This document shows positions 1 to 64,000 of a stretch of 64,000 nucleotides of DNA, piece after piece. The notes below the pieces were generated by a model. The model was not told the DNA's origin. It searched no databases and was given only the letters and a program-made list of their open reading frames with translations. The stretch spans positions 1 to 64,000 of the forward strand of contig JAUCBJ010004375.1 in NCBI GenBank assembly GCA_032718475.1, written 5' to 3'. The DNA comes from Nemertoderma westbladi. Its lineage: Eukaryota > Animalia > Xenacoelomorpha. The translations under genes were made by a program, and so were the position numbers. Numbering within the stretch: position 1 is the stretch's first letter; each line of letters begins with the position of its first letter.

Positions 1-7
1 ATGCTAC

Positions 8-252
8 CTTATAGTGAAATAATTCATCACATATTCTAACTCTAGGATCACACGGCTGTGCCGGTATTTGAGTATTTTGAGCCCCATTAGCGATACCAGC
101 AAATGGCATCGTAATTTCCTGTAAAATACCACCAGAATCTGGCTCTGTGCAGGTATTTGAGTAATGTCATCTTCATTACTGATACCAATACCATCCGATA
201 TCGTGGTTTGTCGTAAAATATCATCAGCATCAGACGGTGATGCTGTAGCCAT
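8..252 (-). other. Possible first coding exon of a neighbouring gene, with a 2-bp frameshift
   Basis: ATG at 252 and a donor-like AAG|GTAGCA after 8. Removing an AG duplication near 143-146 gives MATASPSDADDILRQ...GISNEDDITQIPAQPDSGGILQEITMPFAGIANGAQNTQIPAQPCDP..., which has an internal peptide repeat (GIxN....TQIPAQ). No family recognised. Confidence 0.25.
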
Positions 253-1912
253 TATGGTATAAATGAAAAAATATGAAAGAAAACAATAATCAAACTTAGG
301 TTGCGTGCCATGACAATGTGACAGCATGTAATAAAAATGTAAATACTGAAATAGACCAAAATTATGACCTGTGATAAAATAATGTACTAACACAAACATA
401 AATATTATAATTTGTAATTTTTATGTAGAGCCTATCAAAATATCGTACAATATATGAAGTAGAGATAAGCTTGAAGCAATTCACTGCCTATCACTAACCC
501 AGGCCTTTAGGTTACAATTCATAAGCAGTCCTAACTCCTTCAAGCCAATTCGCCTACCAGATTACCACCGGTAAGAACTGTAAAAACAATACCGTACTAC
601 TCAAATACAGCCAGAATACTACTGTACTGAACTGACTGAGAGTAAAAGTAATATTTAAATTGTGAACTAACCCCTTTATTTTTTGGTTTAAAATAAATAT
701 ACAAATTTCGAAATCAAGGGAACAAAATGTAATGTACCTCAACGCTAGATTAGGTAGGCTAGCTCAGTAGGCCTTCCAACCGTGTAGCCCAACAGACTAG
801 AGCAAAAGGCATTCAAAAGTCACTCCTAGTACACGCACTGGCCATGAACGTACACTAGCAATTTAGAAATTGAAACTAGAAGCAATAGCCTGGGGTGATA
901 TGTAAACCTTAAACTAACCACCGTCCGCAAGTTGCAGAAATACCAAATGCGCAAATACACGCGGCGCAGCACACACAGCTGCACAGGTCAAAATTTACGG
1001 TACCACTAATCCATACTACACACCGTCACACGTCCAGCACTCAACCCAATAGATTTAAGCAAACATCATGTGTTGTAGCATTAGTAACATAGTAAAATTC
1101 AATGTAAATTATCGTAGGCCTAATATGTAAACACTGAAACAGTCAGATTTGTATTTAAATCATAAAACTTTTGTAAATGTAACAGCGTGGGTTAACTGAT
1201 ACAGAGAACGTAGTACTAGAGCTCCCATTTTACTCTAAACAGGCAAGAAATCTAATTGACTGATTCAGTATTGAAAACTTTAATCCCAGGGACCGCTGTT
1301 ATTTGGGTGTGGGTACATTTTGTGCTAATCAACTTGACTGAAAACAATACTCGAACATAGGAATAATAGGGTAAAAATTGTATATATTGACTGATTGAAA
1401 CAAGTAATGAAATGCACAAAACACAAAACATACAAAAGTTTTAGATCAAACCTGTAGGTAATTTGTTAATAACGTGTAGGTAACTTAAATAAAGTACATA
1501 AACTACCGGTAGCTGTAACCCGACACCGCCTGAGACTAAGATAACGGCAAGCAAAGGAACAACCAGTTCATCGGCAGGTTGTAGGTTATCAATATTTAAA
1601 TACCGGATCAACGGCCATTACTGGACTATCAGCTAACAGACGAACGGCCCAATACGACTCATAATACTGCAATAATGTGAGACTGAAATCTCAAATACTG
1701 AAATAGTTAAAATGCTGAACTAAGTTAAGTAGTACCAAATACAGAAAATAGTGACTGATAATACTCATATCAGACTGTCAGACATCCCGAACTGCCCAAT
1801 ACTGGTCTTGGTACCGGTACTGCTTCTAAACCCCAGATAGATCATAGAATATCAACCAAAATAATGGTATGTATCTATTAAACAAAAAACGTTTCGGCCT
1901 TTGTGCCGTAAC

Positions 1913-2103
1913 AGGGGGGTCTGTCCCTGGGCGCCAACCGATAATAATATGGGGGGGGGGGGGGGGGGTCTCTGTCCCTGGGTGTCAACCGATAATAATA
2001 TGGGGGGGGGGGGGGGTCTGTCCCTGGGTGCCAACCGATAATAATATGGGGGGAGGGGGGGGGGGGGGGGGGTCTGTCCCTGGGTGCCAACCGGTAATAA
2101 TAT
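1913..2103 (+). repeat. G-run minisatellite, about 4 copies
   Basis: Unit GTCTGTCCCTGGGTGCCAACCGATAATAATATG separated by long poly-G runs. The ORFs over it are low-complexity artefacts. Confidence 0.85.
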
Positions 2104-2831
2104 GAACAATAAACATTCAACAAATTCAAACTGCCGTAAACTTCTGACGTGAATTTTCACGCCAAGTCGCCAAATTCTCGAATTTTCGATATTTTCGTTA
2201 AATTTAAATTTAACTACTATCTCATAAATAAACACAACGAGGTTCGAGTATAAAATAAGTAATTAAAATTAAATAATATTAAATTTTTTAATTTTATTGA
2301 AAATATAACAATAATTAATTATTCCATCGTTTAATTAATTTCGATAAAATTTAAATTGTATCAATAAATTCGTTCTGCCAGGCCAGGTGGAACACAATGA
2401 AACACCTCTGCTTCATCTATTTGCGTTGTGTTTCAGACTTTGTCTCACATTGAATTCATTTTCGCCGCGGAATTTGTAGTGTGGCCGGTAACCGTTATAT
2501 AATAATCAGTAGTACCAGATCATCAACACATACAGATAACTCATCTATAATACCAGTAGTATATACTACAGAATTCACGGCAGATACATCCCACGGTTAA
2601 GTATTGCGTTTTGTTATGAAAACGTTGTCCGTTGTAAGCCACTGTACAGCATAAAGATTATTTTCATATTAAATTGGAGCTGAAGGGACTTTTTCTACTT
2701 TTAATATAATATTATATTTGGTGAAATTTTATTTTTGAGTTTTAGCTGCACAATATTATATACGAATTAGTAGGCCTACATAATTAGGTTATTCAAAATG
2801 CTAAATATTTAAAGAAACACTATGAAAGTTT

Positions 2832-3041
2832 TTAAGTTACAAATTTCGATACAAATAATAATGTACAGACGGAGGTAACCATTGTAAACCAGTAGCTGTT
2901 GCAGTATGACGCCATGGCTCCACTCATTGAATAAACTCTGTTTCCGGTTAGCACTTGGTTAGCAACAGCGATTCCCGACATAAAAGCGCCGTGAACTGTA
3001 CCGTGGTAATTCATTTCGGTGTGTTCCCCCCCAAAAAATAC
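2832..3041 (-). CDS. Last coding exon of a flavin-dependent amine oxidase (polyamine oxidase/MAO-like family)
   Basis: Acceptor TTTCAG| then phase 0 VFFGGEHTEMNYHGTVHGAFMSGIAVANQVL, matching the amine oxidase C-terminal motif F(A/G)GEHT...GTVHGAxxSG. A hydrophobic tail follows. AATAAA on the minus strand at 2733-2728. Confidence 0.88.
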   Translation of the reverse strand, partial: VFFGGEHTEMNYHGTVHGAFMSGIAVANQVLTGNRVYSMSGAMASYCNSYWFTMVTSVCTLLFVSKFVT

Positions 3042-3140
3042 CTGAAATTAAATAATAAACACATATAATAAGAGCCAAAACCTCTTATTCGAAAAGGTAA
3101 ATAAACCCATTCATGCTGTTCCCTTTGAACCCACTCACAC

Positions 3141-5162
3141 TGTTACGATATATGGCGCTGTGTACTATTATCAGCCCGTTATACAGTATAGAATATTTAG
3201 ATAAGTCATAATGACGTACAGCCGTAATTAGATAGGGAAAATAAAATATCCAAGTTTATAGATCTTATCCATTTTTGTATAGTATGTAGCCTTGCATACG
3301 TAATTTTGTAATAAAACATTAATAAATAACATTTATGGTAGCAAGTTTCTATAAAACCTTAATATGAGCTTGCCGTTTATTAGTATTAATCGAATTAATT
3401 GTGTATTTGCATTAATTTCCATTTATATTTGTCTTTAAATTGGCTTTATATCAAATTGTGCTTAATGTACTTTAATAGTCGCGAAATTAATGTTACGGCC
3501 AGCAACCTGTAAGCTCATCGGGACACAATTCATTACCATATATGGTAATAATTTGCAATTTGGAAGCGCAAGGATGACAATCCGGCTTCCTTATTGGCCC
3601 AGCTCTTCCAGGTTGGTCTAATGGTGGCGTGGGTTGCTGGACCCAATGAGACGATTATTGCGTTATCCCTATTTCATCACCTATAAATTGGCTGTGTTTC
3701 CGGTATGTGCTGCTGTAATAATTCTCAATTATTCTCAATTATACCTGTAATTCTTAATTCTTTGCAATTATTCTGTGTATTCTGCTTTGTGTAATTTCTG
3801 ATTTAAATTTTTTGCTGTTTTTTCTTAATTCGCAATGATTACTGCTAATTACAATCTCGAACTATGATTTCCACCTTTGATTACTGATTTCTATGTGATT
3901 TGAGATGCGATAATCCTATGGGATTTCTTTAGACTGTCAGACTGTTTGCGAATGCATGCGCCGATACGGCAGCTATTTGTTCTAATGGAGGGCTAAAGTA
4001 CCGGTAGGCGCAGCGGGCGCACCGGGGGAAGCGACGGAGGGAGTGCAGAGGATCCAAGGTGGGGCAACGCTGACGGGGGGCTGCCGTTGCGGTCGGGGTT
4101 AGTCAGTGAGGACTGAAGACCTACCGTTGGTACAGTATTAAGGGGCTGACAATCCAGATTTTGTCTCTACCTTTGTAGTGTTAGGGGGCAGAACTTGGGG
4201 TTAGTTAGGAAGCCTATATGTAACCGGGAGTGGCCTTCGTGTCTTACACTGCCATATTGACATACTGGTATGCTGATACGCTAAGGTGTGGTTTTAGTGC
4301 ACTAGCTTACTGGTAGTTAGCGCAGTACCGTACTACTAGCTTATTGCTACGCTATTTGTGTTGTTGCTAAGGTGTGCCTGATTCTTAATTGTGAATGCTT
4401 AGATAGGCACCGTTTCCTTGATTGATTTCTATTTCTTAGTTTACGCTTTATTGATTGTTAAATAGGTCAAAATAATACAGTATTTAGGCTGTTGCTAGTA
4501 TAACCCAGTACATAATAAATTAGAACTACGTATTCTGGAACATCTAATAATTAGTACGCAATTCCGTATTTATGACTGTAATTAATTTAGCGATAAAATT
4601 AAATAAGAATTTGTACGCAGCATAGCGGAGAGTAGTTTAAGTAATTGTTTTAGAATACTGTAGACTATTCACGCTGGGCGGGTTATTTGAAAATAGCGGG
4701 GCAACAGGCTGATAGCAGCATCCAGTATACAGTAGTAAGTTGCTGGCCTAAAGCCAGCCGAAGGCAAGTTTAGACCCCAAAATAAAGTAACAGAACTGGT
4801 CCCGGTAGATTATTAAAACATTCTCACATTCAACAATTCTACCTAGTGAATTCCAGTATTTTGTGATAAGGCAGTAAGTGAACTCCGAGTGATAAGCCAC
4901 TCTCACTCGTTTTAGGTAGCCTAGGGAGCCGATTCGGGTTTATTGTTTTGGTTATTCCCGCGTGGCTCATAGATTCGAACAGTTAGCTCTCTGTCGAGCG
5001 ATCGATAGAGAAAGGAGCAAGCGATTTTGTAGGAGCCGTATAGAGAAATTAGTAAAACATATTAGCGGACGGCCTGGTTAGCACCATCCAGCGGTGAGAA
5101 GCGATTTCGTGTTTAGCCGCGTACTGCAGTAACAACGTGCTCCTGATCGCGCTTGTTTAACA
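3141..5162 (+). mobile_element. Solo LTR (2022 bp) of a family related to element D
   Basis: Starts TGTTACGATATATGGCGCTG and ends ...GTTTAACA. 5-bp TSD CACAC at 3136-3140 and 5163-5167. Collinear similarity with the D LTR (40132-42213) along its length. Inserted in the 24-bp minisatellite. Confidence 0.92.
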
Positions 5163-5181
5163 CACACTGTTCCCTTAGAAC

Positions 5182-8100
5182 CCTACTAGTACTAGGATCT
5201 GCATTGCAGCTGCATTTTTAAGAACGCTGTGCAAGCCTTTCGACAAGATTGCACCGCCACAACTCCTTATCACCCATGACATTTGCTAGATCATCCGCAT
5301 CTTCAAGGCCAGTGTCCTTTAAGATGCGTCTCAAGAAAGTCATGGGCTGTCCACCATGCTTATTCACTCCATAACGCTACCAAAGTTCAAGATTATGCAC
5401 TGGCTGGTCCTCACGGCGAAATCAATGTCCTGCAAAGCGGAGGCGATTTTGTTCTAGTGTCAAGCTTGGGGGATCCAATGAGACACCTCCAATGTTATAT
5501 AGTGTCTGGTTGGAGATGTGTGCATTGTACTTGACACAATAAACCTGGCGTAGCATTCTTGTGAATGTGCCATCCAGAGATTTGGTGTCCTCAGCAGTTA
5601 GAGCCCAGCATGGACTCCCATAGAGGAGTACTGGAACTACTGCTGCTCTAATTAATCGGACCTTAAGTTTCCGACTAATTCTCGGTGACTTCCAAATCCT
5701 GGAAAACCTATTCAAGGCTGCCCATGCCTTTCCCTTACGTATTCGAAGGTCCTCACCTGACTTCCGGATCCATGATCCCAGGTAACAGAAGTCGTCCACA
5801 TGCTCAAGCCTTTGAGCATATGCTCATCCGATCACAGACTTGCTGAGGACTTTCAAAGTTAACTGTCAAAATTGTTGTCTTTCTGGAGTTAATAAAAAGA
5901 CCAACACGAGAAGCAGCATGTTCTAATAAGCCGTTGGGCTCCCTCTAGTGATTCTGAGAGTACTCCTAAGTCATCAGCAAAGTCTAGATCAGTTAGGTAC
6001 TTGGCAGGATTTCCTCGACTTCTGGAGCCAGTAGTTGGAGTTATCATCACCCCATCATCACTATGATGATCTAAGGACATGCGGAGAACATAGTCAACCA
6101 CAATTATGAACAAGAATGGTGCAAGTGTGTCTCCCTGGAGGACGCCCCATAACACTTCAAATGGTTCTGTGTCACCATCAACAGTAGACACAAATGTTGT
6201 TGAACCATCGTATACTGATCTGATTGCTGCAATAATTTCATCAGCAATCCCATATAATGAAAGTATGCTGAACATACGTGAGCGAAAGTCTGAATCATAG
6301 GCCTTGAAGAAGTCAACAAAGATAACAGCGAGATGCCTGTCTTTCTTTTTTGATAACTCTTCAATTATCCTTCTAAGTGCCAAAATGGGCTCCATGGTCC
6401 CACGACCTATACGGAACCCATTCTGATTTCCTCGGAGCAGTCTTTCAATGGGATCCCTGATGCGATTTAATATAATTCTATTGTATAGCTTTGCAGCAAT
6501 CGAGATCAGTGAGATTCCCCGAAAAGAATCATAGAGTGTTAGGTTGCCCTTCTTGGGAACTGGCACCAACTGATTTGTTTTCATTTCTTGTGGGACTCTT
6601 GTTGTTCGGTACATGTCTACTATGATGGGATAGATGAGCTTTAAACACTCAGGTAATTTAAAGACCTCAGGGGGAACACCATCTACTCCACCGGCACGAT
6701 TGGACTTAATGCTCTTTGCAGCAGCCTTCACTTCTGCAAAGGAGATATCGCCAATGGGAATATCTGGGAGTACAGACTCAGACACTTTTACATCTATAAA
6801 GTTATCAGGCAATACCCTGTCATTATTGAGGAGCTTTTCAAAGTGGGTCTTCCAACCATGAGGCGATCGGCTGGTGAATCAGCCTTAACCTTGGTGGTTG
6901 GTTGGCTTTTCCGCCAAGTAAGCAAGTTGATCGATTTCCATGCCTGGGATGATTGCCTGCTGTCTTCAGCATCATTGATGGCATCAACCTTTTGGTTTAT
7001 TAGCTCCTGTAGATTAACAGAGTGCTGCCTGTTCAGGGACCTAGAAGCAGCCTTAACTGCATTTTTGGCCACTGTAATCTGTTTGAGTCGGGACTCTTTC
7101 TGTGCCTTATAGAGGTCATTTCGGCACTTCTGAATTTTGTTGCCAGTCCAGGGGGCCCTTTTCCTGTTTCGAGGGTATACAGGAACTGTTTCTGTAGCTT
7201 AACTTAACTGCTAACTTAACTGCTTCTGTGAAGGCAGTATAGCCTCACAGTGATCTGCCGCCTCAGAGGCAAGAACCTCATACATGTTGTTCAGCTGTAG
7301 TGTGAAGCTGGATCTCACACTTGGCTGTTGCAGCAGGGAGGACCAGTCATGCCGCGGCAAGGCAGATTTCGTTGTTCTGCTAGCACGCAGACTAAGTCTT
7401 ACCTTGGCCACAATAAGGCGGTAATCACTGGAGAAGGGTCGAAGTGTAAATGCATTACAGTCTTGTATAGAGCTCCTGTATTTCCTACGAAACAGAATAT
7501 GGTCTATCTGGGACTTGTGACCACTAGGTCCACTATGAGTCCATAGCTTTCCAGTTCGCCTCTTGAACTGTGTTCTAGCCGAAAACAATCCATTTCCAGA
7601 GATAAAATCCTGAAGATGGACGGAATTTCGGTTAACACTATTGCTATAGACCCAGGGCGATGTAGGTGATTGATGCAGACTTTCATTAAATTCTCCCAGG
7701 AATTTTAAGAATGCATGCTGATCCACTCCATCAGTAGCTGCTTGTATATTGTGGTAGAAATTTTCTACCTCCTCTACAGCGGAAACAATAGTTGGAGAGT
7801 AGCACTAGCACACAATCAAAACCACCTTAGGGAACTTTTTAGCCATTCTTCCAGAACATGAGAAGTGGCAACGGATGATGCGGTTAGAGATTTTGTCTAT
7901 TTTGTCCAATGCTGCATGTGCAGTTGGATTCATCAATAGACCAGTTCCACCATTGCCACTATCATCTGCTGACGCGAGGGCGAGTCGCCAACCGCCCCCC
8001 ATGTCCTTAATCAGAACCTCATCAGTCTGTCCAGTCTGCATTCGGTGCTCTTGAACACCCACTGCGCTAAGAGAAAGCTTATCTGCCAAGGCAGTCAGCT

Positions 8101-8261
8101 CACCTTGTCGCATTGGGGACCCGAGTGTTAGGGTGTTTACTGAGGCTAGTCTAGTGACTTGCCTCAGATTCACCAATGGCTTTGTTGGTCGGGGTGGAAC
8201 ATGAGAGTACCCTCCAACTCCAGAATCCCTCTCCCCCTCACAATCTGGCTTCCCTAGTGAC
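5182..8261 (-). mobile_element. Degenerate non-LTR retrotransposon, RTE clade (APE endonuclease + RT)
   Basis: APE motifs (LASVNTLTL, VGVQEHR, QIDHIL, SDYRL) in ORFs 7805-8275 and 7211-7726. RT motifs (FRGISL, QNGFR, FVDFFKAYD, GVLQGDTLAPFLF, DFADD, FCYLGS) in 5889-6812 and 5422-5799. Many frameshifts and stops. Short CTAGTA tail. Candidate TSD CCCTTAGAAC at 5172-5181 and 8262-8271. Confidence 0.88.
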
Positions 8262-9394
8262 CCCTTAGAACTCACTCACCCTGTTCCCTTAGAAAACCAC
8301 TCACTATTTTTCCTTTTAAACCCACACACCATGTTCCCTTTGAAAACCCACTCACCCTGTTCCCTTTGAAAACCCACTCACCTGTTCCCTTTGAACCCAC
8401 TCACCCTGTTCCCTTTGAACCCACTCACCCTATTCCTTTTGAAAACCCACTCACCCTGCTCCCTCTGAACCCACTCACCCTGTTCCCTTTGAACCCACTC
8501 ACCCTGTTCCCTTTGAACCCACTCACCCTGTTCCCTTTGAACCCACTCACCTTGGTCCCTTTGAACCCACTCACCCTGTTCCCTTTGAACCCACTCACCC
8601 TGCTCCCTCTGAACCCACTCACCCTGTCTGTTCCCTTTGAACGCACTCTTCATGTTGCCTTTGAAAACCCACTCACCCTGTCTGTTCCCTTTGAAAACCC
8701 ACTCACCCTGCCTGTTCCCTTTGAACGCACTTATCATGTTGCCTTTAAACACACTTACCCTGTTCCCTTTTAACCCACTCACCCTGTTCCCTTTGAAAAC
8801 CCACTCACCCTGTTCCCTTTGAACCCACTCACTCTGTTCCCTCTGAACCCACTCACCCTGTTCCCTTTGAAAACCCACTCACCCTGTTCCCTTTGAACCC
8901 ACTCACTCTGTTCCCTCTGAACCCACTCACCCTGTTCCCTTTGAACCCACTCACCCTGTACCTTTTGAACCCACTCACCCTGTTCCCTCTGAACCCACTC
9001 ACCCTGTTCCCTTTGAACCCACTCACCCTGTACCTTTTGAACCCACTCACCCTGTTCCCTTTGAACCCACTCACTCTGTTCCCTTTGAACCCACTCACAA
9101 TGTTCCCTCTGAACCCACTCACCCTGTTCCCTCTGAACCCACTCACCCTATTCCCTTTGAAAACCCACTCACAATGTTCCCTCTGAACCCACTCACAATG
9201 TTCCCTCTGAACCCACTCATCCTGTTCCCTTTGAACCCACTCACAATGTTCCCTCTGAACCCACTCACCCTGTTCCCTTTGGACCTACTCACCCTGTTAC
9301 CTCTGAACCCACTCACCCTGTTCCCTGTGAACCGACTCACTCTGTTCCCTCTGAACCCACTCACCCTGTTCCCTTTGAACCCACTCACCCTGTT
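8262..9394 (-). repeat. 24-bp minisatellite (about 45 copies) containing the host 5' splice site
   Basis: Plus-strand unit CCCTTTGAACCCACTCACCCTGTT. The minus strand reads AACAGG|GTGAGTGGGTTCAAAGGG. Remnants at 3104-3140 and 5163-5181 show the array was split by the LINE and the solo LTR. Confidence 0.95.
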
Positions 9395-9769
9395 TCTATG
9401 AGGCGAAGCGAACGGCAGCCAGACATCCTGACTTGTACCGGTATCCGCGAAGGAAATCGACCCTCTGGAATACGGATCGTTCTCCCAATCACTACGACTG
9501 AACTCTGTGATGTCATCGATAGTGACGTCATTGCTCCCGTCTTGCGCGAAGGCGTACAGTTTACGGAGATTGGCCACGGCGGATTCTTTTAATTGCTGGT
9601 CGTTTAGCAACTTAGCACTCTCTATGGACGCGGGTAGAATAAACCCTTGGGATACGTTCTGGTTGCAGTATCTCGACTGGGACCAATTTAGCCAGTAGTT
9701 AAGCAGCCCTCTATTGGGTAGATCCTTGAATTGGGTGTTGGAGTGTATTGGGGGCCCCTCTGGGAGTAA
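9389..9769 (-). CDS. Penultimate coding exon (381 bp) of the amine oxidase gene
   Basis: Acceptor TTTCAG| at 9769, open frame LLPEGPP...RSDWENDPYSRGSISF...PFASPHRNR, donor AGG|GTGAGT. WxxDPYSRGS is an amine oxidase motif. It joins in phase 0 to VFFGGEHT of the last exon. Confidence 0.88.
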
Positions 9770-10200
9770 CTGAAAGTATTAAAGGAGTTCTATTGTAGTG
9801 TGGGAGGTGGGAGACCTAAATGATAACATTAACGATGTAGAAATTTAGAGATTGAGAACGATTCAATAATATATATAGTGATGATATTATATTGATATGC
9901 GTTCCAAAATTTTAAAATGACATCTTGCCGTTCCGATTGTTATTAGCAGCGCTTGCGCGGTATTGTTACACATTATAAAAAATAAAAAAGCATGTCCTAG
10001 AACATGCTTCACAATACTAGAAGACTATAAAATGAGTTTGAATCATAAATTTGGTTTTGCTTGACAGTCGCTTTGATGACTTCATATTATTGTATCTAAT
10101 TAAATCATTTAATTATTTACCCACCCCCACAATGTAGGGCGCACATCCCATATAATTACCTAATTCAAAAACTACAATCATTTAATCACTGTATCCTACT

Positions 10201-13200
10201 TAACCGCTATCCCAACCTTTCTTTGTACCTCAGTTAGTTTAACCGCTATCCTAACCTTTGTTCCTCAGTTAGTTTAACCACTGTACTAACCTTTGTTCCT
10301 CAGTTAGTTTAACCACTGTTCTAACCTTTGTTCCTCAGTTAGTTTAACCACTGTTCTAACCTTTGTTCCTCAGTTAGTTTAACCACTGTTCTAACCTTTG
10401 TTCCTCAGTTAGTTTAACCACTGTTCTAACCTTTGTTCCTCAGTTAGTTTAACCACTGTTCTAACCTTTGTTCCTCAGTTAGTTTAACCACTGTTCTAAC
10501 CTTTGTTCCTCAGTTAGTTTAACAGCTGTCCCAATCTTTATTCCTCAGTTAGTTTAACCGCTATCCTAACCTTTGTTCCTCAGTTAGTTTAACCACTGTA
10601 CTAACCTTTGTTCCTCAGTTAGTTTAACCACTGTTCTAACCTTTGTTCCTCAGTTAGTTTAACCACTGTTCTAACCTTTGTTCCTCAGTTAGTTTAACCA
10701 CTGTTCTAACCTTTGTTCCTCAGTTAGTTTAACAGCTGTCCCAATCTTTCTTCCTCAGTTAGTTTAACCGCTATCCTAACCTTTGTTCCTCAGTTAGTTT
10801 AACCACTGTACTAACCTTTGTTCCTCAGTTAGTTTAACCACTGTTCTAACCTTTGTTCCTCAGTTAGTTTAACCACTGTTCTAACCTTTGTTCCTCAGTT
10901 AGTTTAACAGCTGTCCCAACCTTTGTTCCTCAGTTAGTTTAACCGCTATCCTAACCTTTGTTCCTCAGTTAGTTTAACCACTGTACTAACCTTTGTTCCT
11001 CAGTTAGTTTAACCACTGTTCTAACCTTTGTTCCTCAGTTAGTTTAACCACTGTTCTAACCTTTGTTCCTCAGTTAGTTTAACCACTGTTCTAACCTTTG
11101 TTCCTCAGTTAGTTTAACAGCTGTCCCAATCTTTATTCCTCAGTTAGTTTAACCGCTATCCTAACCTTTGTTCCTCAGTTAGTTTAACCACTGTACTAAC
11201 CTTTGTTCCTCAGTTAGTTTAACCACTGTTCTAACCTTTGTTCCTCAGTTAGTTTAACCACTGTTCTAACCTTTGTTCCTCAGTTAGTTTAACAGCTGTC
11301 CCAATCTTTATTCCTCAGTTAGTTTAACCGCTGTACCAACCTTTGTTCCTCAGTTAGTTTAACCGCTGTACCAACCTTTGTTCCTCAGTTAGTTTAACCG
11401 CTATCCTAACCTTTGTTCCTCAGTTAGTTTAACAGCTGTCCCAATCTTTATTCCTCAGTTAGTTTAACCGCTGTACCAACCTTTGTTCCTCAGTTAGTTT
11501 AACCGCTATACTAACCTTTGTTCCTCAGTTAGTTTAACAGCTGTCCCAACCTTTATTCCTCAGTTAGTTTAACCGCTGTTCTAACCTTTGTTCCTCAGTT
11601 AGTTTAACAGCTGTCCCAACCTTTATTCCTCAGTTAGTTTAACCGATGTCCTAACCGTTGTTCCTCAGTTAGTTTAACCGCTGTACTAACCTTTGTTCCT
11701 TTTTTAGTTTAACCCCTGTACTAACCTTTGTTCCTCAGTTAGTTTAACCGCTATCCTAACCTTTGTTCCTCAGTTAGTTTAACAGCTGTCCCAATCTTTA
11801 TTCCTCAGTTAGTTTAACCGCTGTACCAACCTTTGTTCCTCAGTTAGTTTAACCGCTGTACCAACCTTTGTTCCTCAGTTAGTTTAACCGCTATCCTAAC
11901 CTTTGTTCCTCAGTTAGTTTAACAGCTGTCCCAATCTTTATTCCTCAGTTAGTTTAACCGCTGTACCAACCTTTGTTCCTCAGTTAGTTTAACCGCTATA
12001 CTAACCTTTGTTCCTCAGTTAGTTTAACAGCTGTCCCAACCTTTATTCCTCAGTTAGTTTAACCGCTGTTCTAACCTTTGTTCCTCAGTTAGTTTAACAG
12101 CTGTCCCAACCTTTATTCCTCAGTTAGTTTAACCGATGTCCTAACCGTTGTTCCTCAGTTAGTTTAACCGCTGTACTAACCTTTGTTCCTCTTTTAGTTT
12201 AACCCCTGTACTAACCTTTGTTCCTCAGTTAGTTTAACCACTATCCTAACCTTTGTTCCTCAGTTACTTTAACCGATGTCCTAACCTTTGTTCCTCAGTT
12301 AGTTTAACCGCTGTTCTACCCTTTGTTCCTCAGTTAGTTTAACCGCTATACTAACCTTTGTTCCTCAGCTAGTTTAACCGCTGTACCAACCTTTGTTCCT
12401 CAGTTAGTTTAACCGCTATACTAACCTTTGTTCCTCAGTTAGTTTAACAGCTGTCCCAATCTTTATTCATCAGTTAGTTTAACCGCTGTACCAACCTTTG
12501 TTCCTCAGTTAGTTTAACCGCTATCCTAACCTTTGTTCCTCAGTTAGTTTAACAGCTGTCCCAATCTTTATTCCTCAGTTAGTTTAACCGCTGTACCAAC
12601 CTTTGTTCCTCAGTTAGTTTAACCGCTATACTAACCTTTGTTCCTCAGTTAGTTTAACAGCTGTCCCAACTTTATTCCTCAGTTAGTTTAACCGCTGTTC
12701 TAACCTTTGTTCCTCAGTTAGTTTAACAGCTGTCCCAACCTTTATTCCTCAGTTAGTTTAACCGATGTCCTAACCGTTGTTCCTCAGTTAGTTTAACCGC
12801 TGTACTAACCTTTGTTCCTCTTTTAGTTTAACCACTGTACTAACCTTTCTTCCTCAGTTAGTTTAACCACTATCCTAACCTTTGTTCCTCAGTTACTTTA
12901 ACCGATGTCCTAACCTTTGTTCCTCAGTTAGTTTAACCGCTGTTCTAACCTTTGTTCCTCAGTTAGTTTAACCGCTGTCCTAACCTTTGTTCCCCAGTTA
13001 GTTTAACCGCTATCCTAACCTTTGTTCCTCAGTTAGTTTAACCGCTATCCTAACCGTTGTTGTTTCTCAATTAGTTTATCCGATGTCCCAACCTTTGTTC
13101 CTTAGTTAGTTTAACCGATGTCCTAACCGTTGTTCCTCAGTTAGTTTAACCACTGTACTAACCTTTGTTCCTCAGTTAGTTTAACCGCTGTACTAACCTT

Positions 13201-16200
13201 TGTTCCTCAGTTAGTTTAACCGCTCTCCTAACCGTTGTTGTTTCTCAATTAGTTTAACCGCTGTTCTAACCTGTGTTCCTCAGTTAGTTTAACCGTTGTT
13301 CTATCCTTTGTTCCTCAGTTAGTTTAACCCCTGTCCCAACTTTCATTCCTCAGTTAGTTTAACCGCTGTCCCAACCTTTGTCCCTCAGTTAGTTTAACCG
13401 GTGTTCTAACCTTTGTTCCTCAGTTAGTTTAACCGCTATACAAACCTTTGTTCCTCAGTTAGTTTAACCGCTGTCCCAACCTTTATTCCCCAGTTAGTTT
13501 AACAGCTGTCCCAACCTTTGTTCCTTAGTTAGTTTAACCGCTGTCCTAAGCTTTGTTCATCAGTTAGTGTAACCGATGTCCTATCCTAACCTTTGTTCCT
13601 CAGTTAGTTTAACCGATGTCCTAACCTTTGTTCCTCAGTTAGTTTAACCACTGTACTAACCTTTGTTCCTTAGTTAGTTTAACCGCTGTCCTAAGCTTTG
13701 TTCATCAGTTAGTCTAACCGATGTCCTATCCTAACCGTTGTTCCTCAGTTAGTTTAACCGATGTCCTAACCTTTGTTCCTCAGTTAGTTTAACCGCTATA
13801 CTAACCTTTGTTCATCAGTTAGTTTAACCGCTGTCCTAACTTTGTTCCTCAGTTAGTTTAACCGCTGTCCTAACCTTTGTTCCCCAGTTAGATTAACCGC
13901 TATCCTAACCTTTGTTCCTCAGTTAGTTTAACCGATGTCCTATCCTAACCTTTGTTCCTCAGTTAGTTTAACCGATGTCCTAACCTTTGTTCCTCAGTTA
14001 GTTCAACCGATGTCCTAACCTTTGTTCCTCGGTTAGTTTAACCACTGTCCTAACCTTTGTTCCTCAGTTAGTTTAACCGCTGTCCTAACCTTTGTTCCCC
14101 AGTTAGATTAACCGCTATCCTAACCTTTGTTTCTCAGTTAGTTTAACCGCTATACTAACCTTTGTTCCTCAGTTAGTTTAACCGCTGTCCCAACCTTTGT
14201 TCCTTAGTTAGTTTAACCGATGTCCTAACCGTTGTTCCTCAGTTAGTTTAACCGCTGTTCTAACCTTTGTTCCCCAGTTAGTTTAACCGCTATCCTAACC
14301 TTTGTTCCTCAGTTAGTTTAACCGATGTCCTATCCTAACCTTTGTTCCTCAGTTAGTTTAACCGATGTCCTATCCTAACCTTTGTTCCTCAGTTAGTTTA
14401 ACCGATGTCCTAACCTTTTTTCCTTAGTTAGTTTAACCGATGTCCTAACCGTTGTTCCTCAGTTAGTTTAACCGCTGTTCTAACCTTTGTTCCCCAGTTA
14501 GTTTAACCGCTGTCCTAACCTTTGCTCCCCAGTTAGATTAACCGCTATCCTAACCTTTGTTTCTCAGTTAGTTTAACCGCTATCCTAACCGTTGTTGTTT
14601 CTCAATTAGTTTATCCGATGTCCCAACCTTTTTTCCTTAGTTAGTTTAACCGATGTCCTAACCGTTGTTCGTCAGTTAGTTTAACCACTGTACTAACCTT
14701 TGTTCCTCAGTTAGTTTAACCACTGTACTAACCTTTGTTCCCCAGTTAGTTTAACCGCTATCCTAACCTTTGTTCCTCAGTTAGTTTAACCGCTATCCTA
14801 ACCGTTGTTGTTTCTCAATTAGTTTATCCGATGTCCCAACCTTTTTTCCTTAGTTAGTTTAACCGATGTCCTAACCGTTGTTCCTCAGTTAGTTTAACCG
14901 CTGTTCTAACCTTTGTTCCCCAGTTAGTTTAACCGATATCCTAACCTTTGTTCCTCAGTTAGTTTAACCGATGTCCTATCCTAACCTTTGTTCCTCAGTT
15001 AGTTTAACCGATGTCCTATCCTAACCTTTGTTCCTCAGTTAGTTTAACCGATGTCCTAACCTTTGTTCCTCAGTTAGTTCAACCGATGTCCTAACCTTTG
15101 TTCCTCGGTTAGTTTAACCACTGTCCTAACCTTTGTTCCTCAGTTAGTTTAACCGCTGTCCTAACCTTTGTTCCCCAGTTAGATTAACCGCTATCCTAAC
15201 CTTTGTTTCTCAGTTAGTTTAACCGCTATCCTAACCGTTGTTGTTTCTCAATTAGTTTATCCGATGTCCCAACCTTTTTTCCTTAGTTAGTTTAACCGAT
15301 GTCCTAACCGTTGTTCCTCAGTTAGTTTAACCACTGTACTAACCTTTGTTCCTCAGTTAGTTTAACCACTGTACTAACCTTTGTTCCCCAGTTAGTTTAA
15401 CCGCTATCCTAACCTTTGTTCCTCAGTTAGTTTAACCGCTATCCTAACCGTTGTTGTTTCTCAATTAGTTTATCCGATGTCCCAACCTTTGTTCCTCAGT
15501 TAGTTTAACCGATGTCCTAACCGTTTTTCCTCAGATAGTTTAACCGCTGTTCTAACCTTTGTTCCTCAGTTAGTTTAACCGCTATACTAACCTTTGTTCC
15601 TCAGTTAGTTTAACCGCTATACTAACCTTTGTTCCTCAGTTAGTTTAACCGATGTCCTAACCTTTGTTCCTCAGTTAGTTTAACCCCTGTCCCAACTTTT
15701 ATTCCTCAGTTAGTTTAACCGCAGTCCCAACCTTTGTTCCTCAGTTAGTTTAACCGATGTCCTAACCTTTGTTCCTCAGTTAGTTTAAAATATGTCCCAA
15801 CCTTTAATCCTCAGTTAGTTTAACCGCTGTTCTAACCTTTGTTCCTCAGTTAGTTTAACCCCTGTCCCAACTTTTATTCCTCAGTTAGTTTAACCGCTGT
15901 CCCAACCTTTGTTCCTTAGTTAGTTTAACCGATGTCCTAGCCTTTGTTCCTTAGTTAGTTTAACCGATGTCCCAACCTTTGTTCCTCAGTTAGTTTAACC
16001 CCTGTCCCAACTTTTATTCCTCAGTTAGTTTAACCGCAGTCCCAACCTTTGTTCCTTAGTTAGTTTAACCGATGTCCTAGCCTTTGTTCCTTAGTTAGTT
16101 TAACCGATGTCCCAACCTTTGTTCCTCAGTTAGTTTAACCCCTGTCCCAACTTTTATTCCTCAGTTAGTTTAACCGCTATACTAACCTTTGTTCCTCAGT

Positions 16201-18182
16201 TAGTTTAACCGCTATACTAACCTTTGATCCTCAGTTAGTTTAACCGCTGTCCCAACCTTTGTTCCTTAGTTAGTTTAACCGCTGTTCTAACCTTTGTTCC
16301 TCAGTTAGTTTAACCGCTATACTAACCTTTGTTCCTCAGTTAGTTTAACAGCTGTCCCAACCTTTGTTCATTAGTTAGTTTAACCGATGTCCTAACCTTT
16401 GTTCCTTAGTTAGTTTAACCGATGTCCCAACCTTTATTCCTCAGTTAGTTTAACCGCTGTTCTAACCTTTGTTCCTCAGTTAGTTTAACCCCTGTCCCAA
16501 CTTTTATTCCTCAGTTAGTTTAACCGCTATACTAACCTTTGTTCCTCAGTTAGTTTAACCGCTATACTAACCTTTGTTCCTCAGTTAGTTTAACCGTTAT
16601 ACTAACCTTTGTTCCTCAGTTAGTTTAACCGATGTCCTAACCTTTGTTCCTCAGTTAGTTTAACCCCTGTCCCAACTTTTATTCCTCAGTTAGTTTAACC
16701 GCAGTCCCAACCTTTGTTCCTCCGTTAGTTTAACCGATGTCCTAACCTTTGTTCCTCAGTTAGTTTAAAATATGTCCCAACCTTTGTTCCTCAGTTAGTT
16801 TAACCACTGTACTAACCTTTGTTCCTCAGTTAGTTTAACCACCATTCTAACCTTTGTTCCTCAGTTAGTTTAACCGCTGTCCCAACCTTTGTTCCTTAGT
16901 TAGTTTAACCGCTGTCATAGGCTTTGTTCATCAGTTAGTGTAACCGATGTCCTATCCTAACCTTTGTTCCTCAGTTAGTTTAACCACTGTACTAAACTTT
17001 GTTCCTCAGTTAGTTTAACCACTGTTCTAACCTTTGTTCCTCAGTTAGTTTAACCGCTGTCCTAACCTTTGTTCCCCAGTTAGTTTAACCGCTATCCTAA
17101 CCTTTGTTCCTCAGTTAGTTTAACCGCTATCCTAACCGTTGTTGTTTCTCAATTAGTTTATCCGATGTCCCAACCTTTGTTCCTTAGTTAGTTTAACCGA
17201 TGTCCTAACCTTTGTTCCTCAGTTAGTTTAACCGCTGTCCTAACCTTTGTTCCTCAGTTAGTTTAACCACTGTACTAACCTTTGTTCCTCAGTTAGTTTA
17301 ACCACTGTTCTAACCTTTGTTCCTCAGTTAGTTTAACCGCTATCCCAACCTTTGTTCCTCAGTTAGTTTAACCGCTGTCCTAACCTTTGTTCCCCAGTTA
17401 GTTTAACCGCTATCCCAACCTTTGTTCCTCAGTTAGTTTAACCACTGTAATAACCTTTGTTCCTCAGTTAGTTTAACCACTGTTCTAACCTTTGTTCCTC
17501 AGTTAGTTTAACCGCTATACTAACCTTTGTTCCTCAGTTAGTTTAACCGATGTCCCAACCTTTGTTCCTCAGTTAGTTTAACCCCTGTCCCAACTTTTAT
17601 TCCTCAGTTAGTTTAACCGCTATACTAACCTTTGTTCCTCAGTTAGTTTAATCTTTGCACGCTAACATTTGTTCCTCACTGTAACTGCTATGTCCTAACC
17701 TTTGTTCCTCAGTTAGTTTAACCGCTGTCCCAACCTTTGTTTCTTAGTTAGTTTAACCGCTGTTCTAACCTTTGTTCCTCAGTTAGTTTAACCGCTATAC
17801 TAACCTTTGTTCCTCAGTTAGTTTAACCCCTGTCCCAACTTTTATTCCTCAGTTAGTTTAACCGCTGTCCCAACCTTTGTTCCTCAGTTAGTTTAACCGA
17901 TGTCCTATCCTTTGTTCCTCAGTTAGTTTAACCGATGTCCCAACCTTTGTTCCTCAGTTAGTTTAACCACTGTACTAACCTTTGTTCCTCAGTTAGTTTA
18001 ACCACTATTCTAACCTTTGTTCCTCAGTTAGTTTAACCGCTTCCCCAACCTTTGTTCCTTAGTTAGTTTAACCACTGTCATAAGCTTTGTTCATCAGTTA
18101 GTGTAACCGATGTCCTATCCTAACCTTTGTTCCTCAGTTAGTTTAACTGATGTCCTAACCTTTATTCCTCAGTTAGTTTAAC
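10201..18182. repeat. 35-bp satellite array, about 228 copies, with higher-order blocks
   Basis: Unit TTCCTCAGTTAGTTTAACCRCTRTYCTAACCTTTG. Variant blocks recur, e.g. 11641 and 12131 are 490 bp (14 units) apart. The array ends abruptly at the LTR of element A. Confidence 0.97.
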
Positions 18183-19950
18183 TGTAAAACTATCTGCATA
18201 AGAATCCCCGACCAGGCAGATCTATATGTGAACTACTAATCAACGATTCCCGGGTCGAGATCTCCACAAAGAATATAATTTACCGCTATAGCGGGTCCTT
18301 ATCTGATCTACTAAACAGCCTCCCCAGAGTGTATATTTTCTAGGATAATCTATTGATAATTTCGAGTTCAATAAATATTTCAGGTTTTTATAAAAAACAT
18401 TTCCCATATGAACAGCAATTGCTGAATATGTAACAGTAACAATAAATGGATAACAAATTCACGCCAAACTGTTTATCTAAATTTACATCAGACTTACCGT
18501 AATTCTAAAAATTGCAAATATCTCGGCAAGAATTGTCTAATTGTCCTTGTCAGCTAGGATACAGTGCCTAAATTGTCCATAGCGCAAGTTAGTTGTATAG
18601 TGGCAAATAACTAATTTCCACCTAATATAGAATAATTCCTAACAGTCTGTCAGTCATGCACAGCAGAATATATTCCAACATTCCAGAATATGACATTCCA
18701 GAACACAAAATTATGTATAAGTAAACAAATTAATTCTACACCACCCTGCACAGTAACCAAGGAACTCAACTGATGCTGCCTGGAACCCAACAACCAATCA
18801 AATGTCGGCTCACGCATAGCAACCACGAATTGAGCTCCTATAATCTCTTGCCAAGGCTACGCTAAACTGAGGTATAGAATTATTCACCTATAAATAACTA
18901 TTGGCTTATTTTCTGCTGTTGCGTTGTGCGTGTTTTTTGCTTCGCTGTGCGGATTGTTCAATTTTCATACGGGTGTCCTAAATTTTGTAAGGCTGGTGAA
19001 ATGTAAGACAGCTAAAGTTGATGACCTACACCTGACAAATGTTTCTCCCATTTACTCGTAATGATGCTCTAACCTGACTTCCCTTGACTATTAGTATCCG
19101 TGCGACTATGGTTGTTCAGCCGCTTGTATCCATGTTTCCCAACCTTCCGGCCCACGTAAATGACGCTTAGCTCGTCATGTTGTAAATGTTTTAACCGATA
19201 ACATTGTTGAAAATAAGATCTAATTGAAGTTAGAACTCAAGATAGTATAATCTGATACTTAAATTCACAAAATAATTACTTCCAAACACGAACGAAATAC
19301 AGGTAATTATAAGATTGTAAATTCTATTTGTGAATATTTCTAAAAGTAATATAATATTAATCTGCCCTACTAACTGACTAAATGACTAACTTACTAACTT
19401 ACTAACTTATTGCAAAAGAGGGGGTGGGCCCTTTTATACCACAACGTTGACACCTAATCACGTTATATCGAATCACATTTAAGCTTAACTAGTATGTATC
19501 CCTTAGCAACCTATGCATTCATATGTTAGTGAAGCAAAGGTGGCAAACATCCAACAATGAAGGGCTAAACAATAAATTTGATCATAACATTGTTATCTGC
19601 CGGTCCTGTCCTAACATATTAGTATTTCTCCTCTAAAGACATGAATCAGTGCGAGTATAGGTCCCATCAATAGAGCAAAGGCAACGCCTTCCAGCGGTCA
19701 ATATAGAAATTGCACTGAATATTTTATTAAATCTGAGATAACATGGTGGGGCGAGCCACGAAAGTAAAGGAACGGCTTAATACCGATAAAAATAAAATTA
19801 TCCTTCGGTGTTTCTTAAAAATATACTTCACTTCCTATTCATAAGTAAGATAATATAAATCATGGCAAATATTTCCATTTACTAAAAATTCTACTATTAT
19901 TAAGCAATTATTGTTAATAGCAAATTAAGTACCGACACAAAATCAATACA
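18183..19950 (-). repeat. 3' LTR of element A (1768 bp)
   Basis: Sense reads TGTATTGATT...GTTTTACA. The boundary at 19950 is inferred from the adjacent GGAGCGG tract (19957-19951), the same PPT as in B and D. Sense TATAAAAG at 19438-19431. Confidence 0.85.
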
Positions 19951-21781
19951 CCGCTCCAGGTTACGTCGTGTTACTATAACAACGAATAACCTCCAGTACC
20001 GTGTTCACCGTATCACCTTACAAATAAACTAACTAATATCTAAATAAACAAGTATAAATTCTTACATAACACTTCCTTCGAGCGAACATATACACAAATA
20101 CACTTCCATTGCAGTGTTAGCAATTATTATATAGGTAAACAATCGAATCATAGAGCAGAAAATATCGAATAAAACTAACTTAAACTTCGATTCAATTATC
20201 ATATAATTATTAATACACTCATAGGTTTACAAATCACCTCGGTTAATGTACTAATTAATAGTTAAATATTGCAAAACTAGTTGAAATAGTATGCCATAAC
20301 TCTTGTTAATTACATTCATTAGCAATGCATTGTGCTTACATAATATTGTTAGAAATATGGGAAAAATTCAGATTGTTAGATTTATAATTACATCTTAGTT
20401 ATAATTCACCCTTGCGAGCAAAACTAAAATAATTATAAAATACAATTAATTACCTAGAGGTTAGAACATAGGTAATTTCATGGATTGAAAATAAACTATA
20501 ACACAAACAATTATAAGTATTATTATAAGTTGTAATAAACGCGCGCGCATCGATATCATAGGTCACGGGATACCACATACAGAACGAATCTAGTATAGTG
20601 GTCTTCAGGATTATCAAGGGCATTGTAAATTAGTTGAAAGTATGCCGAGTTTCGTTATTAACAAGATATCTCGGAATTGTCCTGTTTGAGCGGAATATTA
20701 ACTATACAGGACCTCGAAGGGGCCAATCACGACAAACCTCACGGCATGGATATGGAATTGCATACGCTGGTTATCTCTGGTTATGATACCTTACCCTAAT
20801 CCTGGTTTAACGCGCAAATGTGACACGTCGGTCACATGTTCAACTTTATCCATCATACGTACTGCGAAAGGTTGGGCCACCAAAAGGATACATTCCAGAA
20901 AGTGAGAACCTTATACCTCTTCTGCGCCCAATAGATTGGTTGGTTGTGGTTTTCTACTGATCGTAACGGTAGTAGCGTAGCGGTAACGAAATTTCAAACT
21001 CTTCACATCCTTTGGATCAACTTCTACAGCATCCAAAACGGTCGCTTCCTATATGATGCAACCTCTTCCTTCAGTCGGTAACCCTCTCTCATGATTCTGC
21101 ATTAAACGCCGATGATTGTCAATGCACCATAGTCTTCTATAGCTTCTGTGAAACTTAAAAGAGTCTGATTAGTCTAGGTAGGAAAGGCTTTGAGTTCACC
21201 AGAGCATCTAGGGTCCACACCCGCCATGCTCAGTCAATGCCTTCTAGCTGTCTAAATTTTGAAAATAATTGCGCTCTAAATAACAACAAATTGTTATAAT
21301 TAAATGGACAGACAAACATTTTTGCATTTAAAAAAAATATAAATGATGTCAATTAATTTGTCACAAAGTTTGTCGGAAAAATGGGAAGTTCGTCAATAAA
21401 TTGATTCTGGGATTTGCTACTCCAACGTACGCTAGACGATATGCTCTCCCCAGGACAGCTGGACAGTAGTACCAATGTACGTGTGAGACAGGTCCTTCTC
21501 GATTATTATTTTTATTATTTCTAAAAACAAAATTTACACAACTCGTCATTATGGTCTCCTTTGGAAATTCCCATGTTATTATATTACGACTTATTTTTAT
21601 ATTTTACATTAGACAATCCAATGTGTGAAAGGAAATATAATTATTTACAACTCTTACTTTATTTCGTAGGCCTACAATGAAACTTAGTTCGAAATTCCAT
21701 TCAATGGCAATAATCCGCTCCTATGAACGAAATGAGTTCATATTAACAATGGAATTTCGATAGGCCCTAAACGTTTATATT

Positions 21782-23238
21782 TTAAGACAATGTCGAGACT
21801 GTAGAGATTTTATAATCTCTTGTCTTGTCTCGAAACTCTTCCAACAATACTAACTGTTGGACTGGTCGGTCAATCACTCGTCTGTCAATGGTTTTTACTG
21901 TGACAGTTCTAACTATTCCGTCTGTGTCTGGTTTTACCTTTGTAATTATTCCAGTTAGCCAGTAATGTCTCTTTAGATTTTTCTCCGCTAATAACACAAA
22001 GTCACCTTCCCTTAAATTACGTGTGCTGTTATACCACCTTGTACGGGTTGATATAGAAGGTAAATAGAACTTCTGCCAAATCTCCCAGAATCTGCTAGCA
22101 AGTAACTGAGTAACTTTCCAGCTCTTGGTGCTGTACAGGTCGCTATCAGCTGGGATTGAAGCAGGTACTAAAGGTGCTGGTGACTGCATCAAAAGGTGAT
22201 TTGGAGTTAATGTGATCGCATTATCGTCACTATCGACAGCTAGGGCTATAGGACGAGAGTTTAGCACGGATTCGATCTCGGCGAATAATGTTATTAATTG
22301 ATCATCATTGAGTGTTTTATTCATTGGAATGGTTTTGTTAATAGCGAGTTTAATAGAACGGATCATTCGTTCCCAAATACCTCCTCTTCATGGGCTGTCA
22401 GTGACGTTAAAGTTCCACTCAATGTGTTTCGGTGACAGTTCAGTTATTACCTGGTCATAGTCTATACTGTTTAAAGCCCGCTTTAACTCATTGTCTGCAC
22501 CAACGAAGTTAGAACCTCGATCAGAATAGAATGCGCGTACTAAACCACGTCTCGCTATAAATCTGCGAAGAGCTAAAATAAACGCATTAGTTGTCATATC
22601 AGATACACGTTCAATATGTATGGCTCTACTCGCGGTACAGGTAAATATTGCACCCCACCTTTTTATCATTACACGACCACGTTTGGCTTGAAAAGGCCCA
22701 AAACAATCGATGCCAGTATTGGTAAATGGCGGCTGGTGTGCTTGCACACGTGCTAGAGGTAGGTTGCTCATTTCTTGCTTTTCTAGTCTAGTGTGTAGTG
22801 TTTTACAAGTTATGCAATTACTCATTACGGATGTCAGTGCTTTGCTAGGTTTTATAAGAACAAAACGATTTCTTAGAAAAGACAGACAGTGTGCTCGACC
22901 AGCATGTTTCAGTTTTATATGTGCGTCTAAAATCAAAGCACGTTGTAATTCAAAGTGAGGTGGCATTATGATTGGGTAGAGGAAATTGTAAGAAATGTCA
23001 GCGGCTTGTAGTCTCGATTTATGACAAATAAGACCATTATATATAGTAGGACTCCACTTTACAAGCGACGATGGCGTCACAGCCTTCTTTTCAGTGATAA
23101 GTTGATATTCTCTCAAGAAATGTCTGAGCTGGTAATGTTGAATAATATCGAACTCTGCTCTATCTGTCTCTCCTATAGACAAATGTCTTGATAGGCCTCC
23201 ACGCCCACGCAGATTAGCGATACATTGTCTTATCCAGG
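21782..23238 (-). pseudogene. Element A pol C-terminal part: integrase with a premature stop
   Basis: HHCC (H...HAG...CITC), TGIDCFGP, YSDRGSNF, WERMIRS, LNSRP, TPNHLL and DGIVRTV...RPVQQL are typical BEL/Pao integrase motifs. TGA at 22390-22388 replaces the W of SPWRGG seen in D. Confidence 0.93.
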
Positions 23239-23243
23239 CTACC

Positions 23244-24477
23244 TGTTCGCGCTTTTGAAGACCTTTAGCAGTTTAACCTGCCAAAATTTATATGTCTTTT
23301 AGTTAATTAACACACCTTTAGCATACGACAATATTTTATGCTAATAAACAAAACATTAGCCGAAGCCAGCCCATGCGCGATCATTCACCCGATGGATCTA
23401 CACCCGGGAGGCTGAATTCGGATGCTTAGATTTTATTATTGCAGTGTAAGGTTGCAGTGTAAACCTATTGTATTATTCGATAGATCACTAATATGTAATT
23501 TCTGACAGATATTATTAACTTTCGGGAAATATTAACAGTTCCTTTAGGACGTGGCGCTCTATCTATTTAAACAGAGCTAGGACTTATACTAAACGCAACG
23601 ATAAGGCTTATGATTAAAGTATAAGTCGCATTCTTTAGGAAATGCTTTGTTACCAGTCACATCACACTCACAATCATGCACACTATTCTGCCGACCGTCA
23701 GTATATTTGATCACACATGAAGAGAACAGCAATTGACTCAGGTAGTGTCTACTAAATAACATTAGATTCAATACACACCACATTGATATAAATCGCAATT
23801 GTTAGGTATAGCCGGTCTCTCTAACCTGTAGTGTATCAAGAAAATTGGGAATTAGGGTGATTTATCCGTATTATCCAAAGAGCAATATTTCCATCAACAA
23901 ATAGGTACAATTAATAACTGACGGTAAATAGCAGTACAAACAATATGATTAGTGCAGTTAAATTAAGTGAGGTAACACCGCCGCCGGTAACAGTTATACT
24001 TTCTATAATCTAAGCAGTTTACTAGAGTTCTTCCCTAAAGGCCGGTGTTTCTGGCTTAGACAGCAATAACAACAAAGTATCAAGTAAAAACAGTAAGACT
24101 GAACACTCTCCTTATGATCGACTAAAAGCTACACGTCGACAGGAAAAACCGCCCTGATTGGCCCAAGCCAAACAAAGAACCACGCGTCCAATGGCTGTTT
24201 CCATGTCAGCAACCAGCTGCTAGATGTCGTAATATGAATCATCACGGCTAAGCTGTGAAAGGTAGTTGGTGCATTACAAGTTTTTGCCTTACCATGTCCG
24301 CCAAAATACGTATATAGCAGAATGATTTTTATGTCCGTTAAAACACCTGTAAAGGTACCTTGCGGGCGAGGGGAATATATATACAGTTAGAAAACCTTTT
24401 TAGAGTATTCCAGCGCCTGGGGGGAAACTGGATTGCGAAGCAAAAGGGGCCAGTTATATCCCACAGAAGCTTTTACA
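23244..24477 (-). repeat. 3' LTR of element B
   Basis: Direct repeat of 33950-35183. Confidence 0.96.
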
Positions 24478-24555
24478 CCGCTCCCAGAAAATGGGATTTA
24501 AGTCTATAAAATATACAAAATCACAGTTTCTCAAATACGAAAATACTCTAAACAG

Positions 24556-25844
24556 TTAGTCTTTCATGCGCGGACGGCGTTTACGCAGTTTTTTAAAGCT
24601 AGCCAGAGTCTTTTTCTCTTTGGGGCGAGCCACTTTACAAGGAGGGCTATAACTCATGGGTGAAGGGTGCAACATGATTGCATCAGAGGGTATAGGATTA
24701 TGGTCGGTGTATCCGCCAGTCGAAGTGCCGAGTTGATTGACATCAACGTCGGGGGAGAGGGGTCTAACGGCTTTGAGAGCTCGTTTCAAGACAGCCGCTC
24801 TTACGGGTCCTTTACGAGTGGTCTGAATGAGGGCCGTGGGTGGACCATAGGCAGTTAGAAACTTCCTTGGTTTAATGGTTTTTTCCAACTCGCGTTCGCG
24901 GGCTCGGTACTCGTAAGGCCGTCGATATACTTCCTGTAACTCGATATGCGTGATTTCTGTTCGACAGAAGCGAATAGATAAGGATGGAACGCATAAATTC
25001 CTTCGTAAGCGCGTCCAGGATAATAGCGATGGCGCGAATCACGATGTAAATCAGCGTTCGCTTCCCAAGCTCTAATGTAACGTAGTGTGATCATTTCATC
25101 TACGCTTTCCAAATCGCGATTAAAAGGGCAATCGAAACTGGCGTGTCCCTTTAGTGGACAGTGGTGACATTGAGTCATAAATTGAGGGCAAACCGCAAAA
25201 ATATGCAAATTATTAAATCTGCAATACGCTCAATAAATTTCCATCGCCGGTTGTTCGTGGAAATAGGAACAGCGGACGTTTGTGTCCATGGGCGTAACAT
25301 GGTCTCTCGATGCGCATAACCGACAACGCTGCCGAGAAACATAGTTGGCATGGCGATAATCGTACGCAGTGAGACACTGTGGACCTTGATACCATTCTAG
25401 GATGTAATCGTTGTCGCTGTTCCGAGCGCGATAGGCTGAATCTCCTCAGATTCTAGACATATTGGTTCGTCTTCCCAGTCTGTTACGAATAGAATTTTCG
25501 TGATCTATTCTCGTTTTATCGTTACGACGCCGCTGGGTATGATATTTAAATAGAACCATTTCCCTTTCGGTGTCTACATCGTCCGTATCATGTAAATCGA
25601 TAGGATGGCCGGTAGTTAGGAAGTCCATATACGTACCATTGCGATTCGTATAGCGAGCGGTGAATTTTCTATAGTCCGCTTCACGCGTAAGTTGTTCCTG
25701 GGACATCGGCGGTTCGATATAACGACCATCGTCCTCCGTAATAGTCGGATCGGCTTCACCGCGTATCAAGCTATCCACAAACGCTTGCAAAGGTAGATTA
25801 TATCGCTCTCTAATACCAAGGTCATCTTCTATCAATTCCGTCAT
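24556..25844 (-). pseudogene. Element B accessory ORF with zinc-knuckle region, homologous to the C-terminus of the D accessory ORF
   Basis: One frame from 25844 reads ...QRCRLCASRDH...IY*AYCRFNNLHIFAVCPQFMTQCHHCPLKGHASFDC...WEANADLH, aligning with D RRCKLCGSTRH...VCRWCNETDHSFHTCTVFISQCGYCGVKGHRSARC...WEGVADYH. Two in-frame TGAs and a likely frameshift near 24880. Confidence 0.75.
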
Positions 25845-27463
25845 ATCTGCTATCTGAGTTTATTAATATCAATATGAGTTAATATTTTAGGCAAGCGGGC
25901 GTCGCTGCCTACTAGGCTTTGCCCCCGGACAGTGGGTTTCTCAGCGCCGATGTACCGCTGTCGCAGTGTTTGCGCCAACATGTAGCAACAGCACGACAAC
26001 GATAATCGACACAAGTCCCACCACTGTCCGTCCCAAAGGCTTGATTCCACTTGAGGTTATCTCGGTAGAGTTAGGGCTACTTTACAATTGCGATTAGCTA
26101 CTGTAAACACACTTTAGTAGTAACATTCACCTATAAACGCACAAATTCCATACAATCATTACTTACTGCACACATGCATGCCATTTGTCCGTTAGTCAGT
26201 GTCTTCCAGAATGTCACGTTATTACTATGTATCCTTGGATACTAATAGTGCGCTATGTATACTCTTATGCTACGCAATGGGGCAAGCTTTTATTGGTCCT
26301 TTAACTTGTTTCTAATTCTAGCGTGGGTGTTGCCATGGTGACATTATGGAAAACTAGCGGTAGAATTAGGGCAATCCTCAGGCATACAGATCTGGGATGT
26401 TATTTAATAGTAATTCTTTAATTGTCAATATCCTCTTTATGCATGATTTTATAAATTTTATCGGCTATTGACTATATGTTGGAGATTCTCGCGCTCTAGT
26501 ACACTCAATATGAATCTCCGCTCCCATGATCTATTAATTACTGGAATTTTGGGAATGTTGTAAATTGCACAAAATGGCAATTTATGAAATTCATTCGAAT
26601 ATGAATTTAAATTTATTCCCGTGAATTTTATTATTTGATGTTAAATTGACACAAATTTTATTCCAGAGCATATCTGGGGACTTAGGATCCTTAATTCTAT
26701 AAAATAGTCCTTCTAAGAATATCGGTAAATACTGCGATATCTTAATTGACTAGAAATTTTAAAGGATCGGGATTTTACAGATTTTAATAAATATTAAATT
26801 AATATTTAGGATGGGCACCGATTTATTCCAGAACTTGTCTGGGGACGTTAACCACTGATTCTAGAATTTGTCTTTCAAGTATATCGGTGGGTGCCACGAT
26901 ATCTTAATCGACTAGAATTACAGATGGTCAAAAGTTTAACAGATTTATTTGCGATTTACGCTACTGTTAGAGGGACATCACGCTACTATATGTATTATTT
27001 GTTATAAGGTAGAAGAGCAATATCGCACGAAGCAATGTCAGTGTGAAGAGGCAAGTCGTTTCCAAGGTCTACCCAGAGCTTGGTTTAGCCGAGACACGAG
27101 GATCTGAACTTTGCATTCCTAATACTCTGCCTACCAATAATACTTAAATATAGTAGTGGCTTTATTGTACTTTAAGAAGTACTGACATGTCATCTTACTA
27201 TAGTCTCGCATTTATAATATAATACGGACAGTAAGGAAAGAGAAAAATAATTATTTCTTGCCGTCGCACTAAATATATTGTAAGTAATTAAATACGTAAT
27301 AAACACTAATATATTGCACTAATTTACTAAATATTCTAAAATAACCTTCTACTAAATAAAATTAAAGAAAACGATTATAATAAAATTACATAATAATACA
27401 TACATAAATAGAAAATAAAAACAAATATAAAATGATATAGTCACACGCCCACTCCACATGCTA

Positions 27464-30400
27464 TCACGTTATGGAGTCCCTAGATATTTGTCGGATTAGG
27501 GAAGTGGTCGTAGGAAGAGTATCTTGCCTTCCATAGTTTCCGGACAGTTTTTGGTCTCTTTCCAGTAAACATAAACGACCAGCTGGGTGATTGGGTTGTC
27601 GTGTTACTTTCTCCGCTCCCTTGGCCTGTCTACTCTCCGCCGTGGTAAGATGAGGAGGCCATTCATCTTCTTCTTTACTTAGGGAGTCGGGTCCACCTAA
27701 CCAGCCGGGAGTATCTATCCGTTCTTGAGGAGTCGCTCCTCTGGAAGCGATGTCGGCTAGATTAATCATCTCGGGGCGATGTCTCCATTGATCTTCATTG
27801 GAGTTAATATCGTCATTATCTGAGGAGTATGGTGTTCCCTCAGTTAGTTCGTCCACTTCACTGCTCTCCACTTCCAAACCATTTATCTGGTATAGTCTTT
27901 CTGATGGTAGTCTCTCTTCGAGAGTTCTGCGGGAAGGACCAGTAAAGTACCAACCTACTCTAGTTCTTACCGCATAGGTTTGTAGTGGCTGCGGTTGAGC
28001 AGGTCGTTTTTCCAATGTCTCGAGCGCCTCGTGCGCGTTTTGGCCGATAAGTATTTGCACTCCAGGATAATCCGTCTGGAATCGAGGTATCTTAAGATGT
28101 TGGATGCTCTCATCCTCGTCCCAATTATAAAGGTCTGCTTGGGTAGTAGCGAAGTTCTTTATAGCCACCATTTTTACTGACCTTATACTTTGTGCTCCTA
28201 ATTTATCCTGGGGGGTGGACAACGCACCTACATAGTAATCTGCCGTTATGGTAGATTTCCAAACCTGTATAACTCCTGACATATTTAACAAAGTTCGGAA
28301 TTTGGGTTGTCCAGCAAAGATGTCTTCGGCTAGTTCTTGATCGATGAATGTTCCTGTACTGCCGGAGTCAAGTAGGGCGTTCACTATGTAACTCTTGTTG
28401 AGACCATGAACTCTCACTTGCACTACAGGAAATTCTCTTATTCCTATGTTGGAAGTTGGAATTTTCCAAGATGGTTGTTTGTCAAAAGGAGTTGGAGTAA
28501 ACTCGTCAGTGTCCTTTTCATACGTAAGTGCTCGATACACTGTGGTATTTATTAGATAACAGGATTCGTTGGCATCGGAGAATTCGTCTGTATAGAATCC
28601 TTCCCACTCAGAACCTTGGTCAGTGTCGTTCACATCACTGAATTGGACATGTAGTTCGGGCTCACTTACCTGACTCGGGCTGTTTCGTTCGAATTCCGTG
28701 TGTAACAAGCTATGATGTTTCTCGCCGCACTTAGCACACCTTGCGTCAGAGTAACAGGTTCGCCGCTGGTGTCCGCGTCTGAGACAGTTATAACATAACC
28801 GCTTATCCCACAGGACTCCACGTCTATCTGCCATGGATTTCTTTAGGAATTCTGCACACGCACTCAAACGGTGGGGCCCGTCGCACAACGCACATTTTGG
28901 TTTGATGTTACTCACCTTAACTTGGTTAACGTTATGCACTCTCGTTCTTTCTTCGGGCTTTCTTCCGTGAATTCTCTTAGGAGACGTAGGAGGAGTTGTT
29001 GTTACCTGTTCTCTCCTGTCACTGGTTCGAGACTTGTATTTACTTACGTCTTTATAGGTCTTGTTGTCATAATAAGATTTTGCTGTGTCTTTCCCGCTGT
29101 CCTCTTCTTGAGAAGCTTGGCTTTCGCCGTCGTCAGTATAACACACTGGTATTATCCTTCTCCTAGAAACGGGTTTCTCACTTACCTTATTTTCCGATGT
29201 TTTCTCTCTGGACTGCCTTATGAGTTGTAATTTTACTTCAATATCTAAGAAGGACATGAGATCAGCCATGGTAGGGCTTCGGCGTTGTTGTTCATTCATG
29301 TACAACACTTTCTTGTCCCAGCGCGTACATACTCCACCCTTTGGTAAAGTAGAGACTACGGCTCCAATAACCATGGAACTCTGATATTCATGCGACTTAC
29401 CTAACCAGTCCAGTTGTCTACAGATCTCTTGAATTTCATCGGAAAACTCTATAATCTCGCTACTAAGGAAGTGTCGGGGGGCTACTAATTTTGCATACAA
29501 ATACTTAGCTATGTTATCCTTATTACCATACCTGATGTTTAATGTATCCCAAACTTGTCTTAATCCATCTGGATGTCCAATAAACTTTAACGCCATTAAC
29601 TTGGGAGGTCCTTCCAAACACTTGATGAGGAATCTAAGTTTCTCTCCGTTAGATAGTACAGAGTTCTGTATGCTATCTTTGTAATATTCGTTGAAAGGTA
29701 ACCATTTCATCTCATCTCCATTGAATTTGACGATCTCTCCCACTTTGACCGCTTGGCGGGCTTCTGTTCTAGCCATCTGACGCGTAAAGCTTTCTTGGGC
29801 CATCGTGTTATTTAATATCGAATTATCGGTATATAAATTTCTCGGATCATTATCAGGTCTATAGGGAATATCATTAATAACAGGTCTATAATCACCCTTA
29901 ATAGGGTTTGTTATAGGAGTTTCAACTTCACTAGCAGCATAGATGCGTGTAGGCTCCACACCTTGCGCATGTAATACTTCAGGCCTAACAGGTTGACACA
30001 ATGTTACAGGGGGTATTGGTATGCCGTTTTGGATATTGACTAATTTGTCGCGTTCTAGCGCGATACTTTGCTGCACTTCTTGCAACTCTGCTCTACTTTC
30101 CCTCACTGTTCCCTTAAGTTGGTGGACAGTCTCCTGCATCTGTCCCAGCAGGAGATTCATCCCCCGCCGTCCCTCTTCCACCCACTCAACCGCCGAAGCG
30201 GGAGTCGCCAACATAGTAGCGGGCTGACGCGGGACGACGGGAGACAAATTATTGATTTCTCTCTCTGCTATCTGGACAGGGGTATTCTCTTGGACTGTTC
30301 CACCGGGTACAGGCAGTGTAGTACTATGTAAAGGGAATTTAGAGTTAAGCTCTGGAAGTGCAGGGGTCTCTAGCACAGAAGTGACTTTGGGAACAACAGG

Positions 30401-31678
30401 CCTAATTATTTCAGGTTCATCGACTATAGTAGGGAGTCTTTTGACCTGGATAAATTGTTCTATGGGTTCTGCACTACCTAAGTCTGTGCTAGTTAGCTGT
30501 CTTTTAACAGCTGGGGGCAAATCAGGCAATTTGCGACGGTGAGATGTCTTTCTACGCCTACTGAGACGAGATCTATTTCTTCTGCCTTCAGGATCGGTGG
30601 TCTCGCCTTCCTCCGATGATGTGTATCCTTGGCGTTTGGGAGTAGATTTTCTCATCATCTGCATTTGATTAGCAGTAAACTGTTTATTTATACTGTCTTG
30701 TGTCTCTTGCAGATTCTCCAACTCCAGTTGGGTAGTCTGCTCAGATGCTCTCCTTTCTGCTTCTGCCACTGCCTTTGCCACCTTTGCTTCTGCCGCCGCT
30801 GCCCTTCCTTTTGCTTCTACTTCTGCCGCCGCTGCCTTTCTGTCTGCTTCTGCTATTGCTTCTGCCGCCTTTCTGTCTGCTTCTGCCACTGCTTCTGCCG
30901 CCTTTCTGTCTGCTTCTGCCACTGCCGCTGCTGCTTTCTTTCTGCTTTCGATTAGTTTTCTCTTTACTTGTTCTTCTTGGACTCTAACGAGGCGGAGTTT
31001 TTCATCACATTTAGCTTGTTCTGCAGCTAACATTTCCGCATCGATTGCGTCCAACACAAGCTTGGTTCCTTCACTATTAGGGCGAAGTCCAGACAGTCGT
31101 CTCCTCAACTCTTCGTCTCCTACGAATCGCTGATAGTCTGACAGATAGATGTCAATGGCATCTCTAGTTCGTGGCTTCTCTGCTGCTGTTAATTCGCTTT
31201 CCACTTCGCTTTCCACTTCGCTTTCCACTTGGCTTTCCACTTCGCTTTCCACTTCGCTTTCCACTTGAGAAGAAGTGGCGTCGGTTGATTCTTCAAAGGT
31301 TGGCCGCTCATCATAAACCGTATCCGCCATCTTCGCTCCGCGTTCGGGCGTCCGCTCAACAGTCTCCGAACTACTGGAGCTATCGGGCTGCTGGGAACTA
31401 GGTTCTTGGCTAGGATGTCGCTGCTGTTTGACAGCTGCTTCCTGATCCCGCTTAACTTGGGCCCGAGTGCCTATGGCAGACCTACGGCGCTTCACTAACT
31501 TCGCAAATTGCGAAATCGCTTCTACCAACCTAGGTTCTGACACAACTACTGCAGGGGTTGCCCTTCTTACAGTAGGAGGGGTCTCAGACCTCGGTCTGGG
31601 ATTCTCTACACTTTGATCTGAGAAACAGGCTGTTGTTTCTAAAAGACTATCTGACAGAGTTTGCCTTGTGTCAGCCAT
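27464..31678 (-). CDS. Element B Gag-protease polyprotein (1404 aa) with RT, RNase H and integrase deleted
   Basis: Coiled-coil N-terminus, BEL Gag core (KFNGDEMKWLPF...EKLRFL), CALC/CYNC/CAKC zinc knuckles, protease ALLDSGS. It then runs directly into WRHRPEMINLADIASRG...WLGGP, the end of the RNase H region. Confidence 0.9.
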   Translation of the reverse strand: MADTRQTLSDSLLETTACFSDQSVENPRPRSETPPTVRRATPAVVVSEPRLVEAISQFAKLVKRRRSAIGTRAQVKRDQEAAVKQQRHPSQEPSSQQPDSSSSSETVERTPERGAKMADTVYDERPTFEESTDATSSQVESEVESEVESQVESEVESEVESELTAAEKPRTRDAIDIYLSDYQRFVGDEELRRRLSGLRPNSEGTKLVLDAIDAEMLAAEQAKCDEKLRLVRVQEEQVKRKLIESRKKAAAAVAEADRKAAEAVAEADRKAAEAIAEADRKAAAAEVEAKGRAAAAEAKVAKAVAEAERRASEQTTQLELENLQETQDSINKQFTANQMQMMRKSTPKRQGYTSSEEGETTDPEGRRNRSRLSRRRKTSHRRKLPDLPPAVKRQLTSTDLGSAEPIEQFIQVKRLPTIVDEPEIIRPVVPKVTSVLETPALPELNSKFPLHSTTLPVPGGTVQENTPVQIAEREINNLSPVVPRQPATMLATPASAVEWVEEGRRGMNLLLGQMQETVHQLKGTVRESRAELQEVQQSIALERDKLVNIQNGIPIPPVTLCQPVRPEVLHAQGVEPTRIYAASEVETPITNPIKGDYRPVINDIPYRPDNDPRNLYTDNSILNNTMAQESFTRQMARTEARQAVKVGEIVKFNGDEMKWLPFNEYYKDSIQNSVLSNGEKLRFLIKCLEGPPKLMALKFIGHPDGLRQVWDTLNIRYGNKDNIAKYLYAKLVAPRHFLSSEIIEFSDEIQEICRQLDWLGKSHEYQSSMVIGAVVSTLPKGGVCTRWDKKVLYMNEQQRRSPTMADLMSFLDIEVKLQLIRQSREKTSENKVSEKPVSRRRIIPVCYTDDGESQASQEEDSGKDTAKSYYDNKTYKDVSKYKSRTSDRREQVTTTPPTSPKRIHGRKPEERTRVHNVNQVKVSNIKPKCALCDGPHRLSACAEFLKKSMADRRGVLWDKRLCYNCLRRGHQRRTCYSDARCAKCGEKHHSLLHTEFERNSPSQVSEPELHVQFSDVNDTDQGSEWEGFYTDEFSDANESCYLINTTVYRALTYEKDTDEFTPTPFDKQPSWKIPTSNIGIREFPVVQVRVHGLNKSYIVNALLDSGSTGTFIDQELAEDIFAGQPKFRTLLNMSGVIQVWKSTITADYYVGALSTPQDKLGAQSIRSVKMVAIKNFATTQADLYNWDEDESIQHLKIPRFQTDYPGVQILIGQNAHEALETLEKRPAQPQPLQTYAVRTRVGWYFTGPSRRTLEERLPSERLYQINGLEVESSEVDELTEGTPYSSDNDDINSNEDQWRHRPEMINLADIASRGATPQERIDTPGWLGGPDSLSKEEDEWPPHLTTAESRQAKGAEKVTRQPNHPAGRLCLLERDQKLSGNYGRQDTLPTTTSLIRQISRDSIT

Positions 31679-33055
31679 GTTTGATTGTACAGTCGAATGC
31701 CTACTGCTATATTACAGTTAAAGCAAGTCTAGTAATTCAGTATCACTGTTAGCCTAATAATTAATTACCGATACTGCTACTCAGTGTAGCGTGATATATA
31801 TATAATATATTAGAATAACGGTATGCTTATAATATATATATAAGTATTGTAAACTAGGTTTGTCACAGGGTACCGGTATATAAATTTAGCACAGATATAT
31901 ATAAATATATAATAGGCCTATAGTGAATACCGGTATACAGCTTACACTTATAGTATATATAAGTATAATTACGGACTAGATTAATTACAGAGTACCGGTA
32001 TGATTTCAGCTCAAATTTATAGAGATAAATATAATAAGCCTATGGTAAATACCGGTATGTCAATTATCAATTATTTTAGAATAATTGAATTTCTGAATAT
32101 TTAGGGTTACTTGGTTACTTTAACTTACTTTATTATCGTTATTTAAGCAGTAGTCCAACTGATATTGAGACCTAGTTGTTGTCTGGCAGGCCTATTATTT
32201 ATAAATCGTTTGAGTTGATTTATAATAGATATATACCCGTTTAAATGGGTTTTTGTCAATATTTGAAATAAATGTTATTATTTCTGGGGGAGTCACTACA
32301 CAGAAGCTGAACGCCTCTAAGTGAAGTGCTATTTATTTGACACTAAAACTGATAATTCTAATTTACCTAAGTTACTTAATACTACAAATTACTTACGATA
32401 CGGGTGAGATTAATTCTCTAATTAAACACAACAAAATATTACGTACGAAATTTTTAGGGTAATTTTACAGGAAGTCTACAAACCAGTCCAACAAAGGGTT
32501 AGATTTCTGGCTATTACAAAGGACAGGGTACTACGGTATTTGAAATAATAAGTAGTAGTAAATATATTGTACTGTCCAGATAGGAAAATACCACCGCCTG
32601 ACGACCTATAACCGTATCGCTATAGGTACTACGTTATGTATCACGGATTGTTCCTACCCAGAAGCTAATAGAGCTAACGAATGTGCCTATCAACCACTTT
32701 ACAACACAAATATACTGCCTACACTAATTACTTCGGAAAGCACTGTACACTAAACCCTAAATTAGGTACAAGTACCGGTATAACAAATAATCAGTAGTTA
32801 AATATACTTGAACAGTTAAAAGAACCACGGCATCTGCTGGAGTGACCGAAGCACAAAGTCGTCAGTCTTTACCTACGCCGAGCAGCCCTAATGTAGTACC
32901 GGGGTTAGTTTAACTATAACGGTATGTATAACAAGCACAATTACTGTAGGAATAAACTTGGGGACATGAATGTTGCGAATAATCGCATAAACTCTGAATA
33001 ATAAATATTACGCTACCCGTACAGAATACTCAAACAAATACAAACCAAACGCTGG

Positions 33056-33560
33056 CAGACTACTATTAAGCCTAAACAAACTACTGTATGTGCAGATTCT
33101 GAAACTGTTAGTTAGTATGCGTGCTAACACGGTAGTACGACTTATTCTTTAAGAGGGGATTGACCTTCAGCTTATGGCTGCCCCAACTTACTAACGGCAC
33201 TTTATCAGACCAACTCTACACACGCAGCAATCCCTTCAGACCTAAAAACAGCTAGACAACAATCCAGCCTACAAATATTTGAGTAATAACTATTACGGTA
33301 CCTGAACAGACCACACAAACAAACACAGGCTAAAACACTGACAGACTACAATCAAGCCTAAATAAACTACAGTATATGCAGATTCTGAGACTGTTAGTTA
33401 GTATGCGTTCTAACACGGTAGTACGACTTATTCTTTAAGAGGGGATTGACCTTCAGCATATGGCTGCCCCAACTTACTAACGGCACTTTATCAGACAAAC
33501 TCTACACACGCCGTAATCTCTCCAAACTCAACAACAGTCAGACAGCAGCTCAGCCTACAA
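33056..33560 (-). repeat. Tandem duplication (period about 287 bp) in the B leader
   Basis: CAGACTAC...GCAGATTCTGA.ACTGTTAGTTAGTATGCG...CAGCCTACAA occurs at about 33056-33270 and 33342-33560. Confidence 0.85.
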
Positions 33561-33938
33561 TTATCTGAACAATCTGAGCAGGGTCACACGCCTTCTGCTC
33601 AATATTAGCCTACTAGTAAATAAAACTGACAGAAATAGACCTAAGTAAAATCCCAATAAAAACCAGGCGTCCCCGATTTAATATCGAGACCTACCGGTAT
33701 ACAATAATCAAAATCGAATAATACTAAATGTACTTGTACAGCAGTACCGGTACCGGTGATGACAGTTAGGCCTACTGACCTACAGAAGCACCGGTTCAGT
33801 TTTACTAGTCACTACGGTATTTTGCAACCTTATTGCCTACTGCAATAAGATTATAAACTGTTACTGTTCGACAGAACAGTATTAAACTGTATTTAATGCC
33901 TACACTTGCAACCTTATTGCCTACTGCAATAAGATTAA

Positions 33939-33949
33939 ATAACTGTTAC
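33939..33949 (-). promoter_or_regulatory. Non-tRNA primer-binding site of B (GTAACAGTTAT)
   Basis: Abuts the 5' LTR end. Exact reverse complement of the sense LTR segment 34703-34693. Confidence 0.75.
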
Positions 33950-35183
33950 TGTTCGCGCTTTTGAAGACCTTTAGCAGTTTAACCTGCCAAAATTTATATG
34001 TCTTTTAGTTAATTAACACACCTTTAGCATACGACAATATTTTATGCTAATAAACAAAACATTAGCCGAAGCCAGCCCATGCGCGATCATTCACCCGATG
34101 GATCTACACCCGGGAGGCTGAATTCGGATGCTTAGATTTTATTATTGCAGTGTAAGGTTGCAGTGTAAACCTATTGTATTATTCGATAGATCACTAATAT
34201 GTAATTTCTGACAGATATTATTAACTTTCGGGAAATATTAACAGTTCCTTTAGGACGTGGCGCTCTATCTATTTAAACAGAGCTAGGACTTATACTAAAC
34301 GCAACGATAAGGCTTATGATTAAAGTATAAGTCGCATTCTTTAGGAAATGCTTTGTTACCAGTCACATCACACTCACAATCATGCACACTATTCTGCCGA
34401 CCGTCAGTATATTTGATCACACATGAAGAGAACAGCAATTGACTCAGGTAGTGTCTACTAAATAACATTAGATTCAATACACACCACATTGATATAAATC
34501 GCAATTGTTAGGTATAGCCGGTCTCTCTAACCTGTAGTGTATCAAGAAAATTGGGAATTAGGGTGATTTATCCGTATTATCCAAAGAGCAATATTTCCAT
34601 CAACAAATAGGTACAATTAATAACTGACGGTAAATAGCAGTACAAACAATATGATTAGTGCAGTTAAATTAAGTGAGGTAACACCGCCGCCGGTAACAGT
34701 TATACTTTCTATAATCTAAGCAGTTTACTAGAGTTCTTCCCTAAAGGCCGGTGTTTCTGGCTTAGACAGCAATAACAACAAAGTATCAAGTAAAAACAGT
34801 AAGACTGAACACTCTCCTTATGATCGACTAAAAGCTACACGTCGACAGGAAAAACCGCCCTGATTGGCCCAAGCCAAACAAAGAACCACGCGTCCAATGG
34901 CTGTTTCCATGTCAGCAACCAGCTGCTAGATGTCGTAATATGAATCATCACGGCTAAGCTGTGAAAGGTAGTTGGTGCATTACAAGTTTTTGCCTTACCA
35001 TGTCCGCCAAAATACGTATATAGCAGAATGATTTTTATGTCCGTTAAAACACCTGTAAAGGTACCTTGCGGGCGAGGGGAATATATATACAGTTAGAAAA
35101 CCTTTTTAGAGTATTCCAGCGCCTGGGGGGAAACTGGATTGCGAAGCAAAAGGGGCCAGTTATATCCCACAGAAGCTTTTACA
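33950..35183 (-). repeat. 5' LTR of element B
   Basis: Direct repeat of 23244-24477, flanked by TSD CTACC. Confidence 0.96.
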
Positions 35184-38100
35184 CTACCTTACGGCATATA
35201 TCTATAAATGATGACGTCATATTAATTATTCTATCATAAACAAATCTTGCGGAGTCGTCTGGTGATTTCGCAATTGATTGCGACCTCTCAGGTGGTTTAA
35301 ATCGATCTGGAAACTTGTTCACCTCACAACTATTTCGGTGTTCGCTACTGGGTTTACGAGTTTCCAACTTCGAACTTGTTTCATGAGATGTCGATTTGAA
35401 AACAGGCACATTATTCCTGATATTTACCTCCTTTATTATATTTGTATTGGTTGGATCCACTTGTTTTGGTTCAATATGGTCCATCTTCCTAGTAAGTTCT
35501 TCTTCATTTGGTTTTTGTTGATAGACGGAGTTTGGTATAACTGGACCCAACTTGGCCTTTGTCATTGATCGAGTCGTAACTAATGTTGTTGGTTGATCAT
35601 TAAAATCCAATTTGTCATCACCTATCCGCTCCATGTCAACTCCTAGTGATTGAACTGATGAAACTTGAATTTCTGGACTTGATTTACGGATTTTCTCAAC
35701 CTTAACTTCTGCCTCTGCTGGAAGAATTCCTAACTTACAATCGAATAATGGGGGCCATAATTCTATGGATTTACTCAGGAACTCTGGGCCACGTAACCAA
35801 AATTTCTGCACTTCGGGTTTGCAAAAGTCCTGAGGCATCATCCCCCTTGAGGCGATATCTGCTGGGTTGACTGTACCTGGACAATGCCTCCAATCTTCCT
35901 TAATGGAATATTCTAGAATTTGTGCGCGTCTGTTAGCAACAAAAGTTTTGAATTGAATGTCATCATGGTTTATATAGGTTAACACTAATGTCGCATCTGT
36001 CCAATAGGTCACAGTTATGTCACTTTCGATTTCGCGTTTAATTAATTTTGCAACTCCAATAGCGATCGTAGCTGCTTGAAGTTCAGCTCGTGGTATCGTC
36101 ATAAATTTGTTTGGCATAGTTTTCGCCTTCGATGTTACAAATGATGTTTCAAAATGCCCGGGATGAGTTTCTCTGCGGAAATATGCGACTACTCCAAGTC
36201 CGTTGCAACTAGCATCACAAAAACAGTGTAATTGTAATGATGTAGGAAACGCCATTTGCTTTGGAAAATAGACTCTCGGCAATTCTAGTGTCTCAAGTGC
36301 GGGTAGTTGATGTTCCCATTTATTCCACTGATCAGCGTGTTCTGTGTGTATTGGTTCATCCCATTCTAATCCAGCTTGCCATATTTTACGTAATTCGATA
36401 CGTGCCTGTAAAATGATAGGGCTGACAAAACATAACGGATCAAATAACCGACTCATCTTTGACAGACAGATGCGTTTCGTTAATGTTGCATCATTTGGCT
36501 CAATTCTCACACGGATTTTTAAACTGTCATTATTCGGATCCCATGACAACCCAAGAACCTTCGAAACTGGTATCGGTTCGAATTCTAGTTCAATCGCTCC
36601 GCTCCCACGATCCTTTTCAGGAAATGAAGCAATCAAGGCCGTCGAATTAGAGATAAATTTTGTAAGGTGAAAACCCCCATTGGCTAGACAGTTTTGAAGT
36701 CCGTGTGCTACCTCAATCGCTCGACATTCTGTATCACATGACTTAAGGCCATCATCAGTATAGAAGTCCTTTTTCACTGTATCAACAATCTCCTTGTCAA
36801 AACTATCAGCTTGTCGTATAGCTGTTTGTTTTAATGCAAAAAGAGCGCCATTTGGACTATCCCTTACACCAAATGTCCTCACCAACATCTGATAAGTAGA
36901 GGGTTCGCCAGACAAATCCTTATTCTGATACCACAAAAACCGAAGACTGTCATTATCTCGTTTCAATGCATACACTTGATGGAACATTGCCTCAATATCG
37001 CAAGTAAAGGCAATGCTCCGCTGTCGAAATCTCATTAGAACTCCTATTAAATAGTTATTAAGATTTGGACCATCCATTAGCTGTGAGTTTAGTGACATCC
37101 CGCGGTATTTTACATGACAATCACATACTACTCTCACTCTTCCAGGCTTGTTGGGGTGAGTTACATAGTGGTGCGGGAGGTAGTAAGTCTGGTCACTGAT
37201 AACGTCAGGGTGCTCCATTTTTACTGCATACCCTTTTTCTATGTAATTATCAATTTGGGCACGATATTGATCATGTACCACTTGATTGCGTAGAAGGCGT
37301 TCTCTAATAGATTGTAAACGACGTAGAGCTAATGGTCTATTATTAATTAACTTAGGTACATCATCACGCCAAAGCATTCCAACTTCTTCATTCTCCGACA
37401 TGGCTACGTCATAGCTGTCCGGTTCCACAGTGTCCTGTTCTAACCACTTCATCACCCTTCTATTCATTTCATTGTCAATATCTAAAAATTCGTATGCTTG
37501 TTCTAGCTCAGTTATACATGAAGCTGGGTTTTTAATGGTTTCTATGGAAGTGACTCGAGTTTGTATTAATAAATTTGTAGAAATGGGTAGGATCTCTGCA
37601 ATATACGGCTCGTTCAATTGTTGTAGACTGGACTCTAAAGTCATACCATCATGATCATGATCACCATCAGAAACAGTGTCATCAGAGGCACTAAAAATTT
37701 CGTCCAATATACTGTCATTTTCTGATGCACTGTACTGTAATTCCCTGTCATACTGTGAATCATTGTCACACTGTGAGTCATCAGAATTTGTATCCTTGTC
37801 ACATTTAGAGTCACTATCAGAGTGTGAGTCCTTGTCAGACTGTGAACCACTGTCAGATTGTGAGTGATTGTCATAAAGTGTGTCATTGTCACAACGTGAG
37901 TCATTGTCACAACGTGAATCATTGTCACACTGTAATGTTGTAAAGGACAATTCTTGGTTACTAGGCAATATCGAAAAATAATCTCTAGCCTTTGAAATAT
38001 AAGTTTCATCAGTAGTTCCGTCGTCTTCACCAGGATCGTGTATTGGTGCTCTAGTATACCACCCTATTACACTACGACTAGCATATGGCTTACCTGGTGT

Positions 38101-40131
38101 TGGTATAGCTGGACGTGTTTCCCAGATTTGATGTATATTGAATTGGTCTAATCCAATAAGCATAGCTATATTGCGATAATTAACCTTACACTCAGGTATT
38201 CCCAGAGAACAGAAATACTCACGCTCTTCTGGAAATGGAGCTGGGACCGGGCCTAAAAGGTTGATAAAATGTTCCATTGCATGGAATGTCAGATTTTCCA
38301 AAGGTAACATATCCCTCTCAGCTTGAGTATGGAGGTGTCTTGGAAGCAAAGAGTCTAAGGTGATTTTGATTTTTGTTACAGGCACAGCTTGTCTCCCATG
38401 TATCGAACTAATATGATATTCCATACATTTACCTTGCTGGACATCCGTAACAACGCTAGCAACTTGTTTATCTATGTAACTATTTGTGGACGCTGGATCA
38501 AGTATGGCGTATATACATTTAGTGCCAAGTTCACCGCGAATACGCACCGGCACCACACTAAAACCTGCTGACTGAGTTTGTGTTAGCAGAGTTATACTAG
38601 GGTTTGGGCCACTCGCTGTCTCGGAAATCACCGTATCAGTTCTCGTTTCTCCATCTGAAGAACCTGATTGCTCGCTGATAGTGTCTGTTCCGATACCTGT
38701 GAATGTCACATTGCGTCTCATGGTGTTGGTGTTTTTCAACACTAATGTTGGGTGATCAGCACGAAACTGCTTTGTAGGTGTATGTTGTTTTGTATGTAAT
38801 AACTGGTGATGTAACCTACCACAATTGTTACAACCCTTATTAAGTGTGTTCGGGCAATCTCGACGTTTGTGTCCTTTTTCCAAGCACTTCCAACAAGCAT
38901 TCAGGGATCTAATCGCCAGACGCCGCTGGTCTATATTCAATCTGGTGAAACTAGTACAATGTTGGAGTTTATGGTCCTGATAACTCTTACCTTTCTGGAA
39001 ACAATATTGACAACCTCGGAAGTCTGATGCCAGTTCTTGCCGCTCTAACGTTATTCCAATAGGTGCAGGTACCTTCTTATCTGGTTTTGAAGAAATTGCA
39101 TCAGCTACCGAATTAAAAGTGAACTTTGATCGTTCGGGAGTAAAAGTGGTCTTTGGTTTTCCAACTGGACGTTTCTCTACCTGCAGGTATTCTTCGGAAT
39201 AATTCGATCTGAGTTCAGCAAGGGCCTCGCGGGAGATTAATTCATAGAGATGGCTCAACCGTAATGTTTGACCTCGGTCCTCTATCTTGCTTTCTAGTTT
39301 TCTCCATTTCTGTCGGTGTCTCAAATCTAATCGCCTTATTATATCCTTAAGTACATCAGGACGGTCTCCATAACCTTCACAACCTACAGTGGGAAGGATA
39401 TGGATTGCATTTTGTATGGAATCTGCGAGCTTTAGCAGCTCATATGGGGTTGTGACTGGTCCGCCATTTCCTAACTCTTCCACTATAGACATCGCCATCT
39501 TAGTTTTGTTGCCATAGATATCACTTAATCGTTCCCATGAATGCAAAAATGCTCGAGGATTGCCGGTAAATGAATAAGCTAAACCACGAGGTTCCTTATC
39601 TAATAACTGTAAAAGATAATGAAATTTCTCAGTTGCTGTAAAGTCTTTAGCAATAATCTGTGACTCAATATACTCCTTAAAGGTCCTCCAGTGTTTTGGG
39701 TCTCCTGAAAAACGGGGAGGTTTCTGAGGTGGTAATCCCTGGCGTGCCGCCCATCGAGAAATCTCTGTCACCATATCAGCCGCTACTGGAATCGTCTCTA
39801 ATGTTTCTGGCTTCTGTGTTGACATGCGCAATAATGTTTTATCTTTCCTTGGCTTAGAATACTTACCTGTTCTTATTTCCTTTTCATTTCCTTGATCACT
39901 ATCGTTATTATAATATTGAAAAGGATGTGACCTGCCAGGCCAGGTTTGTTGAGTGTAAGCTTCTCCATCCATGGAGTCCGTGTTATATTGAAATCGATTA
40001 AATTTCGCATTTCGGTTTTCAGATCGCGCAACCTTGTCACTAACTTCTTGAACTCGTTGCAACACTGGTTCAGTGAACTCCCTCAGAGTCTCCTTTAATT
40101 GTTCCATTGTCACCTTAGTTTCTACTACTGG
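35184..40131 (-). pseudogene. Element A gag-pol middle part: Gag core, protease, RT, RNase H
   Basis: RFSGDPKHWRTF, three Cys-His knuckles, ILDPAS protease, YLPHH, DIEAMFHQV, FYTDD, CFCDAS, TIPRAEL, YWTD, NPADIASRG. About 19 aa are missing before EVGMLW relative to D. Confidence 0.93.
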
Positions 40132-42334
40132 TGTTACGGTATATGGCGCTGTATCCATATTATTAGTCATCATGCAGTATGCAATATTAGTCCGTTATGC
40201 AGTATGCAATATTAGTCCGTTATACTGTATGTAATATTAGTCCGTTGTGCAGCATGATATTTTAGATAAGGCATAATAACGCAGTGGTATTTAGATAGGG
40301 AAATCGAAACACCCATATATTTGAATCCATCCATTTTGTATAGTATGTAGCCCTACCTACGTAATTTTGTATTAGGTTATATGTAGATAGTTCCAGGGTA
40401 AGTTTATTCGGACCCTGGATTCCGTGCTTGCTGATATTAGTTTTAGTAGGGCTAGCATATAGGGACGCTGTCCTGGCCATTCAGCAGCCAGAGACGTGAA
40501 CCATTACCATATATGGTAATAATTCGAGGAAGGGGAGCAAATAGGGCTACAATCCGGCCTCCTTATTGGACTAGCTGCTTCCAGGTTGGTCTAGTGCTAG
40601 CACGGACTGGAGAGCCAATAAGAAAGCGATTGAGTCACCCTATTGCATCACCCCATCCGGATCACCTATAAATTGGCGGTGTGCCGGTAGAGCCTCACTC
40701 TTATCACATGACACCTAGCCTTAGCACCTGTCTTACTGTTTTTCTTGATACTTGTATTTTTCTGCAATTTGCTAATTTGATTAATTTCTTGGAATGATTT
40801 GCTAGTGCGATTACTCTTGCTTGTGTTTCTCAATTAATTCCTGTCGATTACTGCTAATTACAACTGAACTATGATTTCTACCTTTTGATTAATGGTTCTA
40901 TGTGATTCTTTTCTGCGCAATAATCCTAAGGGATTCCTGAGACTGTCAGACTTTGTGATTTGCATGCGCCGCTACGGTAGCTATTAGCATAATGGAGGGC
41001 TAAGGCGCCAGTGGGCGGTGGGCACATCGGGGGGTTGAGCGACTAAGGGAGAGCAGAGGATTCAAAGGCAGGCAACGCTGGCGGGGGTCAACGTTGCGGT
41101 CGGGCAACTTGCGTGCAACGGGCAGACCTATCGCCGGTACAGTAATTAGGGGGCTGATGATCCAGGTTTCGTCTCTATTTAGTATTAGGGGGCAGGAATC
41201 AGGTTAGTTAGGAGTCCCATATGTACCCGTGAGAGGCCTGCACGTGTTACAGCGTATTAGAGCGTACAACGTTAAATGTAGAGTACGAATAGTGAGTCGC
41301 ATAATTGTGGACTATACAGTAGTTAACTGCATAATTGCGAACTGTAATTTCTGACGCTGATTGGTGTGTTATTGAAGTGTGCCTATGATTATGAATGTTT
41401 AGGTAGGCGCCCCCCTTTTCTTTGATTGATTTCTATTTCTTAGTTACAATAATTGGTTACTGATTAGGTCAAAGTAATACGGCAAAATTAGGCTATTACT
41501 AGCGAAACTTGTTGCGTAATAAATTAGAATTACGTATTCTGGAACTCTTAGTAATTAGTACGCTGTTAAATATTTGTGACTGTAATTAATTAGTAAAAAT
41601 TAAGAATTAGTACGCAGCATAGCGGAGAGTAGCTAAAGTAATAATTAGAGTACTGTAAACTATTCACGCTGAGCGGTTATTTGCATTAGCGGGCAATCAG
41701 CTAGATTGTACTATTCGGTACGCACGATACGCTAGTAATTTGCTGGTCTAAAGCCAGCTGCAGGCGATTTTAGACCCGGAGTGATGTTATTTACGTAGGA
41801 ACAGATACTGTACCGTTTTGATATTTAAATATTCTCGCATTCACACATTACGTTAGGGAACCTCCAGTATTCGCGATTAGAAAGACGTAGGTAATAGCGT
41901 GCTTTAATAGTGATAAAATTAGGCGTAAGAATACTCTGAGTGCAAGGCCTCTCGCACTCGTCTTAAGTAAGCTTAGGGAGCCGACTCGGGTTTATTGTTT
42001 TGGTTATTCCCGCGTGGCTCATAGATTCGAACAGTTAGCTCTCTATCGAGCGATCGGTAGAGAAAGGAACAAGCGATTTTGCAGGAGTTGTGTAAATTTA
42101 GTAAATATATTAGCGTACGGCAGATTAGCGCCATCTAACGATAAGTAGCGGTTTTGTATTTAGCAACCCTTACAATTTAGTAATATCACGCTCCTGATCC
42201 CCTTTACTTAACAGTAGAGCAGTTTTGTGTCTTATTGGTTAGACGAGAACTTATTAGATTGGCAGAAGGATATCAACGGGTATTGGTCTGTTCAACAGTT
42301 CTGCTGTTAGTATAGAGGTCGCGGTTGTTTATCA
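40132..42334 (+). repeat. 5' LTR of element D
   Basis: CCAAT near 40615, TATAAA at 40667-40672, AATAAA at 41518-41523, 25-bp tandem repeat x3 at about 40171-40250. Confidence 0.96.
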
Positions 42335-42346
42335 GTAACACGTGCA
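42335..42346 (+). promoter_or_regulatory. Non-tRNA primer-binding site of D (GTAACACGTGCA)
   Basis: Abuts the 5' LTR end. Exact reverse complement of LTR 41239-41250 (TGCACGTGTTAC). Confidence 0.78.
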
Positions 42347-43525
42347 TTTATTGGCTGTTGCTTGCAGCAGTCGATAGTGTATTCTTAGGCTGATTAGTAG
42401 TATCATAGTATTAGGCAATAAATTAGAGCACGTGATCGTCTGCTGTAGGCTATAGGCTAGCGTACGGTAAGACATTGAGCATATTCCTTTAGGTTGTTAG
42501 TTTAGATTACTGTATTCACTGGCTGCGTACAATAGTACAGTAGTACATTAGGCTGATTGCTGTTACTGCGTACGGTAGAAGGGACATTTGTTTTGCCGTA
42601 CCACACATACAGTATCATTAGGCTGTTAGGTTGGTGTACTGTTTTACTTACTGTACTGCATACGGTGGATGTACGGTAGTGCGTTTTGCTAATTGCGAAT
42701 ACAGCAGTTCCTTAGGCCTTAGGGCAAATTGTAATTAGTAAGTTTTTTGAAATTTTTAGCTAGGTTTGCGAGAATTCAGTTTCGGTCAAAATTATTTTGT
42801 AAAATTCTAGAGTTTTTGTACCGGTATGTTAGGTAACCGCTTAGTTATTTTATACCATCTGGAGATACATGGCAAGACGGAACTTCTGAGTTTGGGGTTC
42901 GTGTGGGTCTGCGGGTTCGGTTTGCAATCAGCGGAGAGCCTGAATCTTTGGACGCGGACGTGGAATCTCACAGCAAACAAGGTTAGTTGTTCTGTTGGCA
43001 CCAATGTGTTTGTGGAAGCAGTAAAAAATTATCGGTTGTTTAACTGCGAAGCTGAACTCAATTTATTAGTTAGGATATTTAGGTTTAGCCGGCCATGGTT
43101 TTTTGAATCGCTCAAGTTAGAGAGAGAGTTAGAGAGAGTCGCAACCCGAAGATGTAGCCACGCGCTAGTGGATACATATAATATTTGAAACTAAAATTAC
43201 GTTGATTAGAGCTATATATAAAATTAGAAATATTCGGGCGGCAAGTTTATTTTGAATATTTTGTATTAGATTCAAAGTTATTTTGTGCTATACCGGTATT
43301 TAATGCTATATAGTAGCTATATAATAATATTTTTGTTTAAATATTGTGTTAGTATTTGCTATAACTATATACCCCATTAAATTCACAATATTGCATTGCG
43401 AATTTATTTGACATTTGGACCAACTGATTATTAGACAAATAATTTGACCGTATTTCGGTTAAATTATAATAATATCTCGAACTTTTGCGAGATAATTTTG
43501 CCGGAAGGCAAACATTATTTAGACT

Positions 43526-46500
43526 ATGAGTGTCTCAGACAAAGAGGCACTAGAGGACAGCTACGAGACGGCGGCTGGACCGCCGACTGACGATAGCGTC
43601 AATATTACTGTTGACGACAATGCCGACTATGACGACGCAGCGAGCGACGCTGACGTAAGTGAACAGGAGGACGAGACAGTGACTAGTGAGGAAGAACAAC
43701 AACCTCAAGTAATAGTATTAGGATCCCCTACCGCTACTGATAGGAAGGACTGTACGGCAGCCCGGACAGAGGTGAGTGATAGGGAGAGTAGTGTAGCAGA
43801 AGCGAGAGCCCGGAGCCCGGTTTCCAGACCTGTGGGTATGGTAAGTGCCGTGGTCCCGACGGCTGTAAGGAGTACCCGTAGTTCCCGAAATAATCCTTCA
43901 AGTCCACCGAGTGTAAGTCAGGTAAGTGATAGAGAGTTCGACACTGCGATGAAGAAGAAACTTCGCGCGCATGCCGGACATATAACCCGGACGGCGGACA
44001 AGGTAAGGAAAATGTTAGCTGACTCAGCGAACATCGGGAGGGTAGAGTTAGCAGAGATTAGAAGAGAATATAACTCAGCGTTATTCAAGCAGACGGAGGA
44101 GCTTGCAGTCCTAGCAAAGAAGGCAGTAGAGTCTCAGTCGAGCGACGTGGCGACGAGGATTTACGACAGGGTTTTAGCAGCCTTGTTGGAGCACCGCGAG
44201 TTATCGGAGCGATTCCGACGAGTTAGGACGGAAAACTGGCTGCTATGGGCATCACAAATGCAGGCGACTCAGGTGAGTGACGCAAAGTTAAGAGACTTAG
44301 TGGAGCGAGAAGAGATCCAAGATAAAGAGGAGCGCCGTTATCAAAGGGAAGTTACTAGCTGGTTGATGCAGAATGGAGTGGTGGTACCGGGTCAGGTGCT
44401 ACCAACCACGGAGAACATCCAACAGAGGACGTTGACTCCACCTGATGACGCATCTAGAGACAGCGGCGATTCCCAGGTTAGTCACGCGCGAGGTAAGGTA
44501 ATATGTGCTAGATCCCTTGTTTCGCACAACTCGGCGGAGGAGAGAAGACGCCGACTGGACGAACAGCAGGCGGAAGTTTTGTGTGCATCGGAAGCACGGA
44601 AGGAAGCTGAGCGGGAACGGGAACGAACACGTAAGTTAGACGCGAAGTTGCGCGAACTGGAAGATAAAGGTAAGCGTGAGCGAGCGGAACGCGAGCAGAA
44701 GGAACGCGAACTTCAACTTGAACGCGAACGCAAGGAACGCGAACTCGAACTTGAACGCGAGCAGAAGGAACGCGAACTCCAGCTCGAACGCGAACAGAAG
44801 AAACGTGAACTCGAACTTGAACGCGAACGTAAGGAACGCGAACTCGAGATCGAAAAGGAGCGACAAGCGTTGTATGAAGAAAGGGCGCGTGTGGAAGAAG
44901 AGGGCGCAGCGAGACGAGCGAGGGAAGAAGAAGAACGTAAACTGGCGCAGTTGGAAAGTGCGAGATTAAGTTTAGAGAGCGAAGAACGGACTAGGAAGGC
45001 GAATGAAATCGCCGAGAAGGGGATGCGAATGATCGAAGAATGTGGGGCGAGTGTAGGGACTGAGTTGCGAGAACTGTTCGCACTGCAGAAGGCCGAACAG
45101 GAAGCGAGAACTCCGACCATACGCGAGTCGACGACGACCAGAATTCCTATACCCGGTCCAGCTATTACGAGTACACGGATCGCTAAACCATTCTCTACAT
45201 ATCGCACGCCAGTTGGTATTAGTGCTTCACCCATCGCGCAGAATCCACGTCATCGGAACACCGCACCACTATACACCGAACGAGAGAATGAAGAGTTTAG
45301 AGAAACTCCGACGGGACGAGTACTTGGCGAACCGAACCCGCGGGTTTGGAATACGCGGACGGAGCGCCGACCCAGTTCGACGGAGAACTTCCGGGTTAAA
45401 CCGGAAGAGGGATCATATGAGAGACAGCGGATTACTCAGATAGAGCCGACTATACAACAGAACCCTAGCCAGGAATTTATTACGAGGGATGAGTTAAGTG
45501 CTAGTTTAGCGCAAGCTATATCGCCGCACATCCAACCTATAACGGACATGCTTAGCAACCTACGGTTAAAGGAAGCAGCCCAGGTAAGAAGTAATTCTAA
45601 TCCCAGCAGGCCTGAGTTAGATAAAGTACAGCCTAGTCAACGAGTACGCATATCGGAGGAGACTATACCACATAGACCTCAGGTAAGGACGCCTGTCCCG
45701 AATATTCATAATCCCAATTTCGAAAACTCAGCCGAGAAATTTATTCAGGAGGCTTGGGTCAGGGCCTCGGGGCGCAAACCATCGCGAGCGCTAAGGACTG
45801 ACACCGAGTCAAGTGATGAAGAGGAAGAAATGAGACGTCAGAAGTCCCGAAACTATAAGGAAAGAAGGACCGACGCGGAGCAGGTAAGTTGGAACCACCG
45901 GGAAAGGACCAGACTTAACAACCCTGCGGAACTAAACCATTTGTTAACCCGGAACGACGCAACCCTTAGGGACATAGGTAAGTTTGCTGCTAGGCAAGGA
46001 CTGCCGACGCAACAACCCCAGAAGTTTATGGGCAACCATAAACACTGGAGGACTTTCAAAACCTATGTCGACGAGCAGCTAACCAACAGCACCTTTACTC
46101 CCAACGAGAAGTTCAACTATTTGCTTCAGATGCTCCATCGAGAACCTAGAGCCATTGCTGATAACTTCGTCGGCAATGAGAGAGCATTTGAGTTAGCGAT
46201 GAAGACGCTTAGTGACATCTACGGGAATAAAACCAAGATGGCGCAGTCAATAGTAGAAGACTTGGGTAAGGGCGGAAGGATTACAACTCCGTTAGAGCTG
46301 TTGAACTTAGCGAACGCTATTTCGAACGCATTGGATATCTTGAAGACGGTGAATCTACCTCATCATGGTGATCACGCCGAGGTTTTGAAAGGCGTAATAA
46401 GACATTTAAACATGCGTTATCGACAGAAATGGCGCAAATTAGAGAATAAGTTGGAGGGCCAAGGTAAAGTATTGACACTTCAGCATATTCATGACATGAT

Positions 46501-49500
46501 AGCCACAGACGCAGTAGCAGAGATGAAATCAAACTTCTCAGAAGAGAATATGAGGGAGTCTAAACCTGTTACCGGTAAGTCTATGGTAAGTTTTGACGAT
46601 GACAGGACCACTGTGACATTTAACTCAGTAGACAGATATAATTCGAATACCCCAGCCTTTAGATCAGACTCGCGAGTATGGTCAGGTGAGCGGTTAGATA
46701 GACCTAGGTTAAAGCAACAGGAGTTGCCGGATGGATTTGTAGGTTGCCAATACTGTTTACTAAAGGAGGTAAGATCTGACGACCATAAGTTGGATAGTTG
46801 CAGACGGTTCAAAGAATTAAATTCGGAACAGAGAAGAGTTCAAGTGCGGACGTTGGACACCTGTTGGGCATGTCTTGCGCCAGGTCATGTACGGCGGCAG
46901 TGCCCGAACAGCAAGGACGGATGCATGGAATGCGGCAGACTACATCACAAGTTGCTACATGCGGATTTCCACACCCCAACGGACCGTTACTTACAGCGAA
47001 ATCCTCACAGGAAGGGGAGCAAAGAACCCGTATCGATAAGAAGGAATACGTACACTGGCATCCAGGACGATGGTTATCAACCAGGTTCGTCGGACGAGGA
47101 TGGCGAGTCGAGCGCGAGAGAAGTGACCTGCCAAGGTTTCACCGCGGATAGTTCATCGACCAGCGCGCGGACGTATTTATCATCGGCCACGTCGGAAATA
47201 TTTAGCGTGATTCCGGTGAAACTCACTGGCGATAAGGGATCGAAGCGAATATATGTGATGTTGGACACTGCGTCCACATTATCCTATATCGACGAGGAAG
47301 TGGCGAGAGCTGTTTCTAGCTTCCAGAACGCCGAGGAGATCCAAATAGAGTTGAAGTCTATGCACGGGGTAGGAGACCTCAAGGGACACAGAATTTCGGT
47401 AGAACTAGATTCCCTACTTCCGAGAGACCAGCATACTCGACAAGAACGGAAAGCTTTGCCATTGGACGGATTTAAGTGTCTAGCTATGAAGGGATTCGGC
47501 AGGCAGTTAGGTAAGGTGCCGCTGATGAGTCCCATAGCACAGGAGTATTTTGACAAGCTCAGGATACCCAGACACCAGGTAGGTTATAGGAATGTTTCTA
47601 TGTTAATTGGTGCAGAACAGCTGATCGCACACCAGATATGGGAAACGAGACCAGCTGAGCCGCATGTCAATGGACCGCATGCCCATAGGACTATATTAGG
47701 TTGGTATACACGAGTACCCATGTCTTATGAGTTTACAGGTGGCGACAAGCCAATGGATAGATACGACGAATTACAGCCTATAACCCAACCACCGTTAGTA
47801 GAACCACCAGACATAGACGAGTTTAGGAGAACCTGTATTGACCACTATAGTGACTTTAGCGAGTCGGACGAGGAGTTGATTCCCGATAATGTTAGGTTGT
47901 CGGAACCACTTCACAACGACCGGACAGATAGTGAACCCGAGGACTACTGTTATCAGACCCGTGGGTCTGGTTCAGCGGCCCACGCTACCTATTTGACTAA
48001 CGTTTTGACTTATACAGACATAGTGGAGGGTCAAGTGGCTAAATATCGAGACCTAGACATTTTCCAATACAGTGAGGAGGAATTACAGAAGGAATTGATA
48101 CGCCAGGACCTCGAGACAGGAGCCAGAACCGTCGAATGGCTGGATAGGGACGCAATGGAACCCGGTGGATATGACCTAGTCATGTCTACTGATGAGAAAC
48201 GGTCGTTGGAGATGATGGAAGACACCATACGTCTACTACCGACTGGACATTTTGAAGTTGGAATGTTGTGGCGTCGACAACCACCTAAGTTGGAGAACAA
48301 CTACAATTTAGCCTTGAAAAGATTAAACGGAGTAAGGGCTCGGTTGTTGAGGAATCCAGACATTAGGGAGAAGTATTGCGCCCAGATCAACAACTATTTC
48401 GCCAAGGGATTTGCTGGGAAGGTAGAGGACCCTGACTTAGTGACAGACCAGACTTATTACCTTCCACACCACTATGTGACTCACCCTGACAAGCCAGACA
48501 AAGTCCGAGTAGTCAACGACTGCGCAGCAGTCTATAGAGGTATGTCCCTGAATTCAGAGTTGATGGATGGTCCCAACCTGAACAACTATTTGATTGGAAT
48601 ACTGTTGCGTTTTAGACAGCGGCGATTCGCATTTACTTGTGACATCGAGGCGATGTTCCACCAGGTAAGAGCCTGTAAGGCAGACCAGGATAGCCTTCGC
48701 TTTCTCTGGTACGAGAATGAAGACTTATCCGGCCCAGTGGTTACATACCAAATGTACGTTAGGATATTTGGCGCCCGCGATAGTCCGAACGGCACGCTGT
48801 TTGTTCTAAAGAAAACGGCAACAGCCCAGATTGGTAAGTACCCAGTAGAGGTTATCGAGTCCATCTTGAGAAACTTCTATATGGACGACGGATTGGTGTC
48901 CAAGGACACAGCGGAACAAGCCATAGAAGTGGCTCATGGCCTGCAAGAGTGCTTGGCTACAGGGGGTTTTCCTCTAACCAAGTTCACTACTAACTCGGAG
49001 GCCCTATTAGAGTCGTTCCCGGTGAAAGATCGCGGGAGCGGAGACATAGAATTGGGGGTAGAACCAATCCCCATGGCGCGAGTACTGGGACTCGCTTGGA
49101 ACCCGAACTCAGACAAGTTCCAGGTAAGAGTTAGATTTGAGCCCAGTAGCCCAGACAAAGTTTTGACTAAGAGGATTTGCTTATCGACATTGAGTAGACT
49201 ATTTGACCCGATGAACTTTATCAGTCCGGTTATATTACAGGCACGAGCGTGCATGAGGAAAATTTGGTTGTCCGACGTAGAGTGGGACGAACCAATATCT
49301 CCTATACATGCAAAGCAGTGGAGGGAGTGGGAAGCCGAGTTGCATCTATTGAAAAATATAGATGTACCCCGTTCCTACTTTCCGAATCAGCTGGTATTTC
49401 CAGCTGATTTAGAGCTGCATCTGTTCAGTGACGCAAGTGACACCGGCTTTGGTATGGTAGCCTACCTTCGCCGAGAGGTAAGTCAGGACAAGTTTGAGAC

Positions 49501-51899
49501 GGCCTTTGTGACTTCTAGATCAAAGACAATGCCGGTCAAATACATGACTGTCCCTCGTGCAGAGTTACAGGCGGCTGTAGTTTCAGTCGAGGTAAGTAAG
49601 CAAATAACTGAGGAGTTAGACACGACATTGACCTTATTCTATTGGACGGACGCATCCTTGGTTTTAGTATACATTGCGGCCGACAATATTGCACTAAAGA
49701 CATTTGTGGCCAATAGACGCGCTCAGATCGTTGATTTTTCGACGAAGGAACAGTGGAGACATTGTCCGGGAGTGTTGAACCCGGCCGACATAACTTCGAG
49801 AGGTGCAATGCCGGCGGAATTCTGTCAGGAAGAGTCGCAGGAGTTTTGGTTGCATGGACCTGATTTTCTAACGAGGACACAGGAACATTGGCCAGAGCGA
49901 CTAAAGATAGTGACCAATCCGATGCCTGAAGATGCAGAAGTCAAAGTGGAGAAAGTCTCTAAGTCGAAGTCTAAAGCCAAACTTGAGTCATTGGAGCGGC
50001 CCGAAGAGTCATTGGAGCGGCCTGAAGAGTCATTGGAGCGGCCTGAAGAGTCATTGGTGCGGCCTGAAGAGTCATTGGAGCGGCCCGGAGACCTGTCAGA
50101 CCAACAGACTTACGTGACTACTAGGTCCGGAAGGGTAAGTTATGACATCAAACCACCCTTACAGACTAAACCGGAGTCACAATTGGTAAGTGACGGACAG
50201 AAAATGACCGACACAATGGAGTCTTTGGTTTCCAAACCTGCGGGTTTGGATTCGAAACTTCCATTAGTTAGCGGACAACCGTCACTGGCATTAGAGTCAT
50301 GCAGTGTTTATGACAAATTACTAAATTCGTCTGCCTCTTGGCTGACAATTTGTAAAAGAACTGCGTGGTTAAGCCGATACATTTTGTACCTTTGTTTAAA
50401 ACATTCGAAACATTTGAGAGAACCATTGAGCACCAATAGTGAGCGAATTCGGAAATTGAAACAACCTCTGACAGAGGATGAGATTGATCAAGCGGAATTA
50501 AGGCATTTGAAACATTATCAAATGTGTGCCTTCCCTAAAGAATTCCATCTATTATCGGCTCAACGACCAGTTCTCTATGAACCCCTTAGAAAATGGAGTC
50601 CATTAATCCATAAGGGTTTAATTTGTCATAGATCGAGAATCCAGACTGTCGACATAAACTCACAGTTTAGGTTCCCAGTGATAATCCCTAGTCACCCAAT
50701 AGAATTGCAAAGAGCGATTCTATGGGATATACACAAGAGGTTACATCACGCGGGAAGGTTACACTGTTTGTCGACTGTTTGTTAGACAGCGATTCATTCT
50801 ATTGCAGCCAAGCAGGGCAGTCGGCACTATGTATGACGCCTGTCTGGTTTGCAAGAGAGTGAACGCCAGAGTATTGGAACAGGAGATGGCTGAACTCCCG
50901 GAAGCGAGAGTGCAGGCATATGACCCACCCTTTACGAACACAGGGGTGGATTGTTTTGGTCCGATTGAAGCAAAGAGTGGACGGCTGACCCACAAACGAT
51001 GGGGTCTGCTACTGACATGTATGGCTAGTAGAGCCATACACATCGAGCGTGTGGCAGACATGTCGACCAAATCTCTGCTCCTGGCCTTGAAGAGATTTAT
51101 GGCCAGGAGAGGACTAGTAAAGGCGTTCTACTCCGATAAGGGTACAAACTTTGTCGGAGGGAATAGCGAGTTGAACGCGGCTCATAAAGTAGCACAGAAT
51201 AAGGAAATTTCTGTAGCACTTTTGCCGCAACGAGTAGAATGGAGATTTAATACTCCAGAGAGTCCTTGGAGAGGAGGAAGTTGGGAGCGTTTGGTTCGCT
51301 CTGTGAAGCAGGCCATTGCCAAAACATTGCCTGTGAACAAACAACTTACCGACGACGAACTGGTTACAGCTTTCATTGAAATCGAGCATACCCTAAACTC
51401 GAGGCCGATAGCTATGTTGCCAGACGGTGTTGCATTAACGCCGAATCATTTGCTAATGCAGAGTCCAGCATTTCTTGTGCCGGCATCAGAACCCATTAGT
51501 GCCGACCTATATAGTCGTAAAAGCTGGAAAGTGACTCAATTAGTAGCGTACACATTCTGGGAATATTGGCGGGAATACTATCTTCCCACCATATCCACCA
51601 GAACAAAGTGGTACAAAACGGTTCGGAGTCTCCAAAGGGGAGATTACGTGTTGATAACCGAACCCATTGTCAAGAGAAAGTATTGGGAGACTGGAGTGAT
51701 CTTGCACACACACCCAGACGTGCAAAACATAGTGCGCACAGTCACTGTGAAAATTAGGTGCAAGTGTCCGCACCCAAAAAAGTGTAAAACTAATGGTTTA
51801 CACACCTTGGACCGACCGGTCCAAGATATCGTGTTATTAGAGGAGACACGTATCGAGACGGGAGATTATAATTTGTCTCCTGCCTCAAAACAGAGTTAG
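43526..51899 (+). pseudogene. Element D gag-pol polyprotein (Gag, PR, RT, RH, IN) broken by one 4-bp duplication
   Basis: The 2419-aa ORF has MLDTAS, FYMDD, LFSDAS and NPADITSRG. The integrase ORF 50802-51899 is in another frame. TGTT is duplicated at 50776-50783, and removing one copy restores HCLSTVRQRFILLQPS (A has HCLSFLRNRFVLIKPS). Confidence 0.95.
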
Positions 51900-52956
51900 T
51901 GTTAGACGCAACTCACTTCGTATGCATTCCTCGTATGCAAATACAAGGAAATGCATAGGAGCGGGGTTGTGGTGATTTGCGTTGAGTTTTGTCTGGTGGG
52001 TATCAAAACAAAATTTTATTTCAAAAGTGGAAAATTAAAAATTTTAAAATTAGAAAAGTGAACCCAAGACAATTCCAGACGCTGTGTATAGACGCGTTTT
52101 AGAATTTGTCTATAGATAACAGTAATTTGAAAAGTCGTGAAGCCTGGAAAATAGCATTTAGAAACCATGGTGACGGCTATATTACGTAGGAGTGTAAATT
52201 GAGTTTAGCAACTTCCACAGATTGGTGCCAACAGTGCAACTAAGGTGCTAAAGGTTAGTAGCACCAGAGGCGTGCACGGACCCCACTCAGTAGTTTGCAG
52301 GATGTGTGATGTTCGATTATCAAACCTGTGGGTTTGGTATAGTCGAGTATTGTGGCTATAGTCCTTTCTAACTACTGTAGTTTAGTACGAGTAATGGGAG
52401 TAGTTTGGGCATCAAAAAGTGAGTTGGTCACGGCCAGTTTATCTCCAAAGTTTTTGCGCTATGCATGGGAATAGGTTAGAGGATAGTTAGTTAGGAAGAG
52501 ACGGGATCTAGAGAGTCGAACCTGAACTGCTGGAAGGCGGGGGGGTTCGGGAGGTCTGTCCTTCGGCGACATCTAACTGATTTACCCACATTGTAGTTGG
52601 TTACGTAACGGCACTTATTGGGATATATATATGTATATACGCGTAACATAATGGAGAGGGATATTAGAGCGCAACCGCGCAGAGGATTTACTGCCAGAGA
52701 GGAGGCGGAGCTACCATTCGCGCGACCAGGATGTAAAGACTCTAACGTTTACTATCATGGGCGGTCCGTGATGGAGCTGAACGGAAAGTACAAGCCAAGT
52801 TATGATAAAGAATTACGGAGAGAAAGAATGAGAGCGTTGGGGGACCGGATGGAAGTCTTGCGGAGAGAGTATCGCACGCGGTATCCCTACGACTTTGCTT
52901 TGGACGTGTGTGACATCAGCGCAGATCCGGACGAGGAAATCGCATGACTATACCAT

Positions 52957-55900
52957 ATGAATATGTATTTACGACACGAGGAGCCTCTACCTGCAGTCCG
53001 AGACCAGTTCGACGGAATGCATCTGTATCGGAGGACTCGAGGCGAGGATCAGGAGACGCCGAAAGTCTTCAGCGTATACAAGCTCTTCTACAAGTGTGGT
53101 GAATGCATGAATAAACAAGACGTGGCGATTCCCGACCGACTAGACGAGCAACATCCGGAACCAATATTAACGCGATGTCCAGCTCACCAATTCCTTAGAT
53201 ACAACGAGGGAGGTTACCCGATGAGCAACCCGATGATCAGTATCGACTTCAGCGGAAAGCGACCTCCGAGACCCATTACGCCGACCGTTACGACATTAGA
53301 TCCGTATACGGAGATTAAACCCTGTTCGACACCCAGTTTGATAGAGACGGCAGCGGCCATTTCGCTGTACCGAGCCTACAAGGATCTAGAGGCGCGGCGC
53401 GAAGCGGCGCGGGACTCGGGTACCAAACCCGCGGGTTTGGAGCTCTCGAGTCCCTGGACTGCGTTTACTTCACCTCACCGAGTGAGAAGCCTCACGCCTG
53501 AGCATCAGGACGACATAGACGCGTTGCGGCAGGAGGAGCGAGCGGTGAAGGCGAAGGAGTTATTTGAGAACAGGATAGCGGAGTATAATAAGACCGCGGA
53601 TAGACATCAAGAGGAGACGAGGAGAGTGACCGGATTTGTTCCACAGGTCGTATCTCAACCCGGACCGGTGTATTATTCCGACGGCACTGAACCTGCGATA
53701 TTAGTAGATCATCCGGAGTCGCGAGAAGCGATACGATTCTTGCCGATGGTAAGAATGGCGGACCATTGGAACGTTGACTGTTTACGGGAAGTTTTATGCG
53801 CGAAGTTCTTGCGTGATGTCCCAATGCAGATCACAGATTACGACACGTTGGATAAGATTGGAGCTCCGGGGAAGGAGAGTAAGTTATTCGGATGGTTGGA
53901 TAAGTACATCAAGGTATGGGTCGCGGTGGCTACATTCCCAGACGACGAGGAGGTAGACCAGACGTGGCTGAGGAGGAAGGGTTCTTATACCCGATATGAT
54001 GACCACAAGGCGATCGAGCGCATGTGGACCCCATCAGATGAGATTCAGCGTCAGTGGAGGAAAACGGAGGAATCACTGCAGGATTGGAGAGTGATGTTCT
54101 ACGACAATGAAGGAGGGTCCCATCAGGAATGCTTGACTAGCAAGTGTATTCAAATTCGTGCGGCCGATGGTGTGACTCATGTGTTTATGCGTGTGAGGGC
54201 GGATCGAGAGAGACCGGAGCCCATCATAACGACACAATATCGGAAGGGGAAGGATCCTAGGGAACAGATTTTGGAGGTATGCAGGCGAGGAGGTATGCAT
54301 GGAGCGGAGCGTATCGACGCCAGGATGTTACCCAAGAAAGTTAGAGAGGCTATTCTCAACCAAGATTACGTCAAGGTGGGATCGGGAGTCCAGAGCGATT
54401 TGGAGAGCGACTTCAACGCTATGACTGATCTGGAAGATAGATTGCCTAGACCGTTTGTCGACACCAAGCTATTGTTGCTATGGGCACAGGATATTGGAAT
54501 TTATAGGGAGTATCCCAACTCTGCCAAGACTGGTATGGGCTTTATAGCACACTTGTTGTATAATTGGGACTTTAAGTTGAAGACGCAGAAGAAGTATGAG
54601 GAGGCGTATGGCGAATACAACACGCCACCGGGAGCGGAGTTCAAATCCCACTTCAAGCGGCAAGCGTTAGTGTATTGGAACATTTGCGCGCCACCCCGTG
54701 CGTCGCTACAATATTATTTGGTGCTTGAGTCGAACACGGTGACTTGTTTATTAGCGGATATCGTTGCGCGAGTTTTGAAGCGTCATCCATTGGTATTCGG
54801 AGGAGATCAATACGTTCGCTCGAAAGGGGGAATCCAATCCGACGTGATGAAGCGTTTCTTAACCCCGTTCTTCAACCAATCGTTAGAGAATACGTCGATG
54901 GTGAGGAGAGGATTAGCGATATTCGAAGGAGTATATCGACAGAACATCGGAGATTTGGGAGACCGACCGTCGATGGAATATCCGACGCCAGAAGCTTTGG
55001 AGAAGTGGTTCGGGAATCAAACCCGCGGGTTTGGTACTCCCTTCCACTCGGAGGCTGATAGACCTGTTAAGGAGGGCTGGCCGGAGACTTTAGTAGAGGT
55101 GTTCGGAGTAGATCTTCCGGTGGAGAAGACATATCCGAAACGAACGCGGGAGGAAATATTGGAGATAGAGGATAAGGGCGAGGATGTTTACTTTGTTCCG
55201 GATCGACAACCGTTGACTGGAGAGGACGACATCGGATTAGACATTGGGAAGGAAGGAAGTGCGAAACCGATTGGAGACCTCATATACGAGAGGGCCTGGT
55301 TTCCACAAGCGCGTAGGTGCAAATTGTGCGGCAGCACAAGGCACAATCTAAAGTCGTGCGACGCGGTAATAGAGGCGGCGCATAAGGTCTGCCGTTGGTG
55401 TAATGAGACCGACCATTCGTTTCATACGTGCACCGTCTTCATTTCTCAATGCGGATATTGCGGGGTAAAGGGACATCGTAGCGCAAGATGTCAGCTACGA
55501 GATGATTCCTTTCAAAACCATAGCGCTAACCTACTTCGGGAGATGTTAGATAAGTGGGAGGGTGTGGCCGATTACCATATCCAAGCGCAGATGCGTTGGT
55601 TACCATTTAAAGCGGGATATGGGTTTTGGGCGGTAGACCCATCGCATGTTGCGTACGAGCCATATTTACAATCGCTACCACAATATCAGGAGCTCATCCT
55701 AACTGCTCAAGACCTTCCACAGAACACTGGAGTTATCGTAGTTCGAGAGTACTTCAGACAATTGAACATGGACAATAAGTACACATGGAACTTCGTTGCC
55801 ATTTGCGATCGCATTACGAAGGGTGTATTTACGGAGACTAGAAAGGTGGTACGCGCGCGAGGAGATTGGAGGATGGCGGCTATACAGTACCGCAACGAAT

Positions 55901-56091
55901 TCTTGTTGACTCATGTGCCAGTGGGTTCATTGACCGCTGAGAGGATACAAGAGCAAAGGATCGCAGCGACCACAGCGACGACCGCTGGAGCGCGAGGCTC
56001 GCGGAAAGAACCAGGAGGAGAGGTCCAAGACAAGCGTCAAGTCAAGGACGACCACTACCATTCGATACCTAAAGAGGTGAGGTCTCTATAG
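52957..56091 (+). CDS. Element D accessory ORF: DEDDy-like 3'-5' exonuclease domain plus three CCHC zinc knuckles
   Basis: FYDNEG (ExoI), CIQI, LPKKVREAILNQDYVKVGSGVQSD (ExoII), FVDTK, GMGFIAHLL, WN...LQYYLVLES (ExoIII-like) at about 54090-54770. CKLC..H..C, CRWC..H..C and CGYC..H..C at about 55318-55492. May begin at ATG 52651 across a TGA at 52945. Confidence 0.8.
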   Translation: MNMYLRHEEPLPAVRDQFDGMHLYRRTRGEDQETPKVFSVYKLFYKCGECMNKQDVAIPDRLDEQHPEPILTRCPAHQFLRYNEGGYPMSNPMISIDFSGKRPPRPITPTVTTLDPYTEIKPCSTPSLIETAAAISLYRAYKDLEARREAARDSGTKPAGLELSSPWTAFTSPHRVRSLTPEHQDDIDALRQEERAVKAKELFENRIAEYNKTADRHQEETRRVTGFVPQVVSQPGPVYYSDGTEPAILVDHPESREAIRFLPMVRMADHWNVDCLREVLCAKFLRDVPMQITDYDTLDKIGAPGKESKLFGWLDKYIKVWVAVATFPDDEEVDQTWLRRKGSYTRYDDHKAIERMWTPSDEIQRQWRKTEESLQDWRVMFYDNEGGSHQECLTSKCIQIRAADGVTHVFMRVRADRERPEPIITTQYRKGKDPREQILEVCRRGGMHGAERIDARMLPKKVREAILNQDYVKVGSGVQSDLESDFNAMTDLEDRLPRPFVDTKLLLLWAQDIGIYREYPNSAKTGMGFIAHLLYNWDFKLKTQKKYEEAYGEYNTPPGAEFKSHFKRQALVYWNICAPPRASLQYYLVLESNTVTCLLADIVARVLKRHPLVFGGDQYVRSKGGIQSDVMKRFLTPFFNQSLENTSMVRRGLAIFEGVYRQNIGDLGDRPSMEYPTPEALEKWFGNQTRGFGTPFHSEADRPVKEGWPETLVEVFGVDLPVEKTYPKRTREEILEIEDKGEDVYFVPDRQPLTGEDDIGLDIGKEGSAKPIGDLIYERAWFPQARRCKLCGSTRHNLKSCDAVIEAAHKVCRWCNETDHSFHTCTVFISQCGYCGVKGHRSARCQLRDDSFQNHSANLLREMLDKWEGVADYHIQAQMRWLPFKAGYGFWAVDPSHVAYEPYLQSLPQYQELILTAQDLPQNTGVIVVREYFRQLNMDNKYTWNFVAICDRITKGVFTETRKVVRARGDWRMAAIQYRNEFLLTHVPVGSLTAERIQEQRIAATTATTAGARGSRKEPGGEVQDKRQVKDDHYHSIPKEVRSL

Positions 56092-58210
56092 GGGTGTCGA
56101 AAACAGGCGGCGGCGGACTCGTGAGGGTCTGGGGGCACGTTAAATTTGGTATATAGTGCAAGGGAGTCACTGAAGGCCCTCGTGTCTGACGAACCATGAA
56201 TTGCCATGGTGCCGTGGTTCCGTCTAGTCGGCATGTTGCCGTACTGCCAGTCCTGTACACAGTAGGGGTGGTGGCATGGCGTGATTTGTGGTTCATGTGG
56301 TGTGAACTGTGATTTGTATCTGGGCGATCAGTGGCAGTTTGCTTGGGGCTTGGATGGGTTCCTTTGGCCATCAGCTGTTCCGTTTTTTTGATACTATATG
56401 TTATTGTCTCCATGTTCAGCTGATTGGTCTTTGGGATTTGTTTGGGTCTTTGAGCTTTCTGTTGCTGTGGGTACGTGAGTACACGTGATTGTGTGTATGG
56501 CCACTGCGAGTGAGTGTGGGAAACCTTGCCAGTTGGTCCAGACGCTGCTGGTATTAGTAGGACCATACTTTACTGCGCCCCAGCATGCTTTGTACACACA
56601 AGTTATTTTACCCTGACGGTAAAATAAAGTACTCTCGACTCTTTTCAAGTTCTAGTCGATACAACTAGTCCCTCCTGATTTTGACACCGATTTTGTCTTT
56701 ACCGATTATGTCCTCTGTGTGTGCATGGTATGTGTCCAATTTGTGTACTTGATTTGTGAACATCTGTTGAGTACACGTGTACAGTGACTGGTAAGTGGTT
56801 ACTTGTTCTTAGCTTTTGAGCAAGACAGTATTGTTTTTTCAATACTGCCGGCGAGGCAGGTGAAAACGAGTCAAAATTCCATGTTGGGTAGCGCAAGCCC
56901 GCTTGGGACAAGACCGTCGGTTAGGCCCAAGGGCGACCTTGGTGCTCGATCGCTATCGACTGGTCCACCTGCCGGTTGACTCTCTGAGTTGGCTCAATGT
57001 ACAGTCAGGCCACAGTAAGTTGACAGTAGCTGACCATCTGGCTACACGTTCGACGAGCTGTGCCGGTGTGATCGGGGAATTGAAAATTGAACCCGGGAAG
57101 CATCGGGCCATCCCCCGGCCCGGTCTGATAATAACATCAGTCAGACTGGCCCCAGGGGTGGTGGAAAGGTGTCCGCCTTGTGGGTGCGCCTCCGGGAGGA
57201 GCCCAGAAGGACACAAGCGTATAGAAGCGCAGCGGTTGCAGCGCAAGGCGCAGGGGGCGTCTGAGAAAGCGCGTGTGCAACTGCAGAAGGAAGAGTTGGC
57301 GGAAGCGACCACGGGAGCGCGACAATTGGGACGAGGCCGAGGGAGAAGTGCGAGCCGGGAGTCTGTCGGGGCTCAGGGAACGTCGTCGCCGGTTCCGGGG
57401 AGTGACGCCTCACGGACGCCGTCAACAGAGTCGACTAGAGGACGACTGGTGTATCTGAGCAGAGGGCGAAAGAGAGGAGCGAGCCCGAAGAACCCAGGAG
57501 CGGGTTGTTAATGCATCGTATCACAGGGCGACAGACTCTAGATATATACATCATCGTCGCTCTGATGTATATTGTAGCATTTTAGAAATATCCGACTAGA
57601 CTCATATACACTAGTTGCATAATTATTTGAATTTATATTATGAGAGAGGCGAAGGAAGTGATTGGGGAGACAAACTTGCGGGTTTGGCTTACTCCTTTCA
57701 CTTGTCCTAGCAATCATCAAACCAAGATGATTTGCGTTTTTTATAAGAAATTAAGTAAAGTCCGAAAATGAAAGAAATTATTACGTATTTTATATTTAAT
57801 TTGATTATCGGCCTTTAATGCAATTTAGTTAAAAATTTAGCCTCAAATACGTTTATATTTAGTTTATCTTGTTAATGTTGATCGTCAATTTGAGATGGGA
57901 AATGGGGGACATTGTCCTAGCCATGTTTCATTTCAATATGTAAATTGTCAATTTGTAAGTAAATAAAGGAAGTAATATTTTGTAATTTAATTTTGTATGT
58001 AGTAATCATTATGTAGAACGAACGAGAAACAGTATTTTGTAATTTTAATTTGTATGTAAATTCATTATGCAATATCTATGGCAATATTTGTAAATAGTAG
58101 AATTATTATGTTATTTAGATTGGTTGGAAGAAATTTATTTTGTTTTGTATACATCACCTTATACTCTTCTACGATTGGAGGGAAACATTGTATGATTTCC
58201 CTTGGAGCGG

Positions 58211-60413
58211 TGTTACGGTATATGGCGCTGTATCCATATTATTAGTCATCATGCAGTATGCAATATTAGTCCGTTATGCAGTATGCAATATTAGTCCGTT
58301 ATACTGTATGTAATATTAGTCCGTTGTGCAGCATGATATTTTAGATAAGGCATAATAACGCAGTGGTATTTAGATAGGGAAATCAAAACACCCATATATT
58401 TGAATCCATCCATTTTGTATAGTATGTAGCCCTACCTACGTAATTTTGTATTAGGTTATATGTAGATAGTTCCAGGGTAAGTTTATTCGGACCCTGGATT
58501 CCGTGCTTGCTGATATTAGTTTTAGTAGGGCTAGCATATAGGGACGCTGTCCTGGCCATTCAGCAGCCAGAGACGTGAACCATTACCATATATGGTAATA
58601 ATTCGAGGAAGGGGAGCAAATAGGGCTACAATCCGGCCTCCTTATTGGACTAACTGCTTCCAGGTTGGTCTAGTGCTAGCACGGACTGGAGAGCCAATAA
58701 GAAAGCGATTGAGTCACCCTATTGCATCACCCCATCCGGATCACCTATAAATTGGCGGTGTGCCGGTAGAGCCTCACTCTTATCACATGACACCTAGCCT
58801 TAGCACCTGTCTTACTGTTTTTCTTGATACTTGTATTTTTCTGCAATTTGCTAATTTGATTAATTTCTTGGAATGATTTGCTAGTGCGATTACTCTTGCT
58901 TGTGTTTCTCAATTAATTCCTGTCGATTACTGCTAATTACAACTGAACTATGATTTCTACCTTTTGATTAATGGTTCTATGTGATTCTTTTCTGCGCAAT
59001 AATCCTAAGGGATTCCTGAGACTGTCAGACTTTGTGATTTGCATGCGCCGCTACGGTAGCTATTAGCATAATGGAGGGCTAAGGCGCCAGTGGGCGGTGG
59101 GCACATCGGGGGGTTGAGCGACTAAGGGAGAGCAGAGGATTCAAAGGCAGGCAACGCTGGCGGGGGTCAACGTTGCGGTCGGGCAACTTGCGTGCAACGG
59201 GCAGACCTATCGCCGGTACAGTAATTAGGGGGCTGATGATCCAGGTTTCGTCTCTATTTAGTATTAGGGGGCAGGAATCAGGTTAGTTAGGAGTCCCATA
59301 TGTACCCGGGAGAGGCCTGCACGTGTTACAGCGTATTAGAGCGTACAACGTTAAATGTAGAGTACGAATAGTGAGTCGCATAATTGTGGACTATACAGTA
59401 GTTAACTGCATAATTGCGAACTGTAATTTCTGACGCTGATTGGTGTGTTATTGAAGTGTGCCTATGATTATGAATGTTTAGGTAGGCGCCCCCCTTTTCT
59501 TTGATTGATTTCTATTTCTTAGTTACAATAATTGGTTACTGATTAGGTCAAAGTAATACGGCAAAATTAGGCTATTACTAGCGAAACTTGTTGCGTAATA
59601 AATTAGAATTACGTATTCTGGAACTCTTAGTAATTAGTACGCTGTTAAATATTTGTGACTGTAATTAATTAGTAAAAATTAAGAATTAGTACGCAGCATA
59701 GCGGAGAGTAGCTAAAGTAATAATTAGAGTACTGTAAACTATTCACGCTGAGCGGTTATTTGCATTAGCGGGCAATCAGCTAGATTGTACTATTCGGTAC
59801 GCACGATACGCTAGTAATTTGCTGGTCTAAAGCCAGCTGCAGGCGATTTTAGACCCGGAGTGATGTTATTTACGTAGGAACAGATACTGTACCGTTTTGA
59901 TATTTAAATATTCTCGCATTCACACATTACGTTAGGGAACCTCCAGTATTCGCGATTAGAAAGACGTAGGTAATAGCGTGCTTTAATAGTGATAAAATTA
60001 GGCGTAAGAATACTCTGAGTGCAAGGCCTCTCGCACTCGTCTTAAGTAAGCTTAGGGAGCCGACTCGGGTTTATTGTTTTGGTTATTCCCGCGTGGCTCA
60101 TAGATTCGAACAGTTAGCTCTCTATCGAGCGATCGGTAGAGAAAGGAACAAGCGATTTTGCAGGAGTTGTGTAAATTTAGTAAATATATTAGCGTACGGC
60201 AGATTAGCGCCATCTAACGGTAAGTAGCGGTTTTGTATTTAGCAACCCTTACAATTTAGTAATATCACGCTCCTGATCCCCTTTACTTAACAGTAGAGCA
60301 GTTTTGTGTCTTATTGGTTAGACGAGAACTTATTAGATTGGCAGAAGGATATCAACGGGTATTGGTCTGTTCAACAGTTCTGCTGTTAGTATAGAGGTCG
60401 CGGTTGTTTATCA
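58211..60413 (+). repeat. 3' LTR of element D
   Basis: Direct repeat of 40132-42334, followed by TSD ACTGG. Confidence 0.96.
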
Positions 60414-62275
60414 ACTGGTGTATCAATATTTGGTCGACTTTGACTATTCCTATTTGTATAACCCCATCCATTTTGGTATCTATCTTGGTCCCTGAAATTC
60501 TCTATTGATTGATCACAAATTACCGGTAAATTAATCCTCCCTCTGTTGGATAGCTGACCTGCATGCTGTGAATGGTAATCACAATCGGTTGGATGTTGTC
60601 TAACTCTACCTGCAGTAAGTTTAATTTCATTATGGTACTTACTTTCTCTTCGAGTTGCCTTCTCACCTCGGTTAGGAATTAATGAAATCCTTGGTTGGTG
60701 TGAACTTGAAAGCTCTAACTCACGTGGGTTTAATGTTCTGTCTTTCACTAAATATGGTGTGACTGAAATCACAGGCTCCGCTCTAACTGGTACAGGTATG
60801 ACGTCATTTTGCTCAAGACCTTCTTCATTCACTGCTGCTTGTGTTTCTGGATTAGGGGTACTCCATTCATCTCCTGGGAATCGCGCATTAAAAGCTGACA
60901 ATAAATGTAACCTACTTACAGGGTCATCCGGATCTTGAGCTGCATTGTGCTTCCGTACAGATGATGCTACACGATCAATTCTATCTAGAAGTGAGTTTGC
61001 TCGCCGTGTGCGAGCGATCGCTTCTAGGTTTTCCTGTTCTGCTTGTATGCGATGCTGTTCCTTCTCTAATAAATCCTGTTTCCGTTGAGCTTCAAGGGCT
61101 TCAACACGTTGCCGCTGTTCTGCTTCGATTTCATTCCGTCTAGCCTCGAGATTAGCTTGTTTTTCTGCTTCAATTCCAGCACGTTTTAACCTTTCGGCAT
61201 TGAGGTAAATGCGCTGTAATTTTAGAGCACGATCTCGCTCTAAGCGTTCCTGATTGATTCGCTCTGCTTCTGCTACTGCATCCGCGGTCGCCTTATATGC
61301 AACCTTCTCTCGATCCAACTTGGCGATTTCTAAATTCAGCATACGTAATTCAGCTTCTGCGGCTGCAGTTTGTGAACGTAAAACTTCATCTGCTGCAATC
61401 CTTTTTTGTTCTTCTCGTAATTGTCTTTGTTGTTCCACTAAATTCCTTGCAGCAATCCTTTGGGATTCGGTTATTGACACATTACTGTATACTCCACCTA
61501 CCTTCGAATGTGCCTGCTCCACATCATAGCCCAGCAACGAAATATCACGTGCTCCAATTCGTTGTGGAATTACATTTACACTGGCAGTGGTTGGTAATGG
61601 TAAACCAGGAAGTATAACTCCTTGTTCGAGTAAATATTGAGTGAGTTTGTCAATAAAATTCAGAGTTGCTTGTTCGATTTCATCTTCGTCATCCTTTGGA
61701 TCTACTTGGGAAGCTGATTCGTCGAGTAGTTGTAATCCTTTATCCACTCGAATTTTATGAAAATGTTCACCTAACCTAATTATATTAGCTCTAGATTCCT
61801 TCAGTTTTTCAAACAACTGTGTTAGAGTACGCCTTTCACCACGTTTTTTAGCTTCTACTACAAGGCTCTCCAGTTCGACAACATGCTTCCGTATTAGTTC
61901 GTTATAATTATCTTGAATTGTTACAAGAGTACATCGGTGTAGAGCTTGGCTTTCGTCTAGTAATAGCTGAGAAACTTGGTTGGTATATCGGGTTATACTT
62001 GCCATATGTCCTCCAGCACGCTTACTGATAGATGGGCCGTGTATTAAGTTACTTACCTCGCTGACAGCGTCAGGGATTTCATCGTTAATCATAGCTTCTG
62101 TCTGGTCTCGCACCGTAGCATCTGGGATACTTGAAACTGCAGGGTCGTCTACAGACTTACCTTGATCCGACATAACAATCGGGTCTGGCGGTGTAATATT
62201 TAATCTCTGACTTTGTTCGTCGGTAGTGTCATAATCATCCGTTGCGGGAGGTCCAGTATTTGGGGGTATACTCAT
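60414..62275 (-). pseudogene. Element A gag N-terminal part
   Basis: ATG at 62275 (MSIPPNTGPP). KRAGGHMASITR and LLEQGVILPGLPLPTT match D KKLRAHAGHITR and LMQNGVVVPGQVLPTT. Long coiled coil. Cut by the D insertion. Confidence 0.9.
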
Positions 62276-63096
62276 AATTAATTTAATAAATGTCAATTAT
62301 GTCAATTTCAGTAATTAAATTATAAAGTTCAGTAAGTCGGTTGTCATAACCTTCAGGTCGGTGCTTTATCGAACAGTAACTAAATTAACCAGTTAATAGC
62401 ACTTTATAGTAATTATTAATATTAAAATAATTTCACAAAATTTACAAACTATAATAAATTTTGTGAATTAATTCGACACAAATTATCTTCTAGAACGGTA
62501 GTTCTAATCACAGATTTTCGTTAGCACAATAAAACAGCAAATATCAATAATATTACCAAACAAATTCGGTAAATTATTTGAAATATAAATATTTTATAAT
62601 TCGTGAACCTTCGGGCACTGGGAATGGATACACAATTTGATCAACGGATACCATAATGTCAAGTTAAATGTCAAATTAATATTTAAAAATATTGCAGCCG
62701 AAATATTTCTACATTGTCTCACAAATACAAAGGTGAAAACTGTACAACTAACCCCAAGAAGAGCAGTCCGTCCCTCCCGCGTACCAATCCGTGACGTCAT
62801 CCTTGAGAAACTTTCTCCCGTTGTGGATGCTCACCAATGTACCAAACTCGTGGATTTCAGCAATCCCAGATTCAATTGTAAATCTTGTCAGAGTACCTGC
62901 AAGTTGTACGTAGAATTAATCCGGTGCCCTAATTTATTTATACTTGTAATTCCTACTATTATTTTAATTTAATATTATCAAATATTTTAACTAACCAGAA
63001 ATATAAAATTGACTGGGCCGAAAAGGTACAAATAGTATTTTCTTAATAACGTTTGAACGTTACTAATATAAATTATCCTAGAAACAAATTGCAATT

Positions 63097-63109
63097 TATG
63101 AAAATTGAA
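63097..63109 (-). promoter_or_regulatory. Non-tRNA primer-binding site of A (TTCAATTTTCATA)
   Basis: Abuts the 5' LTR end. Exact reverse complement of the sense LTR segment 63896-63884. Confidence 0.78.
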
Positions 63110-64000
63110 TGTAAAACTATCTGCATAAGAATCCCCGACCAGGCAGATCTATATGTGAACTACTAATCAACGATTCCCGGGTCGAGATCTCCACAAAGAA
63201 TATAATTTACCGCTATAGCGGGTCCTTATCTGATCTACTAAACAGCCTCCCCAGACTGTATATTTTCTAGGATAATATATTGATAATTTCGAGTTCAATA
63301 AATATTTCAGGTTTTTATAAAAAACATTTCCCATATGAACAGCAATTGCTGAATATGTAACAGTAACAATAAATGGATAACAAATTCACGCCAAACTGTT
63401 TATCTAAATTTACATCAGACTTACCGTAATTCTAAAAATTGCAAATATCTCGGCAAGAATTGTCTAATTGTCCTTGTCAGCTAGGATACAGTGCCTAAAT
63501 TGTCCATAGCGCAAGTTAGTTGTATAGTGGCAAATAACTAATTTCCACCTAATATAGAATAATTCCTAACAGTCTGTCAGTCATGCACAGCAGAATATAT
63601 TCCAACATTCCAGAATATGACATTCCAGAACACAAAATTATGTATAAGTAAACAAATTAATTCTACACCACCCTGCACAGTAACCAAGGAACTCAACTGA
63701 TGCTGCCTGGAACCCAACAACCAATCAAATGTCGGCTCACGCATAGCAACCACGAATTGAGCTCCTATAATCTCTTGCCAAGGCTACGCTAAACTGAGGT
63801 ATAGAATTATTCACCTATAAATAACTATTGGCTTATTTTCTGCTGTTGCGTTGTGCGTGTTTTTTGCTTCGCTGTGCGGATTGTTCAATTTTCATACGGG
63901 TGTCCTAAATTTTGTAAGGCTGGTGAAATGTAAGACAGCTAAAGTTGATGACCTACACCTGACAAATGTTTCTCCCATTTACTCGTAATGATGCTCTAAC
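63110..64000 (-). repeat. 5' LTR of element A (partial)
   Basis: Direct repeat of 18183-19073. Confidence 0.95.

What the first reader, a model, noticed from the sequence alone, without database searches (positions are those of the whole stretch)
41239..42346. Three BEL/Pao families lack a tRNA PBS and each pairs with its own LTR: candidate self-primed reverse transcription
Seen: no element has TGG after the 5' LTR. D PBS GTAACACGTGCA (42335-42346) is the perfect complement of its LTR at 41239-41250 (12 bp). B PBS GTAACAGTTAT (33949-33939) pairs with 34703-34693 (11 bp). A PBS TTCAATTTTCATA (63109-63097) pairs with 63896-63884 (13 bp). In all three the duplex starts at the first base after the terminal CA, exactly where a primer 3'-OH must sit, and the three sequences differ, so the pairing covaries. 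Naive chance per element (LTR length/4^n) is about 1e-4, 3e-4 and 3e-5, somewhat higher with AT bias. Known: self-priming is established for S. pombe Tf1/Tf2 and proposed for related Ty3/gypsy chromoviruses, where the first ~11 nt of the mRNA pair with the PBS and are released by cleavage. BEL/Pao elements are generally described as tRNA-primed. Inference: an independent origin of self-priming in BEL/Pao. I know of no report of this but could not search.
Basis: partly seen in the sequence, partly recalled or inferred. Interest (0 to 1): 0.95.

Follow-up and report, generated by a model that had tools for sequence, protein, structure and literature searches.

The report
Self-made primers in BEL/Pao retrotransposons
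Three nested jumping genes lack the usual tRNA landing site and instead carry 11-13 letters that pair exactly with the middle of their own terminal repeat, so they likely start copying themselves with a piece of their own RNA; in most relatives tested, the matching piece appears only if a predicted intron is spliced out.

Summary
Observation confirmed. LTR ends are fixed by paired LTRs (plus target-site duplications for D and B). The 12, 11 and 13 nt right after the 5' LTRs of D, B and A are perfect complements of a site in their own LTR; cross-family matches reach only 6-8 nt; no TGG lies within 17 nt. B is a non-autonomous gag-protease element. Unlike Tf1, the site is mid-LTR, 470-570 nt below TATA boxes (D, A) and 740-1080 nt from the PBS; folding of the long leaders did not recover the duplex. 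Of 21 related BEL/Pao loci with both LTR ends readable, 19 have a 10-15 nt perfect own-LTR match (16 across a GT-AG junction, 3 contiguous), 1 has one mismatch and 1 has a TGG-type PBS; one family pair shows compensatory changes. Best reading: self-priming by an internal R-region segment, the window's elements being contiguous, intron-less forms. No RNA evidence. Self-priming is shown for Tf1 and predicted for copia TAR; seven literature searches found no BEL/Pao report, and ICTV lists tRNA priming. This scan noted the same idea before in other genomes (8 notes).

The parts
40132..42334 (+). Element D 5' LTR (2203 bp, TGT...TCA)
   Evidence: TSD ACTGG at 40127-40131 / 60414-60418
40667..40672 (+). 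TATAAA box of D, conserved in the related LTR E together with upstream ATTGG boxes; likely promoter
41239..41250 (+). D candidate self-primer segment TGCACGTGTTAC
   Evidence: same letters in 3' LTR at 59318-59329
41518..41523 (+). AATAAA of D, 267 nt below the primer, conserved in E; likely poly(A) signal
42335..42346 (+). D primer-binding site GTAACACGTGCA, directly after the LTR's CA
43523..50785 (+). D gag-pol ORF (DUF1759, CCHC, protease, RT YMDD, Pao RNase H domain PF05380)
50703..51899 (+). D integrase frame (DUF5641); a frame break splits the integrase zinc-finger region from the upstream ORF
52948..56091 (+). D extra ORF, 1047 aa, three CCHC-like motifs, no Pfam hit at E 0.01
58211..60413 (+). 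Element D 3' LTR, preceded by the purine tract ...TGGAGCGG
33950..35183 (-). Element B 5' LTR (1234 bp)
   Evidence: TSD GGTAG
34693..34703 (-). B candidate self-primer segment ATAACTGTTAC
33939..33949 (-). B primer-binding site GTAACAGTTAT
33822..33870 (-). Second copy of B's LTR end plus PBS in the leader, with a PBS one base longer (33864-33853, GTAACAGTTTAT)
27464..31711 (-). B gag-protease ORF (DUF1759); RT, RNase H core and integrase absent
23244..24477 (-). Element B 3' LTR, identical to the 5' LTR
63110..64000 (-). Element A 5' LTR, 3' part (runs off the window)
63884..63896 (-). A candidate self-primer segment TATGAAAATTGAA
63097..63109 (-). A primer-binding site TTCAATTTTCATA
35179..40194 (-). 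A gag-pol, middle piece between insertions D and B (DUF1759, RT YTDD, PF05380)
18183..19950 (-). Element A 3' LTR (1768 bp), abutting a 35-bp satellite array
3141..5178 (+). E: truncated LTR related to D (about 70%); its primer-position segment 4236-4247 reads TTCGTGTCTTAC (4 of 12 letters differ); no PBS in the window

Best explanation
These BEL/Pao retrotransposons likely prime minus-strand DNA synthesis with their own RNA: an 11-13 nt segment in the middle of the LTR is exactly complementary to the site right after the LTR, and is predicted to pair with it and be cut at its 3' edge to give the 3'-OH. Shown: the complementarity, its exact start at the LTR edge, the lack of TGG, its family specificity and its recurrence in relatives. 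Inferred: transcription starts upstream (TATA boxes in D and A), so the primer is an internal R segment with a 5' extension rather than the first 11 nt as in Tf1; the element's RNase H makes the cut (by analogy with Tf1); Gag chaperones the 0.75-1.1 kb loop; the PBS is re-copied from the primer each cycle, which keeps the two sites matched. In most relatives the primer exists only after a predicted LTR intron is spliced; D, B and A would be intron-less forms. B, which lacks RT, would be mobilised in trans while keeping this cis signal. A self-derived primer of any geometry: about 0.8; this cis, internal-cut version: about 0.55.
For: Anchored perfect matches of 12/11/13 nt against 6-8 nt cross-family. 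In LTR elements the bases after the 5' LTR are the copy of the primer (established retroviral mechanism, my knowledge). First set: 15 loci with both LTR ends give 12 junction matches of 10-15 nt, 2 contiguous of 10-11 nt, 1 TGG-type; random anchors reached the own value in 0-8 of 300 per locus (0 of 120 for L048; 265 of 300 for the TGG locus). An unconstrained GT/AG search picked consensus-like donors (mostly GTAAG/GTACGT) and pyrimidine-rich acceptors. Second set, fetched afterwards: 6 loci give 4 junction matches (11-12 nt), 1 contiguous (11 nt), 1 with one mismatch, no TGG. L088 and L090 differ at two primer letters with the matching two changes in the PBS. Short spliced model leaders form the duplex at probability 0.66-0.99 (30-nt 5' extension) in 8 of 10 relatives. 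AATAAA lies 11-97 nt below the primer in 11 of 12 relatives. Host contigs show a B subfamily with one extra base in the primer tract and a leader-position PBS with one extra base, not phased. One contig joins B's LTR end to the inverted primer region, as over-copying of an extended primer would give. D's RT and RNase H catalytic motifs read intact (motif names recalled).
Against: No RNA data: no transcription start, cut or strong-stop junction was seen. Global folding of the 0.8-1.7 kb leaders of D, B and A put 0 duplex pairs in the MFE in 9 of 9 models (mean pair probability 0-0.17); contiguous L058 also folds poorly (0.08-0.12) and L040 and L030 fail in some models. Core duplexes of B and A are weak (-11.7 and -12.0 kcal/mol). 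End-agnostic scan of 8 loci with a cut 3' LTR found no match in 4 (L011, L028, L053, L074), and L046 and L064 were unreadable. Host tRNAs and tRNA fragments could not be screened (no genome). The relatives come from few hosts and several are one family. An intron kept in the LTR while the primer needs splicing requires one spliced and one unspliced R copy, which a simple cis model does not explain.
Confidence: 0.55

Rival explanations
1. The primer is element-derived but comes from another molecule or from the 3' R copy: a short LTR transcript, the partner RNA of a dimer, or an LTR-derived small RNA anneals to the PBS in trans.
For: Explains how relatives keep an intron in the LTR while the primer needs splicing; removes the need for a 0.75-1.1 kb loop that folding does not recover; B and D LTRs are very abundant in host runs relative to A's pol.
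Against: Families match only their own LTR, which cis pairing gives most simply; short spliced leaders fold into the cis duplex in most relatives.
Confidence: 0.18
2. The pairing is a real RNA structure (packaging, translation switch or circularisation) and priming uses a tRNA half or other host RNA.
For: B shows imperfect extra pairing beyond the 11 bp; D and B PBSs share GTAACA; one relative (L057) has a TGG-type PBS, so tRNA priming exists among the fetched loci; ICTV lists tRNA priming for the family (PMC8742986).
Against: About 15 different PBS sequences each match their own LTR within 0-4 nt of the LTR edge and change with it; a host primer would hold the PBS constant.
Confidence: 0.13
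3. Exactly the Tf1 mechanism: transcription starts at the first base of the complementary segment, and the upstream TATA boxes serve another transcript.
For: AT-rich tracts lie about 20 nt upstream of the segment in D, E and A; L023 has a TATA-like box 31 nt above its primer; sharp 11-13 nt lengths recall Tf1's 11 nt (PMC7175516).
Against: TATA plus ATTGG boxes conserved between D and E lie 572 nt upstream; three relatives have TATA-like boxes 124-135 nt upstream.
Confidence: 0.13
4. Chance match found after the fact.
For: B alone has a 2.7e-3 expectation and 5 of 120 under a lenient search.
Against: 3 of 3 window elements and 19 of 21 relatives.
Confidence: 0.01

Closest known systems
Tf1/Tf2 of Schizosaccharomyces pombe, Tj1 of S. 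japonicus, and the Tf1/sushi and Tcn1 chromoviruses (Ty3/gypsy)
   Same: No tRNA PBS; about 11 nt after the 5' LTR complementary to an own-LTR segment (PMC7175516, PMC4600332, PMC6317226, passages read).
   Different: Other superfamily. [quoted passage not shown]
TAR lineage of plant Ty1/copia (Houba, Osr-1)
   Same: Self-priming predicted from the same criterion: at least 10 nt complementary to a region starting 0-5 nt after the 5' LTR (PMC6317226, passages); D, B and A meet it.
   Different: Copia domain order, plants; no splice-junction primer mentioned in the passages read.
Belpaoviridae (BEL/Pao; Semotivirus) as described by ICTV
   Same: DUF1759 gag, PF05380, DUF5641, PR-RT-RH-IN order, TG...CA LTRs, 5-bp TSD.
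   Different: ICTV gives an 18-nt PBS for tRNA-Arg or tRNA-Gly, LTRs of 0.2-1.2 kb and genomes of 4.2-10 kb (PMC8742986, whole text); here no tRNA-type PBS, LTRs 1.2-2.2 kb, D 20 kb with an extra ORF.

Membership tests
BEL/Pao (Belpaoviridae) | Pao-type gag (DUF1759) and RNase H region (PF05380), integrase after RT with DUF5641 | tested here: met
   for D and A; B has DUF1759 only and lacks RT and integrase
BEL/Pao (Belpaoviridae) | RT/RNase H closest to BEL/Pao proteins | tested here: met
   the 120 listed hits all carry PF05380, 36-42% identity; named ones from cnidarians, echinoderms, molluscs, amphioxus, fish
BEL/Pao (Belpaoviridae) | PBS complementary to the 3' end of host tRNA-Arg or tRNA-Gly (starts TGG) | tested here: not met
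   no TGG before +18; descriptive rather than classifying feature
Named BEL/Pao clade (Suzu, Sinbad, Sparrow, Surcouf, Tas, Flow, Dan) | Grouping with reference elements in an RT/RNase H tree | not testable with these tools
   no named references obtained; D and A form a long-branch pair of unresolved position in a quick, unrooted tree
Tf1/sushi chromoviruses | Ty3/gypsy chromovirus RT and integrase | tested here: not met
   BEL/Pao domains, no chromodomain hit
Tf1-type self-priming (mechanism) | At least 10 nt after the 5' LTR complementary to the own LTR, no tRNA PBS | tested here: met
Tf1-type self-priming (mechanism) | Primer is the 5'-terminal segment of the RNA | tested here: inconclusive
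   TATA and AATAAA positions suggest an internal segment; start site not mapped
Tf1-type self-priming (mechanism) | Duplex forms within a larger leader structure | tested here: inconclusive
   not in predicted folds of window leaders; present in 8 of 10 spliced model leaders of relatives
Tf1-type self-priming (mechanism) | RNase H cut at the primer's 3' edge and primer joined to strong-stop DNA | not testable with these tools
   needs RNA or particle data
Half-tRNA priming (copia type) | PBS complementary to an internal tRNA segment | not testable with these tools
   no host genome; no tRNA gene in the window

The most novel reading that the evidence does not exclude
A broad lineage of marine-animal BEL/Pao elements has dropped tRNA priming for a self-primer cut from inside the R region; in most members host splicing builds that primer at an exon junction, making splicing a licence for reverse transcription, and the window's long-LTR elements are intron-less forms that reach the PBS across a 0.75-1.1 kb loop.
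Probability: 0.45. Interest if true: 0.85.

Novelty: new variant of a known kind. Interest (0 to 1): 0.72.

Why it matters
If true, self-priming occurs in all three LTR-retrotransposon superfamilies, and the ICTV statement that Belpaoviridae are tRNA-primed fails for a large animal lineage. An internal or splice-built primer would be a new way to start reverse transcription and would tie RNA processing to mobility. It bears on whether hairpin or tRNA priming came first (raised in PMC3601003), would let these elements escape host control through tRNA fragments (inference), and explains why tRNA-PBS filters would miss such elements in annotation.

Tried and rejected
No host genome is held, so family-wide and host-tRNA tests were impossible. 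Sequencing runs: 7 listed, no RNA holder on record, all contigs; contigs cannot show RNA ends. Variant tables were cut (40 of 426 substitutions shown; none shown inside a primer or PBS), so they do not show conservation; only 1 substitution and 2 indels passed 2% in 111 bases, none inside B's primer, but flanks are equally quiet, so no selection is claimed. No sign of an intron-bearing B primer among the 10 of 12 loose ends shown. GT-AG joins did not lengthen the D, B or A duplex. E's predicted PBS is not in the window (only the LTR site itself matches exactly). Viral contigs gave no relative. Sequence and place look-ups in earlier notes were blank. The protein atlas did not answer for D's extra ORF. 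The careful tree did not finish; the quick tree left out L055 and 6 other loci without a segment over 250 aa, and is unrooted, so no origin or order of events is claimed. Of 80 loci in the first set, 30 direct-repeat pairs were viewed and 15 had both LTR ends readable (L006 dropped as a duplicate of L007; L048's end and the LTR starts of L039, L040, L058, L063, L072 set by hand); of 20 in the second set, 6 (L096's end set by hand); L086 had no defined end. Four primary papers were not held.

Full report
Layout. Self-comparison of the window and junction reading give a nest. Element A (- strand) has its 5' LTR ending at 63110 and its 3' LTR at 19950-18183 beside a 35-bp satellite. D (+ strand; LTRs 40132-42334 and 58211-60413; 4 differences; TSD ACTGG) sits in A's gag; B (- strand; LTRs 35183-33950 and 24477-23244; identical; TSD GGTAG) sits in A's pol. 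All three share a purine tract ending GGAGCGG before the 3' LTR. D and A carry DUF1759, PF05380 and DUF5641 and are 59% identical over RT-RNase H; B has gag and protease only. D has a frame break in the integrase region; A is interrupted by B and D and has a stop in integrase. The 120 listed homologues of D's pol all carry PF05380 at 36-42% identity, the named ones from marine invertebrates and a fish.

Observation. The bases right after each 5' LTR are perfect complements of a site in the own LTR: 12 nt (D), 11 nt (B), 13 nt (A), starting at +1 and not extending into the LTR's CA; cross-family matches are 6-8 nt. Order-2 Markov expectations are 1.7e-4, 2.7e-3 and 2.1e-4; internal positions reach the same length in 0 of 15855, 7 of 9451 and 0 of 4924. 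No TGG lies before +18.

Position. The site is mid-LTR, 1084, 743 and 774 nt from the LTR end. D and the related truncated LTR E (3141 to about 5178, about 70% identical) conserve a TATAAA box with ATTGG boxes 572 nt upstream and AATAAA 267 nt downstream; conservation drops right after the site, and E differs in 4 of its 12 letters. A has TATAAAAG 469 nt upstream but no AATAAA downstream; B has AATAAA 549 nt downstream and no TATAAA upstream. The segment is therefore probably inside R (inference). Folding of nine leader models did not place the duplex in the MFE, which counts against a spontaneous cis fold, though long-range prediction is weak.

Relatives. An alignment of D, A and 35 homologues fetched 80 metagenome loci (best 80 of 506). 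Earlier notes of this scan suggested testing splice junctions, which I did. Fifteen loci had both LTR ends readable: 12 match an exon-exon junction of a GT-AG interval in their own LTR over 10-15 nt, 2 match contiguously (L034 10 nt, low complexity; L058 11 nt), and L057 has a TGG-type PBS and no match. Random anchors reached the own value in 0-8 of 300; related families (L015, L018, L055, L048; L030, L040) cross-match, and a few unrelated cells reach 11-12, so single 10-11 nt values are weak alone. A second set of 20 loci (host DNA inside bacterial bins) gave 6 readable: L088, L090, L092, L096 junction matches (11-12 nt), L084 contiguous (11 nt), L082 junction with one mismatch (10 of 11, not significant as a perfect match: 32 of 150), none with TGG. 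L088 and L090 differ at two exon-1 letters and their PBSs carry the complementary changes; with only 3 exon-1 letters the donor is ambiguous, the GTGAGT one being homologous in both. Of 8 loci with a cut 3' LTR, 4 gave a junction match (3 are repeats of families above) and 4 none. The loci come from few hosts and about 15 families. In a quick unrooted tree the self-matching loci spread across a 73-row clade and L023, L057 sits in another clade, and D and A form a long-branch pair of unclear place. Spliced model leaders of relatives fold into the duplex in 8 of 10 cases.

Host runs. Six runs hold part of D, none on record as RNA. Laid contigs show B and D LTRs at far greater summed depth than A's pol (not a copy number). 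Loose ends show a B subfamily with one more base in the primer tract (4 contigs in X1, 1 in X3) and a leader-position PBS with one more base (12 contigs in X1); the same longer PBS stands in the window as a leader duplicate (33864-33853). These are not phased. One X1 contig joins B's LTR end to the inverted primer region at 34693; its laid length is not shown, and a template switch at the inverted repeat could also make it.

Mechanism. In LTR elements the sequence after the 5' LTR is copied from the primer (established knowledge). A family-specific complement of the own LTR at that place is thus the expected print of a self-derived primer. I commit to cis pairing of an internal R segment with an RNase H cut at its 3' edge (0.55); trans or 3'-copy supply (0.18), a Tf1-exact 5'-end primer (0.13) and a non-priming structure (0.13) remain. 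Pairing in vivo, the cut and the enzyme are all inferred.

Known work. Tf1 uses its first 11 bases, cut by RNase H (PMC7175516, passages); Tj1 is proposed to do the same (PMC4600332, passages); Tcn1 and copia TAR are predicted to self-prime by a criterion that D, B and A meet (PMC6317226, passages; supplements not viewed). ICTV describes Belpaoviridae as tRNA-Arg or tRNA-Gly primed (PMC8742986, whole text). Four BEL/Pao surveys hold no hit for PBS or primer binding in the main text (PMC3118150, PMC554778, PMC6238403, PMC8556966; term searches). Searches for self-priming in BEL/Pao returned 5, 0, 6, 2, 0, 1 and 7 papers; those whose passages I read (PMC6317226, PMC3601003, PMC5443660) do not report it, the rest were seen as listings only, with titles on other groups. 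Subscription papers and Repbase Reports were not searchable. I recall, unverified, that a C. elegans Cer element was proposed to encode its own tRNA-like primer (paper not held). This scan already holds 8 unchecked notes of the same idea in at least 3 other genomes.

Verdict. Real feature; a new variant of a known kind of priming; sequence evidence strong, biochemical evidence absent. Interest 0.72.

Noticed in passing
window 52948-56091 (+) and 24981-25358 (-): D carries a 1047-aa ORF after integrase with three CCHC-like motifs and no Pfam hit; B has a related stretch (29% over 129 aa). Could be an accessory nucleic-acid chaperone.
   Followed up: partly
window 10221-18182: 35-bp satellite of about 226 copies; element A's 3' LTR abuts its end.
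   Followed up: no
window 33822-33870 (-): B's leader holds a second copy of the LTR end plus a PBS one base longer, which fits a sister subfamily's primer seen in host contigs; possible trace of recombination between subfamilies.
   Followed up: partly
window 40132-40137 and 42335-42340: D's LTR begins TGTTAC, so its PBS start (GTAACA) is also complementary to the LTR's first 6 bases; B's PBS starts with the same 6 letters.
   Followed up: no
window 3141-5178 and 5889-6878 (-): D-like LTR E is cut at its 3' end next to a non-LTR-type RT frame (PF00078).
   Followed up: no
window 40930-41230: GC-rich block strongly conserved between D and E just upstream of the primer site; function unknown.
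   Followed up: no
window 8262-9394: 24-bp tandem array of 46 copies; a 42-base piece recurs at 3103-3144 directly before LTR E.
   Followed up: no
L092 1617-6336: A second LTR element (331-bp LTRs), apparently on the opposite strand, is nested in the BEL/Pao locus.
   Followed up: no
L081-L100: Animal BEL/Pao retrotransposon contigs are present in 20 loci of bacterial MAGs, likely host contamination.
   Followed up: no

Follow-up and report, generated by a model that had tools for sequence, protein, structure and literature searches.

How do the LTR retrotransposons of this locus prime reverse transcription, and does the primer lie at the 5′ end of an RNA or inside it? According to PMC8742986, BEL/Pao elements are primed by tRNA, and little is understood of how they replicate. 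Self-comparison and Pfam searches of the window, which is the whole 64,000-nt stretch analysed, identified three nested LTR elements of BEL/Pao type (A, B and D) and a solo LTR (Table 1). D, on the plus strand, and B, on the minus strand, were both inserted within A, which lies on the minus strand. Target-site duplications of 5 bp accompany D, B and the solo LTR, while the 5′ LTR of A runs off the window. Both D and A contain DUF1759, Peptidase_A17 (E 5e-39) and DUF5641 in this order, and the nearest proteins carry PF05380, with identities of at most 42%. The best homologues of the RT region were also at most 42% identical, the named ones coming from corals, molluscs, echinoderms, fish and other animals. 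In a quick tree of 46 rows (D, A, four loci with an intact frame and 40 homologues out of the 120 listed) D and A shared a long branch apart from these homologues. Judged by Pol alone, A, B and D appear to belong to the BEL/Pao lineage.

Table 1. Coordinates of observed and predicted features in the window.
Feature	Coordinates	Strand	Details
Element D	40132-60413	+	20.3 kb; LTRs 2203 bp with 4 differences between them; target-site duplication ACTGG
D 5′ LTR	40132..42334	+	2203 bp; TG...CA ends; duplication ACTGG
D reverse CCAAT and CCAAT	40565, 40615 (40565..40619)	+	both words also in solo LTR
D TATA box TATAAATT	40667..40674	+	sole strict TATAWA core in D LTR; 17/17 surrounding bases identical in solo LTR
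D Inr-like site	40694..40701	+	predicted +1 at 40697, 30 nt after first TATA T; not conserved in solo LTR
D predicted leader 5′ of primer	40697..41238	+	variable T-rich part, then G-rich block 40845-41238
D predicted long hairpin	41118..41245	+	3′ base overlaps primer start; D family only
D predicted branch point and 3′ splice site	41154..41182	+	top-ranked in D and matching place in solo LTR (4178)
D weak TATA-like CATATGTA	41218..41225	+	21 nt before primer 5′ end; 33 nt before first post-primer base; in hairpin stem
D self-primer segment	41239..41250	+	12 nt; exact PBS complement
D AATAAA	41518..41523	+	only AATAAA/ATTAAA hexamer in D LTR; 268 nt after primer; solo copy 4514
D PBS	42335..42346	+	flush with LTR end; without TGG start
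D gag-pol	43523..51899	+	two overlapping frames, 43523-50785 and 50703-51899; DUF1759, Peptidase_A17, integrase end DUF5641
D ORF3	52948..56091	+	1047 aa stop to stop; DEDDy-like motifs 54094-54729; three CCHC-type knuckles 55318-55476
D 3′ LTR	58211..60413	+	second primer copy at 59318-59329
Element B	35183-23244	-	both LTRs identical; target-site duplication GGTAG
B 5′ LTR	35183-33950	-	1234 bp; PBS 33949-33939 directly after
B primer copy	34703-34693	-	self-complement match
B broken ORF3 remnant	24981..25358	-	knuckle region only; no exonuclease part detected
B 3′ LTR	23244..24477	-	same sequence as 5′ LTR; duplication GGTAG
A 5′ LTR	63097..64000	-	cut by window edge; primer copy 63896-63884, PBS 63109-63097
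A 3′ LTR	18183..19950	-	about 1768 bp; start inferred from GGAGCGG/TG border common to B and D
A primer copy	18969-18957	-	self-complement match
Solo LTR, D-related	3142..5162	+	70% identity to D; duplication CACAC

The first 12 (D), 11 (B) and 13 (A) nucleotides after the 5′ LTR are the exact complement of a segment of the element's own LTR, and complements of this length were reached in 0 of 2000 dinucleotide shuffles for each of the three LTRs. Against the LTRs of the other elements the same sites matched 5-8 nt only, and the primer and PBS sequences of A, B and D are unrelated to one another. The primer:PBS duplex is flush with the terminal CA of the LTR, the next pair being a mismatch. 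The TGG that begins a tRNA-type PBS is absent after all three 5′ LTRs, and the window held no tRNA and no significant Rfam match; three Rfam matches at E 1-3 were found, none of them in an LTR leader. Because the complements are exact, own-LTR-specific and flush, were equalled by no shuffle and come without TGG, tRNA or Rfam match, self-priming is strongly indicated in A, B and D. At the corresponding place in the solo LTR (4236-4247), 8 of 12 bases are identical to D. The 3′ end of the primer lies 1084 nt from the LTR end in D (end 42334), 774 nt in A and 743 nt in B; these distances, like every other coordinate and spacing that the original prediction gave for D, A, B and the solo LTR, were rechecked and are correct.

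Beyond the duplex itself, we detected no in-register extension of the pairing on either flank in A, B or D. Folds of the whole leader did not form the duplex, with a mean pairing probability of 0-0.18 in every transcript tested, long-range prediction of this kind being unreliable, and did not tell the start-site models apart. A 9-nt match between the bases beyond the D PBS and the CCAAT box was treated as chance.

The promoter motifs of each LTR were compared as well. Ordinary spacing between a TATA box and the start is about 30 nt. In D, TATAAATT lies 572 nt before the 5′ end of the primer, with the CCAAT word 52 nt upstream of it; transcription is predicted to start near 40697, which would place the primer at about +543 to +554. 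The solo LTR has its TATA at 3682 and its AATAAA at 4514. The 3′ LTR of A carries a perfect TATAAAAG (19438-19431, first T 469 nt from the primer), and TTAGT/TCAGT repeats begin at about 19408, about 30-60 nt after it. In the 5′ LTR of B we found TATATATA at 35089 and a motif set at 34867-34803 made up of CCAAT (34867), a GC box (34860) and the Inr TCAGTC (34808). Both B candidates are at least 100 nt upstream of the primer, which is predicted at about +104 to +114 when counted from the Inr. Because the best promoter signals lie 100-550 nt upstream of the primer match, it is likely that in A, B and D the primer is the 3′ end of a longer RNA and not the first bases of an RNA. An internal primer had been the claim of the original prediction, and motifs, conservation, spacing and the splice-junction relatives described below favour it, on indirect grounds, over a Tf1-like start, although the length of ~550 nt that came with it is not general. 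The motifs named there as the best promoter in D are in place; that ranking is a motif call, made amid 10-15 TATA-like words per LTR at one mismatch or less (10 in D). Contigs of a single sequencing run, X1, presumed to be RNA, do not cover the primer region or the PBS and are interrupted near 40695-40703; we count neither observation as evidence.

Several features count against an internal primer. The solo LTR does not share the Inr of D; a second perfect TATA occurs further downstream in A, at 18392; the Inr of B is not accompanied by a TATA at the expected interval; and no perfect TATA is present in the distant relative L004.

Distant relatives offered a further view of the primer. We examined 21 metagenome loci (25-42% identity) for LTR ends and split primers, and in 7 of them (L001-L004, which form one family, L006, L007 and L018) the LTR end is followed by GTAAAAT. 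In L006 and L004 the complement is contiguous over only 5 nt and extends to 11 nt (6+5) across a GT-AG intron with a GTRAGT donor and a YAG acceptor. In the shuffle test, which covered these two loci, a split complement of 11 nt was reached by 0 (L006) and 3 (L004) of 1000 shuffles. The box TATAAAAG precedes the donor by 121 nt in L006 and by 112 nt in L009, so that a first exon of 80-90 nt and a primer end near +90 are predicted. Donor and acceptor are present in L009 and L019, which have no PBS; L007 begins after the donor, the 5′ LTR of L018 is without a clean donor and acceptor, and in the other 12 loci we found no LTR end of this kind. In D, A and B no splice junction beat the contiguous primer match. 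Six scattered junction matches of 10-11 nt in L009, L017 and L019 were treated as chance. The splice-junction loci are the best independent sign of internal self-primers among BEL/Pao elements; since they are distant (37-38% identity) and do not group as sister to D and A in the quick tree, they serve as an analogy only.

As to how the 3′ end of an internal primer could be made, we tentatively favour cleavage by RNase H at the edge of the duplex, which we put first because it is described chemistry, reported for Tf1 in the available part of PMC7175516, and needs no ORF3. The RNA of D would start near 40697, and the 12-nt segment inside its leader would anneal to the PBS and leave a long unpaired 5′ arm. 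Annealing would probably be aided by nucleocapsid, a help that we invoke because folding alone does not favour the primer:PBS duplex. On the Tf1 analogy, the RNase H activity of the element-encoded reverse transcriptase would then cut where the duplex ends on its 3′ side, freeing a 3′ end at 41250. DNA synthesis from this end would traverse U5 and return to 41251. Strand transfer would use as its repeat the ~290 nt that separate the cut from the predicted poly(A) site. In D, the ORF3 exonuclease may assist in the process. Under this model the cap should lie near 40697, the 3′ end of an RNA should be found at 41250, and strong-stop DNA should terminate at 41251 or at the cap. Were an internal segment able to prime, a primer at the cap would not be required; the R region as usually understood would fall into two parts, a primer arm and a repeat for transfer, and the position of the primer would not reveal the start site, contrary to the common assumption for self-priming elements.

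It is unlikely, in our assessment, that the same end is made by trimming instead. Here the primer would derive either from a short LTR RNA (40697 to a poly(A) site near 41540) that acts in trans or from the 3′ copy of this region within the genomic RNA, and a 3′-5′ exonuclease, encoded by ORF3 in D and by the host in other elements, would chew back the single-stranded 3′ tail as far as the primer:PBS duplex; an exonuclease halted by the duplex would give the flush end that is observed. The proposal draws on the third gene of D. Read by eye, ORF3 has ExoI, II and III-like motifs (D-x-E, D, Y-x3-E) at residues 383-389, 476-485 and 587-594, and its acidic motifs match the pattern of the DEDDy 3′-5′ exonucleases, except that the last D is E in ORF3 and in its homologue P0123. 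This homologue (E 1.9e-6), the sole relative among 1.84 billion representatives, has the same layout, with ExoI/II/III-like motifs followed by CCHC knuckles; ExoII and ExoIII align between the two proteins, and ExoI was not lined up by automatic alignment. Two word-index searches and a search of viral contigs gave no relatives beyond P0123. Of the protein-language-model neighbours, 24 of 30 (0.90) and 25 of 30 (0.93) fell in 3′-5′ exonuclease clusters, a language-model score of 0.9 being reached also by 4-10 in 100 shuffled proteins; PF01612 was present on 50% and 34% of the members of those clusters. Pfam was silent on ORF3 and gave only E 0.2 for P0123, neither PDB nor NCBIfam returned an exonuclease match, and two AlphaFold models (pLDDT 32 and 37) were too poor to use. 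On these sequence features, D ORF3 is quite probably a DEDDy 3′-5′ exonuclease with zinc knuckles.

The distribution of this gene speaks to its place in priming. B retains the ORF3 remnant, a point for trimming, but keeps the knuckles only, and searches of A and of the 21 loci turned up no exonuclease gene; any shared mechanism would therefore need to be supplied by Pol or the host. For this reason we regard D ORF3 as a candidate primer trimmer or helper that is probably not part of the core mechanism; it may equally well act in silencing or in the trimming of cDNA ends. Trimming would agree with the AATAAA found downstream of the primer in D, the solo LTR, B, L004 and L006, and the introns retained in the LTRs of relatives may fit a separate, spliced primer RNA. 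Against this, A has neither AATAAA nor ATTAAA downstream of the primer, about 290 nt plus the tail would have to be removed in D, and DEDDy ORF3s occur in other retroelements with no known link to priming in the available part of PMC5408684. With comparable doubt we consider D as a two-part primer factory, in which a short capped LTR RNA would dock by its internal 12 nt and be trimmed by the element's own DEDDy/knuckle protein. If true, this would be a start of reverse transcription unlike tRNA, half-tRNA or Tf1 5′-end priming, and the first concrete job for the DEDDy nucleases borne by retrotransposons.

Plain Tf1 geometry, with a TATA-less start at or just before 41239 and the primer as the first 12 nt of the RNA, also seems improbable; the upstream TATA would then drive another transcript or nothing. 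It is the only demonstrated form of self-priming in the available text of PMC7175516 and PMC4600332, and both the length of 11-13 nt and the flush position agree with it. In LTRs, initiation without a TATA box is common and alternative start sites are also used (PMC3601003, PMC5341516). The conserved G-rich block of the D leader, with a GC box at 41013, could be a TATA-less promoter: identity between D and the solo LTR is 40% in the T-rich part and 72-79% in the G-rich block, and it drops from 79% to 40% directly after the primer. A similar drop follows the upstream TATA, the conservation of the block is not above that of two downstream LTR blocks (73% and 79%), and the solo LTR lacks the GC box. 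Moreover, no TATA precedes the primer at Tf1-compatible spacing (26-34 nt) in any of the four LTRs; the best matches in that interval have 3, 3, 3 and 4 mismatches (D, solo, B and A), and matches that good are equalled at 58-95% of LTR positions.

The weak word CATATGTA of D, like TATATGTA at 4215 in the solo LTR, stands 21 nt before the primer position. It had been proposed beforehand as an alternative driver of a Tf1-like start. As written this proposal fails, the word being too close: with a spacing of ~30 nt, it would set a start near the 3′ end of the primer and not its 5′ end, and it lies in a predicted stem. Plain Tf1 geometry would also imply an R-U5 of 743-1084 nt, and would require a first exon of 6 nt in the splice-junction relatives.

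Quite unlikely, to our mind, is an arrangement of two promoters in which the upstream TATA gives the primer RNA and the genomic RNA begins at ~41249-41251, by the 3′ end of the primer, under the control of another, weak TATA, leaving the template uncut; as with cleavage and trimming, the primer would be internal. A TATA-like word does lie exactly 33 nt before the first post-primer base (mismatches: D 2, solo 1, A 2); in the solo LTR it is followed, 31 nt on, by a perfect YYANWYY Inr. This spacing was, however, noticed post hoc, with equal matches at 25%, 5% and 32% of LTR positions (D, solo and A); D and the solo LTR are not independent, their word is also accounted for by the hairpin stem, B is without it, and the 3′ end of the primer RNA would still have to be made. 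It is very improbable that the complement is a structural pairing and that the actual primer is another host RNA or a tRNA fragment that escaped recognition, as half-tRNAs prime copia elements (PMC6317226, available part), given that three unrelated PBSs, none with TGG, each match only their own LTR flush with its end and that the window has no tRNA or significant Rfam match.

An internal primer would set A, B and D apart from the known self-priming elements, in which priming has so far been demonstrated only with an RNA 5′ end. In Tf1 and Tf2 of Schizosaccharomyces pombe, Tj1 and the Tf1/sushi group, the PBS adjoins the LTR and pairs with ~11 nt of the element's own LTR (available parts of PMC7175516 and PMC4600332). 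For the plant Tcn1 and TAR lineages self-priming is predicted in the accessible text of PMC6317226, whose supplements list predicted self-primers that may bear on primer position in plant elements. A, B and D resemble Tf1/sushi in pairing the PBS with their own LTR instead of a tRNA, but these groups are Ty3/gypsy, with a chromovirus Pol in Tf1/sushi, or copia, and the Pol domains here are BEL/Pao, so that A, B and D are not members of them. The primer of Tf1 is formed by RNA bases 1-11, whereas here its predicted place is 100-550 nt inside the RNA, at 743-1084 nt from the PBS. Additional RNA structure around the duplex belongs to the description of Tf1/sushi elements; here no extra flanking pairing is predicted, by long-range folding of low reliability.

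The ICTV profile of the Belpaoviridae comprises an 18-nt PBS for tRNA-Arg or tRNA-Gly, LTRs of 0.2-1.2 kb, genomes of 4.2-10 kb and an env-like third gene (PMC8742986). The elements described here share with it the LTRs, a gag-pol with BEL/Pao Pfam families, an integrase after RT-RNase H and an optional third gene; they differ in having no tRNA-type PBS, LTRs of 1.2-2.2 kb, a length of 20.3 kb in D and an exonuclease-like third gene. The bdelloid LTR elements Juno and Vesta encode an RNase D-like DEDDy ORF3, proposed to process the 3′ ends of element RNA (PMC5408684, available part); the main text of that source, as available, contains 0 matches for 'PBS' or 'priming'. A word search of the available text of PMC3118150 likewise gave 0 matches for primer, tRNA or exonuclease. 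D ORF3 is similar to the Juno and Vesta proteins in its DEDDy-like motifs and third-gene position, the activity of the latter being itself a proposal. It differs in belonging to a BEL/Pao element, in being joined to three knuckles and in that the priming of its element needs an RNA 3′ end to be made, and it provides a concrete substrate for testing the unexplained exonuclease genes of retrotransposons. Cer7 of Caenorhabditis elegans is said to be a BEL-group element with its own tRNA-like primer sequence outside the LTR and possibly an RNase D-like domain. The primer here is instead a segment of the element's own LTR; Cer7 could nonetheless lower the novelty of our elements. A full-text literature search, drawn largely from papers outside subscription, returned nothing on a self-priming BEL/Pao element or an internal self-primer.

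Finally, we studied the leader of D. Taken as a whole, the G-rich block is not folded more stably than its shuffled versions (z -1.4 and +0.3). The hairpin predicted in its last 130 nt is the same in D and the solo LTR, with two pairs changed on both sides, and has z -3.3 in D and -1.0 in the solo LTR, for boundaries picked after inspection. A primer-abutting hairpin in all families was rejected, the folding window ranking 3/52 in D, 12/48 in the solo LTR, 22/27 in B and 36/41 in A. The solo LTR does not share a hammerhead-like CTGATGA seen in D, and the ribozyme reading was dropped. The best donor common to D and the solo LTR, at 40902, is weak, and the pyrimidine run of the predicted acceptor is also the 5′ arm of the hairpin. 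The RNA of ~550 nt in the original prediction corresponds to the distance from the predicted start of D to its primer end, but not to B, where the leader is ~110 nt, and part of the D leader may be spliced: an RNA ending at 41250 would measure about 554 nt unspliced and about 270 nt if the predicted intron is real.

In two distant BEL/Pao relatives from metagenome loci, L006 and L004, we found that the primer-binding site (PBS) complement is divided 6 + 5 by a canonical GT-AG intron within the LTR, and the same donor and acceptor are present in two further loci. AATAAA follows no more than ~20-40 nt further on in the relatives with an LTR intron. The last bases of the predicted self-primer are TTAC in these two spliced relatives, in elements D and B and in the solo LTR related to D, and cleavage or priming may favour ends of this sequence. 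Element A differs, as its primer terminates in TGAA.

The only similarity that we could detect between the D and B LTRs was a T-rich stretch of 25 nt (24/25 identical, E 9e-5). It is located directly 3' of the predicted start site in both LTRs, ~510 nt upstream of the primer in D vs ~100 nt in B. The AATAAA of D lies at 41518, and its first A is read as G by one contig (depth 5) of X1, a sequencing run whose RNA label is a guess; at least one related copy thus lacks this canonical signal.

The two LTRs of B (window 23244-35183) are identical to each other, and its coding content is limited to one ORF resembling gag, a short piece of pol and, from ORF3 (the third gene of D), a broken remnant. 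B is a young non-autonomous element that has retained the self-primer. Just 3' of its first PBS we observed a second, tandem copy of the LTR end and PBS.

Coordinates of the LTR, primer and repeat features
Feature	Location	Method or remark
T-rich stretch common to D and B LTRs	D 40730-40753; B 34805-34781	
Primer-terminal TTAC	D 41247-41250; B 34696-34693; solo LTR 4244-4247	
Tandem LTR end/PBS duplicate in B	33822-33870 and 33906-33955	
Intron-split PBS complement in LTR	L006:1281-2111	junction scan
Intron-split PBS complement in LTR	L004:278-973	junction scan; L001-L003 belong to the same family
Same donor and acceptor as L006/L004	L009 about 8646-9300	
Same donor and acceptor as L006/L004	L019 about 6700-7030	
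Smaller tandem array	window 8262-9394	
Larger tandem array	window 10200-18182	about 8 kb

Between the integrase and the 3' LTR of A lies a broken coding-like stretch (about 20640-21080, minus strand), which gave no match to the ORF3 profile. The end of this 3' LTR adjoins a tandem array, the larger of two, in which the offsets are multiples of about 35 bp. Separate from A, B and D, a reverse transcriptase fragment (RVT_1, E 3e-17) is located at 5889-6878.

Follow-up and report, generated by a model that had tools for sequence, protein, structure and literature searches.

A DEDDy-like exonuclease and zinc-knuckle gene in the env position of a BEL/Pao retrotransposon of Nemertoderma westbladi

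Background

A 64,000-nt stretch of the Nemertoderma westbladi genome assembly (GCA_032718475.1, contig JAUCBJ010004375.1, positions 1 to 64,000; hereafter the window) contains an LTR retrotransposon, element A, with a third long open reading frame, ORF3, in the env position behind pol. The original prediction described ORF3 as a DEDDy-like exonuclease joined to zinc knuckles, which could trim an LTR RNA to make a primer, proofread reverse transcription or counter host small-RNA silencing. What kind of gene is this, and what use could a retrotransposon make of it? We addressed these questions by comparing element A with its remote relatives and with two other elements of the window, B and C.

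Results

Element A is an unusually large BEL/Pao element of 20,282 nt. Its two 2203-nt LTRs (40132..42334 and 58211..60413, forward strand, TG...CA) exhibit four differences and are bordered by the target-site duplication ACTGG (40127-40131 and 60414-60418); the element is young. The gag-pol frame (43523..50785, forward) encodes DUF1759 (E-value = 6e-9), knuckles, a protease, a reverse transcriptase with the YMDD motif, PF05380 (E-value = 5e-39) and the start of the integrase. The remaining integrase (rve-like and DUF5641, E-value = 1e-17) follows in a different frame (50703..51899, forward), this copy having a frame break at about 50703-50785. The specific gag and pol domains, the order PR-RT-RH-IN and the TG...CA LTRs with their duplication all place element A in BEL/Pao, and the domains and LTRs confirm that ORF3 lies behind pol inside such an element. 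The ICTV profile of Belpaoviridae gives 4.2-10 kb, LTRs of 0.2-1.2 kb and an 18-nt tRNA primer site (PMC8742986). Element A lies outside these typical traits, which are descriptive, in its size (twice the family range), its LTR length and a primer position that lacks a TGG start. A TATA-like box is present in the LTR (40667..40672, forward) with a CCAAT-like box about 50 nt upstream, and transcription would start near 40700. The purine-tract position (58196..58210, forward) ends with GGAGCGG, identical in elements A, B and C.

ORF3 (52651..56091, forward) is a real, conserved gene, located 752 nt 3' of the integrase stop. An open frame behind pol had been predicted correctly, but as a 1044-aa ORF, and the gene is longer. 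The uninterrupted frame of this copy (52948-56091) comprises 1047 aa from stop to stop and 1044 from its first ATG, whereas the family start is the ATG at 52651 in the same frame, giving 1146 codons. The intervening stop (52945-52947) is private to this copy: at 99.8% of contig depth in X1 and 99.1% in X3, other copies have a different letter there. We therefore reject a programmed read-through of TGA-CTA at 52945. ORF3 is under purifying selection: of the 32 variants that could be classified, 29 are silent, where 30% would be expected, and omega is about 0.045. These figures come from the 40 best-supported of 47 rows and from only 600 nt at the 5' end. The part upstream of the private stop shows this selection too, with 18 silent variants out of 20. 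In the X1 and X3 copies, the acceptor-like TTGTAG (52591..52596, forward), proposed to splice the ORF3 message, has another first base at about 100% of contig depth and another letter in place of the final G at 62-63%; it is therefore not a conserved acceptor. In both X1 and X3, gag-pol has about twice the contig depth of ORF3, depth being unsuited to ranking.

ORF3 exhibits no env traits in the form of a hydrophobic segment, a Pfam match or a significant PDB match. As predicted, it has no membrane segment by hydropathy, the best 19-residue window scoring 1.34 (about 0 in the upstream part). The upstream 98 aa gave no usable Atlas match.

The segment 54085..54770 (forward) is an EXD2/WRN-type DEDDy-like domain, uninterrupted in this copy. 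A profile search with this domain returned human EXD2 first (E-value = 3.4e-6), then WRN (E-value = 0.05). The acidic motifs are also found in remote relatives, and both results support the predicted DEDDy-like assignment. A family profile built from six relatives, with the query excluded, scores ORF3 at 64 bits against 4.5 for the best of 2000 shuffles, these relatives having themselves been found with ORF3 as query. The exonuclease motifs exceed chance expectation. ExoI of ORF3, YDNE (D at 54103, E at 54109), aligns with VDTE, IDVE, VDVE, FDLE and IDTE of the relatives; a second alignment set YDNE a few columns off, and the family profile column matches IDCE of EXD2. The D-x-E is kept in ORF3 and in all five aligned relatives covering that site. 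ExoII is VGSGVQSD, of which the aspartate (54397) is invariant in 6/6 rows and matches EXD2 and WRN. The atypical ExoIII of the prediction is present, although the motif in register is Y590-x3-E594 (Y at 54715, E at 54727). A glutamate in place of aspartate is also seen in relative P0002, the five other aligned relatives having aspartate, so that the site is acidic in 6/6. Relative P0001, which lacks the ExoI glutamate, was left out of this motif alignment.

Structure-based searches gave weak matches, headed by DEDD nucleases. Predicted folds are poor (pLDDT 32 and 41). With these low-confidence models, Foldseek ranks EXD2 and WRN first, followed by NrnC, REXO2 and Nibbler, none being significant; in VIA, Nibbler (Z = 3.8) and WRN (Z = 3.6) score level with coiled coils. 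A Pfam search of ORF3 gave no match to the DEDDy-like domain; the Atlas lists a PF01612 cluster at 0.91. We consider that the domain very probably has the DEDDy fold and that it is likely to be an active nuclease.

Downstream of the exonuclease-like domain, ORF3 carries the three predicted CCHC knuckles (CX2CX4HX4C; 55318..55491, forward; starts 55318, 55390 and 55450), which resemble those of Lin28 and retroviral nucleocapsids. They are followed by a tail (55520..55700, forward; xExxADxG...GF...Y) that belongs to no Pfam family. A search of 1.84 billion proteins found seven remote relatives (E-values 5e-11 to 1e-4), and all seven have an exonuclease-like part, CCHC knuckles and the tail; genomic context covers one of the seven. 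In P0001 the nuclease is decayed and the knuckles are doubled. Pfam, single-sequence PDB and word-seeded searches added no further homologs, and no relatives were found in viral contigs and phages or in one of two metagenome scans. ORF3 and its relatives define an unnamed exonuclease, triple-knuckle and tail family, whose remote members are spread over several public collections.

The putative primer site of element A (42335..42346, forward) lies directly behind the LTR, lacks a TGG start and pairs over 12 nt with a segment of the element's own LTR (41239..41250, forward; second copy at 59318-59329). Such pairing is reached by none of 1121 leader positions and none of 2000 shuffles. Primer sites of elements A, B and C are self-complementary over 12, 11 and 13 nt, respectively, within elements and over 6-8 nt across them. 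Own-LTR complementarity of the Tf1 type, co-varying between elements, is thus found in all three, the pairing segment lying 743-1084 nt inside the LTR end. A search for a self-encoded tRNA or ribozyme found none.

The presence of ORF3 in the window is patchy: element A has both the gene and a self-pairing site, B has the site and broken knuckles, and C has the site only. Element B is nested (LTRs at 23244-24477 and 33950-35183), has no reverse transcriptase or integrase, and carries a broken knuckle-plus-tail homolog of ORF3 (24981..25358, reverse), in which no exonuclease remnant was found. Element C, about 14 kb long by subtraction and present as a single copy, has all gag-pol domains, but this copy is interrupted; its LTRs are 99.8% alike. 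It is closer to element A (57% identity in pol, 44% in gag) than element B is (23% in gag). Its 13-nt putative primer site (63097..63109, reverse) can pair with positions 982-994 of the 1768-nt LTR of C itself. The spacer between integrase and LTR (19951..21781, reverse) is 1831 nt long with a longest frame of 80 aa, and exhibits no match to ORF3. On the contig of P0001, CTCA followed by GTCACAAAT forms a 13-nt pair that looks like a primer site and that 4 of 300 shuffles reach; this is only a lead, and the downstream frame gave no Pfam match.

Discussion

The predicted precedent for ORF3 is real. According to the cited sections of PMC5408684 and PMC6431247, DEDDy ORF3s occur in the Juno1/2 and Vesta2/5 LTR retrotransposons and in the Terminons of bdelloid rotifers. 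They share with element A the env position behind pol, the lack of a membrane segment and a change of one acidic residue. The carrier here is BEL/Pao, and the gene differs by its 1146 codons, three CCHC knuckles, conserved tail and N-terminal third without domain assignment. It is the last acid that is changed in element A (DEDE), in contrast to DEED in rotifers, the comparison with the rotifer ORFs being one of published descriptions. Exonuclease capture by LTR retrotransposons is thereby extended from rotifer elements to BEL/Pao, and the uninterrupted domain allows an assay of what captured nucleases do, a question that dates from 2017. Among cellular proteins, EXD2 and WRN are the best profile matches, over ExoI-ExoII and a W-x-L-x-x-x-Q-x-x-Y ExoIII helix, with remote similarity, and EXD2, WRN and Nibbler/Mut-7 are the top fold matches, all weak. 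ORF3 differs from these proteins in having no detected helicase or HRDC domain, in being joined to knuckles and in residing on a mobile element. No DEDDy third gene in BEL/Pao was found in the literature searched, older nematode papers lying outside that search. For the nematode element Cer7, a self-encoded primer has reportedly been mentioned along with an accessory region resembling an exonuclease. Cer BEL/Pao elements carry a phlebovirus-like env (PMC9094657, in part), whereas element A carries none.

As in Tf1, Tf2 and Tj1 (PMC4600332, PMC6317226), the putative primer sites of elements A, B and C adjoin the LTR and are complementary over 11-13 nt to the LTR of the same element. Tf1, Tf2 and Tj1 belong to Ty3/gypsy or copia and pair through the 5' end of their RNA, whereas in A and C the complementary segment is found about 480-580 nt downstream of the TATA-like box; the cited portions of the two papers describe no exonuclease gene for them. 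The predicted role of ORF3 in priming is not supported: element C self-pairs over 13 nt without the gene and comes close to the case named as refuting, an autonomous self-complementary family lacking the ORF. This close neighbour, a natural control with the same self-priming signature, makes ORF3 probably an optional helper of element A. As element C is a single copy and possibly helped in trans, only a requirement in cis is excluded, and ORF3 is quite probably not needed in cis.

We tentatively favour, with a probability of roughly 0.38, the reading of ORF3 as a conserved BEL/Pao accessory whose EXD2/WRN-type DEDDy-like domain and three CCHC knuckles form an RNA-binding 3'-to-5' trimmer, dispensable for priming and most likely blunting host small-RNA silencing. 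The protein would be translated from a separate message and not as part of Gag-Pol. Its knuckles and tail would hold single-stranded RNA, and the nuclease would shorten unprotected 3' ends, those of immature small-RNA guides or of element-RNA cleavage fragments feeding small-RNA production. Of these steps, the silencing target is the least secure. DEDDy genes have been captured repeatedly by unrelated retroelements, which points to a use independent of priming mode; in rotifer families with such genes, small-RNA coverage persists and copy number shows no clear gain (cited sections of PMC5408684). That coverage counts against a silencing role, and nothing in element A directly indicates small RNAs.

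Alternatively, the knuckles could bring the protein into the RNA-protein particle, as their likeness to Lin28 and nucleocapsid knuckles suggests, and the enzyme would polish frayed 3' ends of RNA or cDNA, optionally those of the self-primer. The pairing segments lie inside the LTR end in all three elements, so that some processing step must create the primer end. However, ORF3 is outside Gag-Pol and its packaging is not automatic, and element C moved recently without the gene, which makes this role rather unlikely. A stronger version makes ORF3 the obligate primer maker: the enzyme would trim LTR RNA to the primer-site duplex, exposing the 3'-OH, and gene-less elements would borrow it in trans. 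Element A has both features, B has a primer site and an ORF3 remnant, the P0001 contig has its primer-site-like pair, and borrowing is possible because A, B and C reside in the same genome. But C lacks the gene, and neither B nor P0001 has an intact nuclease. Cleavage of the Tf1 type is made by the element's RNase H. Self-priming of that type is described with a cut in the RNA of the element itself (PMC4600332, in part), again unfavourable to a dedicated trimmer. We therefore regard an obligate role as improbable, and give equally little credence to its fullest form, in which a large BEL/Pao group would prime from a segment deep in its own LTR RNA, with a knuckle-guided exonuclease trimming to the duplex and serving the gene-less C in trans. 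If true, trimming-based priming would be a tRNA-free route unlike that of Tf1.

Large RNA viruses suggest, by analogy, a proofreading role during reverse transcription of the roughly 19-kb RNA, which appears the least probable use. Element A is twice the family size range (PMC8742986) and WRN-type domains act on DNA (PMC5408684, in part), but ORF3 is separate from the reverse transcriptase, the knuckles suggest RNA, and element C is also long yet has no gene. It is also unlikely that the nuclease fold is a mere scaffold, as in Maelstrom or EXD1, for a non-catalytic RNA-binding protein whose knuckle-tail module handles export, translation or packaging of element RNA. The D-to-E change at ExoIII, an insertion of 35 residues after the third strand, and the retention of knuckles where the nuclease is decayed (P0001) or lost (B) would fit such a protein, whereas the conserved acids, with P0001 excluded, argue for catalysis (ExoI D-x-E in 5/5 covering relatives, ExoII D in 6/6, ExoIII acid in 6/6). 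The decayed nuclease of P0001 and the knuckles standing alone in B suggest that, of the two halves, the RNA-binding one may be more important than the enzymatic one.

Element A and its third gene

Element A, a BEL/Pao element inserted within gag of another one, C (minus strand), is bounded by 2203-nt direct repeats (40132-42334 and 58211-60413) that differ at four positions. It exhibits TG...CA termini, an ACTGG duplication at its borders, and the BEL/Pao domains DUF1759, PF05380 and DUF5641 in gag-pol. The integrase of this copy lies in two frames, with the break at about 50703-50785. According to the ICTV profile, BEL/Pao elements are primed by tRNA and measure 4.2-10 kb, with LTR lengths of 0.2-1.2 kb (PMC8742986); at 20,282 nt, A is therefore twice the usual size.

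The third gene of A, ORF3 (52651..56091, plus strand), had been predicted as an open frame of 1044 aa following pol. The frame is open from 52948 to 56091, but its length needs correction: an ATG at 52651 shares the frame, with a single intervening stop at 52945-47. Contigs of other sequencing runs span all of A and were used to compare family copies. At this codon they carry a different letter at 99.8% (run X1) and 99.1% (run X3) of contig depth. The family gene is thus 1146 codons long, the stop being private to this copy. Among the best 40 of 47 variant rows, 33 fell within the frame, and 32 were classed after omission of the break codon. Within the first 500 coding bases, to which this count is limited, and with a bias to common variants, 29 were silent and 3 non-silent, against an expectation of 30% silent (p ~1e-12; omega ~0.045). 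Silent variants predominate both upstream (18/20) and downstream (11/12) of the stop codon. ORF3 is a selected accessory gene of patchy distribution, combining a DEDDy-like domain with knuckles. The TTGTAG suggested as its splice acceptor is no conserved signal: its first base is replaced at about 100% of depth and its closing G at 62-63%.

In the unassigned N-terminal part of ORF3 (53095-53190), residues arranged as C-x2-C ... C-x2-H may form a further zinc site.

Protein family and probable fold of ORF3

Pfam and single-sequence PDB searches with ORF3 returned no significant match. A full HMMER scan identified seven relative proteins (E-values from 5e-11 to 1e-4), none bearing an informative name, each of which combines an exonuclease-like part with three knuckles and a tail that is conserved among them. 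In one of them, P0001, the nuclease is decayed and the knuckles are doubled; the motif alignment comprises ORF3 and the other six. There, YDNE of ORF3 aligns to D-x-E (5/5 relatives covering the site), VGSGVQSD to an invariant D (6/6), and YLVLE to Y-x3-D (four), C-x3-D (one) or Y-x3-E (one). A profile of the relatives built without the query scored ORF3 at 64 bits, the best of 2000 shuffles reaching 4.5. A domain profile of the query and five relatives matched EXD2 (E-value = 3.4e-6) and WRN (0.05), ExoIII helix included, all other rows having E-values near 1 or above.

Both AlphaFold models of ORF3 were poor. The first six Foldseek rows were all EXD2 or WRN, none significant, and the best hit of the VIA fold search (Nibbler, Z 3.8) was level with unrelated helices and not significant. 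Atlas ranked a PF01612 cluster third (0.91), with 156 shared features where true family matches typically have 170. The fold assignment is drawn mainly from the profile match and the motifs. With the EXD2 match and the aligned acidic residues, it agrees with the DEDDy-like domain of the original prediction, whose three CCHC knuckles and lack of a membrane segment also hold, ORF3 having no hydrophobic segment. Overall, ORF3 is a real accessory gene of the EXD2/WRN-type exonuclease-knuckle kind, carried by a giant BEL/Pao element.

The papers cited describe DEDDy third genes of putative function in the rotifer Juno and Vesta elements and in Terminons (PMC5408684, PMC6431247). In the literature searched, including PMC3118150, PMC9094657, PMC11662393 and PMC6829131, we found no BEL/Pao exonuclease gene. 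Here such a gene occurs together with knuckles in a giant BEL/Pao element. Nematode Cer7 is said to possess an exonuclease-like accessory region.

Self-complementary primer sites

The primer position of A (42335-42346), directly at the LTR, pairs over 12 nt with 41239-41250. Those of B, a third BEL/Pao element (33939-33949), and of C (63097-63109) pair over 11 and 13 nt with their own LTRs; all partner segments lie deep in the LTR. The three sites differ in sequence, with between-element matches of just 6-8 nt. Equally good pairing was found at 0/1121, 2/905 and 1/765 other leader positions of A, B and C, and in 0, 2 and 1 per 2000 shuffles, respectively. The self-complementary signature is real in all three elements. 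Self-priming is described, in the papers cited, for Tf1/sushi, Tcn1 and TAR elements (PMC6317226, PMC4600332, PMC3601003).

An AG precedes each pairing segment by 3-8 nt (TTTAG in C, TATAG in B, GAGAG in A) and could mark an intron end inside the LTR. A truncated LTR at 3150-5117, 74-84% alike to that of A, is well conserved just upstream of the pairing segment, and its conservation drops directly behind it.

Possible function of ORF3

The ORF3 product would be a knuckle-guided 3'-to-5' RNA trimmer, produced apart from Gag-Pol. The original prediction held, as one of several options, that it could trim an LTR RNA into a self-primer. Among A, B and C, however, the gene does not follow the primer-site signature. 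C (57% identical to A in pol, 44% in gag) exhibits the full set of gag-pol domains, this copy being interrupted. Its LTRs agree at 99.8% of the 891 nt that can be compared; the 1831-nt spacer 3' of its integrase contains no frame above 80 aa and no match to the ORF3 profile. A self-complementary site without the gene weakens the priming role, and an obligate primer maker appears improbable. Against reading ORF3 as dispensable for priming, C is a single copy and may have lost the gene; as C resides in the same genome as A, ORF3 protein might also be supplied in trans. B, only 23% identical to A in gag and devoid of RT and integrase, retains a broken knuckle-tail module (hhalign 97%); no nuclease remnant was found in it. 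P0001 is the sole relative with context: on its contig, L001, it is followed by non-coding DNA in which two 13-nt segments pair much as a primer site would, equalled in 4/300 shuffles, the nuclease of P0001 being decayed and the carrier type only putative.

We rank first, with a probability of roughly 0.4, an interference of ORF3 with small-RNA silencing, because closely related elements gain and lose the gene and retroelements of unlike replication have repeatedly captured such genes (PMC5408684), which fits a role in host conflict better than a core replication step. A particle helper that polishes ends is a weaker candidate, and a non-catalytic RNA binder is rather unlikely, though less so than the primer maker; a proofreader is the least probable of all.

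On L001 (124-2025 and 2931-3203), the decayed nuclease and two knuckle-tail modules of P0001 are followed by LTR-like non-coding DNA, which contains the self-complementary pair, and an acidic frame starts near 3390.

Surroundings and possible derivatives of the elements

B lies within pol of C, and the young elements A, B and C form a triple nesting from 18183 to beyond 64000. C adjoins the edge of a 35-nt tandem satellite (10080-18180, >200 copies), and a 24-nt repeat (8260-9394) lies beside a decayed retrotransposon of the non-LTR type, whose RT is at 5889-6878. GGAGCGG precedes the 3' LTR of all three elements. The motif GTCTTACTGTTTTT..TTGATACTT, just 3' of the presumed start site, is common to A (40731-40760) and the B LTR (near position 380); the two LTRs are otherwise not alignable.

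The 2.1 kb from ORF3 to the LTR (56092-58210) contain a 215-codon frame without ATG (56864-57511). Contigs bridging internal deletions of ORF3, together with a much higher depth of run X5 over 56578-57191, suggest shorter derivatives.
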